A DNA stretch of 64,000 nucleotides from Nitrososphaerota archaeon (GTDB lineage Archaea; Thermoproteota; Nitrososphaeria; Nitrososphaerales; JACPRH01), in the NCBI GenBank assembly GCA_023379805.1, contig JAMCPI010000016.1:8514-72513 (forward strand), in the 5' to 3' direction. Positions 1-64,000 of the stretch are shown here, piece after piece. The notes under the pieces are model-generated. The model saw only the letters and a program-made list of their open reading frames with translations, did no database searches and was not told where the DNA came from. The first letter of the stretch is position 1. The number at the start of each line of letters is the position of its first letter. The position numbers were made by a program, and so were the translations under genes.

Positions 1-1099
1 TTCGGCCGCTGTGCGAAGAAAAGTCGAAGCGTTTCACTTGGGATTTGACTTTCCGCGGCTTGCCGTTGATCAATGTTATTCCTTTCTCAAGAAGCGTTCG
101 ACCGGGGGTTCCGGGGACCTGGAACGATACTATACATATCGCGTTTTTAGGTCCACGGGCGATCTCGTTGTTGTAGAAGACGGCTGAACCACCTACAAGC
201 ATCCCTGCTGGAGCAATTATTACGCCCGGCTGCTTCACTACGCGTCTACGTTGGCTCCAGCTTGTCATCATATCGACGCTTCCTATGCTCTTCTTGTATA
301 AATCGGGATCTTTCAGGAATTCTTGGTGTCTCAGCAGCACATCGTTTGTCTTAAGGGCCATTCCATCCATTGCAACAGGGTAGGGAAAGTTCTTCTTTCT
401 GAGAACACATGCCATTTCCTGAGCTCTTCCTACAGCGAATGCTGGGACAAGGGCGGTTCCTCCCTGCTCAACAATCTCTTTCAAGAATGCAACGAACTCA
501 TCCTCAACCTTTTCACGCGGCGGATGATCAGCGGTCGCGTAGGTGCTCTCCGTGATGATTATGTCAGTTTCGTCCCAATCAGTGTCAGCTCCGCGCTGGA
601 GATTGGTTTCGTCGATCTTGAAATCACCTGTGTAAAGCACGCTCTTCTTGCCGTTATCGAGTCGAACAATCGAAGAGCCGGGTATGTGGCCCGCGTCAAG
701 GAATTTGACGGTGAACTCACCCATCTGAGACTCGTCTCCGGTCTTGAAGCCCTGCGCTCTCTTCATCATGTTCATTAGATCGAGATACTCAAAGGGGAGG
801 TAGAACCCTGATAGCTGAATAAAGTCCTCGATTAATAGGCGACTTAGCTCAAGAGTTAGGCTCGTGGAGTGCATCTCCACCCCGTTTCCGAGAAAGAATA
901 GCGGCGTAGCACCTGAATGATCAAGGTGTGAATGTGTGAGGACTATCCCATCTACATCCTTCGGTTTCACGTGAATTGGAAACGCAGGTTCTCTTCCAAC
1001 GAGCACCCCGAAGTCCAAAAGTACACGCGTTTTTTCTCCTTTAACCAGAAAAGCTGACCTGCCGACCTGTTGTGCGGCACCTAGAACAGAAACTTCCAT
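1..1099 (-). CDS. beta-CASP / metallo-beta-lactamase-fold RNA-processing nuclease (aCPSF2 or RNase J-like); 3' end runs off the window
   Basis: Not in the ORF track because there is no stop inside the window. My reverse-strand translation from ATG (complement of 1097-1099) reads MEVSVLGAAQQVGRSAFLVKGEKTRVLLDFG...DGIVLTHSHLDHSGATP (HxHxDH motif)...FLDAGHIPGSS...ITESTYA...ALVPAFAVGRAQE. It stays open to position 1. The listed + ORF 323..778 is its antisense shadow. Confidence 0.8.
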   Translation of the reverse strand, partial: MEVSVLGAAQQVGRSAFLVKGEKTRVLLDFGVLVGREPAFPIHVKPKDVDGIVLTHSHLDHSGATPLFFLGNGVEMHSTSLTLELSRLLIEDFIQLSGFYLPFEYLDLMNMMKRAQGFKTGDESQMGEFTVKFLDAGHIPGSSIVRLDNGKKSVLYTGDFKIDETNLQRGADTDWDETDIIITESTYATADHPPREKVEDEFVAFLKEIVEQGGTALVPAFAVGRAQEMACVLRKKNFPYPVAMDGMALKTNDVLLRHQEFLKDPDLYKKSIGSVDMMTSWSQRRRVVKQPGVIIAPAGMLVGGSAVFYNNEIARGPKNAICIVSFQVPGTPGRTLLEKGITLINGKPRKVKSQVKRFDFSSHSGR

Positions 1100-1175
1100 T
1101 CGTTTTTTACATCCTTACTGTATTTAGACGACAACCTTTTGAAGAACCATTCTTAAAGCTTTGCTAGTGTAACGA

Positions 1176-1877
1176 ATGGTACTCAAGATAATTCCCGAGT
1201 CCGTGGGCTTTAAAGATTATTCCTTAATCACAGGATTTCACGGAATAGGTGCAACTGGTTACTGGACGGTAAAATACCTCATCCAGAAGCTTAAAGCCGA
1301 GCGCATAGCGTTCGTAGACTCAAACATCATCGCACCTATTACCTCGACCGAAGAGGGCCGCATCACCACACCCTGTGAATTCTTCAAAAAAGACAACCTC
1401 ATCTTCTTCAAAGTTGAAGCACCGCCCTACAAACCGGAGGACATGGAGTTCTTCAGGGATCTAGCCGACTTTGTGATTAGAGCAGGCTTCAAGGAAGCGG
1501 CGTTGATCGGAGGATTAGACTCACGACTAAGACGAGACAACAGCACCTTCCGTCTCGTCAAGACTTCTGCATACAAAGCGGAGAAAGATCTAGTAAACGC
1601 TCCCATCCTCGAAGAAGGCCAGATCATCGTCGGGCCAGTCTCGGTCCTACTCAACAGGTTTGAAGCGTACAGCTTCCCAGCTTACTCGATACTCTCATAC
1701 GCCTCAGCTGAACGAGTTGATCCACGTGCAGCTGCAGCAGCAATAAACATACTGTCGAAACACTTCGGTTTCGAAGTCGATCTCCAACCTCTGCTAAAGG
1801 GTGCCGAGGTGCTGGAGTCTGAGATAGAGAAGCATGAAGCGCATCTGCGAAGACAAAGCGAAAACATCTACACTTAA
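1176..1877 (+). CDS. PAC2-family proteasome assembly chaperone (PbaB-like)
   Basis: 233 aa. ITGFHGIGATGYWTVKYLIQKL resembles the G-x-G-x-G N-terminal signature of archaeal PAC2/PbaB proteins (from memory). The C-terminus ...ENIYT fits a hydrophobic-Tyr-X (HbYX) proteasome-docking motif. Confidence 0.6.
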   Translation: MVLKIIPESVGFKDYSLITGFHGIGATGYWTVKYLIQKLKAERIAFVDSNIIAPITSTEEGRITTPCEFFKKDNLIFFKVEAPPYKPEDMEFFRDLADFVIRAGFKEAALIGGLDSRLRRDNSTFRLVKTSAYKAEKDLVNAPILEEGQIIVGPVSVLLNRFEAYSFPAYSILSYASAERVDPRAAAAAINILSKHFGFEVDLQPLLKGAEVLESEIEKHEAHLRRQSENIYT

Positions 1878-3475
1878 CAGGTGCTGCTGTCTCGAAGCGC
1901 TGAAACCGCGGCCTCAGCAGGATTATCCGCTGTATCGACGACGCGAACATCAATAACGCCTTTCAAACCCTCAGCTACCGCTCTAGAGTAAACGTCATTC
2001 ACATAAACCACAACACGCGAAAAACCATTTTGCCCAACAACCTTCCTAATCTCCTCGACGACTCCGGGTGAAGGCGTTACAGCGTCTGACCGAATAGCAC
2101 TCTCATACTGCGCCAACGGATAGATGTCTGAAATCTCAACTGGAACCAAGCCGTAAGGATGAATTAGGAAGCAGACCTGAACCCCCCGAGACGCCTCACC
2201 CAGCGCCTTCATAATAGAAGAGTACAATTGAGATTTAACGGATGGTCTGACATCCGGCTCAGGAAGCAGAAGCAGCATCGGCTTCCGAAACTCAACATCA
2301 TTAACAAGTCTATGACGGTGGCGTATAACCTGCGGCCGATTCTCATCAGCTGCATCAATGAAGAATACTCCTTTGGACTGGTAGAGCGCTGTCCCATCTT
2401 CAAGCAAATCGCGGTATTGCGTTAAGCTCTGGAAAGCCTCCCATAGCCTAGGGTGGCACCTTGCCTTTGATCCTAGATGCTCCCACAACCTGCCCTCCCT
2501 AATGGCCTCCTTGCACTCATCGACCGACTTCTTCAGCAGGTAGAGGTTGTGCACCGCTATGCTATCACACCGCTTATGGTCAGGCAGCCTCCTCAACTCA
2601 TCCAGTGATGTTGATGTGCAGACTGGGCAAGCGCAGCTCAGATAGGAGAGATCCTTCAGCTTAACCGTCCCCGTGTCAGTAAGATACCTGTCTTCACGAG
2701 CGTAAAGCATGTATGAAGCGGAGTCGAACAGGTCGCAGCCAAGCGCAACAGCTAATGGTATGGTAAGCGGGTGGCCTGCACCGAAAAGATGGAACGGCTG
2801 TTCCATCGGCAGATTCTTCTTAGCTGCAACAATCATCGAGGCCAATAGCCGGAACTTATAGGCCTCCATTACTACGGTTGGGCTGCCCAGAGCATACACA
2901 TCAAAACCCATCTTACCTGTCTCCCTAGCGGACTGCTCAACCAAATCAACATGAATACCACCTTGAACCGGTCCAGTCCAGAGCATGTCGCGCCGACTCT
3001 TCACAGCCAGCGTCCTTTTATCTCGCCGGAGCGTTTCCTCAACGGTCTCCTCAGCGTACCACCGCGCTGTCTGTGATCCGGTGGGTTTGTCAAGCACTAC
3101 CGCTATATCTGAGCCTATCTCTTCCTCAAAGTGAGCCATAGACTCCGGAGAAACATCCACGTCACCATACTCCAAGACCTGATAGCCGCCTGAGTCGGTC
3201 ATTACTGTGCCGTCAAAACCTATCGTTCGATGTATCCCGTTTTTCCTTACCGCCTCGCCTCCGCTCTTCATCGCGATGTAAGCGTTAGTCATAACTGCTG
3301 AGAAACCGATTTTGCGAATATAATCGGGTGGCACCGTTTGGTAAAGAGGGTGAATAACCGGTAACAGTGCCGGAGTCTCGACTACGCCGCTCTTGGTTCT
3401 TAGCCGCCCAATCCTCCCAGCTAAATCGGTAGCCTTGACCTCAAACACGTTGTTATACTCACCTTTAGACTCCAT
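1874..3475 (-). CDS. tgtA: archaeosine tRNA-guanine(15) transglycosylase
   Basis: 533 aa. The N-terminus FEVKATDLAGRIGRLRTKSGVVETPALLPVIHP and the zinc site SCACPVC are typical of archaeal TGT. It overlaps the convergent PAC2 gene end by 4 nt. Confidence 0.9.
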   Translation of the reverse strand: MESKGEYNNVFEVKATDLAGRIGRLRTKSGVVETPALLPVIHPLYQTVPPDYIRKIGFSAVMTNAYIAMKSGGEAVRKNGIHRTIGFDGTVMTDSGGYQVLEYGDVDVSPESMAHFEEEIGSDIAVVLDKPTGSQTARWYAEETVEETLRRDKRTLAVKSRRDMLWTGPVQGGIHVDLVEQSARETGKMGFDVYALGSPTVVMEAYKFRLLASMIVAAKKNLPMEQPFHLFGAGHPLTIPLAVALGCDLFDSASYMLYAREDRYLTDTGTVKLKDLSYLSCACPVCTSTSLDELRRLPDHKRCDSIAVHNLYLLKKSVDECKEAIREGRLWEHLGSKARCHPRLWEAFQSLTQYRDLLEDGTALYQSKGVFFIDAADENRPQVIRHRHRLVNDVEFRKPMLLLLPEPDVRPSVKSQLYSSIMKALGEASRGVQVCFLIHPYGLVPVEISDIYPLAQYESAIRSDAVTPSPGVVEEIRKVVGQNGFSRVVVYVNDVYSRAVAEGLKGVIDVRVVDTADNPAEAAVSALRDSSTC

Positions 3476-3561
3476 CTTTCTTCTTTTACTTGCTTGCTGC
3501 GGAACCTCCGCAGCTTACTTTTACACCTATCTGCCAGAGACGCTGCGCGTTATTACTGCGG

Positions 3562-3975
3562 CTACTTTTCTTTGACGAATTCGTTGTAGACCGCTTTAAC
3601 TCGGTCAGCCGCGAGCCCGCCTCCTTCGACTACGCCGTTCTCGGTGACCTTGATTTTATCCATGACTATGATTGCTCCGATGTCCTCTCTTACCTTGACG
3701 AGGCCTGGGAATACTCGGCTTAACCGTTCAGCAAGAGCCTTTAGATCAAAGGGCTGCTCAACAAGCCGTATCTCTTTAACGAAGGTTCCGTTGATCACTA
3801 CCTTGAACACCTTGTCACCTGCGCCGAAGAGATCGTCAAGTATAAGATTCAGTTTCTCATCAATGCCTTTTAGGTTCCCTTGATACTTCTTACCTTCAGA
3901 GGTCTCAACCTCAACTCTCCTACCGACAATAGAGACCATTTCATCACTAAATTTTCGAAAGACAGCTGAAGACAA
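3562..3975 (-). CDS. Sm-like (Lsm) RNA-binding protein with a C-terminal extension
   Basis: 137 aa. Sm1-like VEVETSEGKKYQGNLKGIDEKLNLILDD and Sm2-like VVINGTFVKEIRLVE, followed by an extra domain of about 65 aa. Confidence 0.6.
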   Translation of the reverse strand: MSSAVFRKFSDEMVSIVGRRVEVETSEGKKYQGNLKGIDEKLNLILDDLFGAGDKVFKVVINGTFVKEIRLVEQPFDLKALAERLSRVFPGLVKVREDIGAIIVMDKIKVTENGVVEGGGLAADRVKAVYNEFVKEK

Positions 3976-4083
3976 CTACAATTCACCTTTTACACCTATC
4001 TCTCCAAAGAATAGGGTTAAAAAGTATGTGCCACCCCCGCCGAGAATCTGCAGAACTTCACTCAGCTACCGGGTTATAGACAA

Positions 4084-5091
4084 TTAATCTTCAGAAGGAT
4101 ACTCAGATAGGAATGTCTGATCACTCTTCAACGGTCTAGCATTATAACCCAGCGTTCTCAGATGAGCTGCGAACTCATCGGCGAAGCCGTGAACCGTGTA
4201 TACCTTGTACGGATCGCACTGTCGAACCATCTCGACAAGATCGTTAAAGTCGCAGTGATCACTCAGGGTGAAGGCGTGGTCTACGCCTCGCATGTACTTG
4301 TAACGCGGTTCGACGCTCCAACCTGAGAAGGCAACCGAGACGGCGCCGTACCTCTGCTTTAACCTAGCCATTATCTGCCGGCTTCCGCCGTTCATCGGCG
4401 CAATCAGAATCCACGGCTTTCTTCCCAACTGCCCCTCCTCCGCAGCCTCGTCGAAGGGTTGCAGATCGCTTCGCAGCTTGACTCCTAGATCTATGTATGC
4501 TTGGTTTATCTCGAAGATGGATTTGTGGAGATAGATTGGATCCCAGCTTGAGAAGAGATCGGAGAGGATCTGCGCCTTCCCGAGTGTGTAACCCATTAAA
4601 ACAACAGGTATCCCCCTTGAAAACAAATCAGCTATCAGCTCGTTAACTCGCCGCATTGTCTCTTCAACTGGTGGGAAAACATAGTTGCGCTTCCCGAAGG
4701 TGCTCTCCATAATCAGAGTACCACATTTAACTGGTTGGCATCCCCGCATGAAGCTTCGCGACTTTAACGCAAAGTCGCCCGTGTAATACACATCGTCGCC
4801 TATCAGAAGGCCTCGTGAACCGAGAATATGGCCCGACTCTATCATCTTGAGATTGTTAGGCATCTGCTCTGCAATGTTGATTGTGACGCCTCGCTTAGCA
4901 GCTAGGAGTGCCGTCTCCTTGGTTGCAAGAATACTTCCTGTGGAGCCTATGCCCTTCATATGGTCGATATGAGCGTGAGATATGAAGGTGAAATCAGCCT
5001 TACCTACTCTATCCGGATCTAAGCTGATTTTCCGACCGTCATACTCGATGGTGATACCGTTGCTTGAAGTAATTGTCATCGGAGCCTTCAA
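4084..5091 (-). CDS. metallo-beta-lactamase-fold (beta-CASP-like) nuclease/hydrolase
   Basis: 335 aa. FISHAHIDHMKG (HxHxDH), ESGHILGS, and a C-terminal ...TLSDHCDFNDL...VYTVHG as in short beta-CASP exonucleases. Confidence 0.7.
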   Translation of the reverse strand: MKAPMTITSSNGITIEYDGRKISLDPDRVGKADFTFISHAHIDHMKGIGSTGSILATKETALLAAKRGVTINIAEQMPNNLKMIESGHILGSRGLLIGDDVYYTGDFALKSRSFMRGCQPVKCGTLIMESTFGKRNYVFPPVEETMRRVNELIADLFSRGIPVVLMGYTLGKAQILSDLFSSWDPIYLHKSIFEINQAYIDLGVKLRSDLQPFDEAAEEGQLGRKPWILIAPMNGGSRQIMARLKQRYGAVSVAFSGWSVEPRYKYMRGVDHAFTLSDHCDFNDLVEMVRQCDPYKVYTVHGFADEFAAHLRTLGYNARPLKSDQTFLSEYPSED

Positions 5092-5131
5092 AACTTTCTC
5101 GGGCCTAGCCCGAGGGCCGCTTCGTGCTGAT

Positions 5132-5746
5132 TTAAGAGTTTGTGATTCTCGGCGTCGCTAACTCTTTAGCGGATTCATGCAGCGGCATCCTGATCTGCAG
5201 TTCCACTCTGAAATCTTCTATCTTCGCCTTCACCAAAGATGCTCCTAAGCCGCCGAAGATCGCTGAGACAAACTCGCTGATGAATATAGACCACTTTCTA
5301 TTAATGCCGTGGTGAAGAGTGATGTCCCATATGCTCTTCCTCTTCTCTATCTTTGCTTCGAACAGGTTTGCTCTTCTCCCAAAGATCTCTTGAACTAGCT
5401 TCACCGCATTGTCCAAAGTATGATCCATTCCAAAGTTTGCAAGGGTCCTCTCCGGTTGCTCCCGCCCCAAGATTCGTCCAATCCTTCTCACTGTTTGGTC
5501 GGGGATCTGATTGAAAGCCATGCCAATGAAAAATGCATTAACAGTAATCGCTCTTGACCGTTTTATATGGCGGTAAAACGATAAATGATCCTCAAGCACA
5601 TCATTTACGAGATACTCTAGCGAAAGGCCGCTAAGCTTCGCCTCAACAGCGAGCTTACGTAGAACCCTATCGTCAACGTTAACGGTTCCAACTGTCGTAC
5701 TCGCTATCACCTGTTGTACAAATGCGATTATAACCCTATAACTCAA
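5132..5746 (-). CDS. hypothetical protein, possible N-terminal ribbon-helix-helix
   Basis: 204 aa ORF. VNVDDRVLRKLAVEAKLSGLSLEYLVNDVLEDHL looks like a strand-helix-helix. I recognise no family. Confidence 0.5.
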   Translation of the reverse strand: MSYRVIIAFVQQVIASTTVGTVNVDDRVLRKLAVEAKLSGLSLEYLVNDVLEDHLSFYRHIKRSRAITVNAFFIGMAFNQIPDQTVRRIGRILGREQPERTLANFGMDHTLDNAVKLVQEIFGRRANLFEAKIEKRKSIWDITLHHGINRKWSIFISEFVSAIFGGLGASLVKAKIEDFRVELQIRMPLHESAKELATPRITNS

Positions 5747-6141
5747 TGTATGATCAAGATGAACAAAACGCGACTGGCTATATTATTTGAATAATTGCTT
5801 AACTAGTCGAAAGAAATCAAATAATGTTTATTGATAATTGAAATAGAGTAGATAATTTGCTAGCTGGTTGGCAGATAATTTGTATTACTTTTGTTTAGTG
5901 TGGCTGCTGCCGGCTTTAATTTGTTGCCTCCTCGATGAAGAGATAAACTCCGTTAAAGATCCACAAAATCACTGAATACTCCAAGCATTACATGCCAATT
6001 ACATTAAAATATTACAATATTTACGATCCTAACACTATTCAACACTCACCGTGACCGCTAATCGGAATTAACGCCGATGGGTGCGCTAGCTAACAGTTTT
6101 GGATTAGAATTATATAGTCAGAACATGTATTCAGCTGTGTT

Positions 6142-7365
6142 ATGACCATCAAAATCGGCTTAATCGGTAAAACGAACACCGGCAAGACGACATTCTTCAA
6201 CTCAGCCACATTAAAAGCAGCTGAGGTGTCCAACTACCCGTTCACCACCAAAAGCCCAAACATAGGCATCGCTCAAACAGCAACCATATGCGTCCACAAG
6301 GAGCTCAATGTCAAAGACAACCCCATAAACTCCCAATGCATAGACGGCTGGAGAGCCATTCCAGTCGAAATCATAGATCTACCCGGACTCATCAAAGGCG
6401 CATGGACTGGCAAAGGCTTGGGAAACCAGTTCCTCTCAGTCGCAGCTCAATCAGACGCCCTCCTACACATAGTTGACGCATCAGGCGGCATAGACGCCGA
6501 AGGCCGAATAACCGAGCCGGGAGCCGGAGACCCAGTAGCAGACCTCGGAGACATCGAGGAGGAGATGGTCATGTGGTACGTCAAACTCATCGAAGGCAAC
6601 CGAGATCGCATCATACGAGGACTACACGCAGACCACACCATAACAACCGGCATGATGGAAGTCCTAGCCGGCATCGGAGTAAACCCAAGTCACATCCAGA
6701 TGGCCCTAGATGAAACCAAGCTCAACGAAGAGGACTTTCCCAACTGGAACGCAGACTCACTGAAACAGTTCGCCTGGATCCTCCGTGACATCTCAAAACC
6801 AACGCTAATCGTAGCGAACAAAATGGATCTCGAAGGCTCAGCTGAGAACTTCAAACGCATCAGAGAGCAGTACAATGACATGATCGTAGTACCTGCAAGC
6901 GCAGAAGCGGAGCTAACTCTAAGGCTCGCAGAACAGAAACACCTAATCAGATACCTACCCGGACAAGAACGTTTCGACGTCCTAGATCAAACAAACTTAA
7001 GCGAAAAACAGCGATGGGCACTATCCTACATCCGGCAAGCAGTACTAGGGGAATACATGCGAACAGGAGTACAATTCGCAATAAACGTAGCAGTATTCAA
7101 ACTCCTAAAAATGAACACAGTCTACCCCGTCCAAAACCCTGAGAAACTCTCAGACAAACGAGGAAACATTCTACCCGACGTATACCTACTCCCAGCAGGC
7201 TCAACAGTCACAGACCTAGCCAAAGAAGTACACAGCGACCTAGCAAGAGGACTACTCTACGCCATCGACGCAAGAACCGGCCTACAGCTACCAACCAACT
7301 ACCAAATCAAAGACAGAGACGTACTCTCAATAGTATCTGCAGCACGAAAGAAAACCCAAACATAG
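6142..7365 (+). CDS. Obg/DRG-class GTPase with a C-terminal TGS-like domain
   Basis: 407 aa. G1 GKTNTGKTT, G3 DLPG, G4 ANKMD. The C-terminal ...YQIKDRDVLSIV is TGS-like. Confidence 0.8.
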   Translation: MTIKIGLIGKTNTGKTTFFNSATLKAAEVSNYPFTTKSPNIGIAQTATICVHKELNVKDNPINSQCIDGWRAIPVEIIDLPGLIKGAWTGKGLGNQFLSVAAQSDALLHIVDASGGIDAEGRITEPGAGDPVADLGDIEEEMVMWYVKLIEGNRDRIIRGLHADHTITTGMMEVLAGIGVNPSHIQMALDETKLNEEDFPNWNADSLKQFAWILRDISKPTLIVANKMDLEGSAENFKRIREQYNDMIVVPASAEAELTLRLAEQKHLIRYLPGQERFDVLDQTNLSEKQRWALSYIRQAVLGEYMRTGVQFAINVAVFKLLKMNTVYPVQNPEKLSDKRGNILPDVYLLPAGSTVTDLAKEVHSDLARGLLYAIDARTGLQLPTNYQIKDRDVLSIVSAARKKTQT

Positions 7366-7945
7366 AAACCCCAACAAACACACAGGTAAAGACCCCACTT
7401 CCCCACCTTCCCTACTATCTACCCGCCCTGCGAAAACACAACAGATTCAATACAGTAAACAACACCTAAAATAACCGCGCATACAATTCCAACATATATT
7501 CCACAAAAATTCTTGGGGGATAATCTTGCAACCCAAAACAACTCTTTTAGCAAACACTGCAAGCCCCGAACTTTAGTCCAAGCAGATCGCTTAGAACAAC
7601 AGCTCAGTTCTTAACCAGCTTTCATCAGTATATGTATCCTCCTCCCAGTATTTTTAGCAGGCGTGCGTGCGCGAAGAGGGATAATGCAATTTTAACAAAG
7701 AAGCGAAGCATAACCATATCTGCATAGTAACTTGCATACAATTGTAAATACTCCGAGAAGACATGTAACTCTAGGCAAAAGATGCATTAAGACGATGCAA
7801 TTTAGAAGCATATAGAGTAGTTCTAACCGCTTCTAACCTATTCTTTCCAAATCAACTAGATGTGCTGAAGCAGCAAGATCCGTAATGCCTTGCGAAATGT
7901 TTTAAAGCGGTTTTAAACGGCCTAGCTAAACGCCTTATCTTAAAA

Positions 7946-9031
7946 TTGAGCATCAAAAAACATTCGCAAAAGAAAAAGGAAGAACATGCCGCTCGAACCC
8001 CTGACAAATCCGGCAACGATCTTCTAACAACCCCTGTAAAACACTACAACCACCGTCAGGTATCAAACACCGCTGAACTAATAGAATCATTCCAGGGAAC
8101 AGCCTTCCAGAGCCGAAACCTCGCACGCTGCCTAGACGTAATGCTAGACATGCTGCAAGACAAAGACCGCCCAACAGTATTCCTAGCGCTCGCAGGCGCA
8201 ATGGTCCCAGGCGGACTACGCCAAACCATACGCGACATGATAGACATCAACATCGTAGATGTCTTAGTCTCCACAGGCGCAAACCTATACCACGATCTGC
8301 ATGAAGCAATGGGTTTCCACCACTACCTCGCCCAAACAGAGGTACCGGATGTCGAGCTGGCCAAGATGCGTATCGATAGAATCTTTGACGTATACGCCTC
8401 AGACCGCGAGTTCAACCACTCCGACCTCTTCATTAAAAAATTCGCCGACTCACTCAACCCTAGACGCTACTCCACCCGAGAATTCCTATACCTGCTCGGC
8501 TCAAAGCTCAAAGACGAAAACTCCGTGCTCAAAACCGCTGCGAAGAAGAACGTACCAGTCTTCTGCCCAGCAATAGCTGACTCATCGATTGGAATGTCCC
8601 TCACTTGGCACACCCAAGAACGACGTGACGCTGGACGTGAACCTATAGTGATAGACACTATTCAAGACAACCTTGAAATTTTGAAGGTAAAGATGGCGGC
8701 GAAGAAAACCGCTGCGATCCACATCGGAGGCGGAGTACCAAAGAACTATATCCAGCAAATCACCCCAATGGCAGGAATAATGGGCTTAGAAACACCGCCG
8801 CATGCCTACGGCATCGCAATCACCACAGACGACCCGAAGTGGGGTGGACTTTCAGGCTGCACCTTCAAAGAAAGCCAATCCTGGGGCAAATACACTGGTG
8901 ACGCTCACTTCTCCACAGTCTACATGGATGCCACAATCGGTCTACCTCTACTCTTCAAAGCCGCAGTCGAAAGGAAAGCAACCTGGTACAACCGCGAGCC
9001 GCTGCAAATAGACTGGTTAAAAAGCAGGTAA
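7946..9031 (+). CDS. dys: deoxyhypusine synthase
   Basis: 361 aa. FQSRNLARCLDVMLDML...FLALAGAMVPGGLR...VSTGANLYHD...IHIGGGVPKNY are typical DHS blocks. The start codon is uncertain (TTG at 7946). Confidence 0.9.
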   Translation: MSIKKHSQKKKEEHAARTPDKSGNDLLTTPVKHYNHRQVSNTAELIESFQGTAFQSRNLARCLDVMLDMLQDKDRPTVFLALAGAMVPGGLRQTIRDMIDINIVDVLVSTGANLYHDLHEAMGFHHYLAQTEVPDVELAKMRIDRIFDVYASDREFNHSDLFIKKFADSLNPRRYSTREFLYLLGSKLKDENSVLKTAAKKNVPVFCPAIADSSIGMSLTWHTQERRDAGREPIVIDTIQDNLEILKVKMAAKKTAAIHIGGGVPKNYIQQITPMAGIMGLETPPHAYGIAITTDDPKWGGLSGCTFKESQSWGKYTGDAHFSTVYMDATIGLPLLFKAAVERKATWYNREPLQIDWLKSR

Positions 9032-9059
9032 ATAAAGCGCCCTGTGGACGGTCTGACGA

Positions 9060-10016
9060 ATGGACTTCATCCTGCTAGACATCCTCACAATTGTGGGGCT
9101 CTCACTCTTCGAAATTGTGAGCAGTATCGACAACGCAGTGATAAACGCGGATGTCCTAGCAACTGTATCAAAGAAGGCTAGACGATGGTTTCTAACTTGG
9201 GGAATATTCTCAGCAGTATTCCTGATGAGAGGTGCTCTCCCACTCCTGATAGTGTATTCATTGAACCCTAGCCTTAGCCTCCAAGAAACAGCTGCACGTG
9301 CATTTAGTTCCGATCCAGCCATCATTGCGGCTGTCGAGGAGTCCGCTCCGCCCCTATTAATGGCTGGAGGCGTGTTTCTGGTCTTCCTCTTCTTCCACTG
9401 GATATTTCTGGAGCCGAAGCATTACGGCTTAATCGGAGAGGCTTACATCCATAAGAAAGGAGTCTGGTTCTACGCAGTAGTCTCGATAATGCTGACTTTG
9501 CTCATCTGGTTCTCAATACAGGCGGATCCATTGGTGGCTTTCGGCGCATCTGTGGGCTCCAGCATCTTCTTCATCACTCACGGCTTCAGGCAGAACGCTG
9601 AGCAGAGGGAACGGGAGCTGCTTGGAAACAGGAATATGAGCGATGTGAGTAAGATATTGTATCTGGAGGTAATCGACGCCTCTTTCTCGATAGACGGCGT
9701 TGTAGGCGCTTTCGCATTCACCTTTTCAATCCTCTTCATATTAATCGGCAACGGAATAGGCGCCATCGCAGTGCGAAACATCACCATAAGAAATATTGAG
9801 AACGTCAAGAAGTACAAGTATCTGAAAAACGGAGCAATGTACTCAATTGCTTTCCTTGGCACCGTTATGGTCGCGAACTCATTCAGGATTAAGCTACCTG
9901 AATGGATATCTCCAATCGCAACCATCGTAGTAATGGCTTACTTCTTCCAGAAATCAAGAAGTGAGCTAAAAAAATATAAAGAGCCAAGCTCAGACGCCTC
10001 CAGCAAATCCCATTAA
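9060..10016 (+). CDS. DUF475 / TerC-like integral membrane protein
   Basis: 318 aa and multi-TM. LSLFEIVSSIDNAVINADVL and EVIDASFSIDGVVGAFAF are the paired DUF475-type motifs (from memory). Confidence 0.6.
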   Translation: MDFILLDILTIVGLSLFEIVSSIDNAVINADVLATVSKKARRWFLTWGIFSAVFLMRGALPLLIVYSLNPSLSLQETAARAFSSDPAIIAAVEESAPPLLMAGGVFLVFLFFHWIFLEPKHYGLIGEAYIHKKGVWFYAVVSIMLTLLIWFSIQADPLVAFGASVGSSIFFITHGFRQNAEQRERELLGNRNMSDVSKILYLEVIDASFSIDGVVGAFAFTFSILFILIGNGIGAIAVRNITIRNIENVKKYKYLKNGAMYSIAFLGTVMVANSFRIKLPEWISPIATIVVMAYFFQKSRSELKKYKEPSSDASSKSH

Positions 10017-10027
10017 TGCCACACCTA

Positions 10028-11260
10028 CTACTGCTCTAACTCGACCTTACTCATATGAAATAATGGTTTGGCGAAGACCTGTCGAAGCAGCAGAGGCGTA
10101 ATCAGCGTCGTAGCCATGATAACTGTCAACAGGGCCGCATAGGAGTTCTGCTCAAGAATACCTGTGGTCAAACCAATACCTGCCACTATGAACCCCACCT
10201 CACCTCTCGACACCATACCTACCCCAACCCGCAGCCCCCTATCCGCGTCGCGTAGAAACGCCATTGCAGGCAGACCGCAACCCAAGATTTTGCTCGCAAC
10301 CGCAATTAAGAGCAACGCCAAGAAAAGCGGGATACTCATACTCGGGATTTGACCAACGTCAAGCTGCATCCCGATATACGCGAAGAAAATCGGGCCGAAT
10401 ATCAGCCTAAGCTTCTCAACATACTCCTTGACTCTACCAATAAAACGCGAGCCTGCAGTAGCCATCCCCGCGGCGAAGGCTCCTACAATCGGTGACAGGC
10501 CAAATGCCGCCGCTACAGCTGAGAGGCCAAAGCAGCCTGCTGTAGCCGCAGCCTCGGTTATCCCCTCAGTCTTCGAGAGCTTCGTGATGTTGATGAAGCG
10601 TGGAATAATGAATATCGCTCCGAGAAGAAGCGCCATCCAGATGAGCAGAGCTTGACCCGTCAACAAAGCAATATTGGATATCTCAGGTGTACCCCCGCCT
10701 TGGAAGAGCGAAGTGGCTATGGATAGCACAGCCAGCCCCAACACATCATCTATCACAGCCGCGTTCACAATAATCTTCGCCTCCCCCGTACCCATCTTCC
10801 CCAGCTCCTCCAGCGCAGTAACTGTGACAGCGATGCTTGTCGCGGTCAACGCGACGCCTAGCAGAACCGCGGTATGCCACTCATATCCGAGGTAAGCCGC
10901 TAAGAAATACGCTGAGAAGAACGGCACCACTACACCTGACGCCGCTACTGTAAATGAAGAGAGACCGGTTGCGCGCAGCTCACCGAAGGTAATCTGAAGC
11001 CCTGCAGCAAACAGGATAATGATGCTGCCTATCTGCGCAAAAGCTGAGAGAAGAACGTTAAACTCCACCGCCGGCAAACCAAAATTAATCATCGTGCCGC
11101 CCAAGGCGTAGGGCCCTAGAAAGATACCAGCAGAAATCTCCCCTATGACCGCAGGAACATTAACTCGCTGGCAGAGATCACCCAAAATCTTCGCTACAAA
11201 GATGATGACGCTAATCACGACTACTGTGCCCAGCACATCTACCCCAGCAGCAGCGGGCAT
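10028..11260 (-). CDS. monovalent cation:proton antiporter (CPA2, Kef/NapA type)
   Basis: 410 aa with about 12 TM segments. LPAVIGEISAGIFLGP and ...AAVIDDVLGL... are typical of Na+/H+ exchanger-family proteins. Confidence 0.8.
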   Translation of the reverse strand: MPAAAGVDVLGTVVVISVIIFVAKILGDLCQRVNVPAVIGEISAGIFLGPYALGGTMINFGLPAVEFNVLLSAFAQIGSIIILFAAGLQITFGELRATGLSSFTVAASGVVVPFFSAYFLAAYLGYEWHTAVLLGVALTATSIAVTVTALEELGKMGTGEAKIIVNAAVIDDVLGLAVLSIATSLFQGGGTPEISNIALLTGQALLIWMALLLGAIFIIPRFINITKLSKTEGITEAAATAGCFGLSAVAAAFGLSPIVGAFAAGMATAGSRFIGRVKEYVEKLRLIFGPIFFAYIGMQLDVGQIPSMSIPLFLALLLIAVASKILGCGLPAMAFLRDADRGLRVGVGMVSRGEVGFIVAGIGLTTGILEQNSYAALLTVIMATTLITPLLLRQVFAKPLFHMSKVELEQ

Positions 11261-11317
11261 ATCCTTGTCAGTCAGGCCTTACTGTCCATTCCCGATATAT
11301 TCTATCCGCTTGATTAG

Positions 11318-12718
11318 CTACTGTTTCTTTACAATCTTCCAAGTGGCGCCCTCAGGCGTATCCTCCAGCACAACACCACGTGCCAGAAGTTCAGCCCGAA
11401 TCTTGTCTGCTTTCGCCCAGTCACGTTTCTTTCTAGCCTCCTCCCTCTCCTCAATAAGCCTGCGCAGATCCTCTGGCAGCTCCTCTCCCTTAGTCTCCAG
11501 CACACCAAGCACCGTATCAAGCCTGAGCATTACATCGCGAATCTCCTGTAAATCCTTCTCAGAAGCCCCCGAATTGGCGATTAACCTATTGGTTTCACGG
11601 ATAAAGTCAAAGGCCGCGGCCAAGGCTTCAGGAATGCCAAGATCGTTATCCATCGCCTCCTCAAACCTTCTCAGAACCTCTACGCACCTGTCGTGAATAT
11701 CTGGGTTAGATGCGCCATGCTCAACAGTTTTTAGTCTGTGCAAAAAGTCGTCGAGTCGCTGCAGCGATGCTTCAGCCTGCTTCAAACCTGCCTCTGTAAA
11801 GTTGAGCTGCGTCCGGTAATGTGCAGTCAAGAGAAGATATCGTATGGTTCTGCCGCTGAATCCTTTGCTCAGGATGTCGCGGACTGTAAGGATGTTTCCG
11901 AGGGACTTGGACATCTTCTGCCCCTCAATCATCAAATGTTCAACATGAACCCAGTAGTTTACAAACTTCTTCCCAGTAGCGGCTTCAGCCTGAGCAATCT
12001 CATTCTCATGGTGAGGGAAAATCAGATCTATTCCGCCTGAATGAATATCAAAGGTTTCTCCAAGATACCGTGTAGACATAGCGGAGCACTCAATATGCCA
12101 GCCTGGCCGACCCTTCCCAATCTCTGTCTCCCAGAACACGTCACCATCCTCCTCATCCCAAGCCTTCCAGAGAGCAAAGTCACGAGCCTCATCCTTATAC
12201 TCATCAGCTTCAACCCTGGCCTGCCTCTGCACATTCTTTGCCTTGATACCGGAAAGCTCACCGTAATTCTTGAACTTCGAAATATCAAAGTAAACTGAGC
12301 CGCCGCGCTGATACGCAACCCCCTTCTCAAGAAGCACCTTCACAAGCCTAACCATATCACCAATATGTGTCGTCGCCCTCGGATACTGCTCAGCCCGCTC
12401 AATCCGCAGCGTATCCAAATCCTTGAAAAACGCCTCAGCATACCTGTCGGTGTACTTCTGCAAACTAACACCTTCACGCCGAGAACCACGAATCGTCTTA
12501 TCATCCACATCAGTCAAATTCATAACCTGAGTCACCTTATACCCTTTAAACTTCAGATACCTTCTCAAAAGATCCTGCGCCATAAAAGTACGAAAATTCC
12601 CAATATGTCCATAATCATACACAGTAGGCCCACACGTATAGATCCCTACTTGACCCTCCACAATCGGCACAAACTCCTCCACTCTCCGACCAAACGTGTT
12701 GTAAAGCATCAGCACCAT
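11318..12718 (-). CDS. cysS: cysteine--tRNA ligase
   Basis: 466 aa. Class I HIGH motif (YDYGHIGNFRTF) and KMSKS (GQKMSKSLGN). GWHIECSAM is the zinc/cysteine-binding block. Confidence 0.95.
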   Translation of the reverse strand: MVLMLYNTFGRRVEEFVPIVEGQVGIYTCGPTVYDYGHIGNFRTFMAQDLLRRYLKFKGYKVTQVMNLTDVDDKTIRGSRREGVSLQKYTDRYAEAFFKDLDTLRIERAEQYPRATTHIGDMVRLVKVLLEKGVAYQRGGSVYFDISKFKNYGELSGIKAKNVQRQARVEADEYKDEARDFALWKAWDEEDGDVFWETEIGKGRPGWHIECSAMSTRYLGETFDIHSGGIDLIFPHHENEIAQAEAATGKKFVNYWVHVEHLMIEGQKMSKSLGNILTVRDILSKGFSGRTIRYLLLTAHYRTQLNFTEAGLKQAEASLQRLDDFLHRLKTVEHGASNPDIHDRCVEVLRRFEEAMDNDLGIPEALAAAFDFIRETNRLIANSGASEKDLQEIRDVMLRLDTVLGVLETKGEELPEDLRRLIEEREEARKKRDWAKADKIRAELLARGVVLEDTPEGATWKIVKKQ

Positions 12719-12870
12719 ACAGATACCCTGCCCCCATCACCGTTATGCACCTCACCTCCACACAGCGAAGTTAAGAGTTTCCCCTCACACTCCAGTCAAA
12801 GCAAAATCCAGCTAGACATCTCACGGGCGAGTAGAAGTGCTTTAATGCGAGGCTGAACCAACACTGGATT

Positions 12871-13140
12871 ATGACCTCAATACCGGGACAACCCCCAATG
12901 GGGCGGTTTGTAAACCACAAGACGCTTAAAGAGGGATGGACCTACATCTCAACAAGCGACGGCAACGTCATCGGCTTAAAAATCTCAGTGACCAAAGTGG
13001 TCAAGATGCAGAACCCAGACGGCTCACCCCTGATAAACCCCGACGGCACACCCGCCTACTACGTAATGTCCTCAAACATCCTCAGAGTCTTAACCCGTGA
13101 AGAGTGGGATGAAGTCAAACGCGACGAACTACCCGAGTAA
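12871..13140 (+). CDS. hypothetical small protein
   Basis: 89 aa ORF with no overlapping competitor. No recognisable motif. Confidence 0.4.
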   Translation: MTSIPGQPPMGRFVNHKTLKEGWTYISTSDGNVIGLKISVTKVVKMQNPDGSPLINPDGTPAYYVMSSNILRVLTREEWDEVKRDELPE

Positions 13141-13230
13141 ACAACCGACAGAAAGTCCGACAAACGGCTAGAGTAACCACTAAATAAGTAAAAATAATAA
13201 AAAAGATTCTGAGACTAGCAGCCTACGAGG

Positions 13231-13311
13231 CTACCAATCCTCATCTTCAGCATCTTCTTCGGACTCGAAGTCTTCTTCTTCCATGTCATCTTCTGATGAA
13301 TACTCTGACAT
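13231..13311 (-). CDS. possible 26-aa hyper-acidic micro-protein
   Basis: My own translation gives MSEYSSEDDMEEEDFESEEDAEDEDW*. It is preceded by GGGTGAGAAGG (GGTGA Shine-Dalgarno-like) directly upstream of the ATG. It is below the ORF-track size cutoff. Confidence 0.3.
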   Translation of the reverse strand: MSEYSSEDDMEEEDFESEEDAEDEDW

Positions 13312-13565
13312 CCTTCTCACCCATGAGAGCCGTCTCCCTTCTTATCGTTGATTTAACCTTTCTGAACGCCTTCGTCCGCTCAGATTAAGGCCCGAGAGAT
13401 CTCTCTACAGCATTAATACAAAGGTATAATTTATATGATGCGCTCGGCTCGCCTACGCCGATGGTCATGATGAAAGGCGATCGCCTTTATCAAACCGCGT
13501 TTTAGCCGCGGATTAGACCCGTTGACCCAGTTAACCCCTTTCTTCACCTTACATGTTGAAAAGAG

Positions 13566-14786
13566 GTGCAGTCGATTTTGACCGATAGCATCGTAATAAA
13601 ATTCGGTGGATCCGTATTGAAGGATGAAGCTACCATCGGAAAGGCCGCCGACATGGTTCGAGATGTTTACGAGCATGGTCTCAGACCTGTTGTAGTTGTC
13701 TCTGCACTGAAAGGCACCACCGATAACCTTCTAAACCTAGCCAAAAAGATAGATCCTGAAACCCCTGATGAGCTTATGGATCAGATTCTATCGATGGGTG
13801 AACGGACAAGCGCACGCGTCTTCGCTGTTGCCCTAAAATCAAAGGGCTTGACACCTGTGCTTGTAGATCCTGAGTTCGCGAACTGGCCCATCATCACCGA
13901 TGACCGACATCTCGACGCAAACCCGATCTACAGGGAGACAGAAGAAGCCGTGCAACGTAAAATTCAGCCACTCCTTGACGAAGGGAAGACCCCTGTTGTC
14001 TGCGGATTCATCGGGAAGACACATTCAGGCGAGCTGACAACTCTAGGACGAGGTGGAAGCGACACAACCGGTCTCATCCTCGGGAGCTGCTTAAAATCTC
14101 GGGAGATCGTGCTTGTAAAGGATGTGGAAACGATATTTTCAAGCGACCCTGACGTTGTCGAGAACCCTGTTCCAATCCAAACGCTTAACTCAGAGGAGGC
14201 TTACCTGCTGAGCTCAGGTGGAGCCAAGTTCCTACACTCAAAGGCACTCAGCTACAACCGCAGCGGTGTAAGGATCAGAATCGCGAGTCTTGAAGGCGGC
14301 GGCCGCTCAGGCACCATTATTGACGGCGGTGCCCTAGATTTAGTGGTAGAGCAATCCCCTGACCCAGTTACAATGGTCACTATCATCGGCGAGAAGGCGC
14401 TTGACGCGGAGCAGATCCGCAGCTTAATGACAGGTGTCACCGAGTCAGGCGGCAACATTCTTTCCCTGACGCTCGACCCAAAGTCAACTATCCTGTATGT
14501 GGTGCAAGGAAAGAATTTGGCGGATCGTCTTCACAAACTGGTGATTGGGAACAAGCTGGGAAAGGCGCTGAGCTTCTTCGAGAACCTTAGAATGGTCAAT
14601 ATAAAAGGCCCAGCTCTCGAAACTGCACCAGGAATGATTCAGCGGGTGACGCAGCCGCTCGCACGCAGCAACATCAACGTATTCGGTCTTGTAACTATAA
14701 GCTCCTCTATCCGCATATTCGTCTCGAAGGACAAGGCGGATAAAGCAGTGGAAATGTTAAGAGCCGCCCTTCTTGCACTAAAGTAA
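13566..14786 (+). CDS. aspartate kinase (amino-acid kinase domain plus ACT domains)
   Basis: 406 aa. IVIKFGGSVL...VVVVSALKGTTDNLL...GRGGSDTTG, with two C-terminal ACT-like repeats. The start is uncertain (GTG 13566 or TTG 13578). Confidence 0.8.
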   Translation: MQSILTDSIVIKFGGSVLKDEATIGKAADMVRDVYEHGLRPVVVVSALKGTTDNLLNLAKKIDPETPDELMDQILSMGERTSARVFAVALKSKGLTPVLVDPEFANWPIITDDRHLDANPIYRETEEAVQRKIQPLLDEGKTPVVCGFIGKTHSGELTTLGRGGSDTTGLILGSCLKSREIVLVKDVETIFSSDPDVVENPVPIQTLNSEEAYLLSSGGAKFLHSKALSYNRSGVRIRIASLEGGGRSGTIIDGGALDLVVEQSPDPVTMVTIIGEKALDAEQIRSLMTGVTESGGNILSLTLDPKSTILYVVQGKNLADRLHKLVIGNKLGKALSFFENLRMVNIKGPALETAPGMIQRVTQPLARSNINVFGLVTISSSIRIFVSKDKADKAVEMLRAALLALK

Positions 14787-14847
14787 AAAGTGAATAATTG
14801 TTAAGTATAGGGCTGGTTTGTTGATATGACTATCAGAGGTATCGCAA

Positions 14848-15639
14848 ATGGTCTTCGGTAGAGATATTAGATTAAACAGAATTACTCGGAACGGTCGAAT
14901 AATTTGCGTCACTCTCGACCATGGAGTGAGCTCCGGCCCCCTCCAGGGAATTCAAGACATTGGTGACACCATCGCCAAGGTAGAAGAGGGCGGCGCCACA
15001 ACTATACTTGTTCACAAAGGCATCATCCGCTCCCTGCCCGCGCCTCGAAACGTAGGAGTCATCATGCATCTCTCAGCCAGCACCAGCTTAGGACTGGCAC
15101 CGAACCAGAAGATGCAGATCGCAACAGTAGAGGAGGCAATCAGGCTTGGCGCAGACGCAGTATCAGTCCACATTAACGTAGGCGGTAAAGAGGAGCCGGA
15201 GATGCTTGCGAAGCTCGGCCGCGTCTCCGACGAATGCGATCGCTGGGGCTTTCCCTGCATAGCTATGATGTACCCGAGGGGCGAAAATGTTCCCAATCCT
15301 CATGACCCTGAAAAGGTCGCTCACGCTGCCCGCATCGGCGCTGAGCTAGGCGCGGACATCGTGAAGACCGTCTATACCGGAGACCCTGACTCTTTCAAAA
15401 CAGTGGTCAAGAGCTGCCCTGTTCCAGTAGCAATCGCAGGCGGACCTAAAACTAAGAACGATCAAGAGGCGCTTGAAATGGTTAGAGAAGCTATGGATGC
15501 GGGGGCAATCGGCGTAACCTTCGGCAGAAACATCTTCCAACACCCCGACCCAACCAAGATGGTCAGCGCTCTATTCGCCCTCGTAATGGAGAACGCCTCG
15601 GTAGACGAAGCGCTGGAGGTCCTGTCTGGAAGTGCCTGA
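14848..15639 (+). CDS. aroA': 2-amino-3,7-dideoxy-D-threo-hept-6-ulosonate (ADH) synthase, DhnA-type class I aldolase
   Basis: 263 aa. VTLDHGVSSGP, GADAVSVHINVG, ADIVKT (Schiff-base Lys context), FGRNIFQH. It lies immediately upstream of DHQ synthase II. Confidence 0.8.
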   Translation: MVFGRDIRLNRITRNGRIICVTLDHGVSSGPLQGIQDIGDTIAKVEEGGATTILVHKGIIRSLPAPRNVGVIMHLSASTSLGLAPNQKMQIATVEEAIRLGADAVSVHINVGGKEEPEMLAKLGRVSDECDRWGFPCIAMMYPRGENVPNPHDPEKVAHAARIGAELGADIVKTVYTGDPDSFKTVVKSCPVPVAIAGGPKTKNDQEALEMVREAMDAGAIGVTFGRNIFQHPDPTKMVSALFALVMENASVDEALEVLSGSA

Positions 15640-16708
15640 ACCTAAAGAAATCGTCATCCAGCCTCAAACCGACCGCGAACACCTCTCAAGCTTTGTAAAA
15701 ACGGTCACTAAAACCGGGGTAAAACTCTTCATCTGCAGCCCAAGCGAAGTCTCGACGGTGAAAACCGCGGGCAGCGTCGCAGCTGCACCCTCGGAGAAAG
15801 CGGACATCTTCCTCGCATCAAACCTCAAAGACGCTGAGGCTAAACGCAAGGAAGGACGACGGTTTGCACTGAAAATCAAGGTTAACGGAAACGAGGATGT
15901 AGATGAGGCCATCTCAGCTGCGAAGCTGGGTGCTGAAGCTGTAGTTGTTGAGACCGGGGATTGGAAAATTATCCCGCTGGAAAACCTGATAGCAGGTATC
16001 CGCCGACACACCAACACCCGGATCTACGCCAAAGTAGACTCAGTAGAAGAGATACCTACGATGTTCGCCGTCCTAGAAATGGGTGTGGATGGCGTAGTCC
16101 TCTCAACAGGGAATCAAAGCGATGTGGAGCGCGCCTCGAAACACCTCTCAAGCCTCGGTCGAGTGGGGCTGATCCCGGCTAAAGTAACCGAAGTGAAGAA
16201 TGTGGGTGTAGGCGACAGAGCCTGCATCGACACCGCTTCAATGCTGAACCTAGGAGAAGGAATCCTAGTGGGCAGCCAAGCTAAAGTGCTCTTCCTAGTC
16301 CATAACGAGTCATCGGGCTCAAAATTCACCTCCCCAAGACCGTTCAGAGTCAACGCGGGCTCGATCCACAGCTACACATTGACACCGAACGGAAAAACCC
16401 GATACCTGTCTGAGCTTGAATCCGGCGATGAAGTTTTAGCTGTTGACAAAGACGGCAAAACGAGAACTGTAGTGGTTGGCAGAGTGAAGATTGAACGCCG
16501 CCCACTAACATTGATCAAGGCATCGTATCAAGGAGGCTCTGGAAGCGTGCTTCTCCAGAACGCTGAGACGATTCCGCTAGTCGGCAAAGAAGGACAGCGG
16601 ATACCGGTTACATCACTGAAGATTGGGGACGAGATTCTCGTACGGCTCGGCGAAGTCTCAGGTCGACACTTCGGAACAGCTGTAGACGAATTCGTGCTGG
16701 AAAAATGA
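15632..16708 (+). CDS. aroB': 3-dehydroquinate synthase II (archaeal type)
   Basis: 358 aa. VVVETGDWKIIPLENLIA and ...FRVNAGSIHSY... are typical of the DHQS-II family. It overlaps the upstream gene by 8 nt. Confidence 0.85.
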   Translation: MPEPKEIVIQPQTDREHLSSFVKTVTKTGVKLFICSPSEVSTVKTAGSVAAAPSEKADIFLASNLKDAEAKRKEGRRFALKIKVNGNEDVDEAISAAKLGAEAVVVETGDWKIIPLENLIAGIRRHTNTRIYAKVDSVEEIPTMFAVLEMGVDGVVLSTGNQSDVERASKHLSSLGRVGLIPAKVTEVKNVGVGDRACIDTASMLNLGEGILVGSQAKVLFLVHNESSGSKFTSPRPFRVNAGSIHSYTLTPNGKTRYLSELESGDEVLAVDKDGKTRTVVVGRVKIERRPLTLIKASYQGGSGSVLLQNAETIPLVGKEGQRIPVTSLKIGDEILVRLGEVSGRHFGTAVDEFVLEK

Positions 16709-16723
16709 AGTGAGCATCCTGAG

Positions 16724-17413
16724 ATGGCTGGATATGGTGGGCTACCGAAGATTTGCACAGCTATACCCGCATCCAGCATCGCGGCGCTACAAACAAACTT
16801 GGAGAAGGCCTTCAAATACGGTTCAGACTATGCTGAGATACGGTTTGATTATCTCAACAACATCAACTTCAAGAAGATAACTCCTCCGCTGAAGCCGTAT
16901 GCTGCGCGATGCGTCTACACTTGCCGCAGATATAGTGAGGGAGGTCACTTCAACGGCAAGGAGGATGCTAGGCGGAACATTCTGAAGAGGTTGGCGGAGC
17001 AGCACCCAGCCTATGTCGATGTGGAGCTAAGCACCGTAAGGGAGGCGCCCAACCTTGTAAATAGCCTGAGGTCAAGCGGGACAAAAATCATTGTTTCATG
17101 GCACAATTTCGATGAAACACCGAGCCAAGATGTACTGCGTAAAGCCTACTCAGATGCAGCTAGCTTCGGAGATGTCGCTAAGATAATCACCTTCGCACAC
17201 AGGTTCAGAGACAACAGCTCGGTTCTGTCGCTCTACAACTCGGCGGAGAAAGGGCGGTTAATCGCCTTCTGCATGGGTGAGTCAGGTATCCTCTCCAGGG
17301 TACTCTGCCCGCTGCTAGGTAGCCCCTTTACATACGCTTCCTTGGAGGATGAGAAGACAGCTCCGGGGCAAATCCCGCTTAAGGAGCTCAAGGAGTTCTA
17401 TGCCACCATCTAA
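16724..17413 (+). CDS. aroD: type I 3-dehydroquinate dehydratase
   Basis: 229 aa. AEIRFDYL...VDVEL...IVSWHNF...AKIITFA...IAFCMGESG pattern of type I DHQase. Confidence 0.85.
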   Translation: MAGYGGLPKICTAIPASSIAALQTNLEKAFKYGSDYAEIRFDYLNNINFKKITPPLKPYAARCVYTCRRYSEGGHFNGKEDARRNILKRLAEQHPAYVDVELSTVREAPNLVNSLRSSGTKIIVSWHNFDETPSQDVLRKAYSDAASFGDVAKIITFAHRFRDNSSVLSLYNSAEKGRLIAFCMGESGILSRVLCPLLGSPFTYASLEDEKTAPGQIPLKELKEFYATI

Positions 17414-18281
17414 GACTAACTGCATCGTAGACTCTAAGACCCGTCTCTGCTGCCTCATCGGCGACCCCGTGATACAATCCCCATCACCTGAAATGCATAA
17501 CTTCGCCTTCCAATCAGCGGATCTCAACTATGTCTACCTCGCCTTCAGAGTACCTGCTAAACAGCTCAGCGAAGCCGTGAAAGGGCTCCGAGCAATAAAT
17601 GCAAGAGGATTCAACATCACGATACCCCACAAGCAATCAGTCGTCAAGCTGCTAGACGATCTAGACGAACTCGCAGCCAACTTAGGCGCAGTCAACACCG
17701 TCGTCAACGAGAACGGCCGCCTACTCGGCACCAACACCGACGTTGAAGGCTTCATAAGACCGCTTCTAGAACGCGAGCGCTCCCTGAACGATAGACGCGT
17801 AATCATCCTAGGCGCAGGCGGAGCGGCCCGAGCATGCATCGCGGGACTCATCCAAGAGAGATGCACCGACCTCGTTATCCTGAACCGGAGCGTAGATAGA
17901 GCTGAACATATGGTTTCAGATATGCAGCGCAAGTTCACCTTTAACGCAGAGGTAGCTAAACTCGACGAGGCCAGTCTCAAGAAGAAGATCGGCTCCAGGA
18001 ATCTCATCGTGAACACGACACCCATCGGCATGTACCCAAACCTAGGGGAAAGCCCAGTGCCTAGGAACCTCATCCAGAAGGATCAGATAATATACGATAT
18101 AGTGTACAAACCTGTCAAGACGAAGCTCATCCGATACGCTGAGGATGCTGGTGCAACAGTGGTGTACGGATATGAGATGTTGGTTGAGCAGGCCGCTAAA
18201 GCCTTTAGCCTCTGGACTGGGAGTGAGTCCCCGAAGAATAGTATGAAGCGCATCGTTCTCCAGCGGCTGGAGTCGAGCTAA
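17400..18281 (+). CDS. aroE: shikimate 5-dehydrogenase
   Basis: The ORF track begins at 17349, but the in-frame ATG at 17400 (MPPSKTNCIVDSKTRLCCLIGDPVIQSPSPEMHN...) gives the canonical N-terminus and a 14-nt overlap with aroD. NITIPHK, GTNTD and ILGAGGAARA are present. Confidence 0.9.
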   Translation: MPPSKTNCIVDSKTRLCCLIGDPVIQSPSPEMHNFAFQSADLNYVYLAFRVPAKQLSEAVKGLRAINARGFNITIPHKQSVVKLLDDLDELAANLGAVNTVVNENGRLLGTNTDVEGFIRPLLERERSLNDRRVIILGAGGAARACIAGLIQERCTDLVILNRSVDRAEHMVSDMQRKFTFNAEVAKLDEASLKKKIGSRNLIVNTTPIGMYPNLGESPVPRNLIQKDQIIYDIVYKPVKTKLIRYAEDAGATVVYGYEMLVEQAAKAFSLWTGSESPKNSMKRIVLQRLESS

Positions 18282-18282
18282 A

Positions 18283-19158
18283 TTGAAGGGTCGCGCAGTA
18301 GCTCACGGCGCAGTCTCAATAGTTAACGCAATATCGACATGGAAGGGCGCCGCACTAGGTGTAAACCTCAAAACCGAAGCCGAAGTCAGGATCCAACATA
18401 CGCGAGGCAACACAAAGATACTCTTCGAAGGTGACGCTGCGAAAGACTCCATACTGGCTGAAATTACTGTGAAGGAGGTACTCCGCCGCTTCAGCGAAGA
18501 ACCATTCGAAGTTACTGTGGCAACAAAATCAGAAATACCTGCCGGTAAAGGTTTGAAGAGTTCAAGCACCGCGTCTAACGCAGTCGCCCTAGCCACCCTG
18601 TCTGCTCTCGGAAAGAAGGATATTGATGACCTTTCGATCGTTAATCTAGGTGTGGATGCTTCGCTCAAAGCAGGTGTAACCATCACAGGTGCTTTTGACG
18701 ATGCCTGTGCCAGCTACTTCGGTGGCTTCGTGGTTACAGATAACAAGGAGAGAAAACTCTTGAGGAAAGAGGTTGCCCCCACTAACATCGTAATTCTGTT
18801 CTACGTACCGGAGGAGCGTATTTACACGAAAGATTTTGATAAAAGTAAGATTACCCCATTTAAAGCGGAGGTATTGAAAGCGTTCAACCTAGCGCTACGC
18901 GGCGAGTACTGGAAGGCGATGACCATGAATGGACAGATACACTCAACCGCGCTCGGTCTCACCTTGAAACCGGCGAAGTCAGCTCTAGACGCCGGCGCAC
19001 TGGCCTCGGGACTCTCCGGTACCGGTCCTGCCGTAGCAGCTGTCTGCCGCTCAGACACGGTGCGGATGGTGAAGGCTGGATGGCGAGATTTACCCGGTAC
19101 AGTTATTGAGACCCTTGTAAACAATTCAGTGGCGGAGGGAGAGGGTTCATCTAGTTGA
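18283..19158 (+). CDS. archaeal GHMP-kinase-type shikimate kinase
   Basis: 291 aa. AHGAVSIVNAISTWKGAALGVNL and the GHMP motif PAGKGLKSSSTASNA. Confidence 0.85.
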   Translation: MKGRAVAHGAVSIVNAISTWKGAALGVNLKTEAEVRIQHTRGNTKILFEGDAAKDSILAEITVKEVLRRFSEEPFEVTVATKSEIPAGKGLKSSSTASNAVALATLSALGKKDIDDLSIVNLGVDASLKAGVTITGAFDDACASYFGGFVVTDNKERKLLRKEVAPTNIVILFYVPEERIYTKDFDKSKITPFKAEVLKAFNLALRGEYWKAMTMNGQIHSTALGLTLKPAKSALDAGALASGLSGTGPAVAAVCRSDTVRMVKAGWRDLPGTVIETLVNNSVAEGEGSSS

Positions 19159-20444
19159 AGGTCAAGATTAAGCCATCCAAACTGCAAGGTAGTCTAACTG
19201 CGCCGCCTAGCAAAAGCTACACCCATCGCGCTGTGCTATTGGCAAGCCTCTGCAACGGAAGCTCAACCGTAATCAATCCCCTAATCTCAAGAGACACTCA
19301 AGCCACGATCGACGCCTGCAGAGCCCTAGGTGCATCGATCTCAGGTGAGGAGAAGATGGGCGTTAAAGGACGGTTACCGCTAGCAGTACCCAGCAATGTA
19401 GTCAATGTTGAGAACTCTGGAACAACTCTCCGGCTGATGACAAGCGCTGCAGCACTAACCGAGAAAGGCTACACCGTGTTCACAGGCGATGAAAGCGTTA
19501 GGCAGAGACCGATGCAACCACTCTTAGATGCGCTTCACAAGATTGGGGTAAGAAGCTGGTCGCTTAGGCTGAACGGCTGCGCCCCTGTTATCGTCGAGGG
19601 AGGCGGAATACAAGGTGGGGAGGTTACAATACCGGGAAGCATCTCTTCGCAGTTCATCTCCTCACTTCTAATTTCATCTGCAATGGCGAACAAAGAGACA
19701 GTAGTTAAGATAGAAGGTAAACTGGTCTCTAGACCTTACCTTGACGCGACACTGAAGATGATGGAGATATTCGGCGGCAAAGTGTCTGGAAAAAATACGG
19801 GTATCTTCAGGATACCTGCACGGCAACGATACGCATCGACCTCGTTCAGAGTCCCCGGCGACTTCAGCTCAGGCTCCTTCGCGTTAGCCGGCGGTGCACT
19901 GAGCGGCGGCAAGGTTTCTGTCGACGGCTTCGACTTTACCCTTCCGCAGGGTGACGGGGTGATTGTGGATATCCTGAAGAAGATGGGTGCAGCCGTCACG
20001 GTCGATATCAAACAGGGACGAATCGGGGTTAAAGGTGGAAACAGCCTAGGCGGAGGCAGATTTGACCTCTCAGATACCCCTGATCTGCTCCCTGTTGTCG
20101 CGGTGCTGGGTTGCCGGAGCGAAGGCGAGGTTCTGATAACCGGAGTCAAACACGCTAGGTTCAAGGAAACTGACAGAATCGCGGTGTTAGCTGAGGAGCT
20201 TCCGAAGCTAGGTGTTCAAGTGGAGGAGCTGGACGACGGTCTAAAAATAACTGGGGCTCGTCGCTTCAAGAAATGTACCCTCAATTCTCATGACGATCAC
20301 CGTATGGCAATGATATTTGCTATAGCCGGCTTCGCATCTGAAGAAGGCTGCGTGATAGAGGGTTTCGAATCGGTGGACGTCTCCTACCCTACATTCAGAG
20401 AAGATATACAGGCGCTAGGCGGCAAGATTGAGGCGATCGAGTAA
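19155..20444 (+). CDS. aroA: 3-phosphoshikimate 1-carboxyvinyltransferase (EPSP synthase)
   Basis: 429 aa. PPSKSYTHRA, NSGTTLRL, DHRMAM. 4-nt overlap with the upstream gene. Confidence 0.9.
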   Translation: MKVKIKPSKLQGSLTAPPSKSYTHRAVLLASLCNGSSTVINPLISRDTQATIDACRALGASISGEEKMGVKGRLPLAVPSNVVNVENSGTTLRLMTSAAALTEKGYTVFTGDESVRQRPMQPLLDALHKIGVRSWSLRLNGCAPVIVEGGGIQGGEVTIPGSISSQFISSLLISSAMANKETVVKIEGKLVSRPYLDATLKMMEIFGGKVSGKNTGIFRIPARQRYASTSFRVPGDFSSGSFALAGGALSGGKVSVDGFDFTLPQGDGVIVDILKKMGAAVTVDIKQGRIGVKGGNSLGGGRFDLSDTPDLLPVVAVLGCRSEGEVLITGVKHARFKETDRIAVLAEELPKLGVQVEELDDGLKITGARRFKKCTLNSHDDHRMAMIFAIAGFASEEGCVIEGFESVDVSYPTFREDIQALGGKIEAIE

Positions 20445-21547
20445 TGGCTGGAAACATCTTGGGCGAACGGTTCGTGCTAGTAAGCTTCGGAGAAAGCCAT
20501 GGCAAGGCCGTCGGAGCTGTTGTAGACGGATGCCCAGCCGGACTACCTCTAACCGAAGATGACATTCAACGTGAACTTGATCTCAGACGACCCGGAACCT
20601 CTCCAGTAGCAACCCCTAGAACTGAAGCAGACAAGGTGGAGATACTATCAGGTGTCTTCAACGGCCACACTGAAGGAAGCCCAATCTGCCTAATAACCAG
20701 AAATACGGACATAGACTCACGACCCTACGAGAAGATCAGGAACCTGCCGAGACCCGGCCATGCGGACTATGTTGCCCGAATGAAGTACGGTGGCTTCAAC
20801 GATTACCGGGGAGGTGGCCGCTTCTCAGCGCGAAGAACAACGGCTTACGTCATGGGTGGAGCAGTCGCGAAGAAGCTGCTTCTCAAGACACTTGGAACCA
20901 AGATAGTTGCGTACACCGTCGAAATCGGCGGAGTCAAAGCGGAGTCAGTCAAATTTGAACAGGCTGAAGCGCATCGCTACGACAACGAAGTTAGATGTCC
21001 CGATACTGTTGCTGCTGAATCTATGAAGCGCAGAATCATGGACGTGAAGGGGAATGGAGACAGCGTCGGCGGCATAGTTGAGTGCGTTGCACAGGGAGTA
21101 CCCCTAGGACTGGGTGAGCCCTGCTTCTCAGCGCTGGACTCAGATCTGGCGCGAGCAATGCTTTCGCTTCCAGCAGCTAAAGGCGTCGACTTCGGCTCAG
21201 GCTTCGAGGGCTCTAAACTGCTCGGCTCAGAAAACAACGATCCTCTAACGGTGAACAGAGAGGGACGGGTTGTTCCGACATCCAATAACGCCGGAGGCAT
21301 ACTAGGTGGTCTTTCAAGCGGTATGCCGATCGTGCTGCGAGTTGCCTTCAAACCTGTATCCTCAATAGCTAAGCCCCAGCGAACAGTGAATCTGGAGACG
21401 ATGCGTGAAGATGATCTGATAGTGCCCGGTAGACACGATCCCTGTGTTGTTCCTCGAGTTATCCCTATCGTGGAGTCTCTTGTGGCCGCTGTGCTCGCTG
21501 ATCACGCTTTGCGCGCCCAGATGATCCCGCCTGTCCTCAGGGGCTGA
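20444..21547 (+). CDS. aroC: chorismate synthase
   Basis: 367 aa. FGESHGKAVGAVVDGCPAG, RPGHADY, GGGRFSARRT, GRHDPCV. The start overlaps the aroA stop by 1 nt. Confidence 0.95.
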   Translation: MAGNILGERFVLVSFGESHGKAVGAVVDGCPAGLPLTEDDIQRELDLRRPGTSPVATPRTEADKVEILSGVFNGHTEGSPICLITRNTDIDSRPYEKIRNLPRPGHADYVARMKYGGFNDYRGGGRFSARRTTAYVMGGAVAKKLLLKTLGTKIVAYTVEIGGVKAESVKFEQAEAHRYDNEVRCPDTVAAESMKRRIMDVKGNGDSVGGIVECVAQGVPLGLGEPCFSALDSDLARAMLSLPAAKGVDFGSGFEGSKLLGSENNDPLTVNREGRVVPTSNNAGGILGGLSSGMPIVLRVAFKPVSSIAKPQRTVNLETMREDDLIVPGRHDPCVVPRVIPIVESLVAAVLADHALRAQMIPPVLRG

Positions 21548-21551
21548 ATAT

Positions 21552-22961
21552 GTGAAAGTGACCGGGAAAGAAGAAGAGGAGGAATCGTTGACAGGTGTTA
21601 GACGCGAAATTCAACGAGTTACAGAGGAGATTCTCAAGCTAACTGCGGAGCGGATGCGGCTGAGCAGAGAAGTAGGTCGCATCAAAGAAGCAAAGAGGCT
21701 GCCTGTAGAAGACATCGCAGTTGAGAACCGGCTCCGCGCAGCAGTTAAAGAAAAAAGCCTTGAACTGGGCGTAGACCAAGACTTTGCTCTCCGCCTCCTA
21801 AACCTGCTGATTGCTCAATCGGTCGATGTTCAACGAGACACAGTCACAAAAAGTGATGTCTCACCAACCGCAATCAGCCAATGGGCGAGACGGCTAGAGA
21901 TAAAAGGCCGAACAATCATTCATCTCGAAACTGGAGAACCTGACTTTCCCACCCCTAAACCGGTAGTGGAGGCGCTGAAAACTGCTGTGAATGAGGGCCG
22001 CACAGGATACAACGATGCAGCAGGCGTTCAACCTCTGAGAGAGGCGGTGGCGGAGCATCTAAACCGGAAGCTCGGCACCGGCCTAACCGCTGATGAAGTT
22101 CTAATTACACACGGAGCGCGCTTCGGGCTTTACCTAGCATTATCAGTCACCTTGAAGCCGGGCGGCGGAGCACTCCTCTTTGAACCATCCTATCCAGCCT
22201 ACAGACGAATAGTAGACCTGTTCGAGGGGCGACCAATCGCGGTTCGCACCATCCTTGAGAACAATTGGACACCTGACATAAGTACTGTCAAAGAGGCTCT
22301 TGACGAGCGCCCAGACGTAACGATCCTGAATTACCCTAGCAACCCAACAGGCAAAATCCTAGATAACAACACTTTTCAGGCAGTTTTTGAGCGTGCAGCG
22401 AGAAATGACGTACCAGTGATTAGTGATGAAGTGTACCGTGACTACTCTTTCAAACCGTGCCCAAGCGTCTTGGAGTACCCAGGCTGCAGATCAATAATGC
22501 TCTCATCTTTCTCCAAGAGCTACAGCATGACCGGCTTCCGAATCGGGTACGCCGTCGCCTCGAAGGAGGATGTTGCGCGGATGAGCCGCCTGCAGGGCTT
22601 AGCGTTAACCTGTATCCCAGAGTTCATCCAGCGCGCAGCCATCAAAGCACTCGAATGCGAGAAGGAGCTGACAGCTAACGTCGAGAAGATGCGTAGACGC
22701 GTCAAGTACGCCGCTAAACTGCTAGACAATCTTCCAGCCACCTGCTACCTACCTGACGGTGGGCTCTACCTCTTCCTCAGGATTGATAAACCGGGCTTCG
22801 ACAGCGAGAAATACGCCTCCAGTCTTCTTGAGAAGCACAGCGTCGCAGTAACACCTGGAACCGCCTTCGGAAACTACCGCAACTACCTCAGAATCTCGCT
22901 TTGCCAGCCTGAAGAACAGTTGAAAGAAGCCTTCGGGAAAATGGAGGAGACCTTGAATTGA
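21552..22961 (+). CDS. chorismate mutase (AroQ-type, N-terminal ~95 aa) fused to a class I PLP aminotransferase
   Basis: 469 aa. The N-terminal part LTGVRREIQRVTEEILKLTAERMRLSREVGRIKEAKRLPVEDIAVENR... is AroQ helix-bundle-like. The rest has GEPDFPTP, NYPSNPTG and SFSKSYSMTGFRIGY (PLP-lysine block). Confidence 0.8.
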   Translation: MKVTGKEEEEESLTGVRREIQRVTEEILKLTAERMRLSREVGRIKEAKRLPVEDIAVENRLRAAVKEKSLELGVDQDFALRLLNLLIAQSVDVQRDTVTKSDVSPTAISQWARRLEIKGRTIIHLETGEPDFPTPKPVVEALKTAVNEGRTGYNDAAGVQPLREAVAEHLNRKLGTGLTADEVLITHGARFGLYLALSVTLKPGGGALLFEPSYPAYRRIVDLFEGRPIAVRTILENNWTPDISTVKEALDERPDVTILNYPSNPTGKILDNNTFQAVFERAARNDVPVISDEVYRDYSFKPCPSVLEYPGCRSIMLSSFSKSYSMTGFRIGYAVASKEDVARMSRLQGLALTCIPEFIQRAAIKALECEKELTANVEKMRRRVKYAAKLLDNLPATCYLPDGGLYLFLRIDKPGFDSEKYASSLLEKHSVAVTPGTAFGNYRNYLRISLCQPEEQLKEAFGKMEETLN

Positions 22962-23827
22962 AGGTTGCAGTAATAGGCGCAGCGGGACGTATGGGTCGCT
23001 GGTTCACTGGCTACTTCACTGAGAAGAAGATGGAGACCACCATCTACGACATTGACACTAAACACGCGGAGGAGACTGCGGCAGCCTACAAGGCTAGGTT
23101 GGCGAAAGATCTGAACAGCGCAGTTGCAGACGCTGATGTCATAATCGTCTCGGTACCTATCTCCGCCACATCAGATATCGTCTCTCAGGTGTTGAAGATA
23201 GCTAAACGGGGAGCAGTCGTGGCGGAGATTACATCATTCAAGCAGAGCATCCTTCCCAGTCTGAAGCAGGTGAAAAGAAGCGACGTCAAGATACTGTCGA
23301 TTCACCCAATGTTCGGGCACGGCGCAAAAAGCCTATCAGGCCATCGTATTGTCATTGTTCCGCTTAGAGACGCTGCAGAAGAGGCTGATTTGACCCGAAA
23401 ACTCTTCCCAGAGGCTGAGGTAATCTCAGCATCAGCTGAAGCGCATGACTCAGCAATGGCCACAGTCCTCTCTCTCACTCACTTCACTAACCTAGCCTTC
23501 GCAGCAGCCCTCCCTGACGATGGTATCGAAAAGATCAGGCAGCTATCAGGAACCTCATTCAACATGCAGATGACGCTGGCGGAGTCAATTCTGCAGGACG
23601 ACCCGGAGTTTCTAGCCGCTCTTCAAGTCGACGGCAAAAACACGTCTGTGTTAATTGGGCGCCTAGTGCAGGAAGCTGAGGCGCTGCTAGCACTAGTAGA
23701 AGGCAAGAATAAGCGTGAACTCGCTGCCAAGATAAGAAGCCTGCAGCAGAAGATGAAGAAGGATCCTGAATTCGAAAAGGCTTACAAGAAAATGTACGAC
23801 ATAATGGACATCCTTCTCGAAAGCTGA
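22958..23827 (+). CDS. tyrA: prephenate/arogenate dehydrogenase
   Basis: 289 aa. Rossmann MKVAVIGAAGRMGRW, then SIHPMFG and the ...LTHF... block. 4-nt overlap with the fusion gene. Confidence 0.85.
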   Translation: MKVAVIGAAGRMGRWFTGYFTEKKMETTIYDIDTKHAEETAAAYKARLAKDLNSAVADADVIIVSVPISATSDIVSQVLKIAKRGAVVAEITSFKQSILPSLKQVKRSDVKILSIHPMFGHGAKSLSGHRIVIVPLRDAAEEADLTRKLFPEAEVISASAEAHDSAMATVLSLTHFTNLAFAAALPDDGIEKIRQLSGTSFNMQMTLAESILQDDPEFLAALQVDGKNTSVLIGRLVQEAEALLALVEGKNKRELAAKIRSLQQKMKKDPEFEKAYKKMYDIMDILLES

Positions 23828-23832
23828 TACAA

Positions 23833-24378
23833 ATGATTCCGCGCGTCATAATACCTGTTTGGCTTGGTCTAATCATAGAGCTGGTAGGCATATTCTTAGG
23901 CGTCGTGTTTCTAACGCAGGCAACTCCCGCCAACCCGCTGCTGATCAACCTAATCCTACTAGGAATAGCATTCCTAATGTTCTGGTACTTTCCGCACTCG
24001 CTCTCACACTACATAGTTGGCAGACTTCTAGGCATACGGTTCAACCACTACTATCTGCACGTCTCGGGGATGAGCCGCATCGACAACTCATTCCTAGCAT
24101 GGACTGGAAGGTTGATGCCGATGTTAGGAGTCAAGGCTGACAGAAGTAGCCTACGCAACGTAACACCGGATAGGCGGGCAGCTATGTATGGTGCCGGCGT
24201 GACAGTTTCAATGATAGCGCCGGTAATCTGCATTTATGTCGCCTTCGCAATCGGAGCGCCCTACATAGGGCTCCTGCTCACAGCAGTCCTTGTCGGAAAC
24301 GGGCTGTTCACAGTCTATTTTAGTGGAAAGGTGGGTGACATATCTAAAGCAACTAAAGCCCGCTTCTCCAAGCAATAG
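23833..24378 (+). CDS. hypothetical membrane protein
   Basis: 181 aa with about 5 hydrophobic segments. No family recognised. Confidence 0.5.
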   Translation: MIPRVIIPVWLGLIIELVGIFLGVVFLTQATPANPLLINLILLGIAFLMFWYFPHSLSHYIVGRLLGIRFNHYYLHVSGMSRIDNSFLAWTGRLMPMLGVKADRSSLRNVTPDRRAAMYGAGVTVSMIAPVICIYVAFAIGAPYIGLLLTAVLVGNGLFTVYFSGKVGDISKATKARFSKQ

Positions 24379-24399
24379 TTTGGCTTTGTTTTTGCTTAC

Positions 24400-24687
24400 T
24401 CAGAGTCTTAAGCCGAATGACTCTGCGAACGTCTCAAACTGGGAGTACGCGCTCAGAAACTCTTCGCCTTTACCGCTTATCCTGTATTTCTGAACCTTGC
24501 CTTTAGTGGCTTCGTCAAGCAGTCCTGCGGTAACCAGTTCGCGTAGGAGCTTCGCCAACCTGTTGTAAGGCAGGTTTGCGCTTCTGATTATCATTGTGAC
24601 GCCGGCGCCGCCCTCATCGTTGTAGCCGTACTCTTTTGTGGCCTTCAGGATGTCTGCGATGATTTTAACCTGAGTTCTGTATATCAT
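24400..24687 (-). CDS. small winged-helix DNA-binding protein
   Basis: 95 aa. YRTQVKIIADILKA...LPYNRLAKLLRELVTAGLL...KYRISGKGEEFL is a wHTH pattern. It is a paralog of 51876..52226. Confidence 0.6.
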   Translation of the reverse strand: MIYRTQVKIIADILKATKEYGYNDEGGAGVTMIIRSANLPYNRLAKLLRELVTAGLLDEATKGKVQKYRISGKGEEFLSAYSQFETFAESFGLRL

Positions 24688-24689
24688 GC

Positions 24690-25352
24690 TTAGCGACCGC
24701 CTCCGAGCGTGACGTACTTCACCACAGGAATGTAAAGCGTCGAGAAGCCTATGACCTTTATCACCAGTGAAGTTAGGAGAATTATCGTAGCGGTCGGATA
24801 CAGGAAGCTAGCCCACCTCACAAACTCTGCTGAAGCAATCATTCCAAGTCCGACTGCAATCCCCAATGTCTCAAAGCGTCGATCTCTCATATACGCTAGA
24901 ACAGTCTCGATTAAACCGTAGAGGAGAAAGTAAAGTGAGATAGACTTTAACGCGTCAACCGGTGTAATATCTGGCAGTGCTAGTGCAGGAAGACCTATTC
25001 CAACCATTCTCCTCGCATTCATCATATGCGAGAACGCCAAGAAGAAGTAGCCTGCTGTCTCAAGAAAAGACGCTGCTACAACCAGCACAGAAATGGCTAG
25101 TGTAACATAAGGTAGCACACCGATGTTCGCTAACCCAATTATGCCTGAAAGAGCAAATCCGCCGCCCAACAGAATAAACGAGAGCGTGAGCCTAAGCATC
25201 GTTGGGCTGCTTGTATCCTTGTAGCCGCGGTACGAGACGTAGGCTACAGAGAAACCAATAAAGGCTCCTACAAGCTGGAGGAAGTCTTCAAACACCACTA
25301 GACTGCCTTCCGAAAGCAATTTACCGATCCAGAAGAGAAACGACTGTAGCAT
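24690..25352 (-). CDS. hypothetical polytopic membrane protein
   Basis: 220 aa with 6-7 TM segments. There is a 2-nt gap to the downstream wHTH gene, so it is probably co-transcribed. Confidence 0.55.
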   Translation of the reverse strand: MLQSFLFWIGKLLSEGSLVVFEDFLQLVGAFIGFSVAYVSYRGYKDTSSPTMLRLTLSFILLGGGFALSGIIGLANIGVLPYVTLAISVLVVAASFLETAGYFFLAFSHMMNARRMVGIGLPALALPDITPVDALKSISLYFLLYGLIETVLAYMRDRRFETLGIAVGLGMIASAEFVRWASFLYPTATIILLTSLVIKVIGFSTLYIPVVKYVTLGGGR

Positions 25353-25398
25353 ATAAAAGGCTTTTTAGTCTATTCGATAAGACAGTCGGGTCAATTTT

Positions 25399-27453
25399 TT
25401 ATATTATATAATTTTTATGTTTTTCGGCTCTATGGATTTTCCCTTCTATTTTTCCATTTGCGATAATTTTACCGGTTTCGGCTGTTGCCTCTAATCCGGG
25501 CATTTTTTGTCGGAGATCCGCTTGAAACTCCTTCGACCTAAGCACTTCAAGGAACCGTTTCACCACATCCTTACTGGAGCTGCTCACGGGGATTAGGAAG
25601 TCGTACATCTCGTCTGCCACAGGGATGAAGTCTAGCCCGTAGAAGTACGCCACCGTCCGGATTCCTAGTCCAACATCCGCCCGTCTCTGCGCAACAGCCG
25701 CCGCCACCGCGGAGTGAGACTTGGCCTCTACATCGTATCCCTGGATCCGACGTTTCACCTCGTCAAAACTGATGTCTTCAGACTCTGCTAGTTTCTTCAG
25801 ACGGATATCTGCTAGAACTCTTGTTCCTGCGCCGAGGTTCCGGTTAATGTAGATTACATCGCTTCGAAGCAGGTCTTTAAAGTCCTGTATCTTCTTGGGA
25901 TTCCCCTTGGCTACTATCAGCCCCTGCTCACGATTATATCCTCGCACCAGCAGCGCCCGACCCTTCAAACCGAAGTGTGCAATGAACGGTACGTTGTACT
26001 CGCCTGAGGCTTCGTCGAGAAGATGAACCCCCGCGATATCCGCCTCTCCCCGCTCAACCGCTCTAAAACCTCCGACTGAGCCGTTGTTCACCACCTTGTA
26101 GGTAAGGTTCGGAGATGTGTCTCGTAGTCGCTGTAGAAGTAGATCGACGCCGGTGCAGTGACTTCCCATGAAAATCAGGTCAGCCGGGCGAAGCTCGGAG
26201 CTGAGCAGCCTTACATTGACCTTCTCCCCTTCGTCGAGAAACTCCTGATTCTTCGGAATATCGATGTATCCATCAGCCAACGCCAAAGAGCTGATGGCTC
26301 CTGAGCCCAGTCCAACCGGATAGACCACATATCCTCGTCTGGACGATATCAGGTGAACCGGAAGCAGCTCCCGTCTACCCTTCTCAGAAAAGATTCTACC
26401 TGCAGTTCTAGCCTCAACCAACGGCGCTTCCCGCGTCTCCGGTAGACCTGCCATTCGCCGTACAATTGGTACCACGACTAAATGGAATATCATTAACGCA
26501 GATGTCGGATAGCCCGGTAAACCAATGATAGGCTTACTATTTACTGCAGCGATAATGGTTGGTTTTCCAGGCTTCACACTCAACCCGTGAACCAGGATGC
26601 CTGGTGAACCCATATCCCCGATAATGCGGTACAGGATGTCTCCTGCGCCCGCGGATGTGCTTCCAGACGTAAGGATGAGATCAGCCTGTTGAAGCGCGTC
26701 GGTGACAGTCTGCTTAATCGTCTTAGGATCGTCCCTCACTATGCGCGGCTCAAGCGGGACTCCGCCGTTCTCCAAGATTGAAGCAGATATACTGCTAGAA
26801 TTGATATCGTATATCTGGGCTTGACCCAGCTTCTCACCGGGTTGAACTAACTCGTTACCTGTCGAGATGACAGCCACCCTAGGCTTCCGGTAAACCTTGA
26901 TACTCTTATGCCCAACCGCCGCCAGGACACCAACCTCTCTAGGCGATACTCTCTGTCCGCGTCGCAGAACTAGCTCGCCGGTCATAATGTCGCTTCCAGC
27001 AGACATAACGTTCTCACCAGGGGAAACCGCCTTAAACACATTGAGGGTATCTCCGTTGGACTGAGTGTACTCAACCATTACCACAGCGTTAGCGCCACGC
27101 GGCATATCTGCGCCGGTTCCTACTTCTACAGCCTCTCCTGACCTGACCTGACTGACAGATTTATCCCCGGGTTGAGAAACACCAGTTAATCGTAGTTTGA
27201 TAGGGCTGTCCTCCTTGGCTTCAAAGGTATCTGAAGCCTTGACCGCGTACCCATCCATAGTCACACGATCAAAACCCGGTACATCAACGGATGAGACAAC
27301 ATCTTGGGCGAGGACGCGGCCATACGCTTCAAGCAGCGAAACCTCCTCCGCACCTACTGGCTCAATCCTGCAGTAATCCTCTAGTTTGCTAAGCGCCTCC
27401 TCAGCAGAGGTTAGCGTTTTGAAAATTTTACGCCCAGACAACGTATAACTCAC
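25399..27453 (-). CDS. moeA: molybdopterin molybdenumtransferase MoeA fused to a C-terminal periplasmic-binding-protein-like domain
   Basis: 684 aa. MoeA blocks (RVTMDGYAV, ISTGNEL, TSGSTSAGAGD, GLPGYPTSA) are followed by about 270 aa with a PBP-like pattern (IFMGSHCTG...GVHLLD...). Confidence 0.85.
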   Translation of the reverse strand: MSYTLSGRKIFKTLTSAEEALSKLEDYCRIEPVGAEEVSLLEAYGRVLAQDVVSSVDVPGFDRVTMDGYAVKASDTFEAKEDSPIKLRLTGVSQPGDKSVSQVRSGEAVEVGTGADMPRGANAVVMVEYTQSNGDTLNVFKAVSPGENVMSAGSDIMTGELVLRRGQRVSPREVGVLAAVGHKSIKVYRKPRVAVISTGNELVQPGEKLGQAQIYDINSSSISASILENGGVPLEPRIVRDDPKTIKQTVTDALQQADLILTSGSTSAGAGDILYRIIGDMGSPGILVHGLSVKPGKPTIIAAVNSKPIIGLPGYPTSALMIFHLVVVPIVRRMAGLPETREAPLVEARTAGRIFSEKGRRELLPVHLISSRRGYVVYPVGLGSGAISSLALADGYIDIPKNQEFLDEGEKVNVRLLSSELRPADLIFMGSHCTGVDLLLQRLRDTSPNLTYKVVNNGSVGGFRAVERGEADIAGVHLLDEASGEYNVPFIAHFGLKGRALLVRGYNREQGLIVAKGNPKKIQDFKDLLRSDVIYINRNLGAGTRVLADIRLKKLAESEDISFDEVKRRIQGYDVEAKSHSAVAAAVAQRRADVGLGIRTVAYFYGLDFIPVADEMYDFLIPVSSSSKDVVKRFLEVLRSKEFQADLRQKMPGLEATAETGKIIANGKIEGKIHRAEKHKNYII

Positions 27454-28655
27454 CTAGCCCTGTTTCGCCTTACCTTCAACGGGCGGAGCAGCACAACCTC
27501 AACTTCCTCACCCTCATCCACGCCTTCACTGTCCTCAGGAATAATCAGCAAGCCATCAGCCTGCGTCAAACTCGATATAACTCCTGCGCCAGACGCCATA
27601 ATCGGCTCAGCAACCAGCCTCACCCCCTCGCCCGCACCAGCTTCCACAAGCCTTACGCGAACAAAAGTTCTCAACCCACCCGGAGCAGCCACCCGCCTAG
27701 CCATCTTGGCCAGAACCGTCGGCTCAACATCCACATCAGTACCCAAGAAACGGGCGAGCAAAGGCCTAACAATAACCCGGAACGCAAAAGCATTAGAAAC
27801 TGGGTAACCCGGAAGCGAAACAACCGGTTTCCCATCAACAACAGCAAGCCCAGTCGGATACCCTGGGCGCAGAGAGATACCGTGAACAAGCATCCCTGGC
27901 TCACCGAGAGTAGCCAAAATACCGGGCACTAAATCCCGCTCACCCACGGAAGTCCCTGCCGAGATGAGAACAACATCTGCTGAGGATAGAGCCCGCTTCA
28001 GCCGCTCCTTAATGTCTTCAGCATCATCTCTGACAATCCCGAGGTCAAACGGTTCTCCACCAGCCTCAAGCAACGCAGCCTTGATGATGTGACGATTAAT
28101 ATCGTAAATCTTGCCCTCCGTTTTCTCCTCTCCGGGATCAATTAGCTCATCCCCCGTGGAGATTACAGCAACTCGTGGTCTCATTACGACAGGAACCTCG
28201 GCTACGCCCAGCGCCGCAATAATGCCAATATCCTGTGGTCTAATCCTAGTGCCTCTCCGAACAACTATCTGTCCCTTTTTCACATCTTCACCTCTCTTCG
28301 CAACGTTTTGACCCGGCACCACCGGCTTCACAACCTGCAAACGGTTCCCGGACACTCGAGTATACTCAACCATAACAACCGCATCCACACCTCCTCTAGG
28401 CAGATACGATCCGGTCGCAACCGCTGCGGCTTCTCCCCGACCAACCTTGATGTTCGGGGTTTCACCAATTCTTACTCTACCAGTGATTCTGAGTTCAGCA
28501 GGGTTGGTTTCCGATGCGCCGAAGGTGTCTTCAGCTGTGACTGCGTAGCCATCCATCGCGGATCTGTCCGCTGACGGGATATCGGTGTTCGAGGTGAGGT
28601 CTGAAGCCAGAACTCGGTGTAAGGACTCGTCAAGAGGAATGGTTTCTCCTCTCAT
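27450..28655 (-). CDS. moeA: molybdopterin molybdenumtransferase MoeA (second paralog)
   Basis: 401 aa. RSAMDGYAV, ISTGDEL, SAGTSVGERD, SLPGYPVSN. 4-nt overlap with the downstream moeA. Family-like sequence continues upstream of the ATG (see findings). Confidence 0.85.
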   Translation of the reverse strand: MRGETIPLDESLHRVLASDLTSNTDIPSADRSAMDGYAVTAEDTFGASETNPAELRITGRVRIGETPNIKVGRGEAAAVATGSYLPRGGVDAVVMVEYTRVSGNRLQVVKPVVPGQNVAKRGEDVKKGQIVVRRGTRIRPQDIGIIAALGVAEVPVVMRPRVAVISTGDELIDPGEEKTEGKIYDINRHIIKAALLEAGGEPFDLGIVRDDAEDIKERLKRALSSADVVLISAGTSVGERDLVPGILATLGEPGMLVHGISLRPGYPTGLAVVDGKPVVSLPGYPVSNAFAFRVIVRPLLARFLGTDVDVEPTVLAKMARRVAAPGGLRTFVRVRLVEAGAGEGVRLVAEPIMASGAGVISSLTQADGLLIIPEDSEGVDEGEEVEVVLLRPLKVRRNRAR

Positions 28656-28817
28656 TTCTGGTCGTTTTAACGCCTTGAATAGAGATGTAAGGGCTTCGTC
28701 GATAGGTGTGTATTGTTTAAAGCCCTTCGTCTTGGTATCTGAGAAGACTTTGCACCTCGTTATGAAGTACCGGAGGCCTCCGTAAAAGCGTTACCGGAAT
28801 CCTAACTCCTCGGTAAT

Positions 28818-29048
28818 CTACTTCAAGAACGCGTAGATTAGGAATGCAAGACTAATGATAATCAGTATGGGGCTGGTCATGAACACGAAGCCGTCCTGCC
28901 TGTACACATAGAGAATTATCCAAGGCACGCGACCCAGTATATTCTGCATATTCAGGGATCTGGCGAGAAGAGGCAGCATCACCAGTATAATGCCTAACAG
29001 TATGAGCATAATGCCCAGTGCAGTGAATACGCCTCCTTCCTGAGCCAC
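28818..29048 (-). CDS. hypothetical small membrane protein (2 TM)
   Basis: 76 aa with two clear hydrophobic helices. Confidence 0.4.
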   Translation of the reverse strand: MAQEGGVFTALGIMLILLGIILVMLPLLARSLNMQNILGRVPWIILYVYRQDGFVFMTSPILIIISLAFLIYAFLK

Positions 29049-29110
29049 CTTCTAGGCGAACCTCCCCACACTATTTTCCGGCACAAATAGAATTAAGCTT
29101 AACTGGTCAG

Positions 29111-29599
29111 CTAATAGATAGACGGTTGGCTTGAGAAGTCTTGCGATGCTGCCTCTTCATCTATTATTTCTTCGAGCTTCTGGAAGTAGAGTCGAGTAGC
29201 CATCGGCATATCAGGAAGGTTTCGGTTAATCGCCTCTATAACATGTTTGACTGCTCTTCGGCTTGACTTCAACTGAAACTTCATTGGGAGAACCGGATCC
29301 TGAACCACTTGAATACTGTCACGAAGCTTCTCAGGACAGGCCTCCTTAGCCTCCGCCTCGATAATCTTGTACCAGTTACCGATGATATTCGGGTCCAGCC
29401 CCAGCTTAGCGTCCTGAATAATCTCCGATAGCCTATCTAAAACCTTAGATGAGATATCATTTTCCATCCCTTCAAAACCCTGAGTAGCGTATTGCTGCAA
29501 GCTACTTCTTAAAACTCTAGGTCGAAAGATCTTCACACTATTCTGTATCATCTTCACGCAGCTTCTCAGTTCATCTGATAACTCAACGTAAAACCTCAC
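29111..29599 (-). CDS. hypothetical protein
   Basis: 162 aa ORF that looks helical. No motif recognised. Confidence 0.45.
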   Translation of the reverse strand: MRFYVELSDELRSCVKMIQNSVKIFRPRVLRSSLQQYATQGFEGMENDISSKVLDRLSEIIQDAKLGLDPNIIGNWYKIIEAEAKEACPEKLRDSIQVVQDPVLPMKFQLKSSRRAVKHVIEAINRNLPDMPMATRLYFQKLEEIIDEEAASQDFSSQPSIY

Positions 29600-30216
29600 T
29601 TAGCGTTGGAAGGACAAACACCAGCTCAAGCCACAGGAATAGACGTTAACGGCAAAAACAAGTGGTTAGAGTTACTTGAGAAAAGCCTCAACAATAATTA
29701 AATGGCCCCATCTTTACGATACAGCTTGAGAGCAAATGAAGCTAAAACTGACAATATTTTTTTGTGGCTAGCCTTATTCTTATCATAGAAGGATTAAATC
29801 TAATAAATGATTCTGAGTTTCTCCGTCATTATCAAAATGGGGAAGTAATTTGCCCCGGCTTTTTTTACCTCACAATGCAAATACTATCCATACGAATACC
29901 CAATCAAAAGAGCGGAGTACTGGATAGGTCTATACGCGTCTATAACCAGTCTTATTCCTCTAGGTATTGGAGCTTTCATGCTATACAAGAGTCGTTCTAC
30001 TAGCCATCACCCGAAATGAAGCGCCCTAATGGATCACCCGAAGATGAAGCAATACCCTTGACAATTGTTAAAAACTTAAATAGCCTCGAATGAACAGAAT
30101 AGACTGCAAATGCGTGTAGATCTGCAAAAAGACTTCGTTAACGACGATCTAGAACACGGCTTCCTCTGCACATCTTCTTGTCTTATCTTCGGTCTATCTG
30201 ATACCGTGAGGTTGAA

Positions 30217-30528
30217 TTGATGGCCGAGATTTGCACTAACTGTGGACTTCCCATGGATCTCTGTGTCTGCGAGGAGCTGGAAAAGGAGGAGACGAGGATA
30301 GTTGTTCGTCTCGAAATGAGGCGTTTCAAAAAACCTACTACGATGATCGAGGGACTGAACCCCAAACGAACCGATCTAGACCGGATTGCTCAACGTCTCA
30401 AGAGCCGATTCGCCTGCGGCGGTACTGCAAAGAACGGGTACATTCTGCTTCAAGGCGATCACCGCGATACGATACGTGATGAGCTTGTCAGGCTCGGTTT
30501 CAACGATACATCCATCGAGGTTCAGTAG
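30217..30528 (+). CDS. sui1: translation initiation factor aSUI1 (eIF1 homolog)
   Basis: 103 aa. N-terminal CTNCGLPMDLCVC, then RRFKKPTTMIEGL...LKSRFACGGTAKNGYILLQGDHRD is the classic SUI1 block. Confidence 0.9.
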   Translation: MMAEICTNCGLPMDLCVCEELEKEETRIVVRLEMRRFKKPTTMIEGLNPKRTDLDRIAQRLKSRFACGGTAKNGYILLQGDHRDTIRDELVRLGFNDTSIEVQ

Positions 30529-30536
30529 GCTGAGTT

Positions 30537-30731
30537 ATGCCTTCTTCGGACGGGGAGGAATCTCCCCCTCGGGTCAGCATTCATTGGCGGCTTTCAAAGA
30601 AGAAGAAAATCTGCCCTAAATGCCTCAACGAGCTGAAGGTGGCTTCATCACTGGGCGGGTGGCTTCTTCCACAGGAGTACGTCTGTGGATCCTGCGGCTA
30701 CCGAGGCTCAGTCGCTTTGGAGCGAGATTAA
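30537..30731 (+). CDS. possible zinc-ribbon miniprotein
   Basis: 64 aa. CPKC...(21 aa)...CGSCG, a four-Cys ribbon arrangement. Confidence 0.4.
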   Translation: MPSSDGEESPPRVSIHWRLSKKKKICPKCLNELKVASSLGGWLLPQEYVCGSCGYRGSVALERD

Positions 30732-30803
30732 CAGCTGAGATTTTAAGCTGGCCGATCCTAGTACTGATAGACAAACAGGTAGGAAGGTAGGTGTATCTGA
30801 AGC

Positions 30804-31862
30804 ATGTCGAACGGCAGTAGAAGTAGTAGTGGCAGCAGTAACAATGCGCCTTTAGAGGCAACCGCCACTTACGCCTATGCTTTCTCTGCACTTTGTGTCG
30901 CAATGATCGGCGCGATGTTTCTGGCTTTTATGATTGGAGGGTACACCGTCTTTAACAGCGGATTAGGAAGCCGGGAGGCCGCGAACCCGGTTACGTTCGT
31001 CCCGATCTTCATCTTCGGAGCTCCCCTCCCATTTTTCTCCTCAATCAGCTTGGCGGATATCTTCGCGGGACTCTGGGCTATTTACATCATACTCTTCACA
31101 ATTGTCCTGAATGGTCCTAAGCAGTCCTTTGTAGGCGTAATCAGGAAGATTAAGGCAACAAGTACTTTCTCGTTCTACGACAACAGTGCACTGGTTGTTA
31201 TCACCTCCTTCTCAGTGCTCATGGTTGCTTTCTTAGCGATAGACTTTCTGCAGGGACTAATAGGCGTCCCTACTGGTACAATTCCTGAGAACCCGCCCAT
31301 CAGATCCTTTACACTGATGTCTTGGGCTCCTATCTCCGAGGAGATTGGTTTCCGAGTTACCCTGATTGGAGGGGTCGCTCTGATAGTGCTGCTAAGCCAA
31401 GGCCGTGGCCTTAAATCTCTGAAGGTGCTCTGGCATCCTTCGCGAGCCTTCGAAGAGTTCGGTTTACGCCGAGTCGATTACATATCGGTGATCTACTTCG
31501 CCATTGTGGTCTCAAGCCTATTCTTTGGTGCTGCTCACATAATATACAATTCATCATGGGAAATAGGAAAGGTACCTACCGCGGCTATCGCCGGCTTCGT
31601 AATCGGATGGGTTTACTTCAAGAACGGCTTCCCAGCGTCTGTTCTTCTTCACTGGTCCTTCAACTTTCTCAGCGGCTCATACGTCTACTTCTCCTGCGCA
31701 CTGTCCAGCGCAGCAGGTCGATGTGAAGACGTAGCCCAGAACAGCCTACTAGTCAACTCCTTCGAAGCGCTAATCGTCACCACCGGCATACTCGGTATCG
31801 GTATGCTCATGCTTAACCTAGTAGTTAAGCGACGCTGGAAACAGATAGATGTCACAGTTTAG
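30804..31862 (+). CDS. CPBP-family intramembrane glutamic endopeptidase (CAAX protease/Abi type)
   Basis: 352 aa and polytopic. Motif 1 SEEIGFR (EExxxR), motif 2 FFGAAHI (FxxxH), motif 3 HWSFN. Confidence 0.75.
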   Translation: MSNGSRSSSGSSNNAPLEATATYAYAFSALCVAMIGAMFLAFMIGGYTVFNSGLGSREAANPVTFVPIFIFGAPLPFFSSISLADIFAGLWAIYIILFTIVLNGPKQSFVGVIRKIKATSTFSFYDNSALVVITSFSVLMVAFLAIDFLQGLIGVPTGTIPENPPIRSFTLMSWAPISEEIGFRVTLIGGVALIVLLSQGRGLKSLKVLWHPSRAFEEFGLRRVDYISVIYFAIVVSSLFFGAAHIIYNSSWEIGKVPTAAIAGFVIGWVYFKNGFPASVLLHWSFNFLSGSYVYFSCALSSAAGRCEDVAQNSLLVNSFEALIVTTGILGIGMLMLNLVVKRRWKQIDVTV

Positions 31863-32028
31863 AAACAAGCTACTATCCAAGACTACCCCACTAAGCTCTC
31901 TACCTGAACCTACAAAGGCGAGTTTGTCACATATCGAACGAAAGTTAACGGTGCCTCGGTCTGGATGCGAAGAAATTTTAAAGGACAGCTCTTTCTTGTT
32001 AATTCATAGATGAAGGTAAACCAAATAC

Positions 32029-34149
32029 ATGGCTTACGATAAACCGCCAAAGATTCGAAAACGTGATGGCCGAGTTGTTACGTTTGAGCCTGAGAAAATT
32101 GCTAACGCGATCTACAAGGCCATGCAAAGCGTAGGTCAGGGAAGCCAAAAAGATGCTGAGCGGCTAGCGAAGAAAGTCACTCAATCGGTCGCGGCGGAGT
32201 TCAAGCAATCAATACCATCAGTCGAAGACGTTCAGGACCATGTAGAAGAAACATTAATCGAAGAAGGATTCGACAAGACCGCCAAATCATACATACTGTA
32301 TCGTAGACGAAGAACCGAGATACGTGAAGCAAAACGGTTTTTCGGCGTCACCGACGACCTAAAGCTAACTGTAAACGCAGCCAGCGTTTTGGAGAAACGC
32401 TACCTCCTCAAAGACGAGCTTGGAAACGTGATTGAAACTCCGAAGGAAATGTGCCGTAGAGTCGCAAAATCGGTAGCGGCCGCCGAAGCAAAGTACGACA
32501 GCAAAGCCGTAGCCACGACCGAGGAGTCCTTTTATAGAATCATCGCGAACCTAGAGTTCATCCCAAACTCTCCGACACTTATGAATGCAGGAACACCCGT
32601 AGGACAGCTCGCCGCCTGCTTCGTTCTCCCAGTTGGAGACTCGATAAAACAGATTTTTGACGCAGTAAAATACATGGCTATTATTCACCAGACCGGCGGA
32701 GGAACAGGCTTCTCATTCTCACACCTCCGACCCAGAGGCGACGTAGTGAAGACAACTCACGGCATAGCCTCAGGGCCAGTCTCCTTCATGCGTGTCTTCG
32801 ACACCGCCTCAGACGTCATCAAGCAAGGCGGCCGGCGGAGAGGCGCAAATATGGGTATACTTAGCGCAGATCATCCTGATATCCTCGAGTTCATACGGTC
32901 AAAGTCGAGAGAAAATTTTCTCTCCAACTTCAACATCTCAGTCTCGGTGACAGACGAGTTTATGCGCAGAGCAGAACTGCAGGAACCTTACGATTTAATC
33001 AACCCGCGAAGCGGCGAAACGATCAGTAGCCTATTTGCTAGAGATGTTCTGAACCTGATGGTGACAATGGCTTGGTCAACAGGAGACCCCGGTGCAGTAT
33101 TCATCGACGAGATTAACCGACATAACCCCACACCTAAGCTCGGAGCAATCGAGAGCACTAACCCCTGTGGAGAGCAGCCGCTTCTACCGTATGAGTCCTG
33201 TAACCTAGGCTCGATCAACCTTGCACGTCTTGTCTCAGACGGTGAGCTAAGCTGGGACAGACTGCGCGAAATAGTCAGCGTCGCGGTGCACTTCCTAGAT
33301 AACGTGATAGATGTTAGCAACTACCCGCTTACACAAATTGCTGAGGTGACTAGGGGGAACAGAAAGATCGGTTTAGGAGTGATGGGCTTTGCAGAGATGC
33401 TGATTCAAATGGGGATACCGTACGACACAGACGATGCGTTGCAGATGGGTGAAAAGGTGATGGCCTTCATCACGGAAGAGGCTCGTAAGAAGTCTGTTGA
33501 GCTAGGTGAGATGCGGGGATCATTCCTCAACTTCGAGGAAAGCACCTGGCGAGCACAAGGCTTCAAGCATCTGAGAAACGCTACAGTCACAACAGTAGCT
33601 CCCACAGGCACAATCTCCATCATCGCGGGCTGCTCAAGCGGAATTGAGCCGCTCTTCGCAGTCTCATTCATCAGAAATGTTCTCGAAGGCACCCGTTTAG
33701 TTGAGTCAAACCCTGTATTCGAGAAAGTTGCGAAGGAACGGAGCTTCTATAGTCAAGACCTCATGATGGAGATAGCTAGAAAAGGCTCAATCCAAACCAT
33801 AGAGGGTATACCTGCTGACGTGAAGAGGCTATTCGTAACCGCTATGGACATTGCTCCTGAGTGGCACGTCAAAATGCAGGCCGCCTTCCAGAAGCATGTG
33901 GATAACGCCGTCTCAAAAACCGTCAATCTGCCTCACAACGCCGCGATAGAAGAGGTGAGCGACATCTATCGACTGGCACACCGGTTAAAATGCAAAGGCA
34001 TAACCATCTACAGATACGGCAGCAAACCCGAGCAGGTGCTTTACATCGGCAGCGAAATAGGTCGACAGCAAGGTGAAACTCGCGAATATGTCGGTGCTCA
34101 AGCCGAATATGCGGGCGGCTGCCCTACACCGGGCTGCGATAGCTACTGA
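32029..34149 (+). CDS. nrdJ: adenosylcobalamin-dependent (class II) ribonucleotide reductase with an N-terminal ATP-cone
   Basis: 706 aa. ATP-cone KIRKRDGRVVTFEPEKIANAI, active-site TNPCGEQPL, CNLGSINL, and C-terminal Cys residues. Confidence 0.9.
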   Translation: MAYDKPPKIRKRDGRVVTFEPEKIANAIYKAMQSVGQGSQKDAERLAKKVTQSVAAEFKQSIPSVEDVQDHVEETLIEEGFDKTAKSYILYRRRRTEIREAKRFFGVTDDLKLTVNAASVLEKRYLLKDELGNVIETPKEMCRRVAKSVAAAEAKYDSKAVATTEESFYRIIANLEFIPNSPTLMNAGTPVGQLAACFVLPVGDSIKQIFDAVKYMAIIHQTGGGTGFSFSHLRPRGDVVKTTHGIASGPVSFMRVFDTASDVIKQGGRRRGANMGILSADHPDILEFIRSKSRENFLSNFNISVSVTDEFMRRAELQEPYDLINPRSGETISSLFARDVLNLMVTMAWSTGDPGAVFIDEINRHNPTPKLGAIESTNPCGEQPLLPYESCNLGSINLARLVSDGELSWDRLREIVSVAVHFLDNVIDVSNYPLTQIAEVTRGNRKIGLGVMGFAEMLIQMGIPYDTDDALQMGEKVMAFITEEARKKSVELGEMRGSFLNFEESTWRAQGFKHLRNATVTTVAPTGTISIIAGCSSGIEPLFAVSFIRNVLEGTRLVESNPVFEKVAKERSFYSQDLMMEIARKGSIQTIEGIPADVKRLFVTAMDIAPEWHVKMQAAFQKHVDNAVSKTVNLPHNAAIEEVSDIYRLAHRLKCKGITIYRYGSKPEQVLYIGSEIGRQQGETREYVGAQAEYAGGCPTPGCDSY

Positions 34150-34173
34150 TATCTGCATCCTCTTCACCAGCAG

Positions 34174-34584
34174 TTGACGTTGAAACCATCTGAACTGGTC
34201 AGTGCACCACGCGGCCTGCTAAAGGTCTTCATCATCGACCTAGCTTCAAAGTACCCTGTAAGCGGGATAGAGGTAACCGAGCAGGTTGGAGCGCTAAGTA
34301 AAGGTGTCTGGAAGCCAAGCCCAGGATCAATCTACTACATCTTGAAGGAACTTGTGTCGAAGAAGCGGCTTTCAGAAATATACACGCCTGACAAAGGCGT
34401 AAAGAAGTACGTCGCCACAGAGAAAGGCTTAGAGGACTTAAGGCTCTTCCGCAGCTTCGGCAACGAGATCCTGCAGAAACAGGCTGCGTTTATGTCACTT
34501 ACCTCTCAACTCATTCAAGACGAGGCGGCAACAAAAGCTTTGAACATCTACATCTCAGAGCTTAAAAAATCGGAGAAACCTTAA
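34174..34584 (+). CDS. PadR-family transcriptional regulator
   Basis: 136 aa. VSGIEVTEQVGALSKGVWKPSPGSIYYILKELVSKKRL is a PadR wHTH pattern. Confidence 0.7.
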   Translation: MTLKPSELVSAPRGLLKVFIIDLASKYPVSGIEVTEQVGALSKGVWKPSPGSIYYILKELVSKKRLSEIYTPDKGVKKYVATEKGLEDLRLFRSFGNEILQKQAAFMSLTSQLIQDEAATKALNIYISELKKSEKP

Positions 34585-34702
34585 ACAGGCTCGCCCAGCC
34601 TCGCTTTGACTAGCTGAGTCAAGAGTCGGTTGAAACAGCAGTTCCGCCTAATTTCTACTGGTTCCTTTAATACCGCTTGACTCTATGTATCTACCTAGTT
34701 AG

Positions 34703-35716
34703 GTGATTGAACTGGAAGACAGAGTCGCGCTGTTAACAATCGTTCTAGCTGCAATACTGGCTGCAGGGATAACCGCGCTAGTTCAACCCGGAATCACTCA
34801 AAACTTAATCGCATCAACTGGGCGACCAACATCTACATCCACGGTAACATCAACCACAGTTTCAACAACAATCATATTGACCTCGACAAAAGTAACAAAT
34901 ACTGAGACAATTACAACAGCCACCACAAGCACAAGCACAGTCACAGCGACAGCAACTGTTACAGTCACCTCAACTGTAACGACCACTGTCACAGCAACAG
35001 CCACAACCACGACTACGAAAACTACTGTAGGCGCGCCCGGTGGAAACGCTTCGGCTACACCGCAGATCGCATCAATAGATCTGATCTCTATTCAGAACGG
35101 TAGAGCCGCAGCTTGGAGCAAAACCACCCTCTCAATATTAATCACAACCAACAGTGTAGCCACGTCAGCCCCAGACGTTCAGGCTGTCAACGCAGCAGGC
35201 GGAGCCATCAATCAATGGCGAAGCGCCATCGCGCAGTTCACGAAAAACTACACGCAGTACGCCTATCTCAACAAGTTAACATTCAAGATTTACGTTCAAG
35301 GAGTAAACGACACAGCCCTGAAAAGCAAACCCGATATCAGGATACTATTCACCGACACATTACCTTCACTCCTCGGTGACACCCAACTGCTAATAATGAA
35401 CACACCTCTAATCGGCAGCGTTAACGCAACAGTCGCCGTGCAGGGGCTCAATACACAAGGCGTACAAAACGTATTAGTCCACGAATTCGGACACGCCCTC
35501 GGACTCAACCACACCAGCATCAACATCGATGCGATGTACGGTGAACGAGAGAAAACAGCGGTAAGCGGAGAAAAACTCTGCCCCTCCACCCTAGACCTCT
35601 ACGCACTAGCATCAATCTACCAGTGGATCCCCAAGGTAATCTACACCCCATACAGCGGTACCTCTGTCACCTTACCGCAAACTATTACCTACCAAACCAT
35701 ATCATGCGGCAAATAA
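34703..35716 (+). CDS. membrane-anchored matrixin-like (metzincin) zinc metalloprotease with a Thr/Ser/Val-rich linker
   Basis: 337 aa. N-terminal TM (LLTIVLAAILAAGITALV), about 90 aa of T/S/V low complexity, and the metzincin motif VHEFGHALGLNHTS (HExxHxxGxxH). Confidence 0.75.
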   Translation: MIELEDRVALLTIVLAAILAAGITALVQPGITQNLIASTGRPTSTSTVTSTTVSTTIILTSTKVTNTETITTATTSTSTVTATATVTVTSTVTTTVTATATTTTTKTTVGAPGGNASATPQIASIDLISIQNGRAAAWSKTTLSILITTNSVATSAPDVQAVNAAGGAINQWRSAIAQFTKNYTQYAYLNKLTFKIYVQGVNDTALKSKPDIRILFTDTLPSLLGDTQLLIMNTPLIGSVNATVAVQGLNTQGVQNVLVHEFGHALGLNHTSINIDAMYGEREKTAVSGEKLCPSTLDLYALASIYQWIPKVIYTPYSGTSVTLPQTITYQTISCGK

Positions 35717-35831
35717 GCAATAATCCCAAGAAATAGGCCTCACCACTATTGCAGTGACGCTTCCTGAATGCTACCCGCACTGATTCTGCAAACGTAGTAC
35801 GGCACCAACAGGTGTACGATATATTACAATG

Positions 35832-36011
35832 AACCAAAACAATCTTTGAGTTTCGAAAATGTGGCGTTAATAACTATCTATGGATGCCTGAAGATGCTGT
35901 ATCAGGTATCCATCCTCCCTTTTTTCTAATTTAACATCATAATAGTTAGTTCAAGGATGATGGAACTTGCCTTTACATAACGAGTTTAGGAAATTTCATG
36001 GGCTCAACTGT
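35832..36011 (+). repeat. non-coding repeat family, copy 1 (conserved hairpin plus T-run)
   Basis: aaccaaaacaatctttgagtttcgaaaatgtggcgttaataac..., then hairpin 35882-35891/35902-35911 (ggatgcctga/tcaggtatcc), a T-run, then ...gagtttaggaaatttcatgggctcaac. Aligns with 39004-39138. Confidence 0.8.
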
Positions 36012-36056
36012 TCATAAGATCCTCTAGTTTTTCAGTACATGGATGGACCGAGCCTG

Positions 36057-36845
36057 TTACAAGTTATCGACTACCATGTTCGGTTCAAAATCAAAGCCTG
36101 CTGCCATCAGGTCGCTTATGAATTTTGGTAAATCCTTGAACTGTAAGAAATAGTTACTTTGTAGATGAGGTGAGCTTTCTTCATGTTTAACTGCAATAGA
36201 AATATCCGCAGCTTCAAAGGCGGAATTATCCATTTCCGAATCACCTAGATACATTACTAGTTCATCATCACCTATCTTTAGCTCCTTCTTCAGCTTTGCA
36301 AAGGACTCACCCTTGTTAATTTCGACTGCATAGATGTCTACAAACGGATCGTATTTCGATTCAACCACATACAACCCCGCCTCACTGCATTGTTTAGTGA
36401 TAGTTTCAATTTTCGATACAGCACTACTTTTATTATGCGCCATTCTCCAATCAATACAAAATGCGGCCAGCAGTCCACCACTCGTAGTCTTTCTCTCAAA
36501 GAACACCTCTGTTTCACTACGCATACTTACCGGCATCATCTTCGACAACGCGGCTTCGTACGCCTTTTCGATTACCCTTGTGCGTTCTTTGATTCTATCA
36601 TCTACAACAATTATGCCTTCACTTAGCTGTATCTCTAACCCGCCTATTGCGGAAATCGCTCTGGCAAATGGAACTCGCTTCTTGATAAACTTAAGATCTT
36701 TCGTGGTGATGATTGCAACAGGGATTTTCTGACTGACAAAAGTAAGGATGCGCATCATCTTAGGTGGGATGAACGCTTTTTCTCTAGGCACATGCATTGG
36801 GCTAAGTGTTCCATCATAATCAGAGAATAGCGCACCTATCTTCAA
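36057..36845 (-). CDS. HAD-IIB sugar-phosphate phosphatase (trehalose-phosphatase-like)
   Basis: 262 aa. N-terminal ALFSDYDGTLSP (DxDGTL nucleophile motif) and C-terminal LGDSEMDNSAF (HAD motif IV). Confidence 0.7.
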   Translation of the reverse strand: MKIGALFSDYDGTLSPMHVPREKAFIPPKMMRILTFVSQKIPVAIITTKDLKFIKKRVPFARAISAIGGLEIQLSEGIIVVDDRIKERTRVIEKAYEAALSKMMPVSMRSETEVFFERKTTSGGLLAAFCIDWRMAHNKSSAVSKIETITKQCSEAGLYVVESKYDPFVDIYAVEINKGESFAKLKKELKIGDDELVMYLGDSEMDNSAFEAADISIAVKHEESSPHLQSNYFLQFKDLPKFISDLMAAGFDFEPNMVVDNL

Positions 36846-36919
36846 TCAAAGTCGCCTGTTTTTTCAAATAATCTTAAGGAAGAAATAAATATACCGGCTA
36901 CTATTTCGGGAATAGAAAA

Positions 36920-38758
36920 ATGCGCCTGCACAAGCGAATAGGCATTATAATGTACCAAACAAGTTTCAGCAAAGGCCAAGAGCTTGTGGCGCAGAGAATG
37001 GTGGCGAATTTTATCAAGCACGGTCACGACGCCTTTCTCATCACCAGCAATTACCATGACGGGAAAGAAGTTTTCCCCACCGGCTCCATACCTCCAGAGA
37101 AAAGCTATGTTTATGCGCAAGACACGGAGCTCGGCATCCCAGTTATAAGGGTAGACAGCTCAACATCTAAATGGCCTCCGCGAAGAATCTCATTCAAAGA
37201 CTTCGTTCACACCTTGGAGAAAATCGTAAACGACTTCCACCTTAACGTTTTGATAACACACAGCACTTTGTGGAACGGGCCTGAGGAGACCGCAAAATTC
37301 GTAGAGTGGAGACGTCACATCAGATCTCTGGGCGGCTACAAGGATCCTTTAGTGTTCTGCCAGATGTCTCATTATATGGAGGCTTCACCGAAGAGATACT
37401 CAATACTTGAACGCTCATTCAGGCTAGCGTGGAATAAATTCTCGTTATCACAGGTGCTCCACGCTGCGAATATTGTCCTTGTCACGACGCCGTTTGAGGG
37501 GGATGCACAGGTGAAGATGGGTGCAAGCCGCGAGAAATGTGTATTATTCCCCGGAGGCATAGACGAAGAATCTTTCGCGAAGTTTGCATCGCTGGGTCCA
37601 GGAGAGATTCGCCAGCGTTTAAACCTGCAGAAGGGCGCTCAGATCGTATCCTATCTTGGTACGATTGAGGACCGCAAAAATCCTAAAGCAGTTCTAGAGG
37701 TCGCTAAGAAGCTGCAGCATCGGAAAGATATTCACTTCGTTATTGCGGGCAGAGGCGACTCCGAGTACGCGGACGAAATAAAGGCGACCGCTGAAACTCT
37801 GCCCAACGTTACCTATCTGGGAGAGCTAAGTGAAAAAGAGAAGATACAGCTAATTAAGGCATCTTACCTCAACATAATCCTGAGCCGCCTAGAGGGAATC
37901 GGGCTTTCCCAACTTGAATTTATGTTTCAAGGCACTCCTGTGATCACTTCGGCAATGGGCGGCCAGTCCTGGCTAATCAGGCACAATCAGGAAGGTATTC
38001 ATGTAAAGGGGCCTGACGATGTAGAAGGAGCTTTGCAGGCCATAGTGGATCTCATGGACAACCCCCGGCAGTGGCTAAGGCTTTCTGCGAATGCTAAGAA
38101 CAGAGTGAAAGAGTTCACCTTTTCAAAAATAATAAGTGACCTGGATCTTGCGATAACAGGAGAACTTGAAAAGGAAAGTGGACTATCGGGCCTTCCCGCA
38201 GAGGTTCGAGATACTTTTACCGAACCTGAGCAGGTTGTAAAGACATGGTCGCATGGTTCCCGGAAGGTTGTGGCCACGAATTACGGGCTGTTCATCCAAC
38301 ATGGCTGGTTGTCAAGAAGGACGCTGGAGCTTCCTTACAAAAGTATTAACTCCATAGAGCACATCAGGCGGTACGCTTGGAAAACTCTTCTCTTTGGTTC
38401 TCTCCTCTCGACATTCCTCTTCGTTGAACCTTATTTACGCCCAATCTTTTCAAGAACTCTCCTATCGAGAATAGGGCAACTGGCCCAGACGGCTTTTCCC
38501 AACATCGCTTTACAATTCGATCTGCCAGACACATTTACAAATAATCTCCCGTTAATCCCTATATCCATAGCAATGGTCGTCTTCACCATTCAAGCTCGTA
38601 AAGGCTTCGCTCTTCACGGTGCGTCAATTAAGCCGGTCTACCTGCCGCGCCCATTTGTAGATATCATAAAATACATCAAGAGCATGGAAAACAATAATGT
38701 TAGCGTCAACATATCGTCCAAGAAAAATGACACTTTGAGTATAGAAAATAACTTTTAG
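36920..38758 (+). CDS. GT4-family (GT-B) glycosyltransferase with a ~200-aa C-terminal membrane-associated extension
   Basis: 612 aa. YLGTIEDRKNP...VIAGRGD...LSRLEGIGLSQLEFMFQGTPVITSAMGG (E-x7-E region) is typical of GT4. The tail has ...YGLFIQHGWLSRRTLELPYKSINSIE (bPH-like) plus two hydrophobic segments. The start may be the internal ATG at 36950. Confidence 0.75.
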   Translation: MRLHKRIGIIMYQTSFSKGQELVAQRMVANFIKHGHDAFLITSNYHDGKEVFPTGSIPPEKSYVYAQDTELGIPVIRVDSSTSKWPPRRISFKDFVHTLEKIVNDFHLNVLITHSTLWNGPEETAKFVEWRRHIRSLGGYKDPLVFCQMSHYMEASPKRYSILERSFRLAWNKFSLSQVLHAANIVLVTTPFEGDAQVKMGASREKCVLFPGGIDEESFAKFASLGPGEIRQRLNLQKGAQIVSYLGTIEDRKNPKAVLEVAKKLQHRKDIHFVIAGRGDSEYADEIKATAETLPNVTYLGELSEKEKIQLIKASYLNIILSRLEGIGLSQLEFMFQGTPVITSAMGGQSWLIRHNQEGIHVKGPDDVEGALQAIVDLMDNPRQWLRLSANAKNRVKEFTFSKIISDLDLAITGELEKESGLSGLPAEVRDTFTEPEQVVKTWSHGSRKVVATNYGLFIQHGWLSRRTLELPYKSINSIEHIRRYAWKTLLFGSLLSTFLFVEPYLRPIFSRTLLSRIGQLAQTAFPNIALQFDLPDTFTNNLPLIPISIAMVVFTIQARKGFALHGASIKPVYLPRPFVDIIKYIKSMENNNVSVNISSKKNDTLSIENNF

Positions 38759-38817
38759 CTCTAAACCATTGCATATCATCAACAGCGACTAATATACGTC
38801 GATCATTGGTTTATCCG

Positions 38818-38934
38818 GTGAAGGTAGCAAGCCAGATTGCAAAGAGCAACGAAGCTGAGTTGACGTTACTGCACGTCTTGGTATTACCATGGGCTGCCTA
38901 TTCTGGAGACGTATCTTATCCTGTTAGGGTTTAG
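38818..38934 (+). pseudogene. possible relic of a universal-stress-protein (UspA-like) gene
   Basis: My own translation gives VKVASQIAKSNEAELTLLHVLVLPWAAYSGDVSYPVRV*. It resembles the ...A..lA...ga.l.llhV region of USPs but lacks the first strand and everything after about residue 40. Confidence 0.3.
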
Positions 38935-39000
38935 GTAACTCTTCGTTTGGTTTGTGTGAAAGAGGCGTGTTCTTGACCAGCCGATAAGTTACCTAAACCC
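38927..39000. repeat. 14-bp perfect inverted repeat (stem-loop) abutting repeat copy 2
   Basis: gggtttaggtaact (38927-38940) and agttacctaaaccc (38987-39000), separated by 46 nt. Confidence 0.8.
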
Positions 39001-39003
39001 AGA

Positions 39004-39138
39004 AACCAAAACAATCTTTTGAGTTTCGAAAATGTGGCGCTAATAACAATGGATACCTGAAAATGTATCGGGTATCCACCCTCATTTTTTCTTCTAAATT
39101 CCCACACCCATCAGTTTAAAGTTCATGGGCCAACCAGG
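39004..39138 (+). repeat. non-coding repeat family, copy 2
   Basis: aaccaaaacaatcttttgagtttcgaaaatgtggcgctaataac..., then hairpin 39051-39060/39068-39077 (ggatacctga/tcgggtatcc), a T-run, then ...cagtttaaagttcatgggccaac. Confidence 0.8.
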
Positions 39139-39439
39139 ATTGGCACTTAGCTAGGTTCTGATTTCGGATTTTTGCCTGGCAAACAGCAAACTGTTGACCA
39201 ACTATTAGTAACTAACAAGTCAACTTTAAGTGAAATGCCGAGGGCAGAATTTGGAACGGCAATTGCGTGCCGAGACACCAACGATAATCTTAGGTGGCAA
39301 GTGAATGGATGGGTGGGTGCAGGCATGTGGCTCCTGCACCCTGTAGGGAAAATACTGACCAGCTTGTCACCTGAGCCGCCACAACCCCCCCGCTCGGAAT
39401 CAATGCATTTGTGGAGCTAGCGTAATCGATTGATTTTTC

Positions 39440-39476
39440 CAATAAAATAGGGGAGACGATCCTTACAAGATCGTCT
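39440..39476 (-). terminator. hairpin plus T-rich tract downstream of PQQ-repeat gene 1
   Basis: On the minus strand, AGACGATC-ttgtaag-GATCGTCT is followed by cccctattttatt. A similar hairpin follows the paralog. Confidence 0.5.
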
Positions 39477-39485
39477 ATACATCTG

Positions 39486-41762
39486 TTACTTCTTCCGCAT
39501 CGCCAGTACTGCTGCGCCAATGATTGCGATGACAGCTATTCCGACTGCCGCATAAGTTACTTCTGAGGGTAGTCCTGTTGTCTGTGTTACTTGTGATGTT
39601 ACTGTTGAGGTTTGAGCTGGTTGTGTTGAGGTGATTGTGGTTGCTTTTGTGGCAGTGGTTACGCTTGTTGTCGCTGACGTGGTTGTTACTGTGGTTGTTG
39701 CGGTGGTGCTTGAAGTGGCTGTAGTCGTAGAGGTTGCAGTGGTGGTTGTGACTAATGTGGAGACCGATGTTGTAGTTACTGTTGAGGTGATTGCTTGGCC
39801 TGCCGGTTTGTCGGATAGTCCTATGGCCATTAGTGTGCCAGGGACTGTAGGTTGTCCACCTAGTCCGTATCTTGGGTCTCCTGCCGCTATTGCTTGTGGC
39901 CCGGTCATTAGGAATATTTTTGAGTCTCCTGCTGAGTCTTTGCCTATAGTTGTTCCGATTACTACTGGTGCACCGATATTCATTTCTCTGAGCATCTTAC
40001 CGTTGTCTTTGTCGAGGAACCTTACTTTGCCGTCTGTGAAGCCTGAGAAGACCATTCCTCCTGTGACGACGATAGCTGCTCTCTGATGACTGTAGCTGTA
40101 GAACCATGACCATTTCACTTTCCCTGTAGCTATGTCTCTAGCGACGATTGTCGAGTTCGCGATTGGATAGTTTCTTACAGTGAAGAGATTCCCGCCCTGA
40201 ATATAGGGACTCTCCAGCAGTACAGTTCTCTGTAGAGCATCTTCGTAGAGGATTATTGCCTGCCCGTCAGGATCGTAGGACATGTCTGTTGCGAAGATAC
40301 CATTGGTCCAAGCTGGATACACTTCAGCCGGTAATGTGTGGTGTTCTCCCTTTTCACCCGGTTTGGTGGCGGGCCAGCTTATCCAGTTCCATTCTCTCAT
40401 GTCGTGGTAGCTCTTAGGATCGGGCATGTATGTCCTGATGCCGTCGGGCGGAGGTTTAGCTGCAGCTGCGCCTACCTGTCCCCTAGCAACTTGGTCTGGT
40501 ATTACATCTACCTTGTACTTTGGCTTACCTGAAGCTGCATCCATTACGTAGAAGATGCCTTCCTTGCAGCCCTTCACGTAGACTTTGCCTAATGCCTTGC
40601 TGTCGATTAGCATGCCGCTCCAGTTACAGTCATAGTCATACGGATCATGTGGGAATGGCTGTAGCCACCAGACTCGTTTGCCCTGATTCAGGTCAATGGC
40701 CATTATAGTGCTACCGTAGAGTCTTGGTCCAGGTGCGAGAGACATGTTTGAGTATGGTCCTTGGTTGCCAGTGCTTGTGTATAGTATACCTGTATCCTCA
40801 TCTACTACTGGTTGGCCCCAGTTGGCTGTTACTCCAGCCCATTTGCTTATTGGCTCTCCTGGTAATCCCCAGTCCCATTCGAGTCCCTTCTGGTTCACAG
40901 CTGCTACTTCGCTGCACGGAACATCTCTGAAGTAGCCTATGCTGCATTCTTGCAGTGCCCAGTCTTTTACTGGAGTGTCATACGGTGGAGATTCGAAGAC
41001 TCGCCAGAGGACGTTGTAAGGTGGATCCATGCTGATGCCCATTGTGACGTGTCGGGCATCGGGTGCGGTGAGTGTGCTGTGCATCGTGCCGGGTAAGATG
41101 TAGATGAACATATGGCCTTTTTCATAAGTCATCAGGTTCGCTGAGTTAGCTAGACCCATGTTCCCCATGTATTGATACAGGTTACCAGGTATGTTTGCGC
41201 AGAGGTCGTTAACGCGGAACTTCTCCTTTCCGTTATTAGCGTCGATGCCGTAGAAGTCGCATGCAATACCATAATCCAGTATTGCATCTCCGCCTGCCCA
41301 GTATCTGATGCCGTGTGAATGAATAGGCATTGCTACTTTCACGGGTAGCCGCTTCTTCACTGCCTCTATGTCGATGGTGTAGTCATAGACCCATTGCTGT
41401 TTACCGGTCTTTGCGTCTACCGCGTATGTTCTCTTGTAATTAGTCATTACGTAGACTTTGCCGTTATGGACGATTGGTGGGGTGGACGATCCTTCTCCCG
41501 GGTTAGCTGCCTGCATACCTGCAGGTGCTAGTGACTTGCCTCCGATAGGGAAGATCCACTTTACTTCTAGATTGTTGACGTTGTCCTTGTTGATCTGTGT
41601 CTGTGGGCTGTAGTTCTGAGCCCATGAGTTACCGTTGACATTCTGCCAGTCTATGCCATCATTTGCTAGTGGTGCTGCGAATGCTAGTGTTGGTGTGAAT
41701 GTGCTGAATGCCAGTATTACAAGTATTATACAGTTAGTTATCCAATATTTGCTTGATAACAT
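39486..41762 (-). CDS. secreted PQQ-repeat beta-propeller (quinoprotein-dehydrogenase-like) protein with a Thr-rich stalk and C-terminal TM anchor
   Basis: 758 aa. Signal-like N-terminus, repeated A-x-D-x-x-T/S-G-K-x-x-W units (AVDAKTGKQQW, VMDAASGKPKY, ARDIATGKVKW, FLDKDNGKML), about 90 aa of T/S/A/V low complexity, then GLPSEVTYAAVGIAVIAIIGAAVLAMRKK. Confidence 0.8.
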   Translation of the reverse strand: MLSSKYWITNCIILVILAFSTFTPTLAFAAPLANDGIDWQNVNGNSWAQNYSPQTQINKDNVNNLEVKWIFPIGGKSLAPAGMQAANPGEGSSTPPIVHNGKVYVMTNYKRTYAVDAKTGKQQWVYDYTIDIEAVKKRLPVKVAMPIHSHGIRYWAGGDAILDYGIACDFYGIDANNGKEKFRVNDLCANIPGNLYQYMGNMGLANSANLMTYEKGHMFIYILPGTMHSTLTAPDARHVTMGISMDPPYNVLWRVFESPPYDTPVKDWALQECSIGYFRDVPCSEVAAVNQKGLEWDWGLPGEPISKWAGVTANWGQPVVDEDTGILYTSTGNQGPYSNMSLAPGPRLYGSTIMAIDLNQGKRVWWLQPFPHDPYDYDCNWSGMLIDSKALGKVYVKGCKEGIFYVMDAASGKPKYKVDVIPDQVARGQVGAAAAKPPPDGIRTYMPDPKSYHDMREWNWISWPATKPGEKGEHHTLPAEVYPAWTNGIFATDMSYDPDGQAIILYEDALQRTVLLESPYIQGGNLFTVRNYPIANSTIVARDIATGKVKWSWFYSYSHQRAAIVVTGGMVFSGFTDGKVRFLDKDNGKMLREMNIGAPVVIGTTIGKDSAGDSKIFLMTGPQAIAAGDPRYGLGGQPTVPGTLMAIGLSDKPAGQAITSTVTTTSVSTLVTTTTATSTTTATSSTTATTTVTTTSATTSVTTATKATTITSTQPAQTSTVTSQVTQTTGLPSEVTYAAVGIAVIAIIGAAVLAMRKK

Positions 41763-41899
41763 CTTCGAGCAACATATCTTCTAGTCAGATATAAGGTGGG
41801 GTAAGACGGTATCCATACGACCAATTGCTTGATCTAAAGAGGCATGCGCATCGAAATTACGGGCTAGTGAACTTAGGCAATTATTGAGATGATGGAATA

Positions 41900-41940
41900 A
41901 AAAAGAAGGGAGCGACGATCCTTGTTCAAGACCGTCCGCT
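41900..41940 (-). terminator. imperfect hairpin plus T-run downstream of PQQ-repeat gene 2
   Basis: On the minus strand, gcggacggtcttgaacaaggatcgtcgc is followed by tcccttctttttt. Confidence 0.4.
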
Positions 41941-41953
41941 ACCATTATTACTG

Positions 41954-43750
41954 CTACTTCTTTCGCATTACTAGTACTGCTGCTGCGGCAATAGCTATTA
42001 CAGCTACTCCGATTGCTGCGTAGGTTACTTCTGAGGGTAGTCCTGATGTTTCGGTTACTGATGAGACTACTGTGGTTGTTTGAGTTTGTGCCGGTTGTGT
42101 TGATGTTACTGTGGTGGTGGCTGTGGTTGCGGATGTGGTCGTCAGTACGGATGTGGCGATACTTGTGCTTGTCTGGGTGGTTGTCATAGTTGTTGTCTTT
42201 GCTTGGGAGCTTGCTCGTAGACCTATGCCAACTAACGCTCCACCTGGACTGGCAGTGCTTGGTTTTGCACCTGCATTGACAGCTACGACTATCATTGAGT
42301 TACCGGCGCTATCTTTGCCTACTGAAGGTCCTGTGGGTATTTGGGAGCCGAGATTGAGCTTGTATATCTGTTTGCCTGTGTCTTTATCGAGGAAGGCCAG
42401 GTTTCCATCGTAAGATACTATGACCATGCCGCCTGTGACTGGTCTTTGTGTTCCGCTCATGCGTCGCTCGGATCCGGGGAATGGGCCCCAGGTCCATTTG
42501 ACTTTACCAGTGAGGGCGTCTTGTGCGTAGAATGTGCCGTTTTCTGATGCGCCTGTTTTAACTATCATCCATGAGGCTTTTCCTTGAGATGAGGCTAATT
42601 CGAGATCCCAGGTTTTCATGTATTCTGGTGTTAGGTACGCAAAGGAGTAGATTGTGCCTGCCCCGTCGGTTGATGATTCTCCGACCATGCCGCTGTGACC
42701 TAAAGGTAGGAGGACATTATTTTTGTCACATTTTGCACAGTTTCTTCCCACATCGGTCATCTCCATTTTTCCTGCTCCTGCCCACGGTAGAGTAAGCATC
42801 TCTTTGAAGCCTTCCCAGTTACCTGTGACGTGGTTGTACGTTGGTAAGCGATCTTTGTCGAGAACTGGTGCGGGATCGTAAATTATGTTTGCTCTGAACT
42901 TTTCACCGTATAGCGAAGTGATTGGGTCAAATCTCCTCAAAGGTTTGCCTGTGGCAGCATCGATGTAATTCAGAATTCCGTCTTTGCACGCTTTTACTAG
43001 AGCCTTTCCAGTGGTTCCTAGTCCTGGAACTTCTATAAGCATGGGGGAGTAGAATCCACAGTCCATGTCGTATGGGTCGTGCGGATATTCTGAGACCCAC
43101 CACTTCATTTTACCCTTACTCAAGTCGAAGGCTACTAGGCTGCTGCCGTATAGATTTGGTCCTGGCCTAGAAGTGAGGTTTGAGTAGGGACTCTGGTTGC
43201 CGGTCGCTATGTACATTGTATCGGTGTCCTCGTCAATTATTGGCATACCCCAAGTTGCACTTACACCGTTGAGTTTGTGCGGAGGTTGTCCAGGTACTGC
43301 TTGCCAGTCGTATTCAAGCAGGGATTTGTCGCGCTGCGCCACTGTTTGACAAGGAGTGGTCACGAAGTAGCCAATATCACAGTTTTCTAGCGCCCAATCC
43401 TTGGTAGGCTTGTCCTGAGGTGGTTGTAAGAATACTCTCCAGACTATTTGCTTTGTATCCATATCCATGCCGCCAATCCAGTTTCTGAATGAGGAAAAGT
43501 CACCCTGTAGGCTGCCGTATAGACCCACGATGTACTGATTCCCTTTATCCCAAGTAGCTATTTCGGCTGTACCGATGCTTCCTATTAGTGCGTTAGGTGC
43601 CTGTTTGTAGATACTGCCAGGAACATTCAAACAGAGATCAGTGATCCTGAAATTCTCTTTACCTGTATCGGCGTTTATTGAGTAGAAGTCGCAAGCTATT
43701 CCACCTATCAGTATAGCGTTTCCTTTTTCCCAATATCGGAAGGGTTCTGT
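41954..43750 (-). pseudogene. 5'-truncated paralog of the PQQ-repeat beta-propeller protein
   Basis: The frame is open upstream of the track's TTG start. My translation reads *TEPFRYWEKGNAILIGGIACDFYSINADTGKENFRITDLCLNVPG..., which aligns with residues ~152 onward of the 758-aa neighbour (IRYWAGGDAILDYGIACDFYGIDANNGKEKFRVNDLCANIPG). The signal peptide and about 150 aa are missing. The in-frame stop (43751-43753) lies inside the transposon end. Confidence 0.7.
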
Positions 43751-43767
43751 CTAGTTAAGGTACATAG
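43743..43767 (+). repeat. left terminal inverted repeat of the transposon
   Basis: GGTTCTGTCTAGTTAAGGTACATAG. Imperfect pairing extends about 9 nt further outward. Confidence 0.85.
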
Positions 43768-43775
43768 TATAAATA
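43768..43775 (+). promoter_or_regulatory. TATA-box-like element for the S8 peptidase operon
   Basis: tataaata is centred about 32 nt upstream of the TTG start at 43803. This fits a (near-)leaderless archaeal transcript. Confidence 0.4.
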
Positions 43776-43802
43776 TGCGAGCATTTACAAAGCCTGTCAA
43801 GA

Positions 43803-45974
43803 TTGGGCATTAAATCCTCTAAACAAGATGATTTCATAATCGTATCTCCGCATCCAATTTCAGTTACAAGAGAGATAGTTGGAGGAGGCGCGCCCATACC
43901 TGATGATGAAAAGAAGAAAATCAGGGATGAGATTGATGGCAGGCACCTTGACAAAAAGATACATTCGACATCATCCGCGCTCAGGGATAAGGAACTTCAT
44001 GATGAAAGCAAAATCTATTTTATAGCTGAAACCACCCCAAAAGCCACTGCCTCGCAAATAGACTCTGCACTAACGACGCTCAAAGCTGAAGTTCACTCAC
44101 ATCTTGGTAAAGAACACAAGTTGCTACTGGTATCTGCGCCACAAATTACGCTTGACCACTACATCTTTAAGGGTCTGCCACTAGCAGTTAAGAAACCGTT
44201 TGTTGATTTTCGGCCTCTCGAGTTAAAGGAGCAAATCAGCGAAGATATTCTGGATGATAGCAATTGGACTAATGAAGCTAAACCTTTGGTAATACACCTA
44301 ATCCCTAACGTAGATACGCGCCGAACCGAGCGTTACTTTAAGGAATTGGCACAGTATTTTGAAACCAATAAGGTGCCGATACTCTGGAAAACACCGGTTG
44401 AGTACGGCGCACTAATAGTAGTAATGAATGGTAAAGTAGCTAAGAATCTACTAGAGCAGTCAAATTACATCTTTAAGATTCATCGCGTGCCTCGCGGTAT
44501 CCTCACGACTATACCTCGTGACGGTTCTGTGAAAATACCACGCATTAAAGCCAAGTCTTCATCTGTTGAATTAGCGCCCACTTCCTCTGCTAATGCATTA
44601 CCTGTTGTATGCGTGGCAGATAGTGGTGTGGATATAATACCAGCTCTTTCAGGCCATATTGTTGGACGAAAGAAATACCCTAATTTTGGTAGTCCAGATG
44701 ATGGCAGAGATCCAAGAGGCCATGGAACGCCAATTGCATGTCTTGTAGTTCATGGCGAATGTAATGGTTCTCCTAATGGGAACCCCAGAGCCAGAATAAT
44801 ATCGCATAAGATCTATTCGGATCAGAACAGGGACGATGCCCTTCAAGGGATGTTTGAAGCGATAAGAGAGAACTCATCGGAATCAAAAATATTCGTTTCG
44901 TCAGTAAACTTTGAAAACGCGGATCATGCTTTGCCAACTTTTGCTCTACTGGATAAAATAATTCAAGAGCGTAACATCTGTTTTGTGTCCAGTGCAGGCA
45001 ATATAGACGATGAATTGAAGGAGGTAATAGACCGATACCCAACATATATTCAGAATTACCATGTTCTTCACCCAGCTCAGAATGCACATGTCATAGGGGT
45101 AGGTTCGATTGCGAGAAAGGCGAATGCGGATTCGGTAGCGCGGCGTGGCGAGCTTTCGCCTTTTACTAGATGTGGCAAGACTCTTAAGAAGCTATACGAT
45201 GTTTGCAAGCCAGATATCGCAGAACACGGTGGTAACATCTGCCACAACTTTCACACAAGCGAGATAGGCGTATCCTCATTCTGTAAAAATGGTGACCCAT
45301 CTGATGACTTTGCGGGTACAAGCTTTTCAGCACCGCTTATAGCTGGGCGACTAGCCGAGATTGTAGCTAAGTATGGGCACCGTATAAGAAATGCTGAGAC
45401 GTTCAAGGCAGTCCTATTCATGTTCTGCGATAATCGCAATCTCGCATGCTGTGGACATGGCACGCCTCAACATACTCTTGGAGCAGAACCCGATAGCGCT
45501 GTTTTCGTATCAGAAGGGAATATTCGCCTCTCAGACCTTACCATAAAGGGTTCAGAAACCGAATACTGGGATGAAATAACTATCGGCGTTCCCAAGGGCG
45601 TTAGGGAACTCGAAATATGCTTGGTTCATTCCGATGATTATAACGGAATGAGCGAACCAAGCTTGGACACGTATCTTGAAGTCGAAGCTTGGAAAACTGG
45701 ACGAGAAAACTCTCCAGTTGATCCCACCTACGCATCCCCGCGAAAATCGTACGTTAGGTTTCTAAGCTGGAATTTCAAGACCCATAGTATGGAAGGTCAA
45801 TGGAGGCTTAAGATCATCCCACAAACAACAGAAATCATGAACCATCGCGAGAGAAAAGGCATTACAGTGAGGTATGGATGCGTAATCAAGCTGACATCCC
45901 GTAGCGCGATAACTACCACAACTTTGACAAATCTTGCTCAGCAACAAATGCGGAGATGGGGCTTAACCAGATGA
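43803..45974 (+). CDS. cytoplasmic S8-family (subtilisin-like) serine peptidase with an unknown ~260-aa N-terminal region and a ~170-aa C-terminal domain
   Basis: 723 aa. Catalytic triad contexts VVCVADSGVD (Asp), PRGHGTPIA (His), FAGTSFSAPLIAG (Ser), and oxyanion SSAGNID. No signal peptide or TM. The segment before the catalytic domain (ILWKTPVEYGALIVVMNGKVAKNLLEQSNYIFKIHRVP) looks like a subtilase I9-type prodomain. TTG start. Confidence 0.85.
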   Translation: MGIKSSKQDDFIIVSPHPISVTREIVGGGAPIPDDEKKKIRDEIDGRHLDKKIHSTSSALRDKELHDESKIYFIAETTPKATASQIDSALTTLKAEVHSHLGKEHKLLLVSAPQITLDHYIFKGLPLAVKKPFVDFRPLELKEQISEDILDDSNWTNEAKPLVIHLIPNVDTRRTERYFKELAQYFETNKVPILWKTPVEYGALIVVMNGKVAKNLLEQSNYIFKIHRVPRGILTTIPRDGSVKIPRIKAKSSSVELAPTSSANALPVVCVADSGVDIIPALSGHIVGRKKYPNFGSPDDGRDPRGHGTPIACLVVHGECNGSPNGNPRARIISHKIYSDQNRDDALQGMFEAIRENSSESKIFVSSVNFENADHALPTFALLDKIIQERNICFVSSAGNIDDELKEVIDRYPTYIQNYHVLHPAQNAHVIGVGSIARKANADSVARRGELSPFTRCGKTLKKLYDVCKPDIAEHGGNICHNFHTSEIGVSSFCKNGDPSDDFAGTSFSAPLIAGRLAEIVAKYGHRIRNAETFKAVLFMFCDNRNLACCGHGTPQHTLGAEPDSAVFVSEGNIRLSDLTIKGSETEYWDEITIGVPKGVRELEICLVHSDDYNGMSEPSLDTYLEVEAWKTGRENSPVDPTYASPRKSYVRFLSWNFKTHSMEGQWRLKIIPQTTEIMNHRERKGITVRYGCVIKLTSRSAITTTTLTNLAQQQMRRWGLTR

Positions 45975-46594
45975 TTAATTCGAATGATGTTCGTCCTTCA
46001 ACCAAGGTAGTAGGCCAATTTGAAGAGATCATAATTGCTCAACTGGTAAATCATTTCACGTCTCTTGGGTATAGTGCTATCCCCCATGCTAGATTCAACA
46101 TCGCTTGGGGCAGTATTCTTTCAGATCTAGATGTTTTGCTGATAAAAGGTAACTCACTAACCGTTATAGAAGTCAAATCTAAACACGACAATATAGCGCG
46201 TGCAAGACGCCAGTTAAGGGGGATTGCTGATTACATAGATTATGCATATGTTGCAACAGACAAGATACTAAAGCGATGGGATGAGCCTAAAGTAGGATTG
46301 CTATTTGTCGATAAGAAAGGCGTTAAGTTAGTAGTGCATGCTAAGCAATTTACGAGCAGACCCTCTGCTAGGTCTCTTGTGGCTCTACAAAAGAAGTGCC
46401 TCCTTCGCTTCTTAGGTTATAGAAACTACAATTACATGCGGAAATTCAACATAGCCGAGCAGATTAGAGGCGCAGGAGAGGCGAAATCGTTACGCCAATG
46501 TTTGAGTGAAGTAGTGGTTTGTGGCCAGCGCTGTGATTTAGACTGCCCTGTTTGGAACTTTATTGCCCAGAACTCTCAGAAACCCCAGAGCTAG
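45956..46594 (+). CDS. PD-(D/E)xK (restriction-endonuclease/Hjc-like fold) nuclease-like protein
   Basis: 212 aa. FEEIIIAQL (helix with Glu), SDLDVLLI (Asp) and VIEVKSK (E-x-K) appear in the canonical order and spacing. It overlaps the S8 gene. An alternative in-frame ATG at 45971 gives an ATGA start/stop overlap. Confidence 0.6.
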   Translation: MGLNQMINSNDVRPSTKVVGQFEEIIIAQLVNHFTSLGYSAIPHARFNIAWGSILSDLDVLLIKGNSLTVIEVKSKHDNIARARRQLRGIADYIDYAYVATDKILKRWDEPKVGLLFVDKKGVKLVVHAKQFTSRPSARSLVALQKKCLLRFLGYRNYNYMRKFNIAEQIRGAGEAKSLRQCLSEVVVCGQRCDLDCPVWNFIAQNSQKPQS

Positions 46595-46895
46595 ATTTCT
46601 GAATCTTACCCCTAATTCGCCGCTCCCATTCGTCGTACCCAACTACGCCTTTCTCTTCCAGAAGCTCGACTAATGAGGTTAACATAGTGTCGTGCATCCG
46701 TACCTCTTGCTTAACTTGATCAGTCTCGCTTGCGATGCCCTCAACTTTGAAAGAGGGTAGAAGGATGCCCTTATCGGATAGGTGAGCAATTACGATGTTT
46801 CGGATAACTTCTGAATCGCCATCGCCTAGCGTTCCTTTCAGCTCGTCTATGACCTTCCAAACGCCTTCTGGAAGTGATACTAGTGCGCGCCTCAT
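46560..46895 (-). CDS. ribbon-helix-helix (CopG-like) protein
   Basis: I place the start at the internal ATG (MRRALVSLPEGVWKVIDELKGTLGDGDSEVIRNIVIAHL is an RHH pattern). That ATG overlaps the transposase TGA as ATGA (46892-46895). The 3' end overlaps the convergent nuclease-like gene by 35 nt. Confidence 0.55.
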   Translation of the reverse strand: MRRALVSLPEGVWKVIDELKGTLGDGDSEVIRNIVIAHLSDKGILLPSFKVEGIASETDQVKQEVRMHDTMLTSLVELLEEKGVVGYDEWERRIRGKIQKSSSGVSESSGQ

Positions 46896-47782
46896 GCTCT
46901 CACCACTAACTCCATAGCGTGTCCCGCTATCTTTTCTTGCTTTGTCTTTTCGGTTGTGGCTAGTCTTATCAGGTTCTTCCACCCTTTCACTTCTATGCCT
47001 GCCGCTTGAGCTGGCGTCATCTTTATGCTTTGGTGTTCGCGGCAGAAGTTATAGTGAGTGACCCAGCCATCTAAGAGAGCTTGAGCGGTTGCCTTGCTCT
47101 TTAATCCTCTCATCGGCTTTGTTCTATCCTTAAGTGATCCGTGTAACCTCTCTACTATGTTGTTTGTCTCTCTCGCACGTATGCCTACACGCTTGACTAG
47201 CTCAGGCTGACTAACCTTGTTTGGATTACCGAAGGCAAACCTAAAGGCGTCATCGTAGGTGTTTGAGCCGTCCACAAAGATTGCGTTTGGTTGCGGGTTG
47301 CATCCTTCCTTAATACGCTTGAATTGCTGATATGTTTCGGCTAGGCTTCTACTGTTTGACAGGTATGATGCGACTAGAAAGCGGGTTTCCTCATCGATTG
47401 CCTCCCAGAACCACCTATTCGAGCCGTCAATCTTTACTACGGTTTCATCGTGGTGGATTTTGCCTGATACGGTGGGTGTTAAGGTTCTTGCGTATTCAGC
47501 TGCTAATGCGCTGAACTTCTGAACCCATATCCAGATTGTTCCCTGATTTACTTCTTCTCCTAAGATGTCTCTTAGCTGTCTCTGAACTTTGCGAACCGAT
47601 AATCCTTCAAAGTATAGGTTCATCGCGGCAACCACGATATGCTGGTTAACTCTCATTCGTGGTAATTCGTTTCCATTGTCAACAAAGTGGTGTCCACATT
47701 CTTTGCATAGGTAGCGCTGAAGGTTGCCCTTCATACCGTGCTTAACCACATCTGCGCTTTGGCAGAATTTGCAGGTCGCCAT
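46892..47782 (-). CDS. IS6-family DDE transposase with an N-terminal zinc-ribbon
   Basis: 296 aa. CKFCQS...QRYLCKECGHHF (zinc ribbon). DDE blocks HHDETVVKIDG...WFWEAID, IFVDGSNTYDDAF, ETNNIVERLHGSLKDRTKPMRGLKS, matching the IS6/IS26-type pattern (from memory). Confidence 0.85.
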   Translation of the reverse strand: MATCKFCQSADVVKHGMKGNLQRYLCKECGHHFVDNGNELPRMRVNQHIVVAAMNLYFEGLSVRKVQRQLRDILGEEVNQGTIWIWVQKFSALAAEYARTLTPTVSGKIHHDETVVKIDGSNRWFWEAIDEETRFLVASYLSNSRSLAETYQQFKRIKEGCNPQPNAIFVDGSNTYDDAFRFAFGNPNKVSQPELVKRVGIRARETNNIVERLHGSLKDRTKPMRGLKSKATAQALLDGWVTHYNFCREHQSIKMTPAQAAGIEVKGWKNLIRLATTEKTKQEKIAGHAMELVVRA

Positions 47783-47960
47783 CTTCTTCCCCGTATATCA
47801 GTTATATATCACACTATATATGTATATCTAAAGTATATTAAAAACATATCAGTGTTGCCGTAGGTGAATGTTGGTTCATTGATACATGGAACGGGATTCT
47901 TGATTTGAGCATCAGTATGGTATCGCATTTTTATACCAGCTCCGTTAAGGTCGAATAAAA

Positions 47961-49043
47961 TTGAAGAATCAACGGTTACAACGATATTACAGTAAAGTGA
48001 ATCCGCACATCCAGCCTTACAAATTTAGCACGGTCATAATTTACTTCTTGCTCATAGCCAATTTAGTAGCGGCCACGTTATGGTTACTCAAGTCTAACAA
48101 TGCGGTTGTTTCGATTGCGCCAACCGCTATACTATATCTTGCAGAGGCAAATGGAGTCGCGTTTGCCTTCGTCTTCTCTATCGGCATATACGTGATGAGA
48201 AGGTCTGACGAGATAATATCAGAAAGAATGCCCTTATTCGGATACTACACGATTTGTTACATCATCCTTTTCGTGGCAAGCATAGTCATGCCAATAATCG
48301 CCTCAACAGTTACCGAACTAATCCCTTTGGCTATTTCTCTAAGCGTAGTTTCGCTAGCTCTAATTCCATTCACGTTTGACAAATTCAGGTACAGACTTTC
48401 TCCTAGCTCAATACTCGGGTTCGTGTACAAGAATGCTAAGGAAAAAATCGCTTTGGGCGACTTAGATGGAGCTTGGAGTTACGCTGTAGAGATGGATAGA
48501 ATTGCAAAGGTCATTCATAATGACAATGTTGATCAGTTTGCCAATACTCTCGCGTTAATGCTGGTTGTTATGAACGATGGGGAAGTCGCGCTTAAGGACA
48601 AAAACCAAAAGGTGACCTTTCGTGGTGAGAACCATCCTCACTATTGGATTGACGTTTTCAGATTAAGGTTAACTTGGATTGGTCAGGTGGTGGTAGATGA
48701 TTTTCTTGCTTTTGAGAGGGTCTGCATTGAGGTTGTGGCTAATAAAAACTTCAAAACTTACAGATTCGCTCGCACCGAATACAACATGTCTTTAGTGACA
48801 ATTTGGATGTTGTGCCATTTTGCATTCAAAAGAGGATACACCGAAAGCGCTGAAAAAGCTCTACGTCTCGCTATCCGTGAAAGCGTCGCATCCATGGCGC
48901 TCCCATCATTTGCATTAACCGTACCTGAAGACGAATTCTTAGAATCTGTTGATGGACTTATGTTTTCAAATCCAGATTTAACCCCGCAACTTGTAGCGCT
49001 GAAAACTGACTTCCTTGCACTCAAAGAAAAGAAACAAGGTTAG
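47961..49043 (+). CDS. hypothetical membrane protein (4-5 N-terminal TM segments plus a ~210-aa soluble helical domain)
   Basis: 360 aa. AT-rich codon usage like the rest of the transposon. No family recognised. Confidence 0.55.
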   Translation: MKNQRLQRYYSKVNPHIQPYKFSTVIIYFLLIANLVAATLWLLKSNNAVVSIAPTAILYLAEANGVAFAFVFSIGIYVMRRSDEIISERMPLFGYYTICYIILFVASIVMPIIASTVTELIPLAISLSVVSLALIPFTFDKFRYRLSPSSILGFVYKNAKEKIALGDLDGAWSYAVEMDRIAKVIHNDNVDQFANTLALMLVVMNDGEVALKDKNQKVTFRGENHPHYWIDVFRLRLTWIGQVVVDDFLAFERVCIEVVANKNFKTYRFARTEYNMSLVTIWMLCHFAFKRGYTESAEKALRLAIRESVASMALPSFALTVPEDEFLESVDGLMFSNPDLTPQLVALKTDFLALKEKKQG

Positions 49044-49055
49044 AACCATTACGAT

Positions 49056-49080
49056 CTATGTACCTTAACTAGACAGAACC
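49056..49080 (-). repeat. right terminal inverted repeat of the transposon
   Basis: ctatgtaccttaactagacagaacc is the reverse complement of 43743-43767. Confidence 0.85.
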
Positions 49081-49088
49081 GTTTCCGA

Positions 49089-49104
49089 AAACCAAAACAA
49101 TCTT
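49089..49104 (+). repeat. partial third copy of the start of the non-coding repeat family
   Basis: aaaccaaaacaatctt matches the first ~15 nt of copies 1 and 2 only. It lies directly after the transposon end. Confidence 0.4.
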
Positions 49105-49158
49105 ATACGCCTATTTATTCTGGAAGTACAGCGAAAAAGTCAATATCAAGGTGATTAG

Positions 49159-49401
49159 ATGGAAACCAAATACACCGTCAAGATAACTACAAAGGACAAG
49201 CCTGCACGGATCTCAAAAGAGGTTCAAGAAGGCCTAAAGGGTGTTTTAAGCGCCAAGAAGGTACGTGAAATGAAGCTCGAATACGTAGACTGCCCAGTCC
49301 TTCAACGTGAAGCCCCCTTCCTTGAATGCTTCGTCTGCCCAAACCACATTCGACGGTACAAGGGCGAGGTTCACTGCGCCGGCAACCCACTACCTCAATA
49401 A
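49159..49401 (+). CDS. hypothetical small Cys-containing protein
   Basis: 80 aa. C-x12-C-x2-C-x12-C spacing. It overlaps antisense ORFs of similar size, so coding status is uncertain. Confidence 0.35.
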   Translation: METKYTVKITTKDKPARISKEVQEGLKGVLSAKKVREMKLEYVDCPVLQREAPFLECFVCPNHIRRYKGEVHCAGNPLPQ

Positions 49402-50231
49402 AGCCGTCCACAACGCAAAACACAAGCGCAGCCAGCCTCAAACGGCTCCTACCTTATATCTCCTCACGTCCACCGCTTGCTTCGCAGATGCCGCTTTTTG
49501 TTACCTTGCTACGCCCCATCTTCGACGCTGCGCAAGGTCAACCCGCATCTTCTGCTCATCCGAAAGATTCTCCCCACAGGACTTGTGATACGGACTCAAC
49601 CTGTTATTCTGATCCAAACGGTAAAGAACATCTTCCCGCTTCACATCCTTGCATTGACACATACAGAGACCCACCGCACAAATCATAATTAAACCGATCG
49701 GCTCACCGCAGACTCCCAACTATACCCAAAACTAACCAATAATCTTCACCATTCTACCAATTACATTTTAATTATCAATCAACAACTTTCAGCTCCGAAC
49801 GACCCTTCCACCATTTCTAACATACTAACAAAAGGAATCACTGGGATGTAGTCTTGCAAGCCGGCGTCATGGATCCTTGCAACTCATGCAGCAGTAGGTA
49901 CTCTACTTGATGCAAATCCAGTAATGCAACAACTGGTTTTCTACAGGCATTTCTATCCTTTTTAAACCTCCCCCCTCGGCCTATGGCAGCACTGGTGCCG
50001 GCGCACCAAGGCGTACTAGTTTAACCAAAAAAACATTACAAGTAATCAACCGCCTAAGGTCGATAAAGATATCGTTAACTCCACCTATCAAAGCTCAAGA
50101 AATGCCGCATCTATCCTATCTGGAAGATATGATCAGCGAGCTGGACTCCTTTCCTGCCTGCATCGCACCAATATGCGCAAAGCAATCTAAGCGTCTAAAG
50201 TCAAAAAATGTATGTGGATTCAATGGGGCGA

Positions 50232-50948
50232 GATGTTGTTAGGATAAGCCGTTGAGTAGCACCCAGTTGTAGGTGGCTGTGAATGCTTCTAGGAATATCG
50301 TTATGGATTGTATAGTTGAGCGGTAGGGGAAGTTGTTGTAGAAGCGTTTTAGCTTGGCCTTGAGGATGCCGAACCATCTTTCGATGCGGTTCCTCATACC
50401 AAAGGTTTCATGCCTGAACTAACTGGTCTCATGCCTATACTCTAGGCCAAGCCTCTTGAATGCTTCCGGATACCAAGGCCCCTTATCCACTAGGAACAAA
50501 GGCTTGTTGGCGCAGTACTGGAGAACCTGTTTGAGGAAGAGTTCAGAGTCGAGAATGCTTCTAGCAAAGCTGCATCTGACTGCTAGGATTTCCTTAGAAT
50601 CAACATCTCGGGCTGCCCAGATGAATATCTGCTGCCCAACCAGCTTAGTCTTGGTCTCATCCACAGCAACCGCTCTTCGACTCTTCTTCTCAGGCTCAGG
50701 GAAAGCCTTCCTCAACGCAATGAACGCATCCCTAACACTGACGTAAGAGATGCTTCCACCCATCATCTCAGAAGCCTTTCGATACGACAGGCCTGCAAAG
50801 CACAACATAGCAGCCAATACCTTGCTCTCAGCAGGAACCTTATTCCTCTGAAACACACCTGACTCCCTAACCCTACTAACCACCACCTCAAGAGCACACA
50901 TAGGATTACAATACGCACAGAACCGTAAAACCCTATCCTAACAACATC
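50232..50948. mobile_element. IS6-like insertion sequence (717 bp) with 14-bp perfect TIRs and an 8-bp target-site duplication
   Basis: TIRs are gatgttgttaggat (50232-50245) and atcctaacaacatc (50935-50948). The flanking direct repeat is tggggcga (50224-50231 and 50949-50956). Confidence 0.8.
50239..50901 (-). pseudogene. IS6-family DDE transposase interrupted by an in-frame TAG inside a 21-nt tandem duplication
   Basis: The track ORF ends ...GLEYRHETS*. The same frame continues FRHETFGMRNRIERWFGILKAKLKRFYNNFPYRSTIQSITIFLEAFTATYNWVLLNGLS* (my translation). DDE blocks are AVDETKTKL, LFLVDKGPWY, NRIERWF. The duplicated tcatgcct lies at 50408 and 50429. Confidence 0.8.
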
Positions 50949-51004
50949 TGGGGCGATGCCGAAATGCTTTTCGGTAACCACCAATTATCTCATCGAGATG
51001 CGAT

Positions 51005-51385
51005 TTGGCCCGCTGCCCCGAATGTGGAACAGAAAACCAGACACCTACTAGAACGTGGAGAGTGCTAGATGAACCGACGCAAGCCGGTCGTTTTACGGAG
51101 AGAAGCGTAGGTATCTTTCAATGCACCCGTTGCGGAGCAGTTTTTCCCCAAGTTGTGGGTCGACGACGTCTAGCCATCATCGATGCCGACGAGTATCTCA
51201 AGCTGCAGAAAGAACTGGAGAATCTTCGGGCTGAGAACGCGAAGCTAAGGGATGATGCGGACCTGGGTCATCTACAGACATCAGTAGAGGCCCTAGAAAA
51301 AGAGGTCTCAGCCCTCCAGAATGAGAAGAAGGAGCTTGAAGCCCGTCTTGCTCAAGGTAACGGAAGCTTAGACCAAGTTCCGTAG
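51005..51385 (+). CDS. zinc-ribbon plus coiled-coil protein
   Basis: 126 aa. CPECG...(25 aa)...CTRCG, then a heptad-rich tail (LQKELENLRAENAKLRDD...LEKEVSALQNEKKELEARL). TTG start. Confidence 0.5.
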   Translation: MARCPECGTENQTPTRTWRVLDEPTQAGRFTERSVGIFQCTRCGAVFPQVVGRRRLAIIDADEYLKLQKELENLRAENAKLRDDADLGHLQTSVEALEKEVSALQNEKKELEARLAQGNGSLDQVP

Positions 51386-51699
51386 CGAACTGGGGAGCTC
51401 TGACCCGTAGAAGGTACATTCTGCACAGGCTTAGTAGACTCGACTGCTTGAGCGGGCTTTTGCGCGGCTGGCTTCGCCTGCTGCTGCATCATCATCTGTT
51501 CTTCCAGCTTACCTTTCACGGTTCTTAGTTGAGCAACCTCATCTTCAAGCACCTTAGCTTTCTTTTCAAGGGTGGCCGTTGCAATCTGCTCCTTGATTCT
51601 AGCTACCTCCTGCTGCAGATTCATCTTCTCCTCTTCAAGCTTCTTGACTCTTGATTCTAACTCGACACGTCGACTAACAGGTTGAGGAGCATTTTCCAT
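51352..51699 (-). CDS. coiled-coil protein
   Basis: 115 aa. VELESRVKKLEEEKMNLQQEVARIKEQIATATLEKKAKVLEDEVAQLRTVKGKLEEQ, then a Q/A/P-rich tail. It converges on and overlaps the previous gene by 34 nt. Confidence 0.5.
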   Translation of the reverse strand: MENAPQPVSRRVELESRVKKLEEEKMNLQQEVARIKEQIATATLEKKAKVLEDEVAQLRTVKGKLEEQMMMQQQAKPAAQKPAQAVESTKPVQNVPSTGQSSPVRYGTWSKLPLP

Positions 51700-51875
51700 A
51701 ACTATTCTACTCTCCCATTCTGGAGCTGGCCTAGTGAACCTTTTACATGCGTTGCGAAAAGAATTTGATTAAAACCTAAAACGAACTATACCTAAACACA
51801 TCTTCAGCCAAGACTAAGGTATATTGCAGCGCTGAACCAGACATTCGGATAAGTATATTTTTGGTCAGTAGCTCT

Positions 51876-52226
51876 TCAGATACGCTCAGGCTCTTTTGTC
51901 TTAACCAACTTCTTTGCCGGTTGTCGCCGCTGCCCTTCGAGAAGGTTTAACGCCGTGGTAATGCTCTTCTGAAGCTTCTCACCCTTCTCCGTAACCACAT
52001 ACAGGTTAGGTCGGCTCGGGTTCCGCTTCAGCAGATCCCTATTAGTAAGCTGCTCAAGAAGCAGCTTGGCCCGGGCGTAACTCAAACTGCACTCCCTGAT
52101 TATTCGAGTGATGTTGGCGCCAGGATCCTCGCACTGCTGGAGAATGTCCATAACTATCTCTAAACGACTCCGATACTTCCATCTTTCACTCTCCGGTCGC
52201 GAGGTTGTAGTCGCCAACAGCAGCAA
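51876..52226 (-). CDS. small winged-helix DNA-binding protein (paralog of 24400..24687)
   Basis: 116 aa. YRSRLEIVMDILQQ...LSYARAKLLLEQLTNRDLL...LYVVTEKGEKL parallels YRTQVKIIADILKA...YNRLAKLLRELVTAGLL...KYRISGKGEEF. Confidence 0.6.
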   Translation of the reverse strand: MLLLATTTSRPESERWKYRSRLEIVMDILQQCEDPGANITRIIRECSLSYARAKLLLEQLTNRDLLKRNPSRPNLYVVTEKGEKLQKSITTALNLLEGQRRQPAKKLVKTKEPERI

Positions 52227-52447
52227 ACCCCAGTCTCAATATATCATTACGTAACAAGAACATATAACATTTAATGTAACACCAACCCATCTAAATCCAG
52301 AATACTCATCCTAATCTTTCCTCATCCAGCAACCTTTTCCAGCCTTAACGCTGATCAACAAATAAGTAGGTGCCTCAAGTAATCAGGCGAGGCGAAGAGA
52401 ACTATTTGTCCATCTACCATAAACATCTAAGGGGGTTCAACTAAGAT

Positions 52448-53506
52448 TTGAGCGAAATCAGAAAAGACTACTTCACCAACAGAATATCTTTGGTCTCAAC
52501 AAAAAGAGAACGATTACCCAAACCAAAAACAGAAAATGTGCTAAAAACTCTTGAGAAAAAGACCTTCCCGGACTGCGACTTCTGCCCCGGAAACGAAGAA
52601 AAAACCTCACCAGCCGACATGGTTCTAGTAAAAAAAGAGGGCGCACTGATAAAGCTAAGCGATGAAGAAGGCGAACCTGTGCAGCACTGGGCTGTCAGAG
52701 TCTTCCCAAGCAACAACCCCGCAGTCTCCACAGACCCTTCACCAGCCTACAGCGACCGCCCACTATACAGCGAACCAGCATACGGCCACCACTACATAGT
52801 AGTAGCCACACCCAACCACCTAGAAAGCTTCGCCGAAATGTCCCCCGAGCAGCTATCAAGCGTCCTAACAGTCGTACAGGACAAAGTTAGATGGCTTTAC
52901 GGCCGAAAAAAGGTCTCATACGTAGCAGTCTTCATAGACGCACCGGAAGACTCGAGCAGAACACACGCACACCCACACCTACAGATACTCACACTACCAC
53001 GCCTCCCCCCAATAATCGAGCAAGAGGCGCTCGCCGTCCAAAAATCAATGTACGACCTAGGCATCTGCCCAATGTGCACCGTAGTCAACGTAGAAACCGG
53101 CGGACCACGACAAATCCTGTCAACAGACCACTTCATCGCCATCGCACCTTGGGCCCCTTCACACGTCTACGAGTTCTGGATCTTTCCCAAGCAACACCAA
53201 ACAAGCTTCCTGAAAGCAACTCAACGCGAAGTAACCGACCTAGCGAAGATACTCAGATGCACACTAGGAGGAATGGCCAAAGCACTCGACGACCCCGCGT
53301 TCAACCTTGTCTTCCACATCTCATCAGAGAAGAAAACAACCCGCCAAGTCCACTGGCACATAGAAGTCTACCCTAAGAAAAGCCGCTGGGGCGGAATAGA
53401 AAGAGGAATGGGCGTCTTCATCAACCCAATCTCACCCGAACAGGTAGCTGAAGATCTAGGCGAATACTCACGACGAGAATTCGCACACATGATCGGAGTA
53501 AAGTAA
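52448..53506 (+). CDS. galT: galactose-1-phosphate uridylyltransferase-family (HIT superfamily) nucleotidyltransferase
   Basis: 352 aa. Zinc motif CDFCPGNE and active-site HAHPHLQI (H-x-H-x-Q), followed by a second half-domain. Confidence 0.85.
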   Translation: MSEIRKDYFTNRISLVSTKRERLPKPKTENVLKTLEKKTFPDCDFCPGNEEKTSPADMVLVKKEGALIKLSDEEGEPVQHWAVRVFPSNNPAVSTDPSPAYSDRPLYSEPAYGHHYIVVATPNHLESFAEMSPEQLSSVLTVVQDKVRWLYGRKKVSYVAVFIDAPEDSSRTHAHPHLQILTLPRLPPIIEQEALAVQKSMYDLGICPMCTVVNVETGGPRQILSTDHFIAIAPWAPSHVYEFWIFPKQHQTSFLKATQREVTDLAKILRCTLGGMAKALDDPAFNLVFHISSEKKTTRQVHWHIEVYPKKSRWGGIERGMGVFINPISPEQVAEDLGEYSRREFAHMIGVK

Positions 53507-53580
53507 GGACTTAAGGCCCCGAAGAGACTACTCGGTAAGCGAATCTGCAGAAGTAGAAGCTGCTGTTGTTCACCTATTAG

Positions 53581-54132
53581 TTAGTCAAACTTCAGCATAT
53601 CAGCTTTAGTTATGATGCCCTTGACCTTCTCTCGCTTAGACACCAGCACTGCCTGAAAGAAATCCATGAACGAGTAAAGGAGCTCCACAGGCGTATCTTC
53701 ACTTACCGTTGGGAACGCATCCTCCATAACATCTCTAACGCTCCTATCAAATATTATTCGAGGATCCTTCGCATCTTCAAGCAGCCTTAGAATAGTCCGC
53801 TCCGAGATGCTGCCAACCGACTTCTCACCCTCAAAGACAGGAAGCTGAGAAATCGAGTGCTGCCGCATCAGCCGAGCAGCCTCCTCCAACCTATCCGTGC
53901 TCCTAACGCTGATAATGTGTTTAGCCATAATGTCCTTCGCCTTCTTAGAATTCCTGCGCTGAATATTCTCTAAGGCATCTGACAACGCCTTCGCCTTCGA
54001 ATAACTAGGATCTATGCTCCCTGACTCAATCTTCGCAATCAACGACTGACTAACCTGAGACAACTCCGCCAGCTGCGATTGCGTAAGTCCAAGCTGTTTA
54101 CGAACAGCCGCAACATCACGAGGCTCAATCAT
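53581..54132 (-). CDS. XRE-type HTH plus tandem CBS-domain regulator
   Basis: I prefer the ATG at 54132 (MIEPRDVAAVRKQLGLTQSQLAELSQVSQSLIAKIESG is HTH_3-like). It is followed by two CBS-like repeats (...HIISVRSTDRLEEAARLMRQHSISQLPV... and ...GIITKADML). Confidence 0.8.
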   Translation of the reverse strand: MIEPRDVAAVRKQLGLTQSQLAELSQVSQSLIAKIESGSIDPSYSKAKALSDALENIQRRNSKKAKDIMAKHIISVRSTDRLEEAARLMRQHSISQLPVFEGEKSVGSISERTILRLLEDAKDPRIIFDRSVRDVMEDAFPTVSEDTPVELLYSFMDFFQAVLVSKREKVKGIITKADMLKFD

Positions 54133-54249
54133 ACCCCAGAATATTTTGTCACCATATTTATTACTTTCTGAATAGCACAAACCCCAACAACAAAATCTCT
54201 AAAATCGCAGTGAAGACCACGCGCAGACACGCACTTTTTCAGCAAAGAT

Positions 54250-54420
54250 ACCATGGAGTCTACACTAAGAAACACCTAGTCTCGACGAATAATCCCTGAT
54301 AAAAAAACAATGGGTGAAAAGAAGCTGCTGGCTCAAGCATAATTTTCAAAATCACCCTACCATCTGATGACTACCCCCGCTCCATAGGCGACCATCAAAC
54401 TCGATATCAAACTTGATGTA
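54250..54420 (+). repeat. module A: accatggAgtct - gtctcgac - A7 - gctgct - GATATC-centred 26-bp palindrome
   Basis: ccatgg 54251, gtctcgac 54279, A-run 54301-54307, gctgct 54324, palindrome catcaaactcgatatcaaacttgatg 54393-54418. Confidence 0.7.
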
Positions 54421-55536
54421 TTCATTTTTCCTAAACCTTTTCCTACACCTCAACAAACCACTTCCACCCGCTAATTAGCGAAAGTCAACTACAACCTTAT
54501 TCTAGATAACACCAGCATTATCAATTCAACAAATAAGAAAAACGAACCAGCTGCTAACCGCAATACCATCTGTCTTTTTACAAAGTCACCAACGATGAAG
54601 ACTATGGCAACAAATCACTCCTAGAATCGTTTCAATAGCGATTAACCTAAGTCTCGATATACACATACTGTTTGTGTTACTCACCTGACTTAGAACCACT
54701 CCGCGCATTAACCCTATGAAATAATAGGTGTACCCTGCTAGCGGAGTAAAGAACGCCCAACTCACTTTACTCCGACCGTATTAAGCCCGTCTCAAGCATG
54801 CACCCAAAGTCAGCCCGCCTATTTTTTCAAGTTTTTTGGTCGACACCGCTTGTTACAACTTACATTCACTCGTATATGAATAGTAAGATTATACATACTT
54901 ATCATATGCTGTGATTTGACGCTTGTTTTGCTGCAGAATACTATCACTTGAAAACTGAACCTAGTGGCTCAGATCTCTATTGACCGCGAGTATAGCTGAA
55001 CTTCGCTTCTATAATCGGACGGGTGGATGTTGACTACCTGAAGTATTACTCGATCAGGGGTAAACTCTCCTTACTCGATGGCTGCGCGGTCGGTGTTATG
55101 TATAGGCGATCAGCGCCCTATCTGGTCCACAAATCACTTTGACGCAGTTTTCTGCTGGATGAGGGTTGTTTTTTTAATGCTGTTAGGTTTGGTCAGCTCC
55201 TTTGTTCTTGTTTAGTTAGTGTGCCGCCTTTTTTCGTCGGATCCTGTAGAATCGATAAGTCTGGTAGATCAAGGTGGTTTCCATTTTTTCAGGGTTGGTT
55301 TTTGGTCGTTGATGTAAAAGCATCATTGGCGGTATGGCAATATTTGTTTGGCATAGGATGGTGATTGCTTGCCGCTATTGCTAGCTAATGATGGTTTTCT
55401 ATACATAAGGGGTTTAGCGACTTTGGAAGTTCGTTGATGTTTTTGTATCAATATCATCTTCCTGCTTTACTTGAGCGGATTCGTGCACATGTGGGTTTTT
55501 TACGCGTAATTTGTTGGCTTCTTTTTACAGTGTGAC

Positions 55537-55712
55537 ACCATGGGGTCTTGGTTACAATTATGGCCGTCTCGACTGGTTGTTTTTTTGTTGTGGTTTACTG
55601 TTGCTGCTTGACGCGGTGGACTTTGCTTTTACAGGATGTCGCCTCTTGTCATATTTAGTGGTTGGATAGCTTGTAGTAGGTTTTGTCAAGTTTGATATCG
55701 AACTTGATGTTG
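55537..55712 (+). repeat. module B: accatggGgtct - gtctcgac - T7 - gctgct - GATATC-centred 26-bp palindrome
   Basis: ccatgg 55538, gtctcgac 55566, T-run 55580-55586, gctgct 55603, palindrome tgtcaagtttgatatcgaacttgatg 55684-55709. The anchors are in the same order as in module A with near-identical spacing. Confidence 0.7.
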
Positions 55713-55723
55713 GTATGTTGGGC

Positions 55724-56017
55724 TTAACGTATTATTGATATTGCAAAGGCGAGTAGAAGCAGCACCCATCCAACGATGAGGATAATCTTTATGATCTGTT
55801 TGCCTATTGAGACCAGTTCAAGGACTAAGTAGAACGCCGTCAGTGTGATGAGTAGTGTAATTGCATCTGAGTAGAGATTGGCGAGCTGAGGATCTGCTTT
55901 GAACACTGTTTCGTTGAGAATTGTTTGTAGAAACGTTCGAATTAGGTCATAGATTGTTCTTAGAAATGTCAGCAATAGTGTAAGTATGTCAGTTTGGGCT
56001 GTAAAAACTGGAAACAA
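55724..56017 (-). CDS. hypothetical small membrane protein
   Basis: 97 aa with 2-3 hydrophobic helices. Confidence 0.4.
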   Translation of the reverse strand: MFPVFTAQTDILTLLLTFLRTIYDLIRTFLQTILNETVFKADPQLANLYSDAITLLITLTAFYLVLELVSIGKQIIKIILIVGWVLLLLAFAISIIR

Positions 56018-56149
56018 CCCTACTCTACATTATATATGTTGGATGGTTGATTAAAACATTGTGGGTGAGCAGGTACCCTCATGAGATGATATCGATACCT
56101 ACTCAAGCAGTCTACCGACTAACCTTTGAACTGACTTCGCGTTGTTAGA

Positions 56150-56380
56150 CTAGAGTGAGTTAGGCCTGGATGCATATGCCCAGATTGAGACGGCTAGTAT
56201 AGTTATGAGGGAACTCGCCACTCCCGCTACTAACGCGCCGATTATCTGGTTGTTTACATTCATTAGGAACGGTAACGCGGTTACTGCTAGCTCGCTAAGT
56301 GTGGGATACGACAGGTATCCGATGAAGCCGAGCGCGAAACCGGCGAACCAGATGCCCATTAACGCCAAGTATCGACCCAT
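56150..56380 (-). CDS. hypothetical small membrane protein
   Basis: 76 aa with 2-3 hydrophobic helices. Confidence 0.4.
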   Translation of the reverse strand: MGRYLALMGIWFAGFALGFIGYLSYPTLSELAVTALPFLMNVNNQIIGALVAGVASSLITILAVSIWAYASRPNSL

Positions 56381-56528
56381 ATTGATCGAGAAATCACTCC
56401 TTCAATTTTCGATTTATCTAAGTTAAGCAAATTTGCTTTACAGCAAAGTGAACAAACATTGTCAGGATATCCCTTAAATAACTGTGTTAAATTTTAAAAG
56501 CGCAAAGGCGTGTTGGCGGTCATCTTAA

Positions 56529-57530
56529 GTGTCAGTCTCAAGAAAGAATGGTGTTGTTCCTTTGAGGGAGAGTCAAACTGAGTTGAAGGAGACTGAGCGA
56601 AGGTTCACTCGCGAGGTTCTTTCCACAGTAGTGCGAAAGGTGGATGAGGTTCAGGAGCTTCTTCCCACAAGGCTTCCGAATGGTGGTTTCATCTACAAAG
56701 AGATAGATGACTTGAATCTATGTGAGGACAGCCAAGTTTTGCTTAACCATATGTTTGAGCAAGGCTATCTTGAGAAGCGTCCCTCTGAAACTATGCTTGT
56801 TTGCCCCGTCTGTCATGAAGGAAATGTTGTTCCGATACTAAAATGCAAGTCCTGCGGCGCTCTGGCCATAAAGCGTGAACGTCTTATTGAGCACAAGGCT
56901 GGTGGGCATATCCATCCGGAGTCTTCGTTTAAGATTCAAGAGGACAAGATTGTCTGCCCTAGCTGTAGCAGATCGCTGAATTCAACTGAGTGGCGAACTC
57001 TTGGCGCTTGGTTCGTCTGCGCTGAATGCGGTGAACGGCAGGCGCAAATGGCTGCTGAGTTCAAATGCTTGAAGGACAATAATCTCTTCACACCTGTGCT
57101 GGGTGAATTCGTGATGCTTTACAAGTATACCGTGACTGAAAAGGCTAGATCGCTCCTAGGTTTTGATGAGACATCAATTGCTGAAGGTATTGTTAAGGTG
57201 CTTTCGAAGGAAGGTGCGGTTGATCGGAATTTTGCAATCAAGGGGAAAAGCGGTGTCGAGCATGTGTTTGACATCGCGGTTAAGACCAGTGGTAAACATC
57301 TTCTAATCGACGTCGCCTTCTCAAACCAGCCTATCGGAGATGCGGTCGTCCTTGCGAGTTTCGCTAAGACCTTCGAGGTTAAAGGTGAAGACTACCTGCT
57401 CATCATCTGGCCAGAACTCTCTAAATCCGCTCAGAACCTTGTCGATTTCTATAAAATTAACATTATTCAGGGAACAAACCTTGAGTCTATGACTAAAGAA
57501 TTGGAAAAATACGTCGAAGAGCACAAGTAA
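56529..57530 (+). CDS. double zinc-ribbon protein with a C-terminal alpha/beta domain (KaiC-associated output-domain-like)
   Basis: 333 aa. CPVCHEGNVVPILKCKSCG and CPSCSRS...(14 aa)...CAECG. The C-terminal part is IKGKSGVEHVFDIAVKTSGKHLLIDVAF.... It is followed closely by the KaiC-like gene. Confidence 0.6.
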   Translation: MSVSRKNGVVPLRESQTELKETERRFTREVLSTVVRKVDEVQELLPTRLPNGGFIYKEIDDLNLCEDSQVLLNHMFEQGYLEKRPSETMLVCPVCHEGNVVPILKCKSCGALAIKRERLIEHKAGGHIHPESSFKIQEDKIVCPSCSRSLNSTEWRTLGAWFVCAECGERQAQMAAEFKCLKDNNLFTPVLGEFVMLYKYTVTEKARSLLGFDETSIAEGIVKVLSKEGAVDRNFAIKGKSGVEHVFDIAVKTSGKHLLIDVAFSNQPIGDAVVLASFAKTFEVKGEDYLLIIWPELSKSAQNLVDFYKINIIQGTNLESMTKELEKYVEEHK

Positions 57531-57635
57531 GTGGAAAATCTGCGCATCAAACCTCTTTGACTTAACTGTCTACTGGGTGTAACACTGAGGTTATACAGCC
57601 GCTTCAACATGCACAATATTCACGCGTAAAAACAG

Positions 57636-58379
57636 GTGATGAAGGTGCCGAATGAGACTAAACAGGATTCTTCGCATGCGGGCCCAATGCTATTCACGGG
57701 TCTTGAAACGCTAGACCGTATGTTAGGGGGAATCCCTGAAGGTAGTGTCGTAGTGCTGTCAGGTAAACCTGGATCAGGCTTCGACATCTTTGCGCAGCAG
57801 GTGCTTTACAGCCGTGTAACCACCGATGGAGTAAAAGCGCTCTACTTTACGATTGAGCATCCCCCAGAGGATGTTGCTGCTGAAATGTTTTCGCGCAACT
57901 GGAACGTTGAGCAGCTCATGGAGAAAAAGAAATGGGAATTTTTTGACGCGTCCACAATTAGGTCCAATATTCGTAAAGGTGTAGCTAGCCCAAAAGTTCT
58001 GCTCAGCGCGCTCGACGTTTATCATAAGAAGCTTGAGCGGAACGTTTGGTCTGCAATGGACACCTTCTCATACTACCTTATGCATTATGATTTGCAGGAG
58101 GTTATGGGTTATGTGGATGACATTGTTTCAAAGGCGCGTGAAGTCGGTGGGCTACATTTACTTCTAACCGTGGAAGGAATGCTTGACACACAGACAATCA
58201 CCAGCTTAGCCTATCTGACAGATGGTCTATGGACATTCACGTTAGAGTCAGAGCGGGCCGAACCAGTGGGAACGATAAGAATCGAGAAGCTCAGAAGAGC
58301 TGATTACGTGCCTCGCATCATCTCTTACCGAATCTTCGATGAAGGATTATCTATCGAAACCTCCACTCGCATTTCATAG
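57636..58379 (+). CDS. KaiC/RecA-superfamily protein with a degenerate Walker A motif
   Basis: 247 aa. FTGLETLDRMLGGIPEGSVVVLSGKPGSGFDIFAQQ matches the KaiC-like N-terminus, but the P-loop reads GKPGSGFD instead of GxPGxGKT/S. The Walker-B-like stretch is VWSAMDTFS. Confidence 0.75.
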   Translation: MMKVPNETKQDSSHAGPMLFTGLETLDRMLGGIPEGSVVVLSGKPGSGFDIFAQQVLYSRVTTDGVKALYFTIEHPPEDVAAEMFSRNWNVEQLMEKKKWEFFDASTIRSNIRKGVASPKVLLSALDVYHKKLERNVWSAMDTFSYYLMHYDLQEVMGYVDDIVSKAREVGGLHLLLTVEGMLDTQTITSLAYLTDGLWTFTLESERAEPVGTIRIEKLRRADYVPRIISYRIFDEGLSIETSTRIS

Positions 58380-59171
58380 TTGGGCAAAAATTGGTGTGGA
58401 TACCATGGTGTATACGTTAGAAAAGTGGAGTTCTTTGACAGTGATTCTGGTTTGGTGAAAATTGTTTTTCTCGGAACCGGTGATGCTTTCAACACCAACG
58501 GTCGTCTCTTCACATCAGTGCTGGTGGTAAGCAGTTTCTTCAGAATCCTGCTGGACTGCGGGCCACACGTAATATATGCGCTTGAACGACTAGGATATCC
58601 CATCAACTCTGTTACGCACGTTCTTGTCACTCACCTACACGGGGATCACGCAGCAGGTCTCCCCTTCCTACAACTGAATATTACTCACAGGGATCGTGGC
58701 GAGATTACTGTAGTGGGACCGAGTGGCATAGAGGTTTTCATCAAAGAAACTTATTCGCGCTTCTTTAAGATGTCAGACGAGGCACCGTTTAAGTTTGGGC
58801 AACCCAGTGACGGGGATCTGCCGTTTAATCTCCACCACATCGAAGGTTCACACCCTGTCGTAGCCTATATCTACCGGCTTGAAGTTGATGGTAGATCGAT
58901 AGTTTACACCGGAGATACTGCTAAGGTTGATCTGTCCAAGTTTGCGCGAGGCGCAGATCTTCTGATACATGAAGCATCATCGCTTTCACCTAGAGCCGGA
59001 GAGTTCGGTCACTCAACACCCTTCGAAGCGGCTGAGACTGCTGCTTCTTCGAAAGTAGGACAGTTGGCTCTAGTTCATGCTCCAGACTTTCCCCTAGACA
59101 CAGAGAAATCGGTAAAATCGATCTTTCCAGAAACCCTGTTTCCGAAGGATTTTGACAGTATCGAGATATAA
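58380..59171 (+). CDS. metallo-beta-lactamase-fold hydrolase (RNase Z/ElaC-like size)
   Basis: VKIVFLGTGDAFN, VTHLHGDHAAG (HxHxDH), IEGSHP, YTGDT, LIHEAS. The true start is probably the GTG at 58455 (or the adjacent TTG at 58452) rather than the TTG at 58380. Confidence 0.75.
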   Translation: MGKNWCGYHGVYVRKVEFFDSDSGLVKIVFLGTGDAFNTNGRLFTSVLVVSSFFRILLDCGPHVIYALERLGYPINSVTHVLVTHLHGDHAAGLPFLQLNITHRDRGEITVVGPSGIEVFIKETYSRFFKMSDEAPFKFGQPSDGDLPFNLHHIEGSHPVVAYIYRLEVDGRSIVYTGDTAKVDLSKFARGADLLIHEASSLSPRAGEFGHSTPFEAAETAASSKVGQLALVHAPDFPLDTEKSVKSIFPETLFPKDFDSIEI

Positions 59172-59220
59172 TACAAGGAGATGCCTCTAAGATTAACATC
59201 TGTAATGTAAGGGTAGAGTT

Positions 59221-59457
59221 TTACCAGATTGTTTGAGGTTGTCTAGCTGTCCTTGTTCCGACTTCTATCCGTTTACGATCCTTCCCGATCCAGCGGACAG
59301 ATATTAGCCCGTGTATTTCAAGGTGCAGCATGACTTTGTTGAGATCGCGTTCGTTGATGTCTATACCTTTTTTCTTCAGTTCATTTAGGATATCTTCATC
59401 TGAGATGTTGCCTTTCGACTGCACGATCTCGTATACGGTGTTTTTCAGTGGGTGCAC
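59221..59457 (-). CDS. hypothetical small protein, possibly winged-helix
   Basis: 78 aa. ...DEDILNELKKKGIDINERDLNKVMLHLEIHGLISV... is helix-rich. No family recognised. Confidence 0.4.
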   Translation of the reverse strand: MHPLKNTVYEIVQSKGNISDEDILNELKKKGIDINERDLNKVMLHLEIHGLISVRWIGKDRKRIEVGTRTARQPQTIW

Positions 59458-59510
59458 GCATCCTCAGAAGTTTGATGTGGTATTTATTTATGATACCGAT
59501 AAAGCCTAGG

Positions 59511-60524
59511 CTACTTCAGGATGTTAAGCGTCTTATTCGTCATTCGTATCGATTCGTCGCGTGTATATCCGCCTGAAAGAGCTCGAATAGCATCTACGTT
59601 CTCAGGAATTACGATTGCTTCCTGTCCTACCCCCATGTAGAAGTAGAGCTCTCCGTCAATGATATTCACTGAATCCTTCCATATCGCCGCCTCGTACAGG
59701 TCGCTTCGCCACCTACCCATTTCTCGCGCGTAATCAAAGACTTGGCCGGTTGTCTTGAAGCCTTCTCCCTTAGAAACCGTGATTACCCGGGTTGTCCCGT
59801 TCAACACGTCAAGGACCTTTTCCTTCGTCGCGGTTGCATCCCTCAGGGTCACGATTAAAGTGTGAACATGCATGTGCGTAGTGGGTATCTTTAACGCTGC
59901 AGAGATCACCTTGATGTTAGGAAGAACTGTGTTAACATCTGGTCCATGATGCGAAGGGATCTTTGGATCAATAGAGACTGCGTCGATTATTCCCTTCTCA
60001 GGCTCATCCGGATCGGTGGCTCTCCGTGCAATTACGACTCGCGCCAGTTTAACGCCGAAGTTCATGTCCAGTGCGTTGAGAACTCTGCATAAGCCGGTTG
60101 TGTTGCATGAAACGACTCGCACAGAGTTTTTTCCTTCAGCCTTCTCGAAGTCGCATTGGGCTACGAAGGAGACGTCAGCGACCTCCGCATCCTCTCCACC
60201 TTGATAAATGACCTTGCGGCCTAGGCTTCGGTAAATCTCCTGATTAGCTGCTCCGGCGTCCCCAGGTGATGCGTCAACCACAATGTCAACCTCCTTCACA
60301 AGATCTCGAATTTCACCTGCCACTGGTAGCGATGCCTTTTCGAACAATTTGCGGCTTTCGCTGTCAAGTGCATAGATTGGGAAGCCTTTGGAGACAGCTA
60401 TTCTCGCCTTGTAATCCGGGTTCTTCTTGACAATGCCTACAAGCGTCATGTCCGGCTGGGCTGAAACGGCGTCGGCTACGCGTCGTCCAATGACACCGTA
60501 GCCCACTACTCCTATCCGGATCAT
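59511..60524 (-). CDS. gap: archaeal type II glyceraldehyde-3-phosphate dehydrogenase
   Basis: I start at the internal ATG at 60524 (MIRIGVVGYGVIGRRVADAV, Rossmann). It overlaps the pgk stop as ATGA. It has VVSCNTTGL (catalytic Cys) and IPSHHGPDV. The 36-codon N-terminal extension in the track lies inside pgk. Confidence 0.9.
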   Translation of the reverse strand: MIRIGVVGYGVIGRRVADAVSAQPDMTLVGIVKKNPDYKARIAVSKGFPIYALDSESRKLFEKASLPVAGEIRDLVKEVDIVVDASPGDAGAANQEIYRSLGRKVIYQGGEDAEVADVSFVAQCDFEKAEGKNSVRVVSCNTTGLCRVLNALDMNFGVKLARVVIARRATDPDEPEKGIIDAVSIDPKIPSHHGPDVNTVLPNIKVISAALKIPTTHMHVHTLIVTLRDATATKEKVLDVLNGTTRVITVSKGEGFKTTGQVFDYAREMGRWRSDLYEAAIWKDSVNIIDGELYFYMGVGQEAIVIPENVDAIRALSGGYTRDESIRMTNKTLNILK

Positions 60525-61732
60525 TGTGAGTTCCTTCTCGCAGCCCTGTCGAGCGCTTCGAAGAGTGGTAGCTTTTTGCCTGCTAGGAATAGAACTAGGG
60601 CTCCGCCTGCAGTGCTGACGTGGTCGATCCACTCGCGGACTCCGTATCGTTCAAGGGCCGCGGTGAGGTGTCCACCGCTGATAATGGTTGTACCAAGAGA
60701 GGACGCCATTGCTCTTAGAAGCTCTTCAGTGCCTTTTCCAAAGTCAGGATTCTCGAATGCGCCGGGTGGTCCACTCATGAAGACGGTTCCTGAACCGCGG
60801 ATGATGCGTGAGTAGCTATCGATTGTGCGGCTTCCGATGTCTAGAATTGTTTGACCTGGTTTAAGGTCTCTGACAGGTATTTCGAGTCTTGAACCGTTTT
60901 CCTGTATCGCGATATCGACTGGAAGCTCGAATACACCCGGGTAGTCCGCTAGTAGCTGCTTTGCCTTTTTCAGATACTTGTCTTCACTAGGGATACCAAG
61001 CGGATCTTTTATCTGATCTGATGCTTGGAGAAATATGTTGGCAATTAACCCTGTAAGCAGCACTTTGTCTGCTCGCTTATTCTCAATTAAGGTATCTATC
61101 GCTTCAAGACGGTCTGAAATCTTTGCGCCGCCAAGGACTGTAGTGTAGATTCCCTTTGCGATTGTAAGTATTCGGTTAAGCGCCTTTAACTCTTTAGCTA
61201 CTAGTCTTCCTCCGCAGGTTGGTAGAAGCTCTGCGAAACCTACGATTGAAGGAGAGGATCTGTGCGCCGTTGGGAAGGCGTCTAGGACGAATGCGTCGAA
61301 CTGCTTGTATAGTCTTTGAACCATTACAGTGTTTGCAGCATCCTTCGGGGTGAACTCTTGGTTCTCTTCGGCTGCGAGTCGGAGGTTATCTAGCAGAAGG
61401 ACTTCGCCTTCTGAGAGAGAGCCGATTGCTTCTCTTGCAGTTGGGCCGAAGATGTCTTCTACGAATCTAACCTTGTTTCCGAGGAGTTTGCTGAGTGCAG
61501 CGGCGTGCTGGTCAAGGCTGATGAAGTCGTTTCGACCAACTCTGCCTTGATGAGAGGCTACGACTACTTTGGATCGCCTAAGGTCTCTGATTGTGACGGA
61601 TGCCTCAGCTATTCGGTTGAGTTCCATTAGCTTCCCACTTTTCGGGTCTACAGGTGTGTTCATATCAACACGTAGAAGAATGGTTTTTCCTTCCGGCTCT
61701 ATGTCCTCGAGGGCGAGCATTTTTGTGGTCAT
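60521..61732 (-). CDS. pgk: phosphoglycerate kinase
   Basis: 403 aa. RVDMNTPV, VVASHQGRVG, LDNLRL, GGAKISDR, STAGGA. Confidence 0.9.
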   Translation of the reverse strand: MTTKMLALEDIEPEGKTILLRVDMNTPVDPKSGKLMELNRIAEASVTIRDLRRSKVVVASHQGRVGRNDFISLDQHAAALSKLLGNKVRFVEDIFGPTAREAIGSLSEGEVLLLDNLRLAAEENQEFTPKDAANTVMVQRLYKQFDAFVLDAFPTAHRSSPSIVGFAELLPTCGGRLVAKELKALNRILTIAKGIYTTVLGGAKISDRLEAIDTLIENKRADKVLLTGLIANIFLQASDQIKDPLGIPSEDKYLKKAKQLLADYPGVFELPVDIAIQENGSRLEIPVRDLKPGQTILDIGSRTIDSYSRIIRGSGTVFMSGPPGAFENPDFGKGTEELLRAMASSLGTTIISGGHLTAALERYGVREWIDHVSTAGGALVLFLAGKKLPLFEALDRAARRNSQ

Positions 61733-61945
61733 GGAAAATCACTCTATAGATCTGAGTTGCGGTATTCAGTTAGTTTAGGCGCCTTAAAGACTTTTTTAAT
61801 GTAATGTTCGTAGCTATCTAGCAACGATAATCAACCTATTAAGAGTGCGAGTTCGGGCTTAAAAATATGTCGCGACCCTTTACTGCAGAAATTCAATTCC
61901 GTAAAGTACTGAATTGGAGATGTTTATGTTTCTTTACTTGATAAT

Positions 61946-62137
61946 CTAGGTGACCGCGACCTTTCGGTTGATGTGTCGCGGCTTCACTGACTTGGGCTTT
62001 ATCGAGCAGACGTGTCTATCTCGATGTATGAAGCAGTAGGTTGCGGAGCAGTTTTTGCATCGGAAATAGTATCCGGTGCCTAGTCTCTGGCCGCACCATC
62101 CACATACAATTACCGCTGATTCTTGTCCATCGATCAA
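61946..62137 (-). CDS. AN1-like zinc-finger miniprotein
   Basis: 63 aa. CGWCGQRLGTGYYFRCKNCSATYCFIHRDRHVC has the spacing C-x2-C-x11-C-x2-C-x4-C-x2-H-x3-H-x-C. Confidence 0.5.
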   Translation of the reverse strand: MIDGQESAVIVCGWCGQRLGTGYYFRCKNCSATYCFIHRDRHVCSIKPKSVKPRHINRKVAVT

Positions 62138-62515
62138 CTTTATCTATCCGACTCTTCGAGATCGTCCCAGTTTAGCTGGTAATTGTTCGATTTTCGGAAT
62201 CCGTATAATATGTATTGAGTTAATCTTTGACTCTAACTAGATCAAATAAAGTTAACCCTCAGACGATTTGCCGTGGAAATTATAGTGGGTCTGGAGTGAC
62301 TATGGCCAGGTTGTTTTGGGTGTTAGGTTTGCTGAAGATACGAGTTTTTAGCTATCTTGTTCTTACAATGTAATGCTGGGTTGGGGGATTAGTTCAAAAT
62401 GGTTGACTGTACCTGTAAACAAGCCATAGCGTCAGCTAGGCTAGGCGATGAGGCATGAATTGGCGTTGAAGTATCTGCTGCAGTTCACTGGATAATAGGG
62501 ACTCTAGTTTCGAAG

Positions 62516-63481
62516 TTATAGTCGACCGCTTCGTTTTGTGAGGAACGCTTCGATTACTTCAGTCCAGGCTTTGGCGGTGTTCTCAGGGTTGTATCCACCG
62601 CCTCCCATCGCTAAGATGCGGCCTCGGCTGTATTGATGCGCGATTTGATGTAGTTGTTCAGCGGCGTAGCGATGAGCCTTTGGAGTGTATCGGAGGTGGG
62701 TGATTGGGTCGCCCTTCAAGCCATCTCCTCCGCACTGGAAGAGTATCAGGTCAGGTTTGCTGGTCGCTGTGAACTCCTCGACTTCTTTGAAGGCTTTTTC
62801 GAACTGTTCGTCACCTGACTCCGGAGGTAGGGGAATTGATAATTTGGTGCCTTCAGCGTTTCTTCCGCCGCGCTCCTCTCGACGGCCGGTGCCCGGGTAC
62901 AGGTAACGACCATCCTCATGAATATCTGCGATGAAGACCTTCGGATTGTCGTAGAAGGCGTAGAAGACGCCGTCACCGTGATGCGCATCTATATCGACAT
63001 AGAGGATACGGTTCAACCTGTACTTCTGTTTGGCTTTAACGATGGCGATTGCGGCATCGTTGAACACGCAGAAGCCTGCTGCTGAGCCGCTTCTAGCGTG
63101 GTGCAGTCCACCGATCGGGTTGAAGGCATGATCTGCTTTTCCGTTCATTACTAGGCTGAGTCCGAGGAGTGTTGAGCCGACTACACGGCTTGATGCTTCG
63201 AAGACACCTTTGAACGCAGGGGTGTCTCCTTGGTCGAGCAGGCCTACACCGGTTTCTGAGGCGCGTTGAACTAGTGTGATATAATGTTCTGTGTGAAAGA
63301 GGCGCAGGTCTTCATGAGATGCTTCGACAGGATCATATATCTTGACTCCTTCAGTGCCCGGTAGATTTCGGCGCTTCATTTCTGCCCAGAATGCGGTTGC
63401 TCTGTTGCTGGACATCGGGTGTCCTTCTGGGAATGCGTAGGTTGAGGATGTTTCGCCGTAGGTTACGGCTACGGAACACAA
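62516..63481 (-). CDS. histone deacetylase-family (AcuC/acetylpolyamine amidohydrolase-like) protein
   Basis: 321 aa. GGLHHA, VDIDAHHGDGV and QCGGDGLKGDP are classic arginase-fold deacetylase blocks. Confidence 0.85.
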   Translation of the reverse strand: MCSVAVTYGETSSTYAFPEGHPMSSNRATAFWAEMKRRNLPGTEGVKIYDPVEASHEDLRLFHTEHYITLVQRASETGVGLLDQGDTPAFKGVFEASSRVVGSTLLGLSLVMNGKADHAFNPIGGLHHARSGSAAGFCVFNDAAIAIVKAKQKYRLNRILYVDIDAHHGDGVFYAFYDNPKVFIADIHEDGRYLYPGTGRREERGGRNAEGTKLSIPLPPESGDEQFEKAFKEVEEFTATSKPDLILFQCGGDGLKGDPITHLRYTPKAHRYAAEQLHQIAHQYSRGRILAMGGGGYNPENTAKAWTEVIEAFLTKRSGRL

Positions 63482-63488
63482 GGGTTGT

Positions 63489-64000
63489 TTATCGCCTCAT
63501 TAGCGTTGAGGCTATATTTCTGGCCTTCCGAACGTCCTCTTCAGTGTTAATTTGGAAGAGTGAGTTTAGATCGGGGTCCAGCGGCTTTATCTCCTTCTCT
63601 ACGTCGATGAAGCGGATTGCGTTAAGCCAGTCAACGACGTCTTGAGGCGTGGCTGCGTCTTTGTTCGTTTCAAGGGCTCTGAGGAATGATTTTGTACGGT
63701 ACACTGCGAGAAGCGGGTTGACTGATCCATCGGGCCGCTTTGGAATTGCGGCATCGAAGCCTCTGGCGCCTTCGAAGAGCGCGAATATGACGTTGGGTTT
63801 GATGAAGGGTGTGTTGCCCATCATGACGAAGCAGAGTTCTGAGCGGCTTGCCTCCATGCCGATCTTCATTGATGAGAGAATGTTGCCGTTGTTGCTGTTC
63901 TCATCTACGATGATTTTGACGCCGAACGGCGCTATTGCCTCGACGATGCTGAGATCGGGTTCATGGTTGAAGACCACAAATATCTGGTCTACGACGGTCC
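63489..64000 (-). CDS. mobA: MobA-like molybdenum cofactor nucleotidyltransferase; 5' end outside the window
   Basis: The frame is open to the window edge (...VVDQIFVVFNHEPDL...). NGNILSSMKIG, CFVMMGNTPFI and the C-terminal LFQINTEEDVRKA resemble MobA. Confidence 0.6.
   Translation of the reverse strand, partial: TVVDQIFVVFNHEPDLSIVEAIAPFGVKIIVDENSNNGNILSSMKIGMEASRSELCFVMMGNTPFIKPNVIFALFEGARGFDAAIPKRPDGSVNPLLAVYRTKSFLRALETNKDAATPQDVVDWLNAIRFIDVEKEIKPLDPDLNSLFQINTEEDVRKARNIASTLMRR

Follow-up and report, generated by a model that had tools for sequence, protein, structure and literature searches.

Repeated non-coding segments as probable att-like junctions of a 13.3-kb genomic island in a Nitrososphaerota archaeon

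Core sites of tyrosine recombinases, such as the lambda att core and Xer/dif, consist of inverted binding arms around an overlap of 6–8 bp. Among integrated elements of Thaumarchaeota, the att sites range from 8 to 26 bp with a median of 17 bp; 15 of 68 are intergenic, and cases are known in which a single site has been used again in tandem (Krupovic et al. 2019, PMC6563490). Loss of the integrase after integration has been described in archaea, as have core sites that form inverted repeats around an overlap (PMC8371274). We have analysed a stretch of 64 000 nucleotides (the window) from a Thaumarchaeota (Nitrososphaerota) MAG, for which the original prediction described two direct copies of a structured non-coding element on either side of a glycosyltransferase/phosphatase gene pair. 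The reading that we favour, with a probability of about 0.6, is that these copies, A and B, are att-like junctions at which two blocks were integrated in tandem or one block recombined into the arm of the other. As judged from the sequence, they are best explained not as independent genes but each as the left-end segment of an inserted block, in which a recombination core of 14–16 nt would be followed by an arm of ~85 nt with a hairpin and a T-run. On this best reading they are an ordinary kind of feature and not a new RNA gene family.

Repeat copies and the empty site in relatives

Copies A (35832–35932) and B (39004–39100) run in the same direction, both on the + strand, and the repeat originally reported is real, with 82% identity over 104 columns (blastn, E 2e-19). 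They share a near-identical 5' block of 44 nt, a hairpin of 11–12 bp and a T6 run. Identity is concentrated at the 5' end: columns 1–44 contain 42 identities, differing by one 1-nt indel and one T/C transition, against 44 identities in the other 60 columns (Fisher p = 0.003). The arm sequence (TGAGTTTCGAAAATGTGGCG...) includes 28 nt beyond the core that are 98% identical between A and B. A further conserved block downstream had also been proposed; it is present but only modestly above chance, since 24 of 2000 shuffles attain its score. The parts of the repeat and the three cores are as follows.

35832–35846, + strand: core copy 1, left junction; ACCAAAACAATCTT at 35833–35846 is common to the relatives' empty site
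35847–35874, + strand: conserved arm block of copy A, TGAGTTTCGAAAATGTGGCGTTAATAAC, absent from the relatives
35880–35891 with 35902–35913, + strand: hairpin of copy A, 12 bp including one G.U, 10-nt loop, −17.2 kcal/mol
35920–35925, + strand: T6 run of copy A, a terminator-type tail with CCTCCC just before it
35983–36008, + strand: weakly conserved second block of copy A, AGTTTAGGAAATTTCATGGGCTCAAC (p about 0.012)
39003–39018, + strand: core copy 2, putative internal junction of blocks 1 and 2, recognized as a sequence repeat
39019–39047, + strand: conserved arm block of copy B, from the A/B alignment
39050–39060 with 39068–39078, + strand: hairpin of copy B, 11 bp including one U.G, 7-nt loop
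39085–39090, + strand: T6 run of copy B, with CCCTCA just before it
39113–39134, + strand: weakly conserved second block of copy B, from the shuffle test
49089–49104, + strand: core copy 3, right junction, recognized by the repeat and by the relatives' breakpoint

Several identities for the conserved block were considered and set aside: the window has no tRNA from which a fragment could derive, the consensus features of archaeal C/D-box RNAs and of ORB replication-origin boxes do not fit on direct reading, and, as originally stated, no ORF on either strand is kept between the copies.

Three contigs from independent assemblies, L029 and L030 from two Logan runs and L031 from an ENA groundwater metagenome, have about 83% DNA identity to the window. 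All three are collinear with it as far as 35846 and resume at 49091; the alignment of L030 stops and restarts at exactly these positions, with a 14-nt overlap in the query. Their join holds a single 14-nt core, ACCAAAACAATCTT, between the M10 peptidase gene and the gene for an 80-aa protein, which lies about 185 nt downstream of the former. At that join 13 258 bp of the window are absent from the three relatives, and the island is bounded by direct core repeats at 35833–35846 and 49091–49104. The arm beyond the core is likewise absent from the relatives at the syntenic locus. The expectation that relatives would carry one copy at an empty site thus held for the 14-nt core but not for the whole 100-nt element. 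The suggestion of att-like cassette boundaries is favoured by the evidence, but the outer limits enclose 13.26 kb, from core A to 49090, and not just the interval from A to B.

The third occurrence of the 15-mer is present as described, at 49090–49104 (expected count at up to two mismatches, 0.23), and it directly adjoins the right arm (49056–49088) of a 33-nt inverted repeat; this core shares 16 nt with copy B. Copy B, read in the same way, is an internal junction, a third core with the same arm. The internal core splits the island into a glycosyltransferase/phosphatase block of 3172 bp and a block of 10 086 bp that contains two PQQ-propeller genes and a transposase-bearing unit. Because the three relatives lack the 13.3-kb island, A and B would be insertion-junction (att-like) sequences. 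The pattern of presence and absence fits either insertion here or precise loss in the relatives; the candidate outgroup, a more distant relative with a 62%-identical M10 homologue, has that gene in another context. There was no strain polymorphism, all available assemblies of the organism being 100% identical over the region.

Similarity beyond the cores was also sought. Neither comparison past the core, of the A/B arm with the native right flank or of the sequences left of the three cores with one another, rose above shuffles, and visual likenesses (all-transition mismatches; GTTACCTAAAC versus GTACCTTAAC) did not beat them. The sequences to the left of cores 2 and 3, which would be the right ends of the blocks, have no significant similarity to each other, and this speaks against the att reading.

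A further 87 kb of the same genome yielded one more copy, a diverged one on another contig, so that the sampled genome of about 151 kb holds two full copies and one diverged. The latter sits 16 nt before a gene start; its three mismatches within the first 21 nt all fall in the 7-nt centre of the dyad described below, both arms of which are kept, and the hairpin that it has at the corresponding position is weak and short of significance (z −1.4). Public genomes and metagenomes searched with one exact 19-mer from the arm gave no further copy. Among genome contigs, GAGTTTCGAAAATGTGGCG had 18 matches, none longer than the search word, mostly in Acidobacteria and apparently in one conserved gene, the others being single matches in unrelated bacteria; among metagenome contigs, TTGAGTTTCGAAAATGTGG had three chance matches, again none longer than the search word; and four patterns found nothing related among viral contigs.

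Gene content of the island and the terminator-type hairpins

The genes and larger repeats of the island and its flanks are listed below.

34703–35716, + strand: M10-like (matrixin) peptidase with a Thr/Ser-rich linker, native left flank (Pfam PF00413)
36057–36845, − strand: HAD-IIB sugar-phosphate phosphatase, block 1 cargo (Pfam Trehalose_PPase/Hydrolase_3; NCBIfam HAD-SF-IIB)
36920–38758, + strand: GT4 glycosyltransferase with a C-terminal membrane/PH-like region, block 1 cargo (profile matches)
38806–38934, + strand: 42-aa ORF like the N-terminal part of universal stress protein (Pfam Usp, E 0.09, below cut-off), probably a gene remnant
38927–39000, no strand: 74-bp palindrome, 25-nt arms, 84% complementary (z −5.2), ending 2–3 nt before core 2
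39486–41762 and 41954–43630, − strand: two PQQ-like beta-propeller surface-protein genes, block 2 (Pfam)
43736–49088, no strand: 5.35-kb unit within 33-nt inverted repeats (arms 43736–43767 and 49056–49088)
46892–47782, − strand: IS240/IS6-type DDE transposase, inside the 5.35-kb unit
49159–49401, + strand: 80-aa Cys-rich protein, native right flank, about 90% aa identity to the genes of L029–L031

In the relatives, the M10 orthologues have 75–76% aa identity. The glycosyltransferase and phosphatase genes are divergently transcribed from their own promoter region, and the 5.35-kb unit encodes an S8 peptidase, PD-(D/E)XK-like and RHH-like proteins, the DDE transposase and a membrane protein. 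A deletion of 355 nt adjoins the 80-aa gene. The claim that the enclosed genes are AT-richer applies to the phosphatase (GC 0.41) but barely to the glycosyltransferase (GC 0.47), which is only slightly below the flanking genes. For the island as a whole the GC contrast is modest (0.455, against 0.499 in the left flank and 0.472 in the right), and GC3 is 0.40–0.53 against 0.50–0.58 in the flanks, most cargo genes being lower. By GC, GC3, the transposase and the inverted repeats, composition and gene content are nevertheless atypical of the host. The closest homologues of the glycosyltransferase (63–70% aa identity) are at two loci, L021 and L022, where the glycosyltransferase/phosphatase pair is accompanied by an MscS gene; the contexts differ and the element is missing. 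These loci are too distant to be informative about the repeats. The transposase is single-copy and so gave no route to other sites in the genome.

The hairpins stand out from shuffles (z about −4.3). Their stems are not of 10 bp, as first described, but of 12 bp in A and 11 bp in B. Both wobble/Watson–Crick differences between them exist as reported, G35886.U35907 in A facing A39055-U39073 in B, and U35889-A35904 facing U39058.G39070; a third difference, T35913 in A versus C39079 in B, breaks the outermost pair in B. With two of three changes preserving pairing, the argument for selection on structure is not statistically compelling (our own estimate, p about 0.1).

The T6 run follows the stem within 6 nt. 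A scan for the terminator consensus called B; A is built in the same way, but with a loop of 10 nt it is beyond the limit of the scan. To judge from their sequence, both copies have the make-up of a terminator, a stable stem and then a T-run downstream of a same-strand gene. Stem, C-rich spacer and T-run also stand 3' of three other genes in the genome, namely a small acidic ORF at ~13.2 kb, PQQ2 (41.9 kb) and PQQ1 (39.46 kb), so that each PQQ gene has its own terminator of this kind. The hairpin, C-rich spacer and T6 at the left end of each block are most likely a transcription terminator, which would block read-through of the upstream + strand gene (M10 or glycosyltransferase) that would otherwise run antisense into the minus-strand cargo genes. 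Known hairpin/oligo-T terminators share with A and B the stable stem of 11–12 bp, the closely following T6 and the position between convergent genes. They differ in that A and B lie 205 nt and 330 nt past the nearest upstream stop codons and are preceded by a 44-nt block conserved far beyond what a terminator needs; that 28 nt of arm past the core are 98% identical is more than terminator function alone explains.

Origin of the repeats and alternative explanations

If A and B are att-like junctions, the island would arise by recombination at the core, giving attL, a hybrid att and attR with elements in tandem at one site; equally possibly, a circular glycosyltransferase/phosphatase block would have entered the homologous arm of a resident block in Campbell fashion. 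Among the island ORFs no integrase or site-specific recombinase was found with Pfam, NCBIfam or PHROG, the only match being the IS240/IS6-type DDE transposase, and the small ORFs of the non-coding stretches gave no recombinase match. As the island encodes none, a recombinase acting in trans, or one since lost, would have been responsible. The core and the first bases of the arm form an imperfect dyad, AACCAA-AACAATC-TTGAGTT, with a 7-nt centre, a layout that by analogy we infer to be that of a tyrosine-recombinase core site. In favour of att-like junctions, an inverted repeat adjoins core 3 and the 74-bp palindrome adjoins core 2; against them, the presumed overlap has at its edge a 1-nt indel between A and B (TTT versus TTTT), which a strict tyrosine-recombinase site would not easily accommodate. 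A bolder version, which we regard as speculative and improbable, makes the 21-bp dyad (AACCAA-N7-TTGAGTT) and the arm the site at which integrase-less islands of one family recombine in this thaumarchaeal lineage, moved by a host tyrosine recombinase in trans and stacked in tandem; such islands would carry PQQ-propeller arrays and an osmolyte-type glycosyltransferase/phosphatase cassette, and the arm and hairpin would belong to the recombination machinery instead of being a terminator only.

The original prediction had offered an sRNA gene family, and A and B could in principle be paralogous small-RNA genes on the island, with + strand transcripts of ~90 nt in which the conserved, largely unpaired 5' 44 nt would be the functional (seed) region and the hairpin and T-run the terminator; the link to the junctions would be incidental, or the RNA would travel with the mobile DNA. 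A 5' region that is conserved, together with a terminator hairpin that varies more but preserves pairing, is typical of sRNAs, the G.U pairs make the stems perfect on the + strand only, both copies are in convergent intergenic regions without an ORF, and the diverged third copy has its weak hairpin at the same position. That copy, however, is not stand-alone but lies just before a gene start, and its hairpin is not significant. Rfam gave no meaningful match to the element at gathering or lenient thresholds, and no shared archaeal TATA/BRE is evident at a fixed distance upstream, the sequence before A being native and that before B unrelated. The most conserved part is the 14–21 nt of the recombination junction, 14 nt of which are common to the relatives' empty site, while the element itself is missing from their syntenic locus. 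Covariation is thin: only two of the three stem changes preserve pairing, and the four pairs changed on both sides when the diverged copy is added come from an alignment fitted to the model. Given also the ordinary gene-end terminator appearance, we consider small-RNA genes unlikely. Hardly more attractive, and if anything less so, is a local duplication within the island, such as one that copied a 3' untranslated region with its terminator during a rearrangement; A and B would then have no function as a unit, and recent gene conversion would account for the high identity of the 5' block. There are only two full copies, 3.2 kb apart in direct orientation, and the region bears signs of decay and rearrangement (the Usp-like fragment, IS remnants and the deletion by the 80-aa gene). 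Yet a random duplication would not start, as both copies do, precisely at the core found at the island's outer junctions; the degree of identity varies significantly along the repeat; and the related copy on another contig speaks against a local event.

Least probable of all, in our view, is that the A/B units are the ends of a non-autonomous family (MITE or IS200/IS605 type), or that the core is the preferred target of the adjoining inverted-repeat elements. In its support, an inverted-repeat structure has its outer end immediately before two of the three cores (38927–39000 and 49056–49088), a hairpin lies near each block end and a DDE transposase is present. Yet terminal inverted repeats are missing from the A/B unit, which is not significantly similar to the window's IS ends either, so that the proposed solo-end relic finds no backing; the likeness claimed to the IS end at 50934–50949 is about 9 of 13 by eye and was found by no local alignment. 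The ends of the island are not inverted repeats of each other, nor is there significant similarity between the palindrome and the 33-nt repeat; no target-site duplication surrounds the 5.35-kb unit, and neither a Y1/HUH transposase nor TnpB was found among the island ORFs (Pfam, NCBIfam). IS6-type elements typically have target-site repeats of 8 bp, shorter than the 14-nt flanking repeat here.

Significance and comparison with described systems

With att-like junctions as the preferred reading, an apparent family of structured non-coding repeats becomes the junction anatomy of a genomic island with limits at 35833 and 49104. The GT4/HAD-IIB cassette (putatively for a compatible solute), the two PQQ-propeller proteins and the S8 peptidase are variable DNA, probably acquired, of which this uncultured thaumarchaeon is a carrier, and the 14–21 nt site with its arm provides a searchable motif for mapping further islands in related genomes. 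Should the integrase-less tandem architecture recur, it would point to mobilization in trans, which to our knowledge is little documented in archaea; islands moved in that way would, on the speculative version given above, parallel in archaea those bacterial elements that make use of Xer.

Casposons have target-site duplications of 14–15 bp, are present in Thaumarchaeota and are known as tandem insertions, and the flanking direct repeat here (14–16 bp) is of similar length; matches to Cas1 and PolB among the island ORFs were nil, and the inverted-repeat ends are lacking. Integron attC sites are bounded by R'' (RYYYAAC) and R' (GTTRRRY) and serve the IntI integrase and promoterless single-ORF cassettes. 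On direct reading this consensus does not fit, there is no integrase, and the enclosed pair is divergent with its own promoter region. Tyrosine-recombinase sites are matched in the arrangement of AACCAA and TTGAGTT around a 7-nt centre and in a diverged copy that differs only in that centre. They differ in that the dyad here has arms of 6–7 nt that include one bulge, does not fold significantly and has no recombinase linked to it; at the native site only its left half is present, and the A/B spacing is off by 1 nt. Nor does the dyad resemble the 11-6-11 layout of archaeal dif. Among the closest systems are the integrated elements of Thaumarchaeota. Here, unlike in those elements, neither block has an integrase gene, no viral, conjugative or replication genes were recognized, and the two blocks share an arm of ~85 nt with a terminator-type hairpin. 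The likeness extends to the host phylum, the intergenic target, a direct repeat of 14–16 bp within the reported range, the single copy at the relatives' empty site, the re-use of that site by two adjacent blocks, and a cargo of metabolic and surface-protein genes with an IS. As it stands, the island is a clean, unsurprising example of known thaumarchaeal island biology.

The two repeat copies and their gene context

The two copies that had been reported flanking the glycosyltransferase/phosphatase pair proved to be direct repeats on the + strand, with 82% identity over 104 columns (blastn, E 2e-19).

35832-35932, + strand, copy A, direct repeat with B
39004-39100, + strand, copy B, direct repeat with A

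Conservation is uneven along their length, the first 44 columns of the alignment containing 42 identities (with one 1-nt indel and one transition) and the last 60 columns 44 (42/44 vs 44/60, Fisher p = 0.003). Each copy comprises a 14-nt core, ACCAAAACAATCTT, with an arm of about 85 nt to its right, and the 98% identity over 28 arm bases past the core calls for protein binding, RNA function or recent gene conversion. The downstream block said to be shared by A and B is present but marginal, its score being attained by 24 of 2000 shuffles. As described, no ORF is common to A and B, and the 15-nt start, AACCAAAACAATCTT, occurs again at 49090-49104 (0.23 matches expected at two or fewer mismatches). 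There is no tRNA in the window.

Gene order around A and B was assigned from Pfam and NCBIfam, and each copy sits between convergent genes.

Left of A: RNR, PadR and M10-like peptidase (+)
Between A and B, first: HAD-IIB phosphatase (-) and GT4 glycosyltransferase (+), divergently transcribed
Between A and B, second: 42-aa Usp-like remnant, then a 74-bp palindrome, then B
Right of B: two PQQ-propeller genes (-), then a 5.35-kb inverted-repeat unit, the third 15-mer and an 80-aa Cys-rich gene

The closest named proteins are from Thaumarchaeota/Nitrososphaerota MAGs, and the window is 100% identical to assembly GCA_023481325.1 and two Logan assemblies. The M10-like peptidase (34703-35716) and the PQQ proteins (39486-41762) have long Thr/Ser/Val-rich linkers in common, which account for the many inverted DNA matches that link 34.8-35.2 kb to 39.6-39.8 kb; this similarity is low-complexity coding, unrelated to the A/B repeat. 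The GT4/HAD-IIB pair (36057-38758), whose glycosyltransferase has a C-terminal membrane/PH-like region, is kept at about 60-70% amino acid identity in Thaumarchaeota, Bathyarchaeia and other archaea, and is adjoined by an MscS mechanosensitive-channel gene in both relatives examined (L021 and L022, loci of the closest glycosyltransferase homologues). This conservation and the MscS neighbour suggest a module for compatible-solute synthesis.

The empty site and the limits of the island

A search for homologues of the M10 peptidase led to contigs of three relatives, two from Logan runs (L029 and L030) and one from an ENA groundwater metagenome (L031; source records SRR29054603, SRR29054609 and ERZ909595), with 75-76% amino acid identity in the peptidase and about 83% nucleotide identity of the contigs. 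In all three, some 185 nt separate the peptidase gene from a downstream 80-aa gene, whose product is about 90% identical to that of the window gene at 49159-49401. By blastn, L030 1-3323 corresponds to window 32484-35846 and L030 3310-3662 to window 49091-49445, and the 14-nt query overlap at the join is the core, which is present as a single copy in each relative (slashes delimit the core).

Relatives: ...GACAACGAT / ACCAAAACAATCTT / ATACGCCCATTTATTC...
A: ...TTACAATGA / ACCAAAACAATCTT / TGAGTTTCG...
B: ...AACCCAGAA / ACCAAAACAATCTT / TTGAGTTTCG...
Third site: ...GTTTCCGAAA / ACCAAAACAATCTT / ATACGCCTATTTATTC...

The L030 join and the single core therefore place 13,258 bp (core to core) between direct core repeats in the window and not in the relatives, a difference that no outgroup polarises as gain or loss. 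Judged from these junctions, A is the left junction, the third 15-nt copy the right junction and B an internal core with an A-type arm, splitting the island into blocks of 3,172 and 10,086 bp. The comparison shows that recombination at the 14-nt core separates the states with and without the island. The island is somewhat richer in AT, its GC being 0.455 against 0.499 and 0.472 in its flanks, and GC3 is lower in most of the cargo genes.

Three readings of the repeat had been proposed. Those of an sRNA gene family, for which a search of Rfam gave no match, and of a MITE are unsupported. The att-like boundaries of an acquired cassette come closest, given the single core at the relatives' empty site, but the outer boundary lies at 49104 and not at 39138; a single copy had been suggested as a mark of the empty site, and it is the core that was found in 3/3 relatives, the arm being absent from the join.

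Two further observations concern the right flank. The IS240/IS6-type insertion sequence at 50231-50949 is decayed; its 16-nt terminal inverted repeats, AGATGTTGTTAGGATA, are perfect, and its transposase is split into two minus-strand ORFs (50419-50901 and 50239-50397). About 355 nt found downstream of the 80-aa gene in relatives (L029 6335-6688) are absent from the window at about 49423-49431, and at its end (7091-7210) L029 aligns with window 7506-7625. Compared with the relatives, the neighbourhood has therefore undergone further deletion and rearrangement.

Hairpins and inverted repeats beside the cores

Each arm contains a hairpin (z about -4.3 against shuffles), followed by a C-rich 6-nt spacer and then T6.

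35880-35913, + strand, hairpin A, 12 bp
39050-39078, + strand, hairpin B, 11 bp

The stems are thus longer than the 10 bp originally described. The two structure-preserving wobble-for-Watson-Crick swaps are real, but in B the outermost pair is lost through a third difference, and structural selection on the stems is for this reason only suggestive. A stem, C-rich spacer and T-run of the same build are also found after three genes, a small acidic ORF (about 13.2 kb), PQQ2 (41.9 kb) and PQQ1 (39.46 kb), and this makes it most likely that the A and B hairpins act as + strand terminators. At each block's entry end, these predicted terminators would keep transcription that runs past the M10 and GT genes from reaching the minus-strand cargo genes. 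Within 13190-13315 (minus strand), the acidic ORF (26 aa, MSEYSSEDDMEEEDFESEEDAEDEDW) is extremely acidic, is followed by the window's strongest hairpin plus T6 and faces, in convergent orientation, a small + strand ORF whose end is at 13140. This stretch has no match in Rfam.

At both core copy 2 and core copy 3, an inverted-repeat structure has its outer end 0-3 nt before the core.

38927-39000, near-perfect 74-bp palindrome, 25-nt arms, z -5.2, ending 2-3 nt before core copy 2
43736-43767 / 49056-49088, 33-nt inverted repeat, 94% identical, partners 5.3 kb apart, bounding the 5.35-kb unit

The palindrome, which could be a miniature inverted-repeat element or else contribute to the structure of the junction, overlaps the stop of the Usp-like remnant ORF (38806-38934). 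The 5.35-kb unit, whose right end adjoins core copy 3 exactly, encodes an S8 peptidase, PD-(D/E)XK-like (sce7726 family) and RHH-like proteins, an IS240/IS6-type DDE transposase and a 360-aa membrane protein; no target-site duplication was found around it. Targeted insertion of inverted-repeat elements beside the core is possible. The sequences left of cores 2 and 3 have no significant similarity.

Further copies and a recombination proposal

No related copies were found in genome, metagenome and viral collections, of which the first two were each scanned with one exact arm 19-mer only, nor was there another in the window with filters off. A further 87 kb of the same genome, reached via PQQ paralogues (L034-L037), gave no blastn match to the A/B element; a covariance model of the two copies detected one diverged copy (L034:5009-5098, 26 bits, E about 0.005-0.012). 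Its first 21 nt, AACCAATATAATTTTTGAGTT, match A at 18/21 positions, unequalled in shuffles, and its hairpin is weak (z -1.4). It lies on another contig (JAMCWH010000017.1, around position 32,000), and a seven-gene PQQ array starts 16 nt downstream of it. The stretch L034 5009-22111 thus holds the diverged copy, a tandem array of at least seven PQQ-propeller paralogues and a hemerythrin gene, with toxin-antitoxin genes (PIN, MazE/AbrB-like) immediately upstream. Core plus arm is thus a low-copy family, seen at the edges of accessory-type gene blocks.

The three cores may represent attL, a hybrid site and attR, left by the tandem integration of two blocks at a single site; it is just as possible that a circular GT/phosphatase block entered the homologous 100-180-nt arm of a resident block by Campbell-style recombination. 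The motif AACCAAnnnnAATnTTTGAGTT, together with the arm, could serve as a search query, and excision would give the following junctions.

Empty site: ...TATATTACAATGAACCAAAACAATCTTATACGCCTATTTATTC...
Whole-island circle: ...GAACCGTTTCCGAAAACCAAAACAATCTTTGAGTTTCGAAAATG...
Block-1 (GT/phosphatase) circle: ...CCTAAACCCAGAAACCAAAACAATCTTTGAGTTTCG..., then A-type arm

An imperfect dyad, AACCAA-AACAATC-TTGAGTT, spans the core and the first bases of the arm; as a fold it is not significant, and A and B differ in its spacing by one T. All three mismatches of the L034 copy fall in the 7-nt dyad centre (chance about 0.03, for a stretch picked after seeing the data). The layout resembles a tyrosine-recombinase core site, and the centre of the L034 copy an altered overlap, which we regard as a lead and not a finding.

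Short att sites (median 17 bp), targets between genes and repeated tandem use of one site are documented for integrated elements of Thaumarchaeota (PMC6563490), and the island agrees with them in its short att-type repeats, intergenic target and tandem site use. It encodes no integrase or other site-specific recombinase, and archaeal elements are known to lose their integrase once integrated (PMC8371274). It is best read as a thaumarchaeal genomic island of a known kind, with short att-type repeats, here without an integrase and with a shared arm that bears a putative terminator.

Follow-up and report, generated by a model that had tools for sequence, protein, structure and literature searches.

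A probable IS6-family unit transposon carrying passenger genes in a Nitrososphaerota archaeon

Results

Terminal repeats and bounds of the element

The 64-kb window (the whole stretch of Nitrososphaerota archaeon DNA that was analyzed) contains a segment of 5,338 bp, at positions 43743-49080, that encompasses five open reading frames (ORFs) and is bounded by inverted repeats. The left repeat, GGTTCTGTCTAGTTAAGGTACATAG (43743-43767, + strand), is the exact reverse complement of the right one (49056-49080, - strand), with 25/25 positions paired, as originally predicted, and 100 dinucleotide-preserving shuffles yielded no match to the pair; a repeat search stretches the pairing to 28 nt at 96% (43740-43767 and 49056-49083). 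The alternative raised with the original prediction, that the repeat is a widespread motif, does not agree with the distribution of the sequence, which is present in only two copies in the window with up to 3 mismatches allowed and has no match in viral contigs. Both repeats begin with GGTTCTGT; the further occurrences of this 8-mer in the window (17221, 44523, and 50917) do not extend, and the total of 5, versus 1.9 expected, is unremarkable.

The ends of IS6-family elements are defined by a GG tip and a cTGTt motif (PMC7986276). The resemblance to classical IS6 ends that had been pointed out from the sequence is borne out by the signature GG..CTGT at the repeat tip (GGTTCTGTC... at both ends), the IS6 'caaa' motif being absent. 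A comparison of GC content with the flanks, suggested along with the original prediction, places the element lowest among all 5.3-kb stretches of the window (0.439 versus a window mean of 0.483). No tRNA genes or Rfam families that could serve as integration targets were detected in the window. The order of features is the one described originally, namely, left repeat, S8 peptidase, nuclease-like protein, small ORF (- strand), transposase (- strand), membrane protein, and right repeat.

Transposase, accessory gene, and promoter

The transposase (46892-47782, - strand; 296 aa) is an IS6-family DDE enzyme with an N-terminal Cys4 zinc ribbon and an intact reading frame. It scores 147.6 bits against the NCBIfam profile NF033587 transpos_IS6 (cut-off 125), matches Pfam DDE_Tnp_IS240 at 3.5e-21, and scores 43 bits against the IS1/IS1595 Zn domain (cut-off 28). 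In the alignment with 26 relatives, D111, D170, E210, and K217 as well as C3, C6, C25, and C28 are invariant, and K217 lies seven residues past E210, as required of the K/R in IS6-type DDE transposases. The initial impression of an apparently intact IS6-type transposase is upheld by the NCBIfam score and by the conservation of the D-D-E-K residues.

The small ORF on the same strand (46560-46895, - strand; 111 aa), the start of which overlaps the transposase stop codon, was first counted among four passenger genes. At least 35 of the 47 delimited elements (the one in the window included) have a homolog of this ORF right after the transposase, whatever the cargo, so that we consider it a conserved accessory gene rather than a passenger, and three passengers remain. 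Across the elements, only the transposase and this small ORF recur, the remainder being variable cargo. The N-terminal part of the protein looks ribbon-helix-helix-like, and the C-terminal part consists of a conserved helical motif, MLTSLVELLEEKG; 152 homologs were identified, some of which are labeled CopG/Arc/MetJ by JGI, and searches of Pfam and PDB sequences gave no match. An alignment-based structural model (43 sequences; pLDDT 70) shows two helices after an unstructured N-terminus, the single-sequence model being poor (pLDDT 46), and the best fold match of the model in PDB, NikR, is not significant (E=1.4). The ORF also stays beside the S8 peptidase-nuclease pair in the related locus L096, which contains neither transposase nor repeat; in view of this persistence, we consider a role of the accessory protein in transposition no more than putative.

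Upstream of the transposase, a promoter- or operator-like region (47790-47855, - strand) contains four GATAT[A/G] repeats around a TATA-like box (4 matches in 135 bp versus 0.23 expected from the whole element). The same arrangement is found in seven relatives (L008, L009, L012, L014, L017, L021, and L023), and the region is conserved in the sister locus L082 as well. As shown by homology, the predicted transposition module comprises the zinc-ribbon DDE transposase, the accessory gene, the iteron-rich upstream promoter, and the two 25-bp ends.

Passenger genes

The first passenger gene (43803-45974, + strand) encodes an S8 (subtilase) peptidase of 723 aa (Pfam Peptidase_S8, 2.8e-24), with the D/H/S motifs DSG, HGT, and GTSFSAP present in the translation and 76 homologs at E <= 1e-10, mostly full length. 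The protein is distantly similar to IetS of the IetAS anti-phage system, matching the PADLOC IetS profiles at 9e-39 over residues 140-538 only. The second gene (45956-46594, + strand) encodes a nuclease-like protein of the PD-(D/E)xK type (212 aa) that shows weak matches to the sce7726 family (39.5 bits, cut-off 70) and to CARF_PDDEXK; the residues D57, D59, and E72-V-K74 are invariant, and the three partner proteins that were aligned are 36-53% identical. In all five other genomic contexts examined, the S8 peptidase gene is followed by a gene of 196-227 aa. The peptidase and the nuclease form a conserved pair, which we infer to be a candidate anti-virus or defense module. Unlike IetAS, in which the partner is the IetA ATPase, the adjacent gene here encodes the PD-(D/E)xK-like protein, which has no ATPase match, and the peptidase, at 97.5 bits, falls far short of the equivalog level of the NCBIfam IteS profile (900). 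Because of this low score and the lack of an IetA ATPase partner, the two-gene module is different from IetAS.

The third passenger (47961-49043, + strand) is a membrane protein of 360 aa (348 as called) that has four hydrophobic segments in its N-terminal part and matches no family in Pfam, NCBIfam, or PADLOC-type profile searches. Its gene is missing from the sister L082, where the repeat comes straight after the promoter of the transposase, and in L086, the same slot is occupied by a methyltransferase gene.

Related archaeal elements

Forty-seven related elements were delimited in Nitrososphaerota, Bathyarchaeia, and Methanolobus; their transposases share 43-71% identity with the one in the window. 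All have homologous ends with the consensus GATaCTGTTaagTTa (G[G/A]T[T/A]CTGTT). With the window element included, the 48 elements span 1.8-8.0 kb (clade median 3.8 kb) and carry 1-7 kb of varied cargo, so that cargo is the norm in this archaeal clade. The unusual size noted originally therefore stands in relation to the curated IS6 elements and disappears within the clade.

Target duplications flank 40 of the 47 relatives, of 9 bp in 32 cases, mostly among the more distant relatives, and of 8 bp in eight; the remaining seven have none. Of the relatives that have the TTAAGG/TTAATG end core, L008, L009, L010, L012, and L021 show an 8-bp duplication, L014 a 9-bp one, and L003, L011, and L023 none; L052 combines an 8-bp duplication with GGTTCTG-type ends of a different kind. 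The element L008, for example, whose transposase is 66% identical to that in the window, is a 3,627-bp unit with 23-bp ends, GGTTCTGGTAAGTTAATGTCCAT, and with CCGTATTT on both flanks. In L086 (6.8 kb, 9-bp duplication), S8 peptidase, nuclease, small ORFs, and transposase follow one another as they do in the window element. L082 is a decayed sister in a different genomic context, in which a solo repeat identical to the right repeat of the window in 23/25 positions lies beside a transposase stub; the left repeat was sought in the S8 peptidase-nuclease loci without a transposase (L082, L096, and L097), and none was found.

Because the homologous ends of the 47 relatives enclose the transposase together with cargo, and duplications of 8 or 9 bp are present in 40 of these, the core of the original prediction, that the 25-bp repeats form both ends of an IS6-type transposon with passengers, is supported. 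The same survey bears on two other readings of the repeats. That the inverted repeat has nothing to do with the transposase, being a palindrome of chance or regulatory origin, is vanishingly improbable: the lack of a target duplication in the window, and nothing else, speaks for it, and it is refuted by the shuffles, by duplications of the L008 type, and by the end survey of the relatives, in which the repeat family covaries with the transposase clade and the duplications flank the repeats; nor does the repeat occur elsewhere in the window or in the viral contigs. It is likewise very unlikely that a short IS, consisting of the transposase and the small ORF, captured its neighbors by means of its own end and a stray or second-copy end. 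IS6 elements classically mobilize genes as pseudo-compound transposons with two IS copies (PMC7986276), and the transposase in the window adjoins neither end, but pseudo-compound IS6 transposons consist of directly repeated IS copies, not of a single transposase between inverted ends (PMC7986276). Furthermore, the repeat has no inner copies close to the transposase (two copies in the window even at 3 mismatches) and no remnant of a second transposase inside the element, and the 40 duplication-bearing relatives are duplicated around the whole unit.

Flanks and history of the window copy

On the left, the element abuts a PQQ-dehydrogenase paralog (41954-43741, - strand) that is truncated at the transposon end and lacks about 151 N-terminal residues. 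In a tblastn search with the neighboring PQQ gene product (39486-41762), residues 152-758 align to 43741-41957, such that the homology stops two bases from the left repeat; the left repeat had been placed exactly at the point where homology is lost, and this holds to within the two bases. No fragment encoding the missing 151 residues was detected by tblastn anywhere in the window.

As noted originally, there is no direct 8-bp target duplication: the flanks are ATCGGAAG and CGTTTCCG, and on the right (49081-49091), TTCCGA lies within a 9-nt palindrome, TTTCCGAAA. Because of this lack, insertion of the window copy itself is not directly demonstrable. The outer flanks contain an inverted 6-mer, TCGGAA (43734-43739) and TTCCGA, with a 1-nt offset (P about 0.002 by simulation, post hoc). 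This 6-mer agrees with the inversion of the flanks that was originally described; the longer terminal repeat proposed to account for it is rejected, given that the repeat starts with G[G/A]T in all 47 relatives and that the left flank, TCGGAAG, is PQQ coding sequence.

The same structure and junctions are found in two independent assemblies, SRR10278331 and SRR10267473, and the locus is therefore not an assembly artifact. Assembly bridges the element on a 275-kb contig as well as in two further assemblies, and this bridging suggests that it is single-copy in its genome. The exact transposase protein is recorded on one NCBI contig only. Exact-protein look-ups and one metagenome scan revealed neither an empty site nor a second copy, nor any close PQQ ortholog with its context; a look-up of the 80-aa ORF in the right flank returned the same locus only, the neighboring PQQ gene not being on record. 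Relatives of the PQQ paralog in the JGI metagenomes are only 37-39% identical homologs or a short fragment, which are uninformative on the state before insertion.

By analogy with the IS6 family, the transposase would bind both repeats and nick their 3' ends, which would be joined to a target cut with a stagger of 8 bp in the sub-clade of the window element; the whole unit would then move replicatively via a cointegrate resolved by host recombination. When IS6 elements transpose intramolecularly, adjacent deletions and copies whose flanks do not match are known outcomes (PMC7986276). For the window copy, an intramolecular replicative attack in cis, that is, an IS26-style adjacent deletion, would have removed the 5' part of the PQQ gene along with the DNA between this gene and the element, leaving a single copy. 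We regard such a deletion as the likeliest cause of both the missing duplication and the truncated PQQ gene, at a probability of about one half. The inverted 6-mer in the flanks is a separate observation that the deletion model does not predict.

The original prediction left the choice between inversion and deletion by replicative intramolecular transposition open. Deletion fits better because a second copy would remain after an inversion, and the present one is bridged on the 275-kb contig, with no second one seen; the deletion part of that proposal is accordingly favored and the inversion part less so. A related possibility, to which we give rather less credence than to deletion, is that the flanks of the same transposon were produced by homologous recombination between two copies or by an intramolecular attack in trans (inversion), each copy receiving one flank per original site. 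The in-trans reaction indeed yields copies with one original and one target flank and with inverted target copies (PMC7986276), the window flanks have the inverted 6-mer in common, and 7 of the 47 related elements also lack duplications. Both routes, however, need a second copy, whereas the exact transposase is on one NCBI contig only, and a short-read assembly would normally be interrupted at a repeat of 5.3 kb, yet the element is bridged on the 275-kb contig and in two assemblies. Moreover, the inverted target copies are expected on different copies of the element, not on both sides of one, and the flank match requires an indel.

The element could also be an immobilized relic, a former transposon that was fixed in the lineage and kept for its cargo, with repeats and transposase that no longer work together. 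This would be compatible with the single copy and the missing target duplication, with junctions that are identical in three assemblies and the failure to find an empty-site variant, and with a decay series among the relatives, from L082 (transposase stub and one repeat) to L096 (neither). We nevertheless consider a relic unlikely: the transposase has an uninterrupted frame and has kept every catalytic and zinc-binding residue, the two 25-bp ends are 100% identical, and the accessory gene, which overlaps the transposase stop codon, is intact as well. The membrane protein gene does put 1.2 kb between the transposase promoter and the right end, but in many duplication-bearing relatives, the transposase is 1-4.7 kb from an end. 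Taken as a whole, the locus is very probably an IS6-family unit transposon that consists of a transposition module and three passengers, in a copy perhaps shaped by an adjacent deletion.

Discussion

The element resembles IS6-family members (IS26, IS257/IS431, and IS6100) in the transposase profile match, in the GG tip and cTGT motif of its ends, and in the 8-bp target duplications made by its closest relatives, and copies without duplications beside truncated genes are also known in that family (PMC7986276). The curated IS6 members are mostly 0.7-0.9 kb in size, with a maximum of about 1.76 kb, and have one ORF and repeats of 14-20 bp (PMC7986276). In contrast, the window element is 5.3 kb long and has five genes, 25-bp repeats, and a conserved second gene after the transposase, and most of the archaeal clade makes 9-bp duplications. 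It is a variant and not a typical IS6 member, lacking the compactness of the family, although compactness describes the curated members and not the mechanism.

A passenger gene is listed for just one IS6 member, ISDsp3 from Dehalococcoides sp. BAV1, which likewise has extra coding capacity between its ends (PMC7986276); compared by description only, it differs in being bacterial, in a single copy, and in carrying one hypothetical passenger versus three here. Clade h of the IS6 family (Clostridia) shares the N-terminal CxxC...CxxC zinc-binding extension, but its transposases are 340-350 aa and its elements 1.23-1.46 kb, all clostridial, versus a 296-aa transposase in an archaeal, multi-kb element. 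Bacterial unit transposons or 'tIS' (the Tn3 family and cargo-bearing elements of the IS1595/IS481 type) are similar in having one transposase, terminal inverted repeats, and internal passengers, and in that the target duplications of our relatives surround the whole unit; unlike these, the present element has a transposase of another family, an archaeal host, and no evident resolvase or res site.

A 2019 survey of Thaumarchaeota described IS-like transposons comprising 'typically 1 or 2 genes'; according to this survey, no transposon carrying passengers had been detected in archaea (PMC6563490). Our literature search for archaeal IS6 elements with cargo found none, the IS6-family review contributing its single bacterial case and the other matches being unrelated or false (IS605, IS607, and IS630). 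On balance, and by a modest degree, we favor a wider interpretation in which Nitrososphaerota, Bathyarchaeia, and Methanolobus harbor a widespread, undescribed branch of the IS6 family whose members, 2-8 kb in size, would be true unit transposons rather than insertion sequences. These would share a core of a zinc-ribbon transposase and a DNA-binding-like accessory protein, would make mostly 9-bp duplications, and would serve as vehicles of defense genes, including restriction-modification enzymes, GmrSD, PIN, DUF3800, and the S8 peptidase-nuclease pair. If so, this branch would represent the first clear class of archaeal DNA transposons with cargo.

In bacteria, antibiotic-resistance genes are moved mainly by IS6 elements such as IS26 and IS257. 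To our knowledge, they are thought to move these genes only as pairs that flank the cargo. The archaeal clade suggests that an IS6-type transposase can carry several kb of cargo between its own ends, and that archaea of soil, sediment, and groundwater possess such cargo vehicles, the host of the window element being a soil or groundwater archaeon. Judging from the encoded proteins, much of the cargo of the clade looks like anti-virus defense, and the S8 peptidase with the PD-(D/E)xK nuclease would be a new candidate two-gene defense module. With 25-bp ends and one or two proteins, these elements would represent a simple system for gene flow in ammonia-oxidizing and sediment archaea and, possibly, a genetic tool for these organisms.

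Structure of the element and its IS6 affiliation

Read directly from the sequence, positions 43743-43767 (GGTTCTGTCTAGTTAAGGTACATAG) are the exact reverse complement of 49056-49080, and a repeat search pairs the two ends as 28 nt at 96%. The 25-bp repeat occurs only twice within the 64-kb window with three mismatches allowed, and 100 dinucleotide-preserving shuffles gave no chance matches, confirming the exact inverted repeat of the original prediction. The predicted gene order also holds for all five genes in the element: an S8 peptidase (43803-45974, plus strand), a nuclease-like gene (45956-46594, plus), a small ORF (46560-46895, minus), an IS6-type transposase (46892-47782, minus) and a membrane protein (47961-49043, plus). 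Two independent assemblies, SRR10278331 and SRR10267473, contain the same 5,338-bp structure and agree exactly at its junctions, so that it is not an assembly artefact; it is carried on a 275,566-bp contig of a Thaumarchaeota (Nitrososphaerota) MAG. The GC check suggested previously showed that the element has the lowest GC of any 5.3-kb stretch in the window (0.439; mean 0.483, SD 0.023), with the cargo genes at 0.42-0.44.

The 296-aa transposase, which had been described as an apparently intact DDE enzyme of the IS6 type, bears out that description: it scores 147.6 bits against NCBIfam transpos_IS6 (cut-off 125), also hits Pfam DDE_Tnp_IS240, has an N-terminal zinc-binding domain exceeding its own profile cut-off, and retains an intact reading frame and intact catalytic residues (alignment with 25 relatives shows no variation at C3, C6, C25, C28, D111, D170, E210 or K217). 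A GG tip together with a cTGTt motif defines the ends of IS6 elements (PMC7986276), and the window repeat begins GGTTCTGTC. Judged by these features, the element belongs to the IS6 family in both transposase and ends, and is predicted to work like an IS6 element.

At 50231-50949 lies a 719-bp relic that is also of IS6 type but unrelated to the transposon. It has 16-bp perfect ends, AGATGTTGTTAGGATA, and GGGGCG on both sides; its transposase, broken into two ORFs (50419-50901 and 50239-50397), scores 80 bits against the NCBIfam IS6 profile, under the cut-off. GC skew is strongly negative (to -0.34) in the region between the transposon and this relic (49400-50230), which lacks long ORFs and gave no tRNA or Rfam match.

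Related elements in other archaea

The two closest transposases among the loci examined, 71% and 66% identical to that of the window, both lie in units bounded by homologous repeats. Of these two, L003 starts with GGTTCTGATAAGTTAAGGGACAT, is 3.9 kb long, carries PIN-like and DUF3800 cargo and shows no target duplication; L008 starts with GGTTCTGGTAAGTTAATGTCCAT, is 3,627 bp long and has CCGTATTT on both sides, a perfect 8-bp target duplication. The terminal repeats of L003 are unusually long (69 nt, 91%; 6352-6420 and 10166-10234); they continue past the shared 25-nt core into the element.

When one genome per archaeal species was scanned, 69 loci emerged whose transposases are 42-75% identical over their best matching segment, and from these together with L003, L008 and L086, a Bathyarchaeia element, we delimited 47 elements besides that of the window. 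These elements occur in Nitrososphaerota, Bathyarchaeia and Methanolobus, one host being the isolate M. vulcani B1d, and the ends share the consensus GATaCTGTTaagTTa, beginning G[G/A]T[T/A]CTG. With the window element included, sizes range from 1,798 to 7,988 bp, 37 of the 48 being at least 3 kb. A direct duplication of 9 bp flanks 32 of the 47 relatives and one of 8 bp flanks 8; the remaining 7 have none, one of these (L017) beginning at a contig end that leaves its left flank unreadable. A duplication around a whole unit shows that the unit was inserted as one piece; the window repeats are accordingly transposon ends. The predicted IS6-like transposon with passengers is thus supported by homologous ends in 47 relatives, 40 of them with duplications, and carrying cargo is the rule in this archaeal clade.

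The length of the duplication splits by sub-clade. Among the nine delimited relatives with window-like ends (TTAAGG/TTAATG core), it is 8 bp in five and 9 bp in one, and three have none; elements with other end types (Bathyarchaeia, Methanolobus and some Nitrososphaerota) mostly have 9 bp, with 8 bp in L020, L052 and L065.

The small ORF and the transposition module

Clustering of ORFs from 47 elements (that of the window included, and L086, which was added later, excluded) revealed just two recurring families, the transposase, present in all 47, and the small ORF, located directly 3' of the transposase in at least 35. In the window and many relatives, the small-ORF start overlaps the transposase stop codon. 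The small protein has a conserved N-terminal part (MRRALVSLPxGVWxVID...SEVIRNIVIAxLSEKGYL) and a conserved helical C-terminal part (DxMLTSLVELLEEKG), which in Bathyarchaeia are two separate small genes. JGI assigns the name CopG/Arc/MetJ to some homologs, sequence searches of Pfam and PDB gave no hit, and the structural model (pLDDT 70; best fold match NikR at E=1.4) leaves the ribbon-helix-helix fold unconfirmed. Because it recurs beside the transposase across elements, the small ORF is better assigned to the transposition module than counted as a passenger, with the caveat that L096, a transposase-less locus, keeps it beside the S8-nuclease pair without transposase or repeat. The four passengers originally counted, the "RHH" gene among them, are accordingly reduced to three.

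Upstream of the window transposase, four GATAT[A/G] repeats surround a TATA-like box (~47790-47855; 4 in 135 bp vs 0.23 expected). This layout, with four to seven repeats just 5' of the transposase start, is also found in some 7-8 relatives of the sub-clade (L008, L009, L012, L014, L017, L021 and L023). The region is a plausible putative operator, and the arrangement looks like autoregulation. At the corresponding position, other sub-clades carry palindromes of their own, such as GGTATC...GATACC and ATATCCATAGGGATAT.

Cargo genes

Other members of the clade carry, among other genes, those for an N6/N4 methyltransferase fused to an Mrr-type nuclease, GmrSD, an HSDR_N_2 + N6_Mtase enzyme, DUF3368-containing PIN-like proteins, HATPase_c_3 proteins and DUF3800, a defence-rich set. 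The translated S8 peptidase of the window contains the DSG, HGT and GTSxSAP motifs and matches the PADLOC IetS profiles at 9e-39; against NCBIfam IteS, it scores 97.5 bits, far under the cut-off of 900. In IetAS, the partner is the IetA ATPase, whereas here it is a 212-aa nuclease-like protein with invariant D57, D59 and E72-V-K74 and weak matches to sce7726 and CARF-PD-(D/E)xK. The peptidase has 76 homologs at E <= 1e-10, mostly full length, and its gene is followed by one of 196-227 aa in all five other genomic contexts inspected; three of these partners were aligned and are 36-53% identical to the 212-aa protein.

The S8-nuclease pair is also held by L086 (GCA_041500565.1), a complete 6.8-kb IS6-type transposon from a Bathyarchaeia MAG with 25-bp perfect ends, a 9-bp duplication (CGGTCTAGG) and a transposase 47% identical to that of the window; its gene order matches, with a methyltransferase in the membrane-protein slot. 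L082, located in an integrase-bearing island, is a sister of the window element that has decayed: what remains is the S8 gene, the nuclease, the small ORF, a 16-codon transposase stub and one repeat (23/25 identical to that of the window). The membrane-protein gene is absent from L082 and replaced in L086; the slot it occupies, from the transposase promoter to the right end, is therefore variable.

The same cargo module forms a decay series, from L082 (8778-9309; repeat and stub) to L096 (8001-11077; neither). The contigs of two further loci, L097 and L098, break off just past the small ORF, at the point where a repeated transposase, if one followed, would interrupt the assembly.

Origin of the window copy

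Two PQQ-dependent dehydrogenase paralogs, 39% identical, lie in tandem on the minus strand to the left of the element (39486-41762 and 41954-43741). Both proteins contain a Thr/Ser-rich linker and end in a C-terminal hydrophobic anchor, and the second is without the first ~151 residues. Its homology to its neighbor starts at residue 152 and stops at 43741, with the repeat beginning at 43743, so the left repeat does lie, to within two bases, at the predicted point of homology loss. The missing 151 residues were not found anywhere in the window. As predicted, there is no direct 8-bp duplication, nor any other target duplication, at this copy (flanks ATCGGAAG and CGTTTCCG); with 7 of the 47 relatives in the same condition, the duplication-less state is common in the clade.

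The flanks had been reported as inverted, and a longer terminal repeat had been proposed. An inverted 6-mer, TCGGAA / TTCCGA, is indeed present with a 1-nt offset (43734-43742 / 49081-49091; simulated P ~0.002, post hoc), the right-flank copy lying within a 9-nt palindrome, TTTCCGAAA. The longer repeat is not supported because PQQ homology reaches 43741, making the left flank TCGGAAG coding sequence (F-R of FRYW).

Intramolecular replicative transposition of IS6 elements in cis deletes the DNA between element and target, leaving one copy, and in trans inverts the segment, leaving two; it is a recognised source of IS6 copies that look just like this one, with no duplication and a truncated gene alongside (PMC7986276). 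The inverted 6-mer is predicted by neither model. The exact window transposase is recorded on one NCBI contig only. A 5.3-kb repeat usually breaks short-read assembly, and the window element is bridged in three assemblies. Given the single contig and the threefold bridging, we favor an adjacent deletion over an inversion: a replicative attack in cis would have deleted DNA adjoining the element and left a single copy. Neither an empty site nor a second copy nor a close ortholog with context emerged from exact-protein look-ups and one metagenome scan.

Comparison with known IS6 elements

IS6 elements are mostly 0.7-0.9 kb long, with a maximum of ~1.76 kb, and have one ORF, repeats of 14-20 bp and 8-bp duplications; zinc-finger transposases (340-350 aa) are found in a clostridial clade only, and the single member with a passenger, ISDsp3, has one gene (PMC7986276). 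The size called unusual in the original prediction is so by comparison with these curated elements, but not within the archaeal clade (median 3.8 kb). In contrast to the small, single-ORF curated elements, the 5,338-bp window element carries an accessory gene and cargo, and most of its clade generates 9-bp rather than 8-bp duplications; it thus departs from curated IS6 in size, gene content, accessory gene and the mostly 9-bp duplication of the clade.

According to a 2019 survey of thaumarchaeal mobile elements, IS-like transposons have "typically 1 or 2 genes", and no transposon with passenger genes had been detected in archaea (PMC6563490). Our literature searches retrieved no account of cargo-bearing IS6 elements in archaea, although one may exist; the IS6-family review apart, what they returned was unrelated or matched falsely on IS605, IS607 or IS630. 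The window copy itself is possibly immobile, and the main value of the finding lies in the archaeal clade it reveals rather than in this single copy.

Follow-up and report, generated by a model that had tools for sequence, protein, structure and literature searches.

An IS6-type unit transposon whose left end carries a subtilase gene followed by a nuclease-like gene lies in the window, i.e., the 64,000-nucleotide stretch of a Nitrososphaerota archaeon contig that was analyzed here (Table 1). The first-pass annotation had described these two genes as an overlapping, transposon-borne operon, and both were placed correctly: the start codon of the second gene (ATG, 45971–73) overlaps the stop codon of the first (TGA, 45972–74) in an ATGA junction, and the element is bounded by perfectly matching inverted repeats (25/25) and encodes an IS6-family transposase. 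The gene order between the repeats is S8 subtilase, P4-cII-like PD-(D/E)xK gene (hereafter gene 2), a small ribbon-helix-helix (RHH)-like gene, transposase, and cargo gene.

Table 1. Features of the transposon and its left flank. Positions are those of the window; aa marks residues of the protein named.
Feature	Position	Strand	Remarks
PQQ beta-propeller paralog	41954..43741	-	First ~151 residues missing; truncated exactly at IRL
Whole unit transposon	43743-49080		5,338 bp, 5 genes; bounded by IRL and IRR
IRL, GGTTCTGTCTAGTTAAGGTACATAG	43743..43767		IS6-type GG tip and cTGTt motif
TATA-like box, TATAAATA	43768..43775	+	28 nt before the S8 start codon
IetS-like cytoplasmic S8 subtilase (predicted)	43803-45974	+	723 aa; TTG start; profile, alignment, and structure matches
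S8 N-terminal domain	aa 1-150
S8 I9-like prodomain	aa ~160-235
S8 disordered linker	aa 240-260
S8 catalytic domain	aa ~265-545		D273, H307, N400, S507
S8 catalytic codons	D273 44619-21; H307 44721-23; N400 (oxyanion) 45000-02; S507 45321-23	+
S8 beta-sandwich, P-domain-like region	aa ~560-700
P4-cII/sce7726-like PD-(D/E)xK protein (gene 2)	45971-46594	+	207 aa (212 aa with the 45956 start)
Gene 2 nuclease core codons	D59 46130-32; E72 46169-71; K74 46175-77	+
Gene 2 C-terminal helical domain	46520-46549 (Cys cluster)	+	C148 plus C189-x3-C193-x3-C197-P cluster
Small conserved protein, putative RHH	46560..46895	-	111 aa; kept in ~30 loci
IS6-family DDE transposase	46892..47782	-	296 aa; N-terminal zinc-ribbon
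Variable-slot cargo gene	47961..49043	+	360 aa (348 aa in public calls); ~4 N-terminal TM segments
IRR	49056..49080		25/25 identical to IRL

Boundaries and gene content of the element

The GG tip and the cTGTt motif of the inverted repeats are those described for IS6 (PMC7986276); the repeat starts with GGTTCTGTC in the window and with G(A/G)(C/T)ACTGTT in relatives. The TATA-like box previously noted just inside the transposon end was found, and A/T boxes (TTTTAAAAG) occupy the equivalent site in related elements. We infer a promoter role for it, in which case its position would give a leaderless or short-leader S8 transcript. The transposase scores 147.6 bits against the NCBIfam model transpos_IS6 (cutoff 125) and 3.5e-21 against Pfam DDE_Tnp_IS240; in 15 loci, an ortholog is encoded on the strand opposite to gene 2, 274–381 nt downstream of it. 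A second transposase copy was not found, and public assemblies of the organism contain the gene a single time, in this same context. The cargo protein matched no family in profile searches. The element is also AT-rich, as had been remarked, with a GC content of 43.9% compared to 48.8% in the rest of the window, the lowest value among all 5.3-kb windows.

An intact PQQ paralog (39486–41762) aligns by tblastn to the truncated copy at the left boundary from residue 152 onward, ending at 43741. No target-site duplication flanks the window element, which indicates insertion followed by adjacent deletion or recombination.

The RHH-like protein is a putative assignment. The best RHH_1 match has an E-value of 0.002 and occurs in three of 12 members, CopG in PDB reaches E~1, a single-sequence search returned no match, and the family profile against PDB returned spurious leucine-rich-repeat matches with no domain passing. 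The 3′ end of this gene overlaps gene 2 convergently by 35 nt, and an overlapping ATGA junction joins its start codon to the stop codon of the transposase, coupling it to the transposase and not to the pair. Its candidacy as the antitoxin of the pair is weakened by this overlap and by its absence from the basal S8/gene-2 clades.

The S8 protease and its PD-(D/E)xK partner

The first gene is predicted from its sequence to encode an intracellular S8 subtilase with intact catalytic residues. Pfam Peptidase_S8 matches residues 267–540 (E 2.8e-24), and D273, H307, N400, and S507, in the canonical order of the MEROPS S8 type, are invariant across an alignment with 31 homologs, in agreement with the complete Asp/His/Ser triad annotated earlier. 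The annotation as an intracellular protein also holds, as no TM or signal segment was predicted in it (Kyte-Doolittle; top 19-residue mean 1.53). Read from stop to stop, the frame opens only 10 codons 5′ of the TTG (43773), within the TATA/IR region, leaving no space for a concealed signal peptide, and the N-termini of the 31 homologs are alignable from residue ~5. Structure searches matched the fold to pro-Tk-SP, KP-43, PCSK9, furin, and kexin; these pro-subtilisin and proprotein convertase matches are consistent with the prodomain-like N-terminal region and the C-terminal domain, a beta-sandwich, that had been proposed.

Beyond the generic S8 domain, the protein is, as judged by profile comparison, probably a distant homolog of IetS, the protease of the IetAS system. 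The PADLOC IetS model matches residues 140–538 (9e-39), and hhalign gives 99.8% (E 5e-29), whereas the NCBIfam IteS equivalog model gives 97.5 bits, with a cutoff of 900. The similarity between the two proteins runs from the last part of the prodomain through the catalytic domain, including its KPDxxEHGGN motif, into the beginning of the C-terminal domain, at an identity of ~22%, and the archaeal S8 proteins form a clade apart from the bacterial IetS-like proteins. The suggested lack of the ATPase partner is borne out: an IetA HMM built from six bacterial loci matches no open reading frame in 50 archaeal loci or in the window.

For gene 2, the start at 45971 is preferred to that at 45956, based on the homolog alignment and a 207-aa NCBI protein. 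Across 36 homologs, E23, D59, and E72-x-K74 show little or no variation, D59, E72, and K74 being fully invariant, and the AF2 model (pLDDT 90) has a PD-(D/E)xK fold with D...ExK geometry, predicting a nuclease. The earlier reading of gene 2 as a restriction-endonuclease/Hjc-fold nuclease therefore stands for the fold and not for the affiliation: its relatives appear to be P4 cII, sce7726, and MmcB-like proteins. Foldseek matched the model to MmcB-like proteins, Hjc, EndA, Can2, and Bax1, the top PDB match being 3dnx (MmcB-like) and the second Hjc (E 9e-3); the homologs also match Pfam MmcB-like weakly. The hhalign comparison with P4 cII covers nearly the full length (99.3%, E 2.6e-20). The NCBIfam sce7726 model gives 39.5 bits (cutoff 70), and the PADLOC 'cll' model did not match gene 2. 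Considering the NCBIfam, PADLOC, and hhalign comparisons through which the kinship was established, gene 2 is best described as a likely distant homolog of phage P4 cII/sce7726. The Pfam family PF26915 is named 'Phage_P4_cII', and gene 2 matches it faintly. An ordinary Hjc resolvase was considered and rejected, because Pfam Hjc reaches only E 0.04–0.09 in the homologs, under the gathering score, and the cII and MmcB-like proteins are closer; no Pfam Hjc match was reported for the protein in the window. Hjc and MmcB-like nucleases share the fold and D...ExK active-site geometry with gene 2, but Hjc is a housekeeping protein of ~120–140 aa without a C-terminal Cys-rich domain, whereas gene 2 (207 aa) has the extra domain.

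The two genes are tightly associated. Co-localization, which the first-pass annotation had singled out for checking, was found throughout: the S8 gene has a gene 2 homolog beside it at each of the 50 related loci, and likewise in the window and on one viral contig. The gap is at most 20 nt, or the genes overlap, in 43 of 49 loci, and the pairwise identities of the two proteins are correlated at r=0.95. Translational coupling joins the two genes, which also co-diverge. The S8-linked form is rare and patchy: a profile search of 1.84 billion proteins gave 64 representative clusters at E<=1e-10, and a protein search gave 76 S8 clusters. A tblastn search of plasmids with S8 returned only distant bacterial S8/IteS proteins. 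Among viral contigs, only the one mentioned above, a predicted viral contig, is a true member of the family, and the rest are distant prophage IetS-like genes. Additionally, solo copies of gene 2 without an S8 gene occur in one high-GC archaeal lineage, in a conserved housekeeping neighborhood with ribosomal protein S26e, CDP-alcohol phosphatidyltransferase, and arginase, suggesting that the nuclease family also has an S8-independent, possibly repair-type role.

The combination had been put forward as undescribed. No PADLOC model has a protease plus PD-(D/E)xK composition, and the pair is not described in the literature on IetAS, sce7726, and S8-plus-nuclease systems that we searched. We found no published description of the pairing, and the composition, as read from sequence, is apparently new.

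Related transposons and exchangeable cargo

The same layout recurs in nine other complete elements of 4.2–7.4 kb, with homologous inverted repeats and four to six genes. Target duplications of 8–9 bp flank eight elements (8 bp at L012, 9 bp at the seven others), and none was found at L025. Whole units of 4.2–7.4 kb have transposed, leaving these duplications. The S8-gene 2 pair lies just inside IRL with intact open reading frames in 10 of 10 complete elements. A second cargo slot, exchangeable in content, lies between transposase and IRR and is often filled by restriction-modification (R-M) genes: it contains them in five of the nine other complete elements, and its contents among relatives include type IIG or type I R-M, a ParA-like gene, and other genes. 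Integrases, recombinases, viral genes, and R-M cargo occur near related loci. In individual cases, a complete type I R-M system lies directly upstream (L011), an AriA/LmuB-like ATPase lies downstream (L043), or the operon has a HamB-like helicase fused into it (L017 and L041).

The pair is older than its capture by the transposon. Neither transposase nor RHH-like gene occurs in the basal S8/gene-2 clades, and the pair has been retained where the transposase was lost (L011, L013). It also evolves faster than the transposase, which is 86% identical between L028 and L002, whereas S8 is only 50% identical.

Toxin-antitoxin genes are carried by bacterial Tn3-family elements. Defense cargo is carried by Tn7-like bacterial elements (PMC8649781). 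The window-type elements resemble both in being unit transposons that combine a stabilizing or defense module with exchangeable defense cargo, but they differ in transposase family, in their archaeal hosts, and in the conserved module, a protease plus a nuclease. Their IS6 character is evident from a transposase that passes the NCBIfam threshold, inverted repeats with the GG tip and cTGTt, and short target duplications. However, IS6 members measure 0.7–0.9 kb, rarely up to 1.7 kb, with one open reading frame and 8-bp duplications, and the 2021 review of the family reports ISDsp3, with its single passenger gene, as the sole member of this kind (PMC7986276). The window-type elements differ from IS6/IS26 in their size, in their four to six genes, and in duplications of mostly 9 bp. 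According to a 2019 survey of thaumarchaeal mobile elements, archaea had until then yielded no composite transposons with passenger genes. The archaeal cargo transposon literature that we searched holds no description of an element of the window type, and this transposon family is apparently new.

Proposed role of the pair and alternative explanations

Both halves of the pair have their closest relatives in conflict systems. IetAS, which Gao et al. reportedly also found in 2020 to be an anti-phage system, consists of the AAA+ ATPase IetA and the S8 protease IetS. It is a toxin-antitoxin and stability system of Agrobacterium Ti plasmids (PMC8160871), and it resembles the archaeal pair in having a cytoplasmic protease encoded on mobile DNA in a two-gene operon. 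IetA lies directly upstream in all bacterial relatives, whereas the archaeal protease has its PD-(D/E)xK partner downstream. The Gop-beta-cII locus of satellite phage P4 (PADLOC gop_beta_cll), likewise mobile-element-borne, toxin-antitoxin-like, and anti-phage, confers protection from phages lambda and P1 (PMC9122126) and functions in abortive infection. Its cII belongs to the sce7726 family, PF26915, and is ~20% identical to gene 2, which has the additional C-terminal Cys cluster. In place of the Gop-beta-cII partners, gene 2 has S8, the RHH-like gene, and the transposase as neighbors within the element, and an HMM of the beta protein (PF14350) finds no homolog in the archaeal loci. In two Vibrionaceae loci, cII lies beside an M78, CapP-like peptidase, which we do not equate with Gop because it does not match the PADLOC 'gop' model. 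The presence of a cII-type nuclease in the place of IetA, together with a peptidase beside cII in bacteria, would point to a general functional connection between this nuclease family and proteolysis.

We consider it somewhat probable that the two genes make up a conserved conflict module of an addiction or abortive-infection type, carried as fixed cargo of an IS6-family unit transposon, and we infer a defense function for it. The fuller account is more tentative, and we hold it at slightly below even confidence: a new archaeal IS6-derived transposon family would have as its core a protease-nuclease immune or addiction system whose toxin, the IetS-like protease, is kept under control by a DNA-sensing, cII-like nuclease rather than by an ATPase, while the second slot shuttles R-M and other defense genes among Bathyarchaeia and Nitrososphaeria. 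In the mechanism envisaged for the conflict module, the S8 protease would be produced as a latent cytoplasmic zymogen, with its prodomain-like N-terminal region, its partner, or both restraining it. The partner, which is cII-like, would bind or cut DNA and may fill the regulatory or sensing place of IetA in IetAS. Upon a cue, for which viral invasion, damage to DNA, and loss of the transposon are candidates, the protease might be freed by autoprocessing in the disordered linker, and proteolysis together with DNA cleavage would arrest or kill the cell. The population would thereby be shielded from viruses, and the transposon would be hard to lose.

Alternatively, the two proteins could be transposition accessories, the PD-(D/E)xK protein acting on transposition intermediates, by TnsA-like second-strand cutting or by resolving IS6-type cointegrates, and the protease regulating the transposase or the RHH protein. 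IS6 cointegrates need resolution (PMC7986276), yet the elements are simple insertions with clean target duplications, which would be accounted for in this way, as would the fixed position of the intact pair inside IRL and the relation of the gene 2 fold to Hjc-type junction resolvases. Nevertheless, we regard this explanation as unlikely, since the pair exists without transposase or inverted repeats in the basal clades and many other loci and outlives the transposase in two others, the history of the transposase partly disagrees with that of S8, and the closest relatives of both proteins are defense or toxin-antitoxin systems instead of transposons; moreover, gene 2 is coupled to the protease, while it is the RHH gene that is coupled to the transposase. 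Rarity, patchy occurrence, and rapid divergence of the S8-linked form, as well as its variable, mobile, or defense contexts devoid of conserved synteny, make it improbable that a pair with a maintenance function in the cell, made up of a protease for regulated intracellular proteolysis and a DNA-repair nuclease of the MmcB-like type, was trapped in a transposon by chance, despite the resemblance of gene 2 to MmcB-like repair proteins and the housekeeping synteny of its solo homologs.

Anti-defense genes are commonly carried by mobile elements, and the occurrence of the pair on transposons and a predicted viral contig would fit a counter-defense cargo, whose protease degrades host immune proteins and whose nuclease aids the establishment of the element or virus. 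This is quite improbable, as the homologous IetAS and Gop-beta-cII act as toxin or defense modules and the neighboring cargo consists of defense genes (R-M) and not anti-defense genes. An ordinary secreted nutritional subtilase beside an unrelated gene is scarcely credible: although the catalytic domain and the C-terminal beta-sandwich resemble KP-43 and Tk-SP, the protein has no hydrophobic N-terminus, no hidden signal peptide was found in the short upstream frame, the homologs align almost from their first residues, and coupling of the two genes was seen in every related locus.

To our knowledge, few archaeal defense systems are known beyond CRISPR and R-M, and the conflict module favored here would, if true, add a protease-based system specific to archaea to archaeal immunity. 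The pair would also tie IetAS to Gop-beta-cII, two bacterial systems that are poorly understood, and the connection between proteolysis and cII nucleases could help explain both. The window-type elements are intact and have exchangeable cargo of R-M genes; their clean target duplications indicate recent movement. If our reading is true, genetic work in Nitrososphaeria and Bathyarchaeia could draw on these elements for natural vehicles and promoters, and they would also provide a cytoplasmic protease of zymogen type for which the trigger can be sought.

The cytoplasmic protease and its kinship with IetS

Both open reading frames proposed in the first-pass annotation were recovered where it had placed them, gene 1 encoding an S8 protease of 723 aa. 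Its Peptidase_S8 domain spans residues 267-540 (Pfam, E 2.8e-24), and an alignment of 31 homologs shows no variation at D273, H307, the oxyanion residue N400 or S507, whose codons were confirmed in the window sequence. The protein has no signal or transmembrane segment (the highest hydrophobicity over all 19-residue windows is 1.53), its open frame reaches back just 10 codons from the TTG start, into the promoter and inverted-repeat region, and the N-termini of its homologs align from about residue 5. Together, these features predict a cytoplasmic protein. The AF2 model (pLDDT 89) matches pro-Tk-SP, KP-43, EpiP, PCSK9, furin and kexin across 480-610 columns in structure comparison, and its layout supports the earlier guesses of a prodomain and a C-terminal domain.

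Profile comparisons show gene 1 to be related to IetS, the protease of the IetAS system, at the sequence level. The PADLOC IetS models match residues 140-538 (9e-39), which extends beyond the catalytic domain; against the NCBIfam IteS model, with its equivalog cutoff of 900, the protein scores far lower, at 97.5 bits. Six bacterial IetS-like proteins align with the gene 1 family over ~400 columns (profile-profile, 99.8%, E 5e-29) and have the KPDxxEHGGN motif in common with it. The AAA+ ATPase IetA lies directly upstream in all six of these bacterial loci, and its HMM found no homolog in the archaeal loci. IetS is reportedly a toxin and IetA its antitoxin, stabilising pTiC58 in the work of Yamamoto et al. 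in 2009, and Gao et al. in 2020 are said to have listed IetAS as anti-phage. IetA/IetS is cited as an Agrobacterium TA system (PMC8160871).

The cII-like partner and the conservation of the pair

Gene 2 most likely starts at ATG 45971, overlapping the S8 stop as ATGA; the protein deposited at NCBI has 207 aa, and homologs begin at the equivalent Met. In the AF2 model (pLDDT 90), a PD-(D/E)xK core (aa ~20-130) precedes a C-terminal helical domain carrying C148 and the cluster C189-x3-C193-x3-C197-P. Homologs show little or no variation at E23, H44, D59, E72-V-K74-S75, D78, Q86 and D95. A relation of gene 2 to P4 cII is likewise shown by profile-profile comparison with the sce7726/cII family (99.3%, E 2.6e-20, residues 21-188), the score against NCBIfam sce7726_fam being 39.5 bits (E 5e-10) against a cutoff of 70. 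At lower scores, the gene-2 profile search picks up genuine sce7726 proteins, which match the PADLOC 'cll' model and bear PF26915 Phage_P4_cII. Among solved structures, the MmcB-like protein 3dnx ranks first (E 3e-5), followed by Hjc, AF1548, splicing endonuclease, Can2 and Bax1; MmcB-like proteins also rank first among viral structure models. The MmcB-like relatives suggest that the gene 2 family may recognise DNA lesions or DNA structures.

In phage P4, the gop-beta-cII locus shields E. coli from lambda and P1; it is regarded as TA-like or abortive (PMC9122126), with a phage accessory gene as the trigger. No beta homolog was found in the archaeal loci. In two Vibrionaceae loci, cII adjoins beta and a CapP-like M78 peptidase, so, in these two loci, a peptidase stands beside the cII nuclease family in bacteria too. 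There the cII-family genes are convergent to beta, the CapP-like M78 metallopeptidase and a ~210-225-aa protein, an arrangement that resembles PD-Lambda-2 components; in L067, it sits inside a P2/P4-like prophage region.

Scanning the S8 alignment against GTDB species genomes and JGI metagenomes gave 59 loci, and these show that the cytoplasmic protease and the nuclease-fold protein form a conserved, co-evolving and translationally coupled pair. A gene-2 homolog is the immediate same-strand neighbour of S8 in all 50 full-length family loci (50/50) as well as in the window, lying downstream in 49 loci and the window and upstream in L052 alone. The gap from S8 stop to gene-2 start is at most 20 nt, or the genes overlap, in 43 of 49 loci, and, between loci, pairwise identity in one protein tracks that in the other (r=0.95). 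L052 is the most divergent family member, and its reversed pair is followed by a serine recombinase-like gene. Where the records name a host, it belongs to Thaumarchaeota/Nitrososphaeria, Bathyarchaeia or other Thermoproteota; the pair also occurs in sequenced Nitrosarchaeum limnium (GCA_000241145.2) and in one IMG/VR viral contig. The S8 family is rare (76 clusters from the protein search), and out of 1.84 billion proteins, the gene 2 profile recovers no more than 64 representative clusters at E<=1e-10. Solo gene-2 homologs of a high-GC archaeal lineage (36-39% identical, with Gly/Ala-rich inserts) lie in a conserved setting, alongside genes for ribosomal protein S26e, CDP-alcohol phosphatidyltransferase and arginase and with no S8 gene nearby, which indicates that the nuclease family is able to act alone.

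Outside the elements, a complete type I R-M system lies directly upstream of the pair in L011 and an AriA/LmuB-like ATPase downstream in L043. A HamB-like (Hachiman-type) SF2 helicase of ~705-727 aa abuts S8 directly upstream in L017 and L041; the two helicases share 40% identity, and their loci belong to two different, distant S8 clades. These two loci constitute a three-gene variant of helicase, protease and nuclease. Elsewhere, judged only by eye from their sequences, neighbouring products look like integrases, a serine recombinase, an IS5-type transposase, ParB and a capsid protein.

The IS6-type element and its history

The window pair rides an IS6-derived unit transposon of a family with exchangeable R-M cargo. 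The terminal repeats are perfect, 25 bp long, and bear the IS6-family GG tip and cTGTt motif; the transposase clears the NCBIfam IS6 threshold. Inside, S8 and the cII-like gene are followed by the RHH-like and transposase genes, which converge on them, and by a membrane protein gene; the RHH-like start overlaps the transposase stop, also as ATGA. At 43.9% GC, against 48.8% for the rest of the window, the element is richer in AT than any other 5.3-kb stretch of the window. In 15 loci, a transposase ortholog on the opposite strand follows gene 2 at a distance of 274-381 nt, and homologous ~24-bp inverted repeats delimit nine more complete elements of 4.2-7.4 kb. Eight of the nine are flanked by perfect 8-9-bp target-site duplications at differing insertion sites, and the mobile unit is thus the whole multi-gene element. 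The minimal form (L012, 4.2 kb) contains S8, cII-like, RHH-like and transposase genes alone. Between transposase and IRR lies a variable cargo slot, occupied in the window by a gene whose product combines about four TM helices at its N-terminus with a soluble C-terminal half and has no Pfam, NCBIfam or PADLOC match. Because related elements hold R-M systems at this position, the product may be an as yet uncharacterised defence or Abi protein of the membrane type. In the L002-L033 group, the counterpart of this RHH-like gene is consistently split into two small ORFs, one for an RHH-like N-terminal part of ~67 aa and the other for the C-terminal part.

The target-site duplication is absent from the window copy and L025. 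On the left, a PQQ-propeller paralog is severed at residue ~152, exactly at IRL, which indicates IS-mediated adjacent deletion or recombination following insertion. The two PQQ paralogs, 38% identical, both have a C-terminal stalk rich in Thr/Ser and a TM anchor at the C-terminus. The 16-nt sequence AAACCAAAACAATCTT is present as an exact direct repeat whose copies lie 10 kb apart, the second 9 nt outside IRR, and could mark the recombination that erased the duplication. A second small IS-like unit nearby encloses a fragment weakly resembling IS6 transposases (transposase HMM, E 5e-7).

In an approximate NJ tree of S8 rooted on bacterial IetS-like sequences, loci with neither RHH-like gene nor transposase are basal, and those with the RHH-like gene make up a single derived group, which holds both transposase-plus-repeat subclades, namely that of the window and the L002-L033 group, the latter including MAGs named Bathyarchaeia. 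An inverted repeat or transposase remnant is kept by the transposase-less members L011, L013, L032 and L039; those with one repeat may be non-autonomous or decaying copies. The simplest history is that an IS6 element, which already had or afterwards gained the RHH-like gene, took up an autonomous S8/cII-like pair in a single event, the transposase since being lost repeatedly. Transposases resemble one another far more than do the S8/cII-like genes travelling with them, two examples being 86% vs 50% and 91% vs 49% identity; the pair is either fast-diverging or swapped between elements, both patterns being typical of conflict genes.

Coordinates of features in the window and in related loci (L0xx)
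Feature	Locus	Position	Details
S8 protease (gene 1)	window	43803-45974 (+)
cII-like protein (gene 2)	window	45971-46594 (+)
RHH-like gene	window	46560-46895 (-)	111 aa
IS6 transposase	window	46892-47782 (-)
Cargo-slot gene	window	47961-49043 (+)	360 aa; 4-TM protein
IS6-type element	window	43743-49080	IRL 43743-43767; IRR 49056-49080
PQQ beta-propeller paralog	window	39486-41762 (-)
PQQ beta-propeller paralog	window	41954-43741 (-)	lacks first ~151 residues
16-nt direct repeat	window	39003-39018; 49089-49104
Second IS-like unit	window	50231-50949	perfect 16-bp inverted repeats 50231-50246, 50934-50949
IS6-like fragment in second unit	window	50419-50901 (-)	160 aa
S8 extra N-terminal domain	gene 1	aa 1-150	AF2 model
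S8 I9-like prodomain	gene 1	aa ~160-235	AF2 model; beta-alpha-beta-beta-alpha-beta
S8 disordered linker	gene 1	aa 240-260	AF2 model; between prodomain and catalytic domain
S8 beta-sandwich, P-domain-like region	gene 1	aa ~560-700	AF2 model; after catalytic domain
HamB-like helicase	L017	3998-6112
HamB-like helicase	L041	495-2678
HamB-like helicase	L005	4884-5973	decayed
Reversed pair	L052	2761-5499	cII-like before S8
Solo gene-2 homolog	L060	8001-8582
Solo gene-2 homolog	L061	8001-8714
Solo gene-2 homolog	L062	5396-6109
Vibrionaceae cII locus	L067	6001-8872
Vibrionaceae cII locus	L068	6001-8849
Single terminal repeat	L039	2884-2907	beside S8/cII-like/RHH-like; no transposase
Single terminal repeat	L013	11255-11279	as L039
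Single terminal repeat	L011	7934-7958	as L039
Further complete elements	L002/L030, L012, L021, L023, L025, L026, L028, L029, L033
R-M genes in cargo slot	L002, L023, L028, L029, L033		large DNA methyltransferase, type IIG-like, or type I-like HsdM/HsdS pair
ParA-like ATPase in cargo slot	L021
Other genes in cargo slot	L025, L026
Split RHH-like gene	L002, L003, L021, L023, L025-L030, L033, L034, L046		between gene 2 and transposase

A conflict module and its alternatives

Taken as a whole, the reading of the pair as a conflict module has, in our estimate, somewhat better than an even chance of being correct, and any particular order of events is rated much lower. Rival explanations would make the pair an accessory of transposition, assign it to repair or housekeeping, or cast it as counter-defence. 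As a conflict module, we infer a toxin or abortive-infection type, in which the protease would be a latent zymogen acting as executioner and the cII-like protein would be the DNA-facing partner in IetA's place, serving as sensor, regulator or co-effector. The module would both defend against viruses and stabilise the element.

PADLOC v2 holds no model for the S8 plus cII-like composition. In the searchable literature, whose coverage is incomplete, we found no description of the pair or of archaeal IS6 unit transposons with cargo, and two 2026 surveys mention neither. A survey of thaumarchaeal mobile elements reported composite transposons with passengers as undetected in archaea, and a review of the IS6 family includes one passenger-carrying member (PMC7986276). 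The finding is best seen as a variation on known kinds, new in two respects: the IetS-type protease has a different partner, and an IS6 element has expanded into a transposon with cargo.
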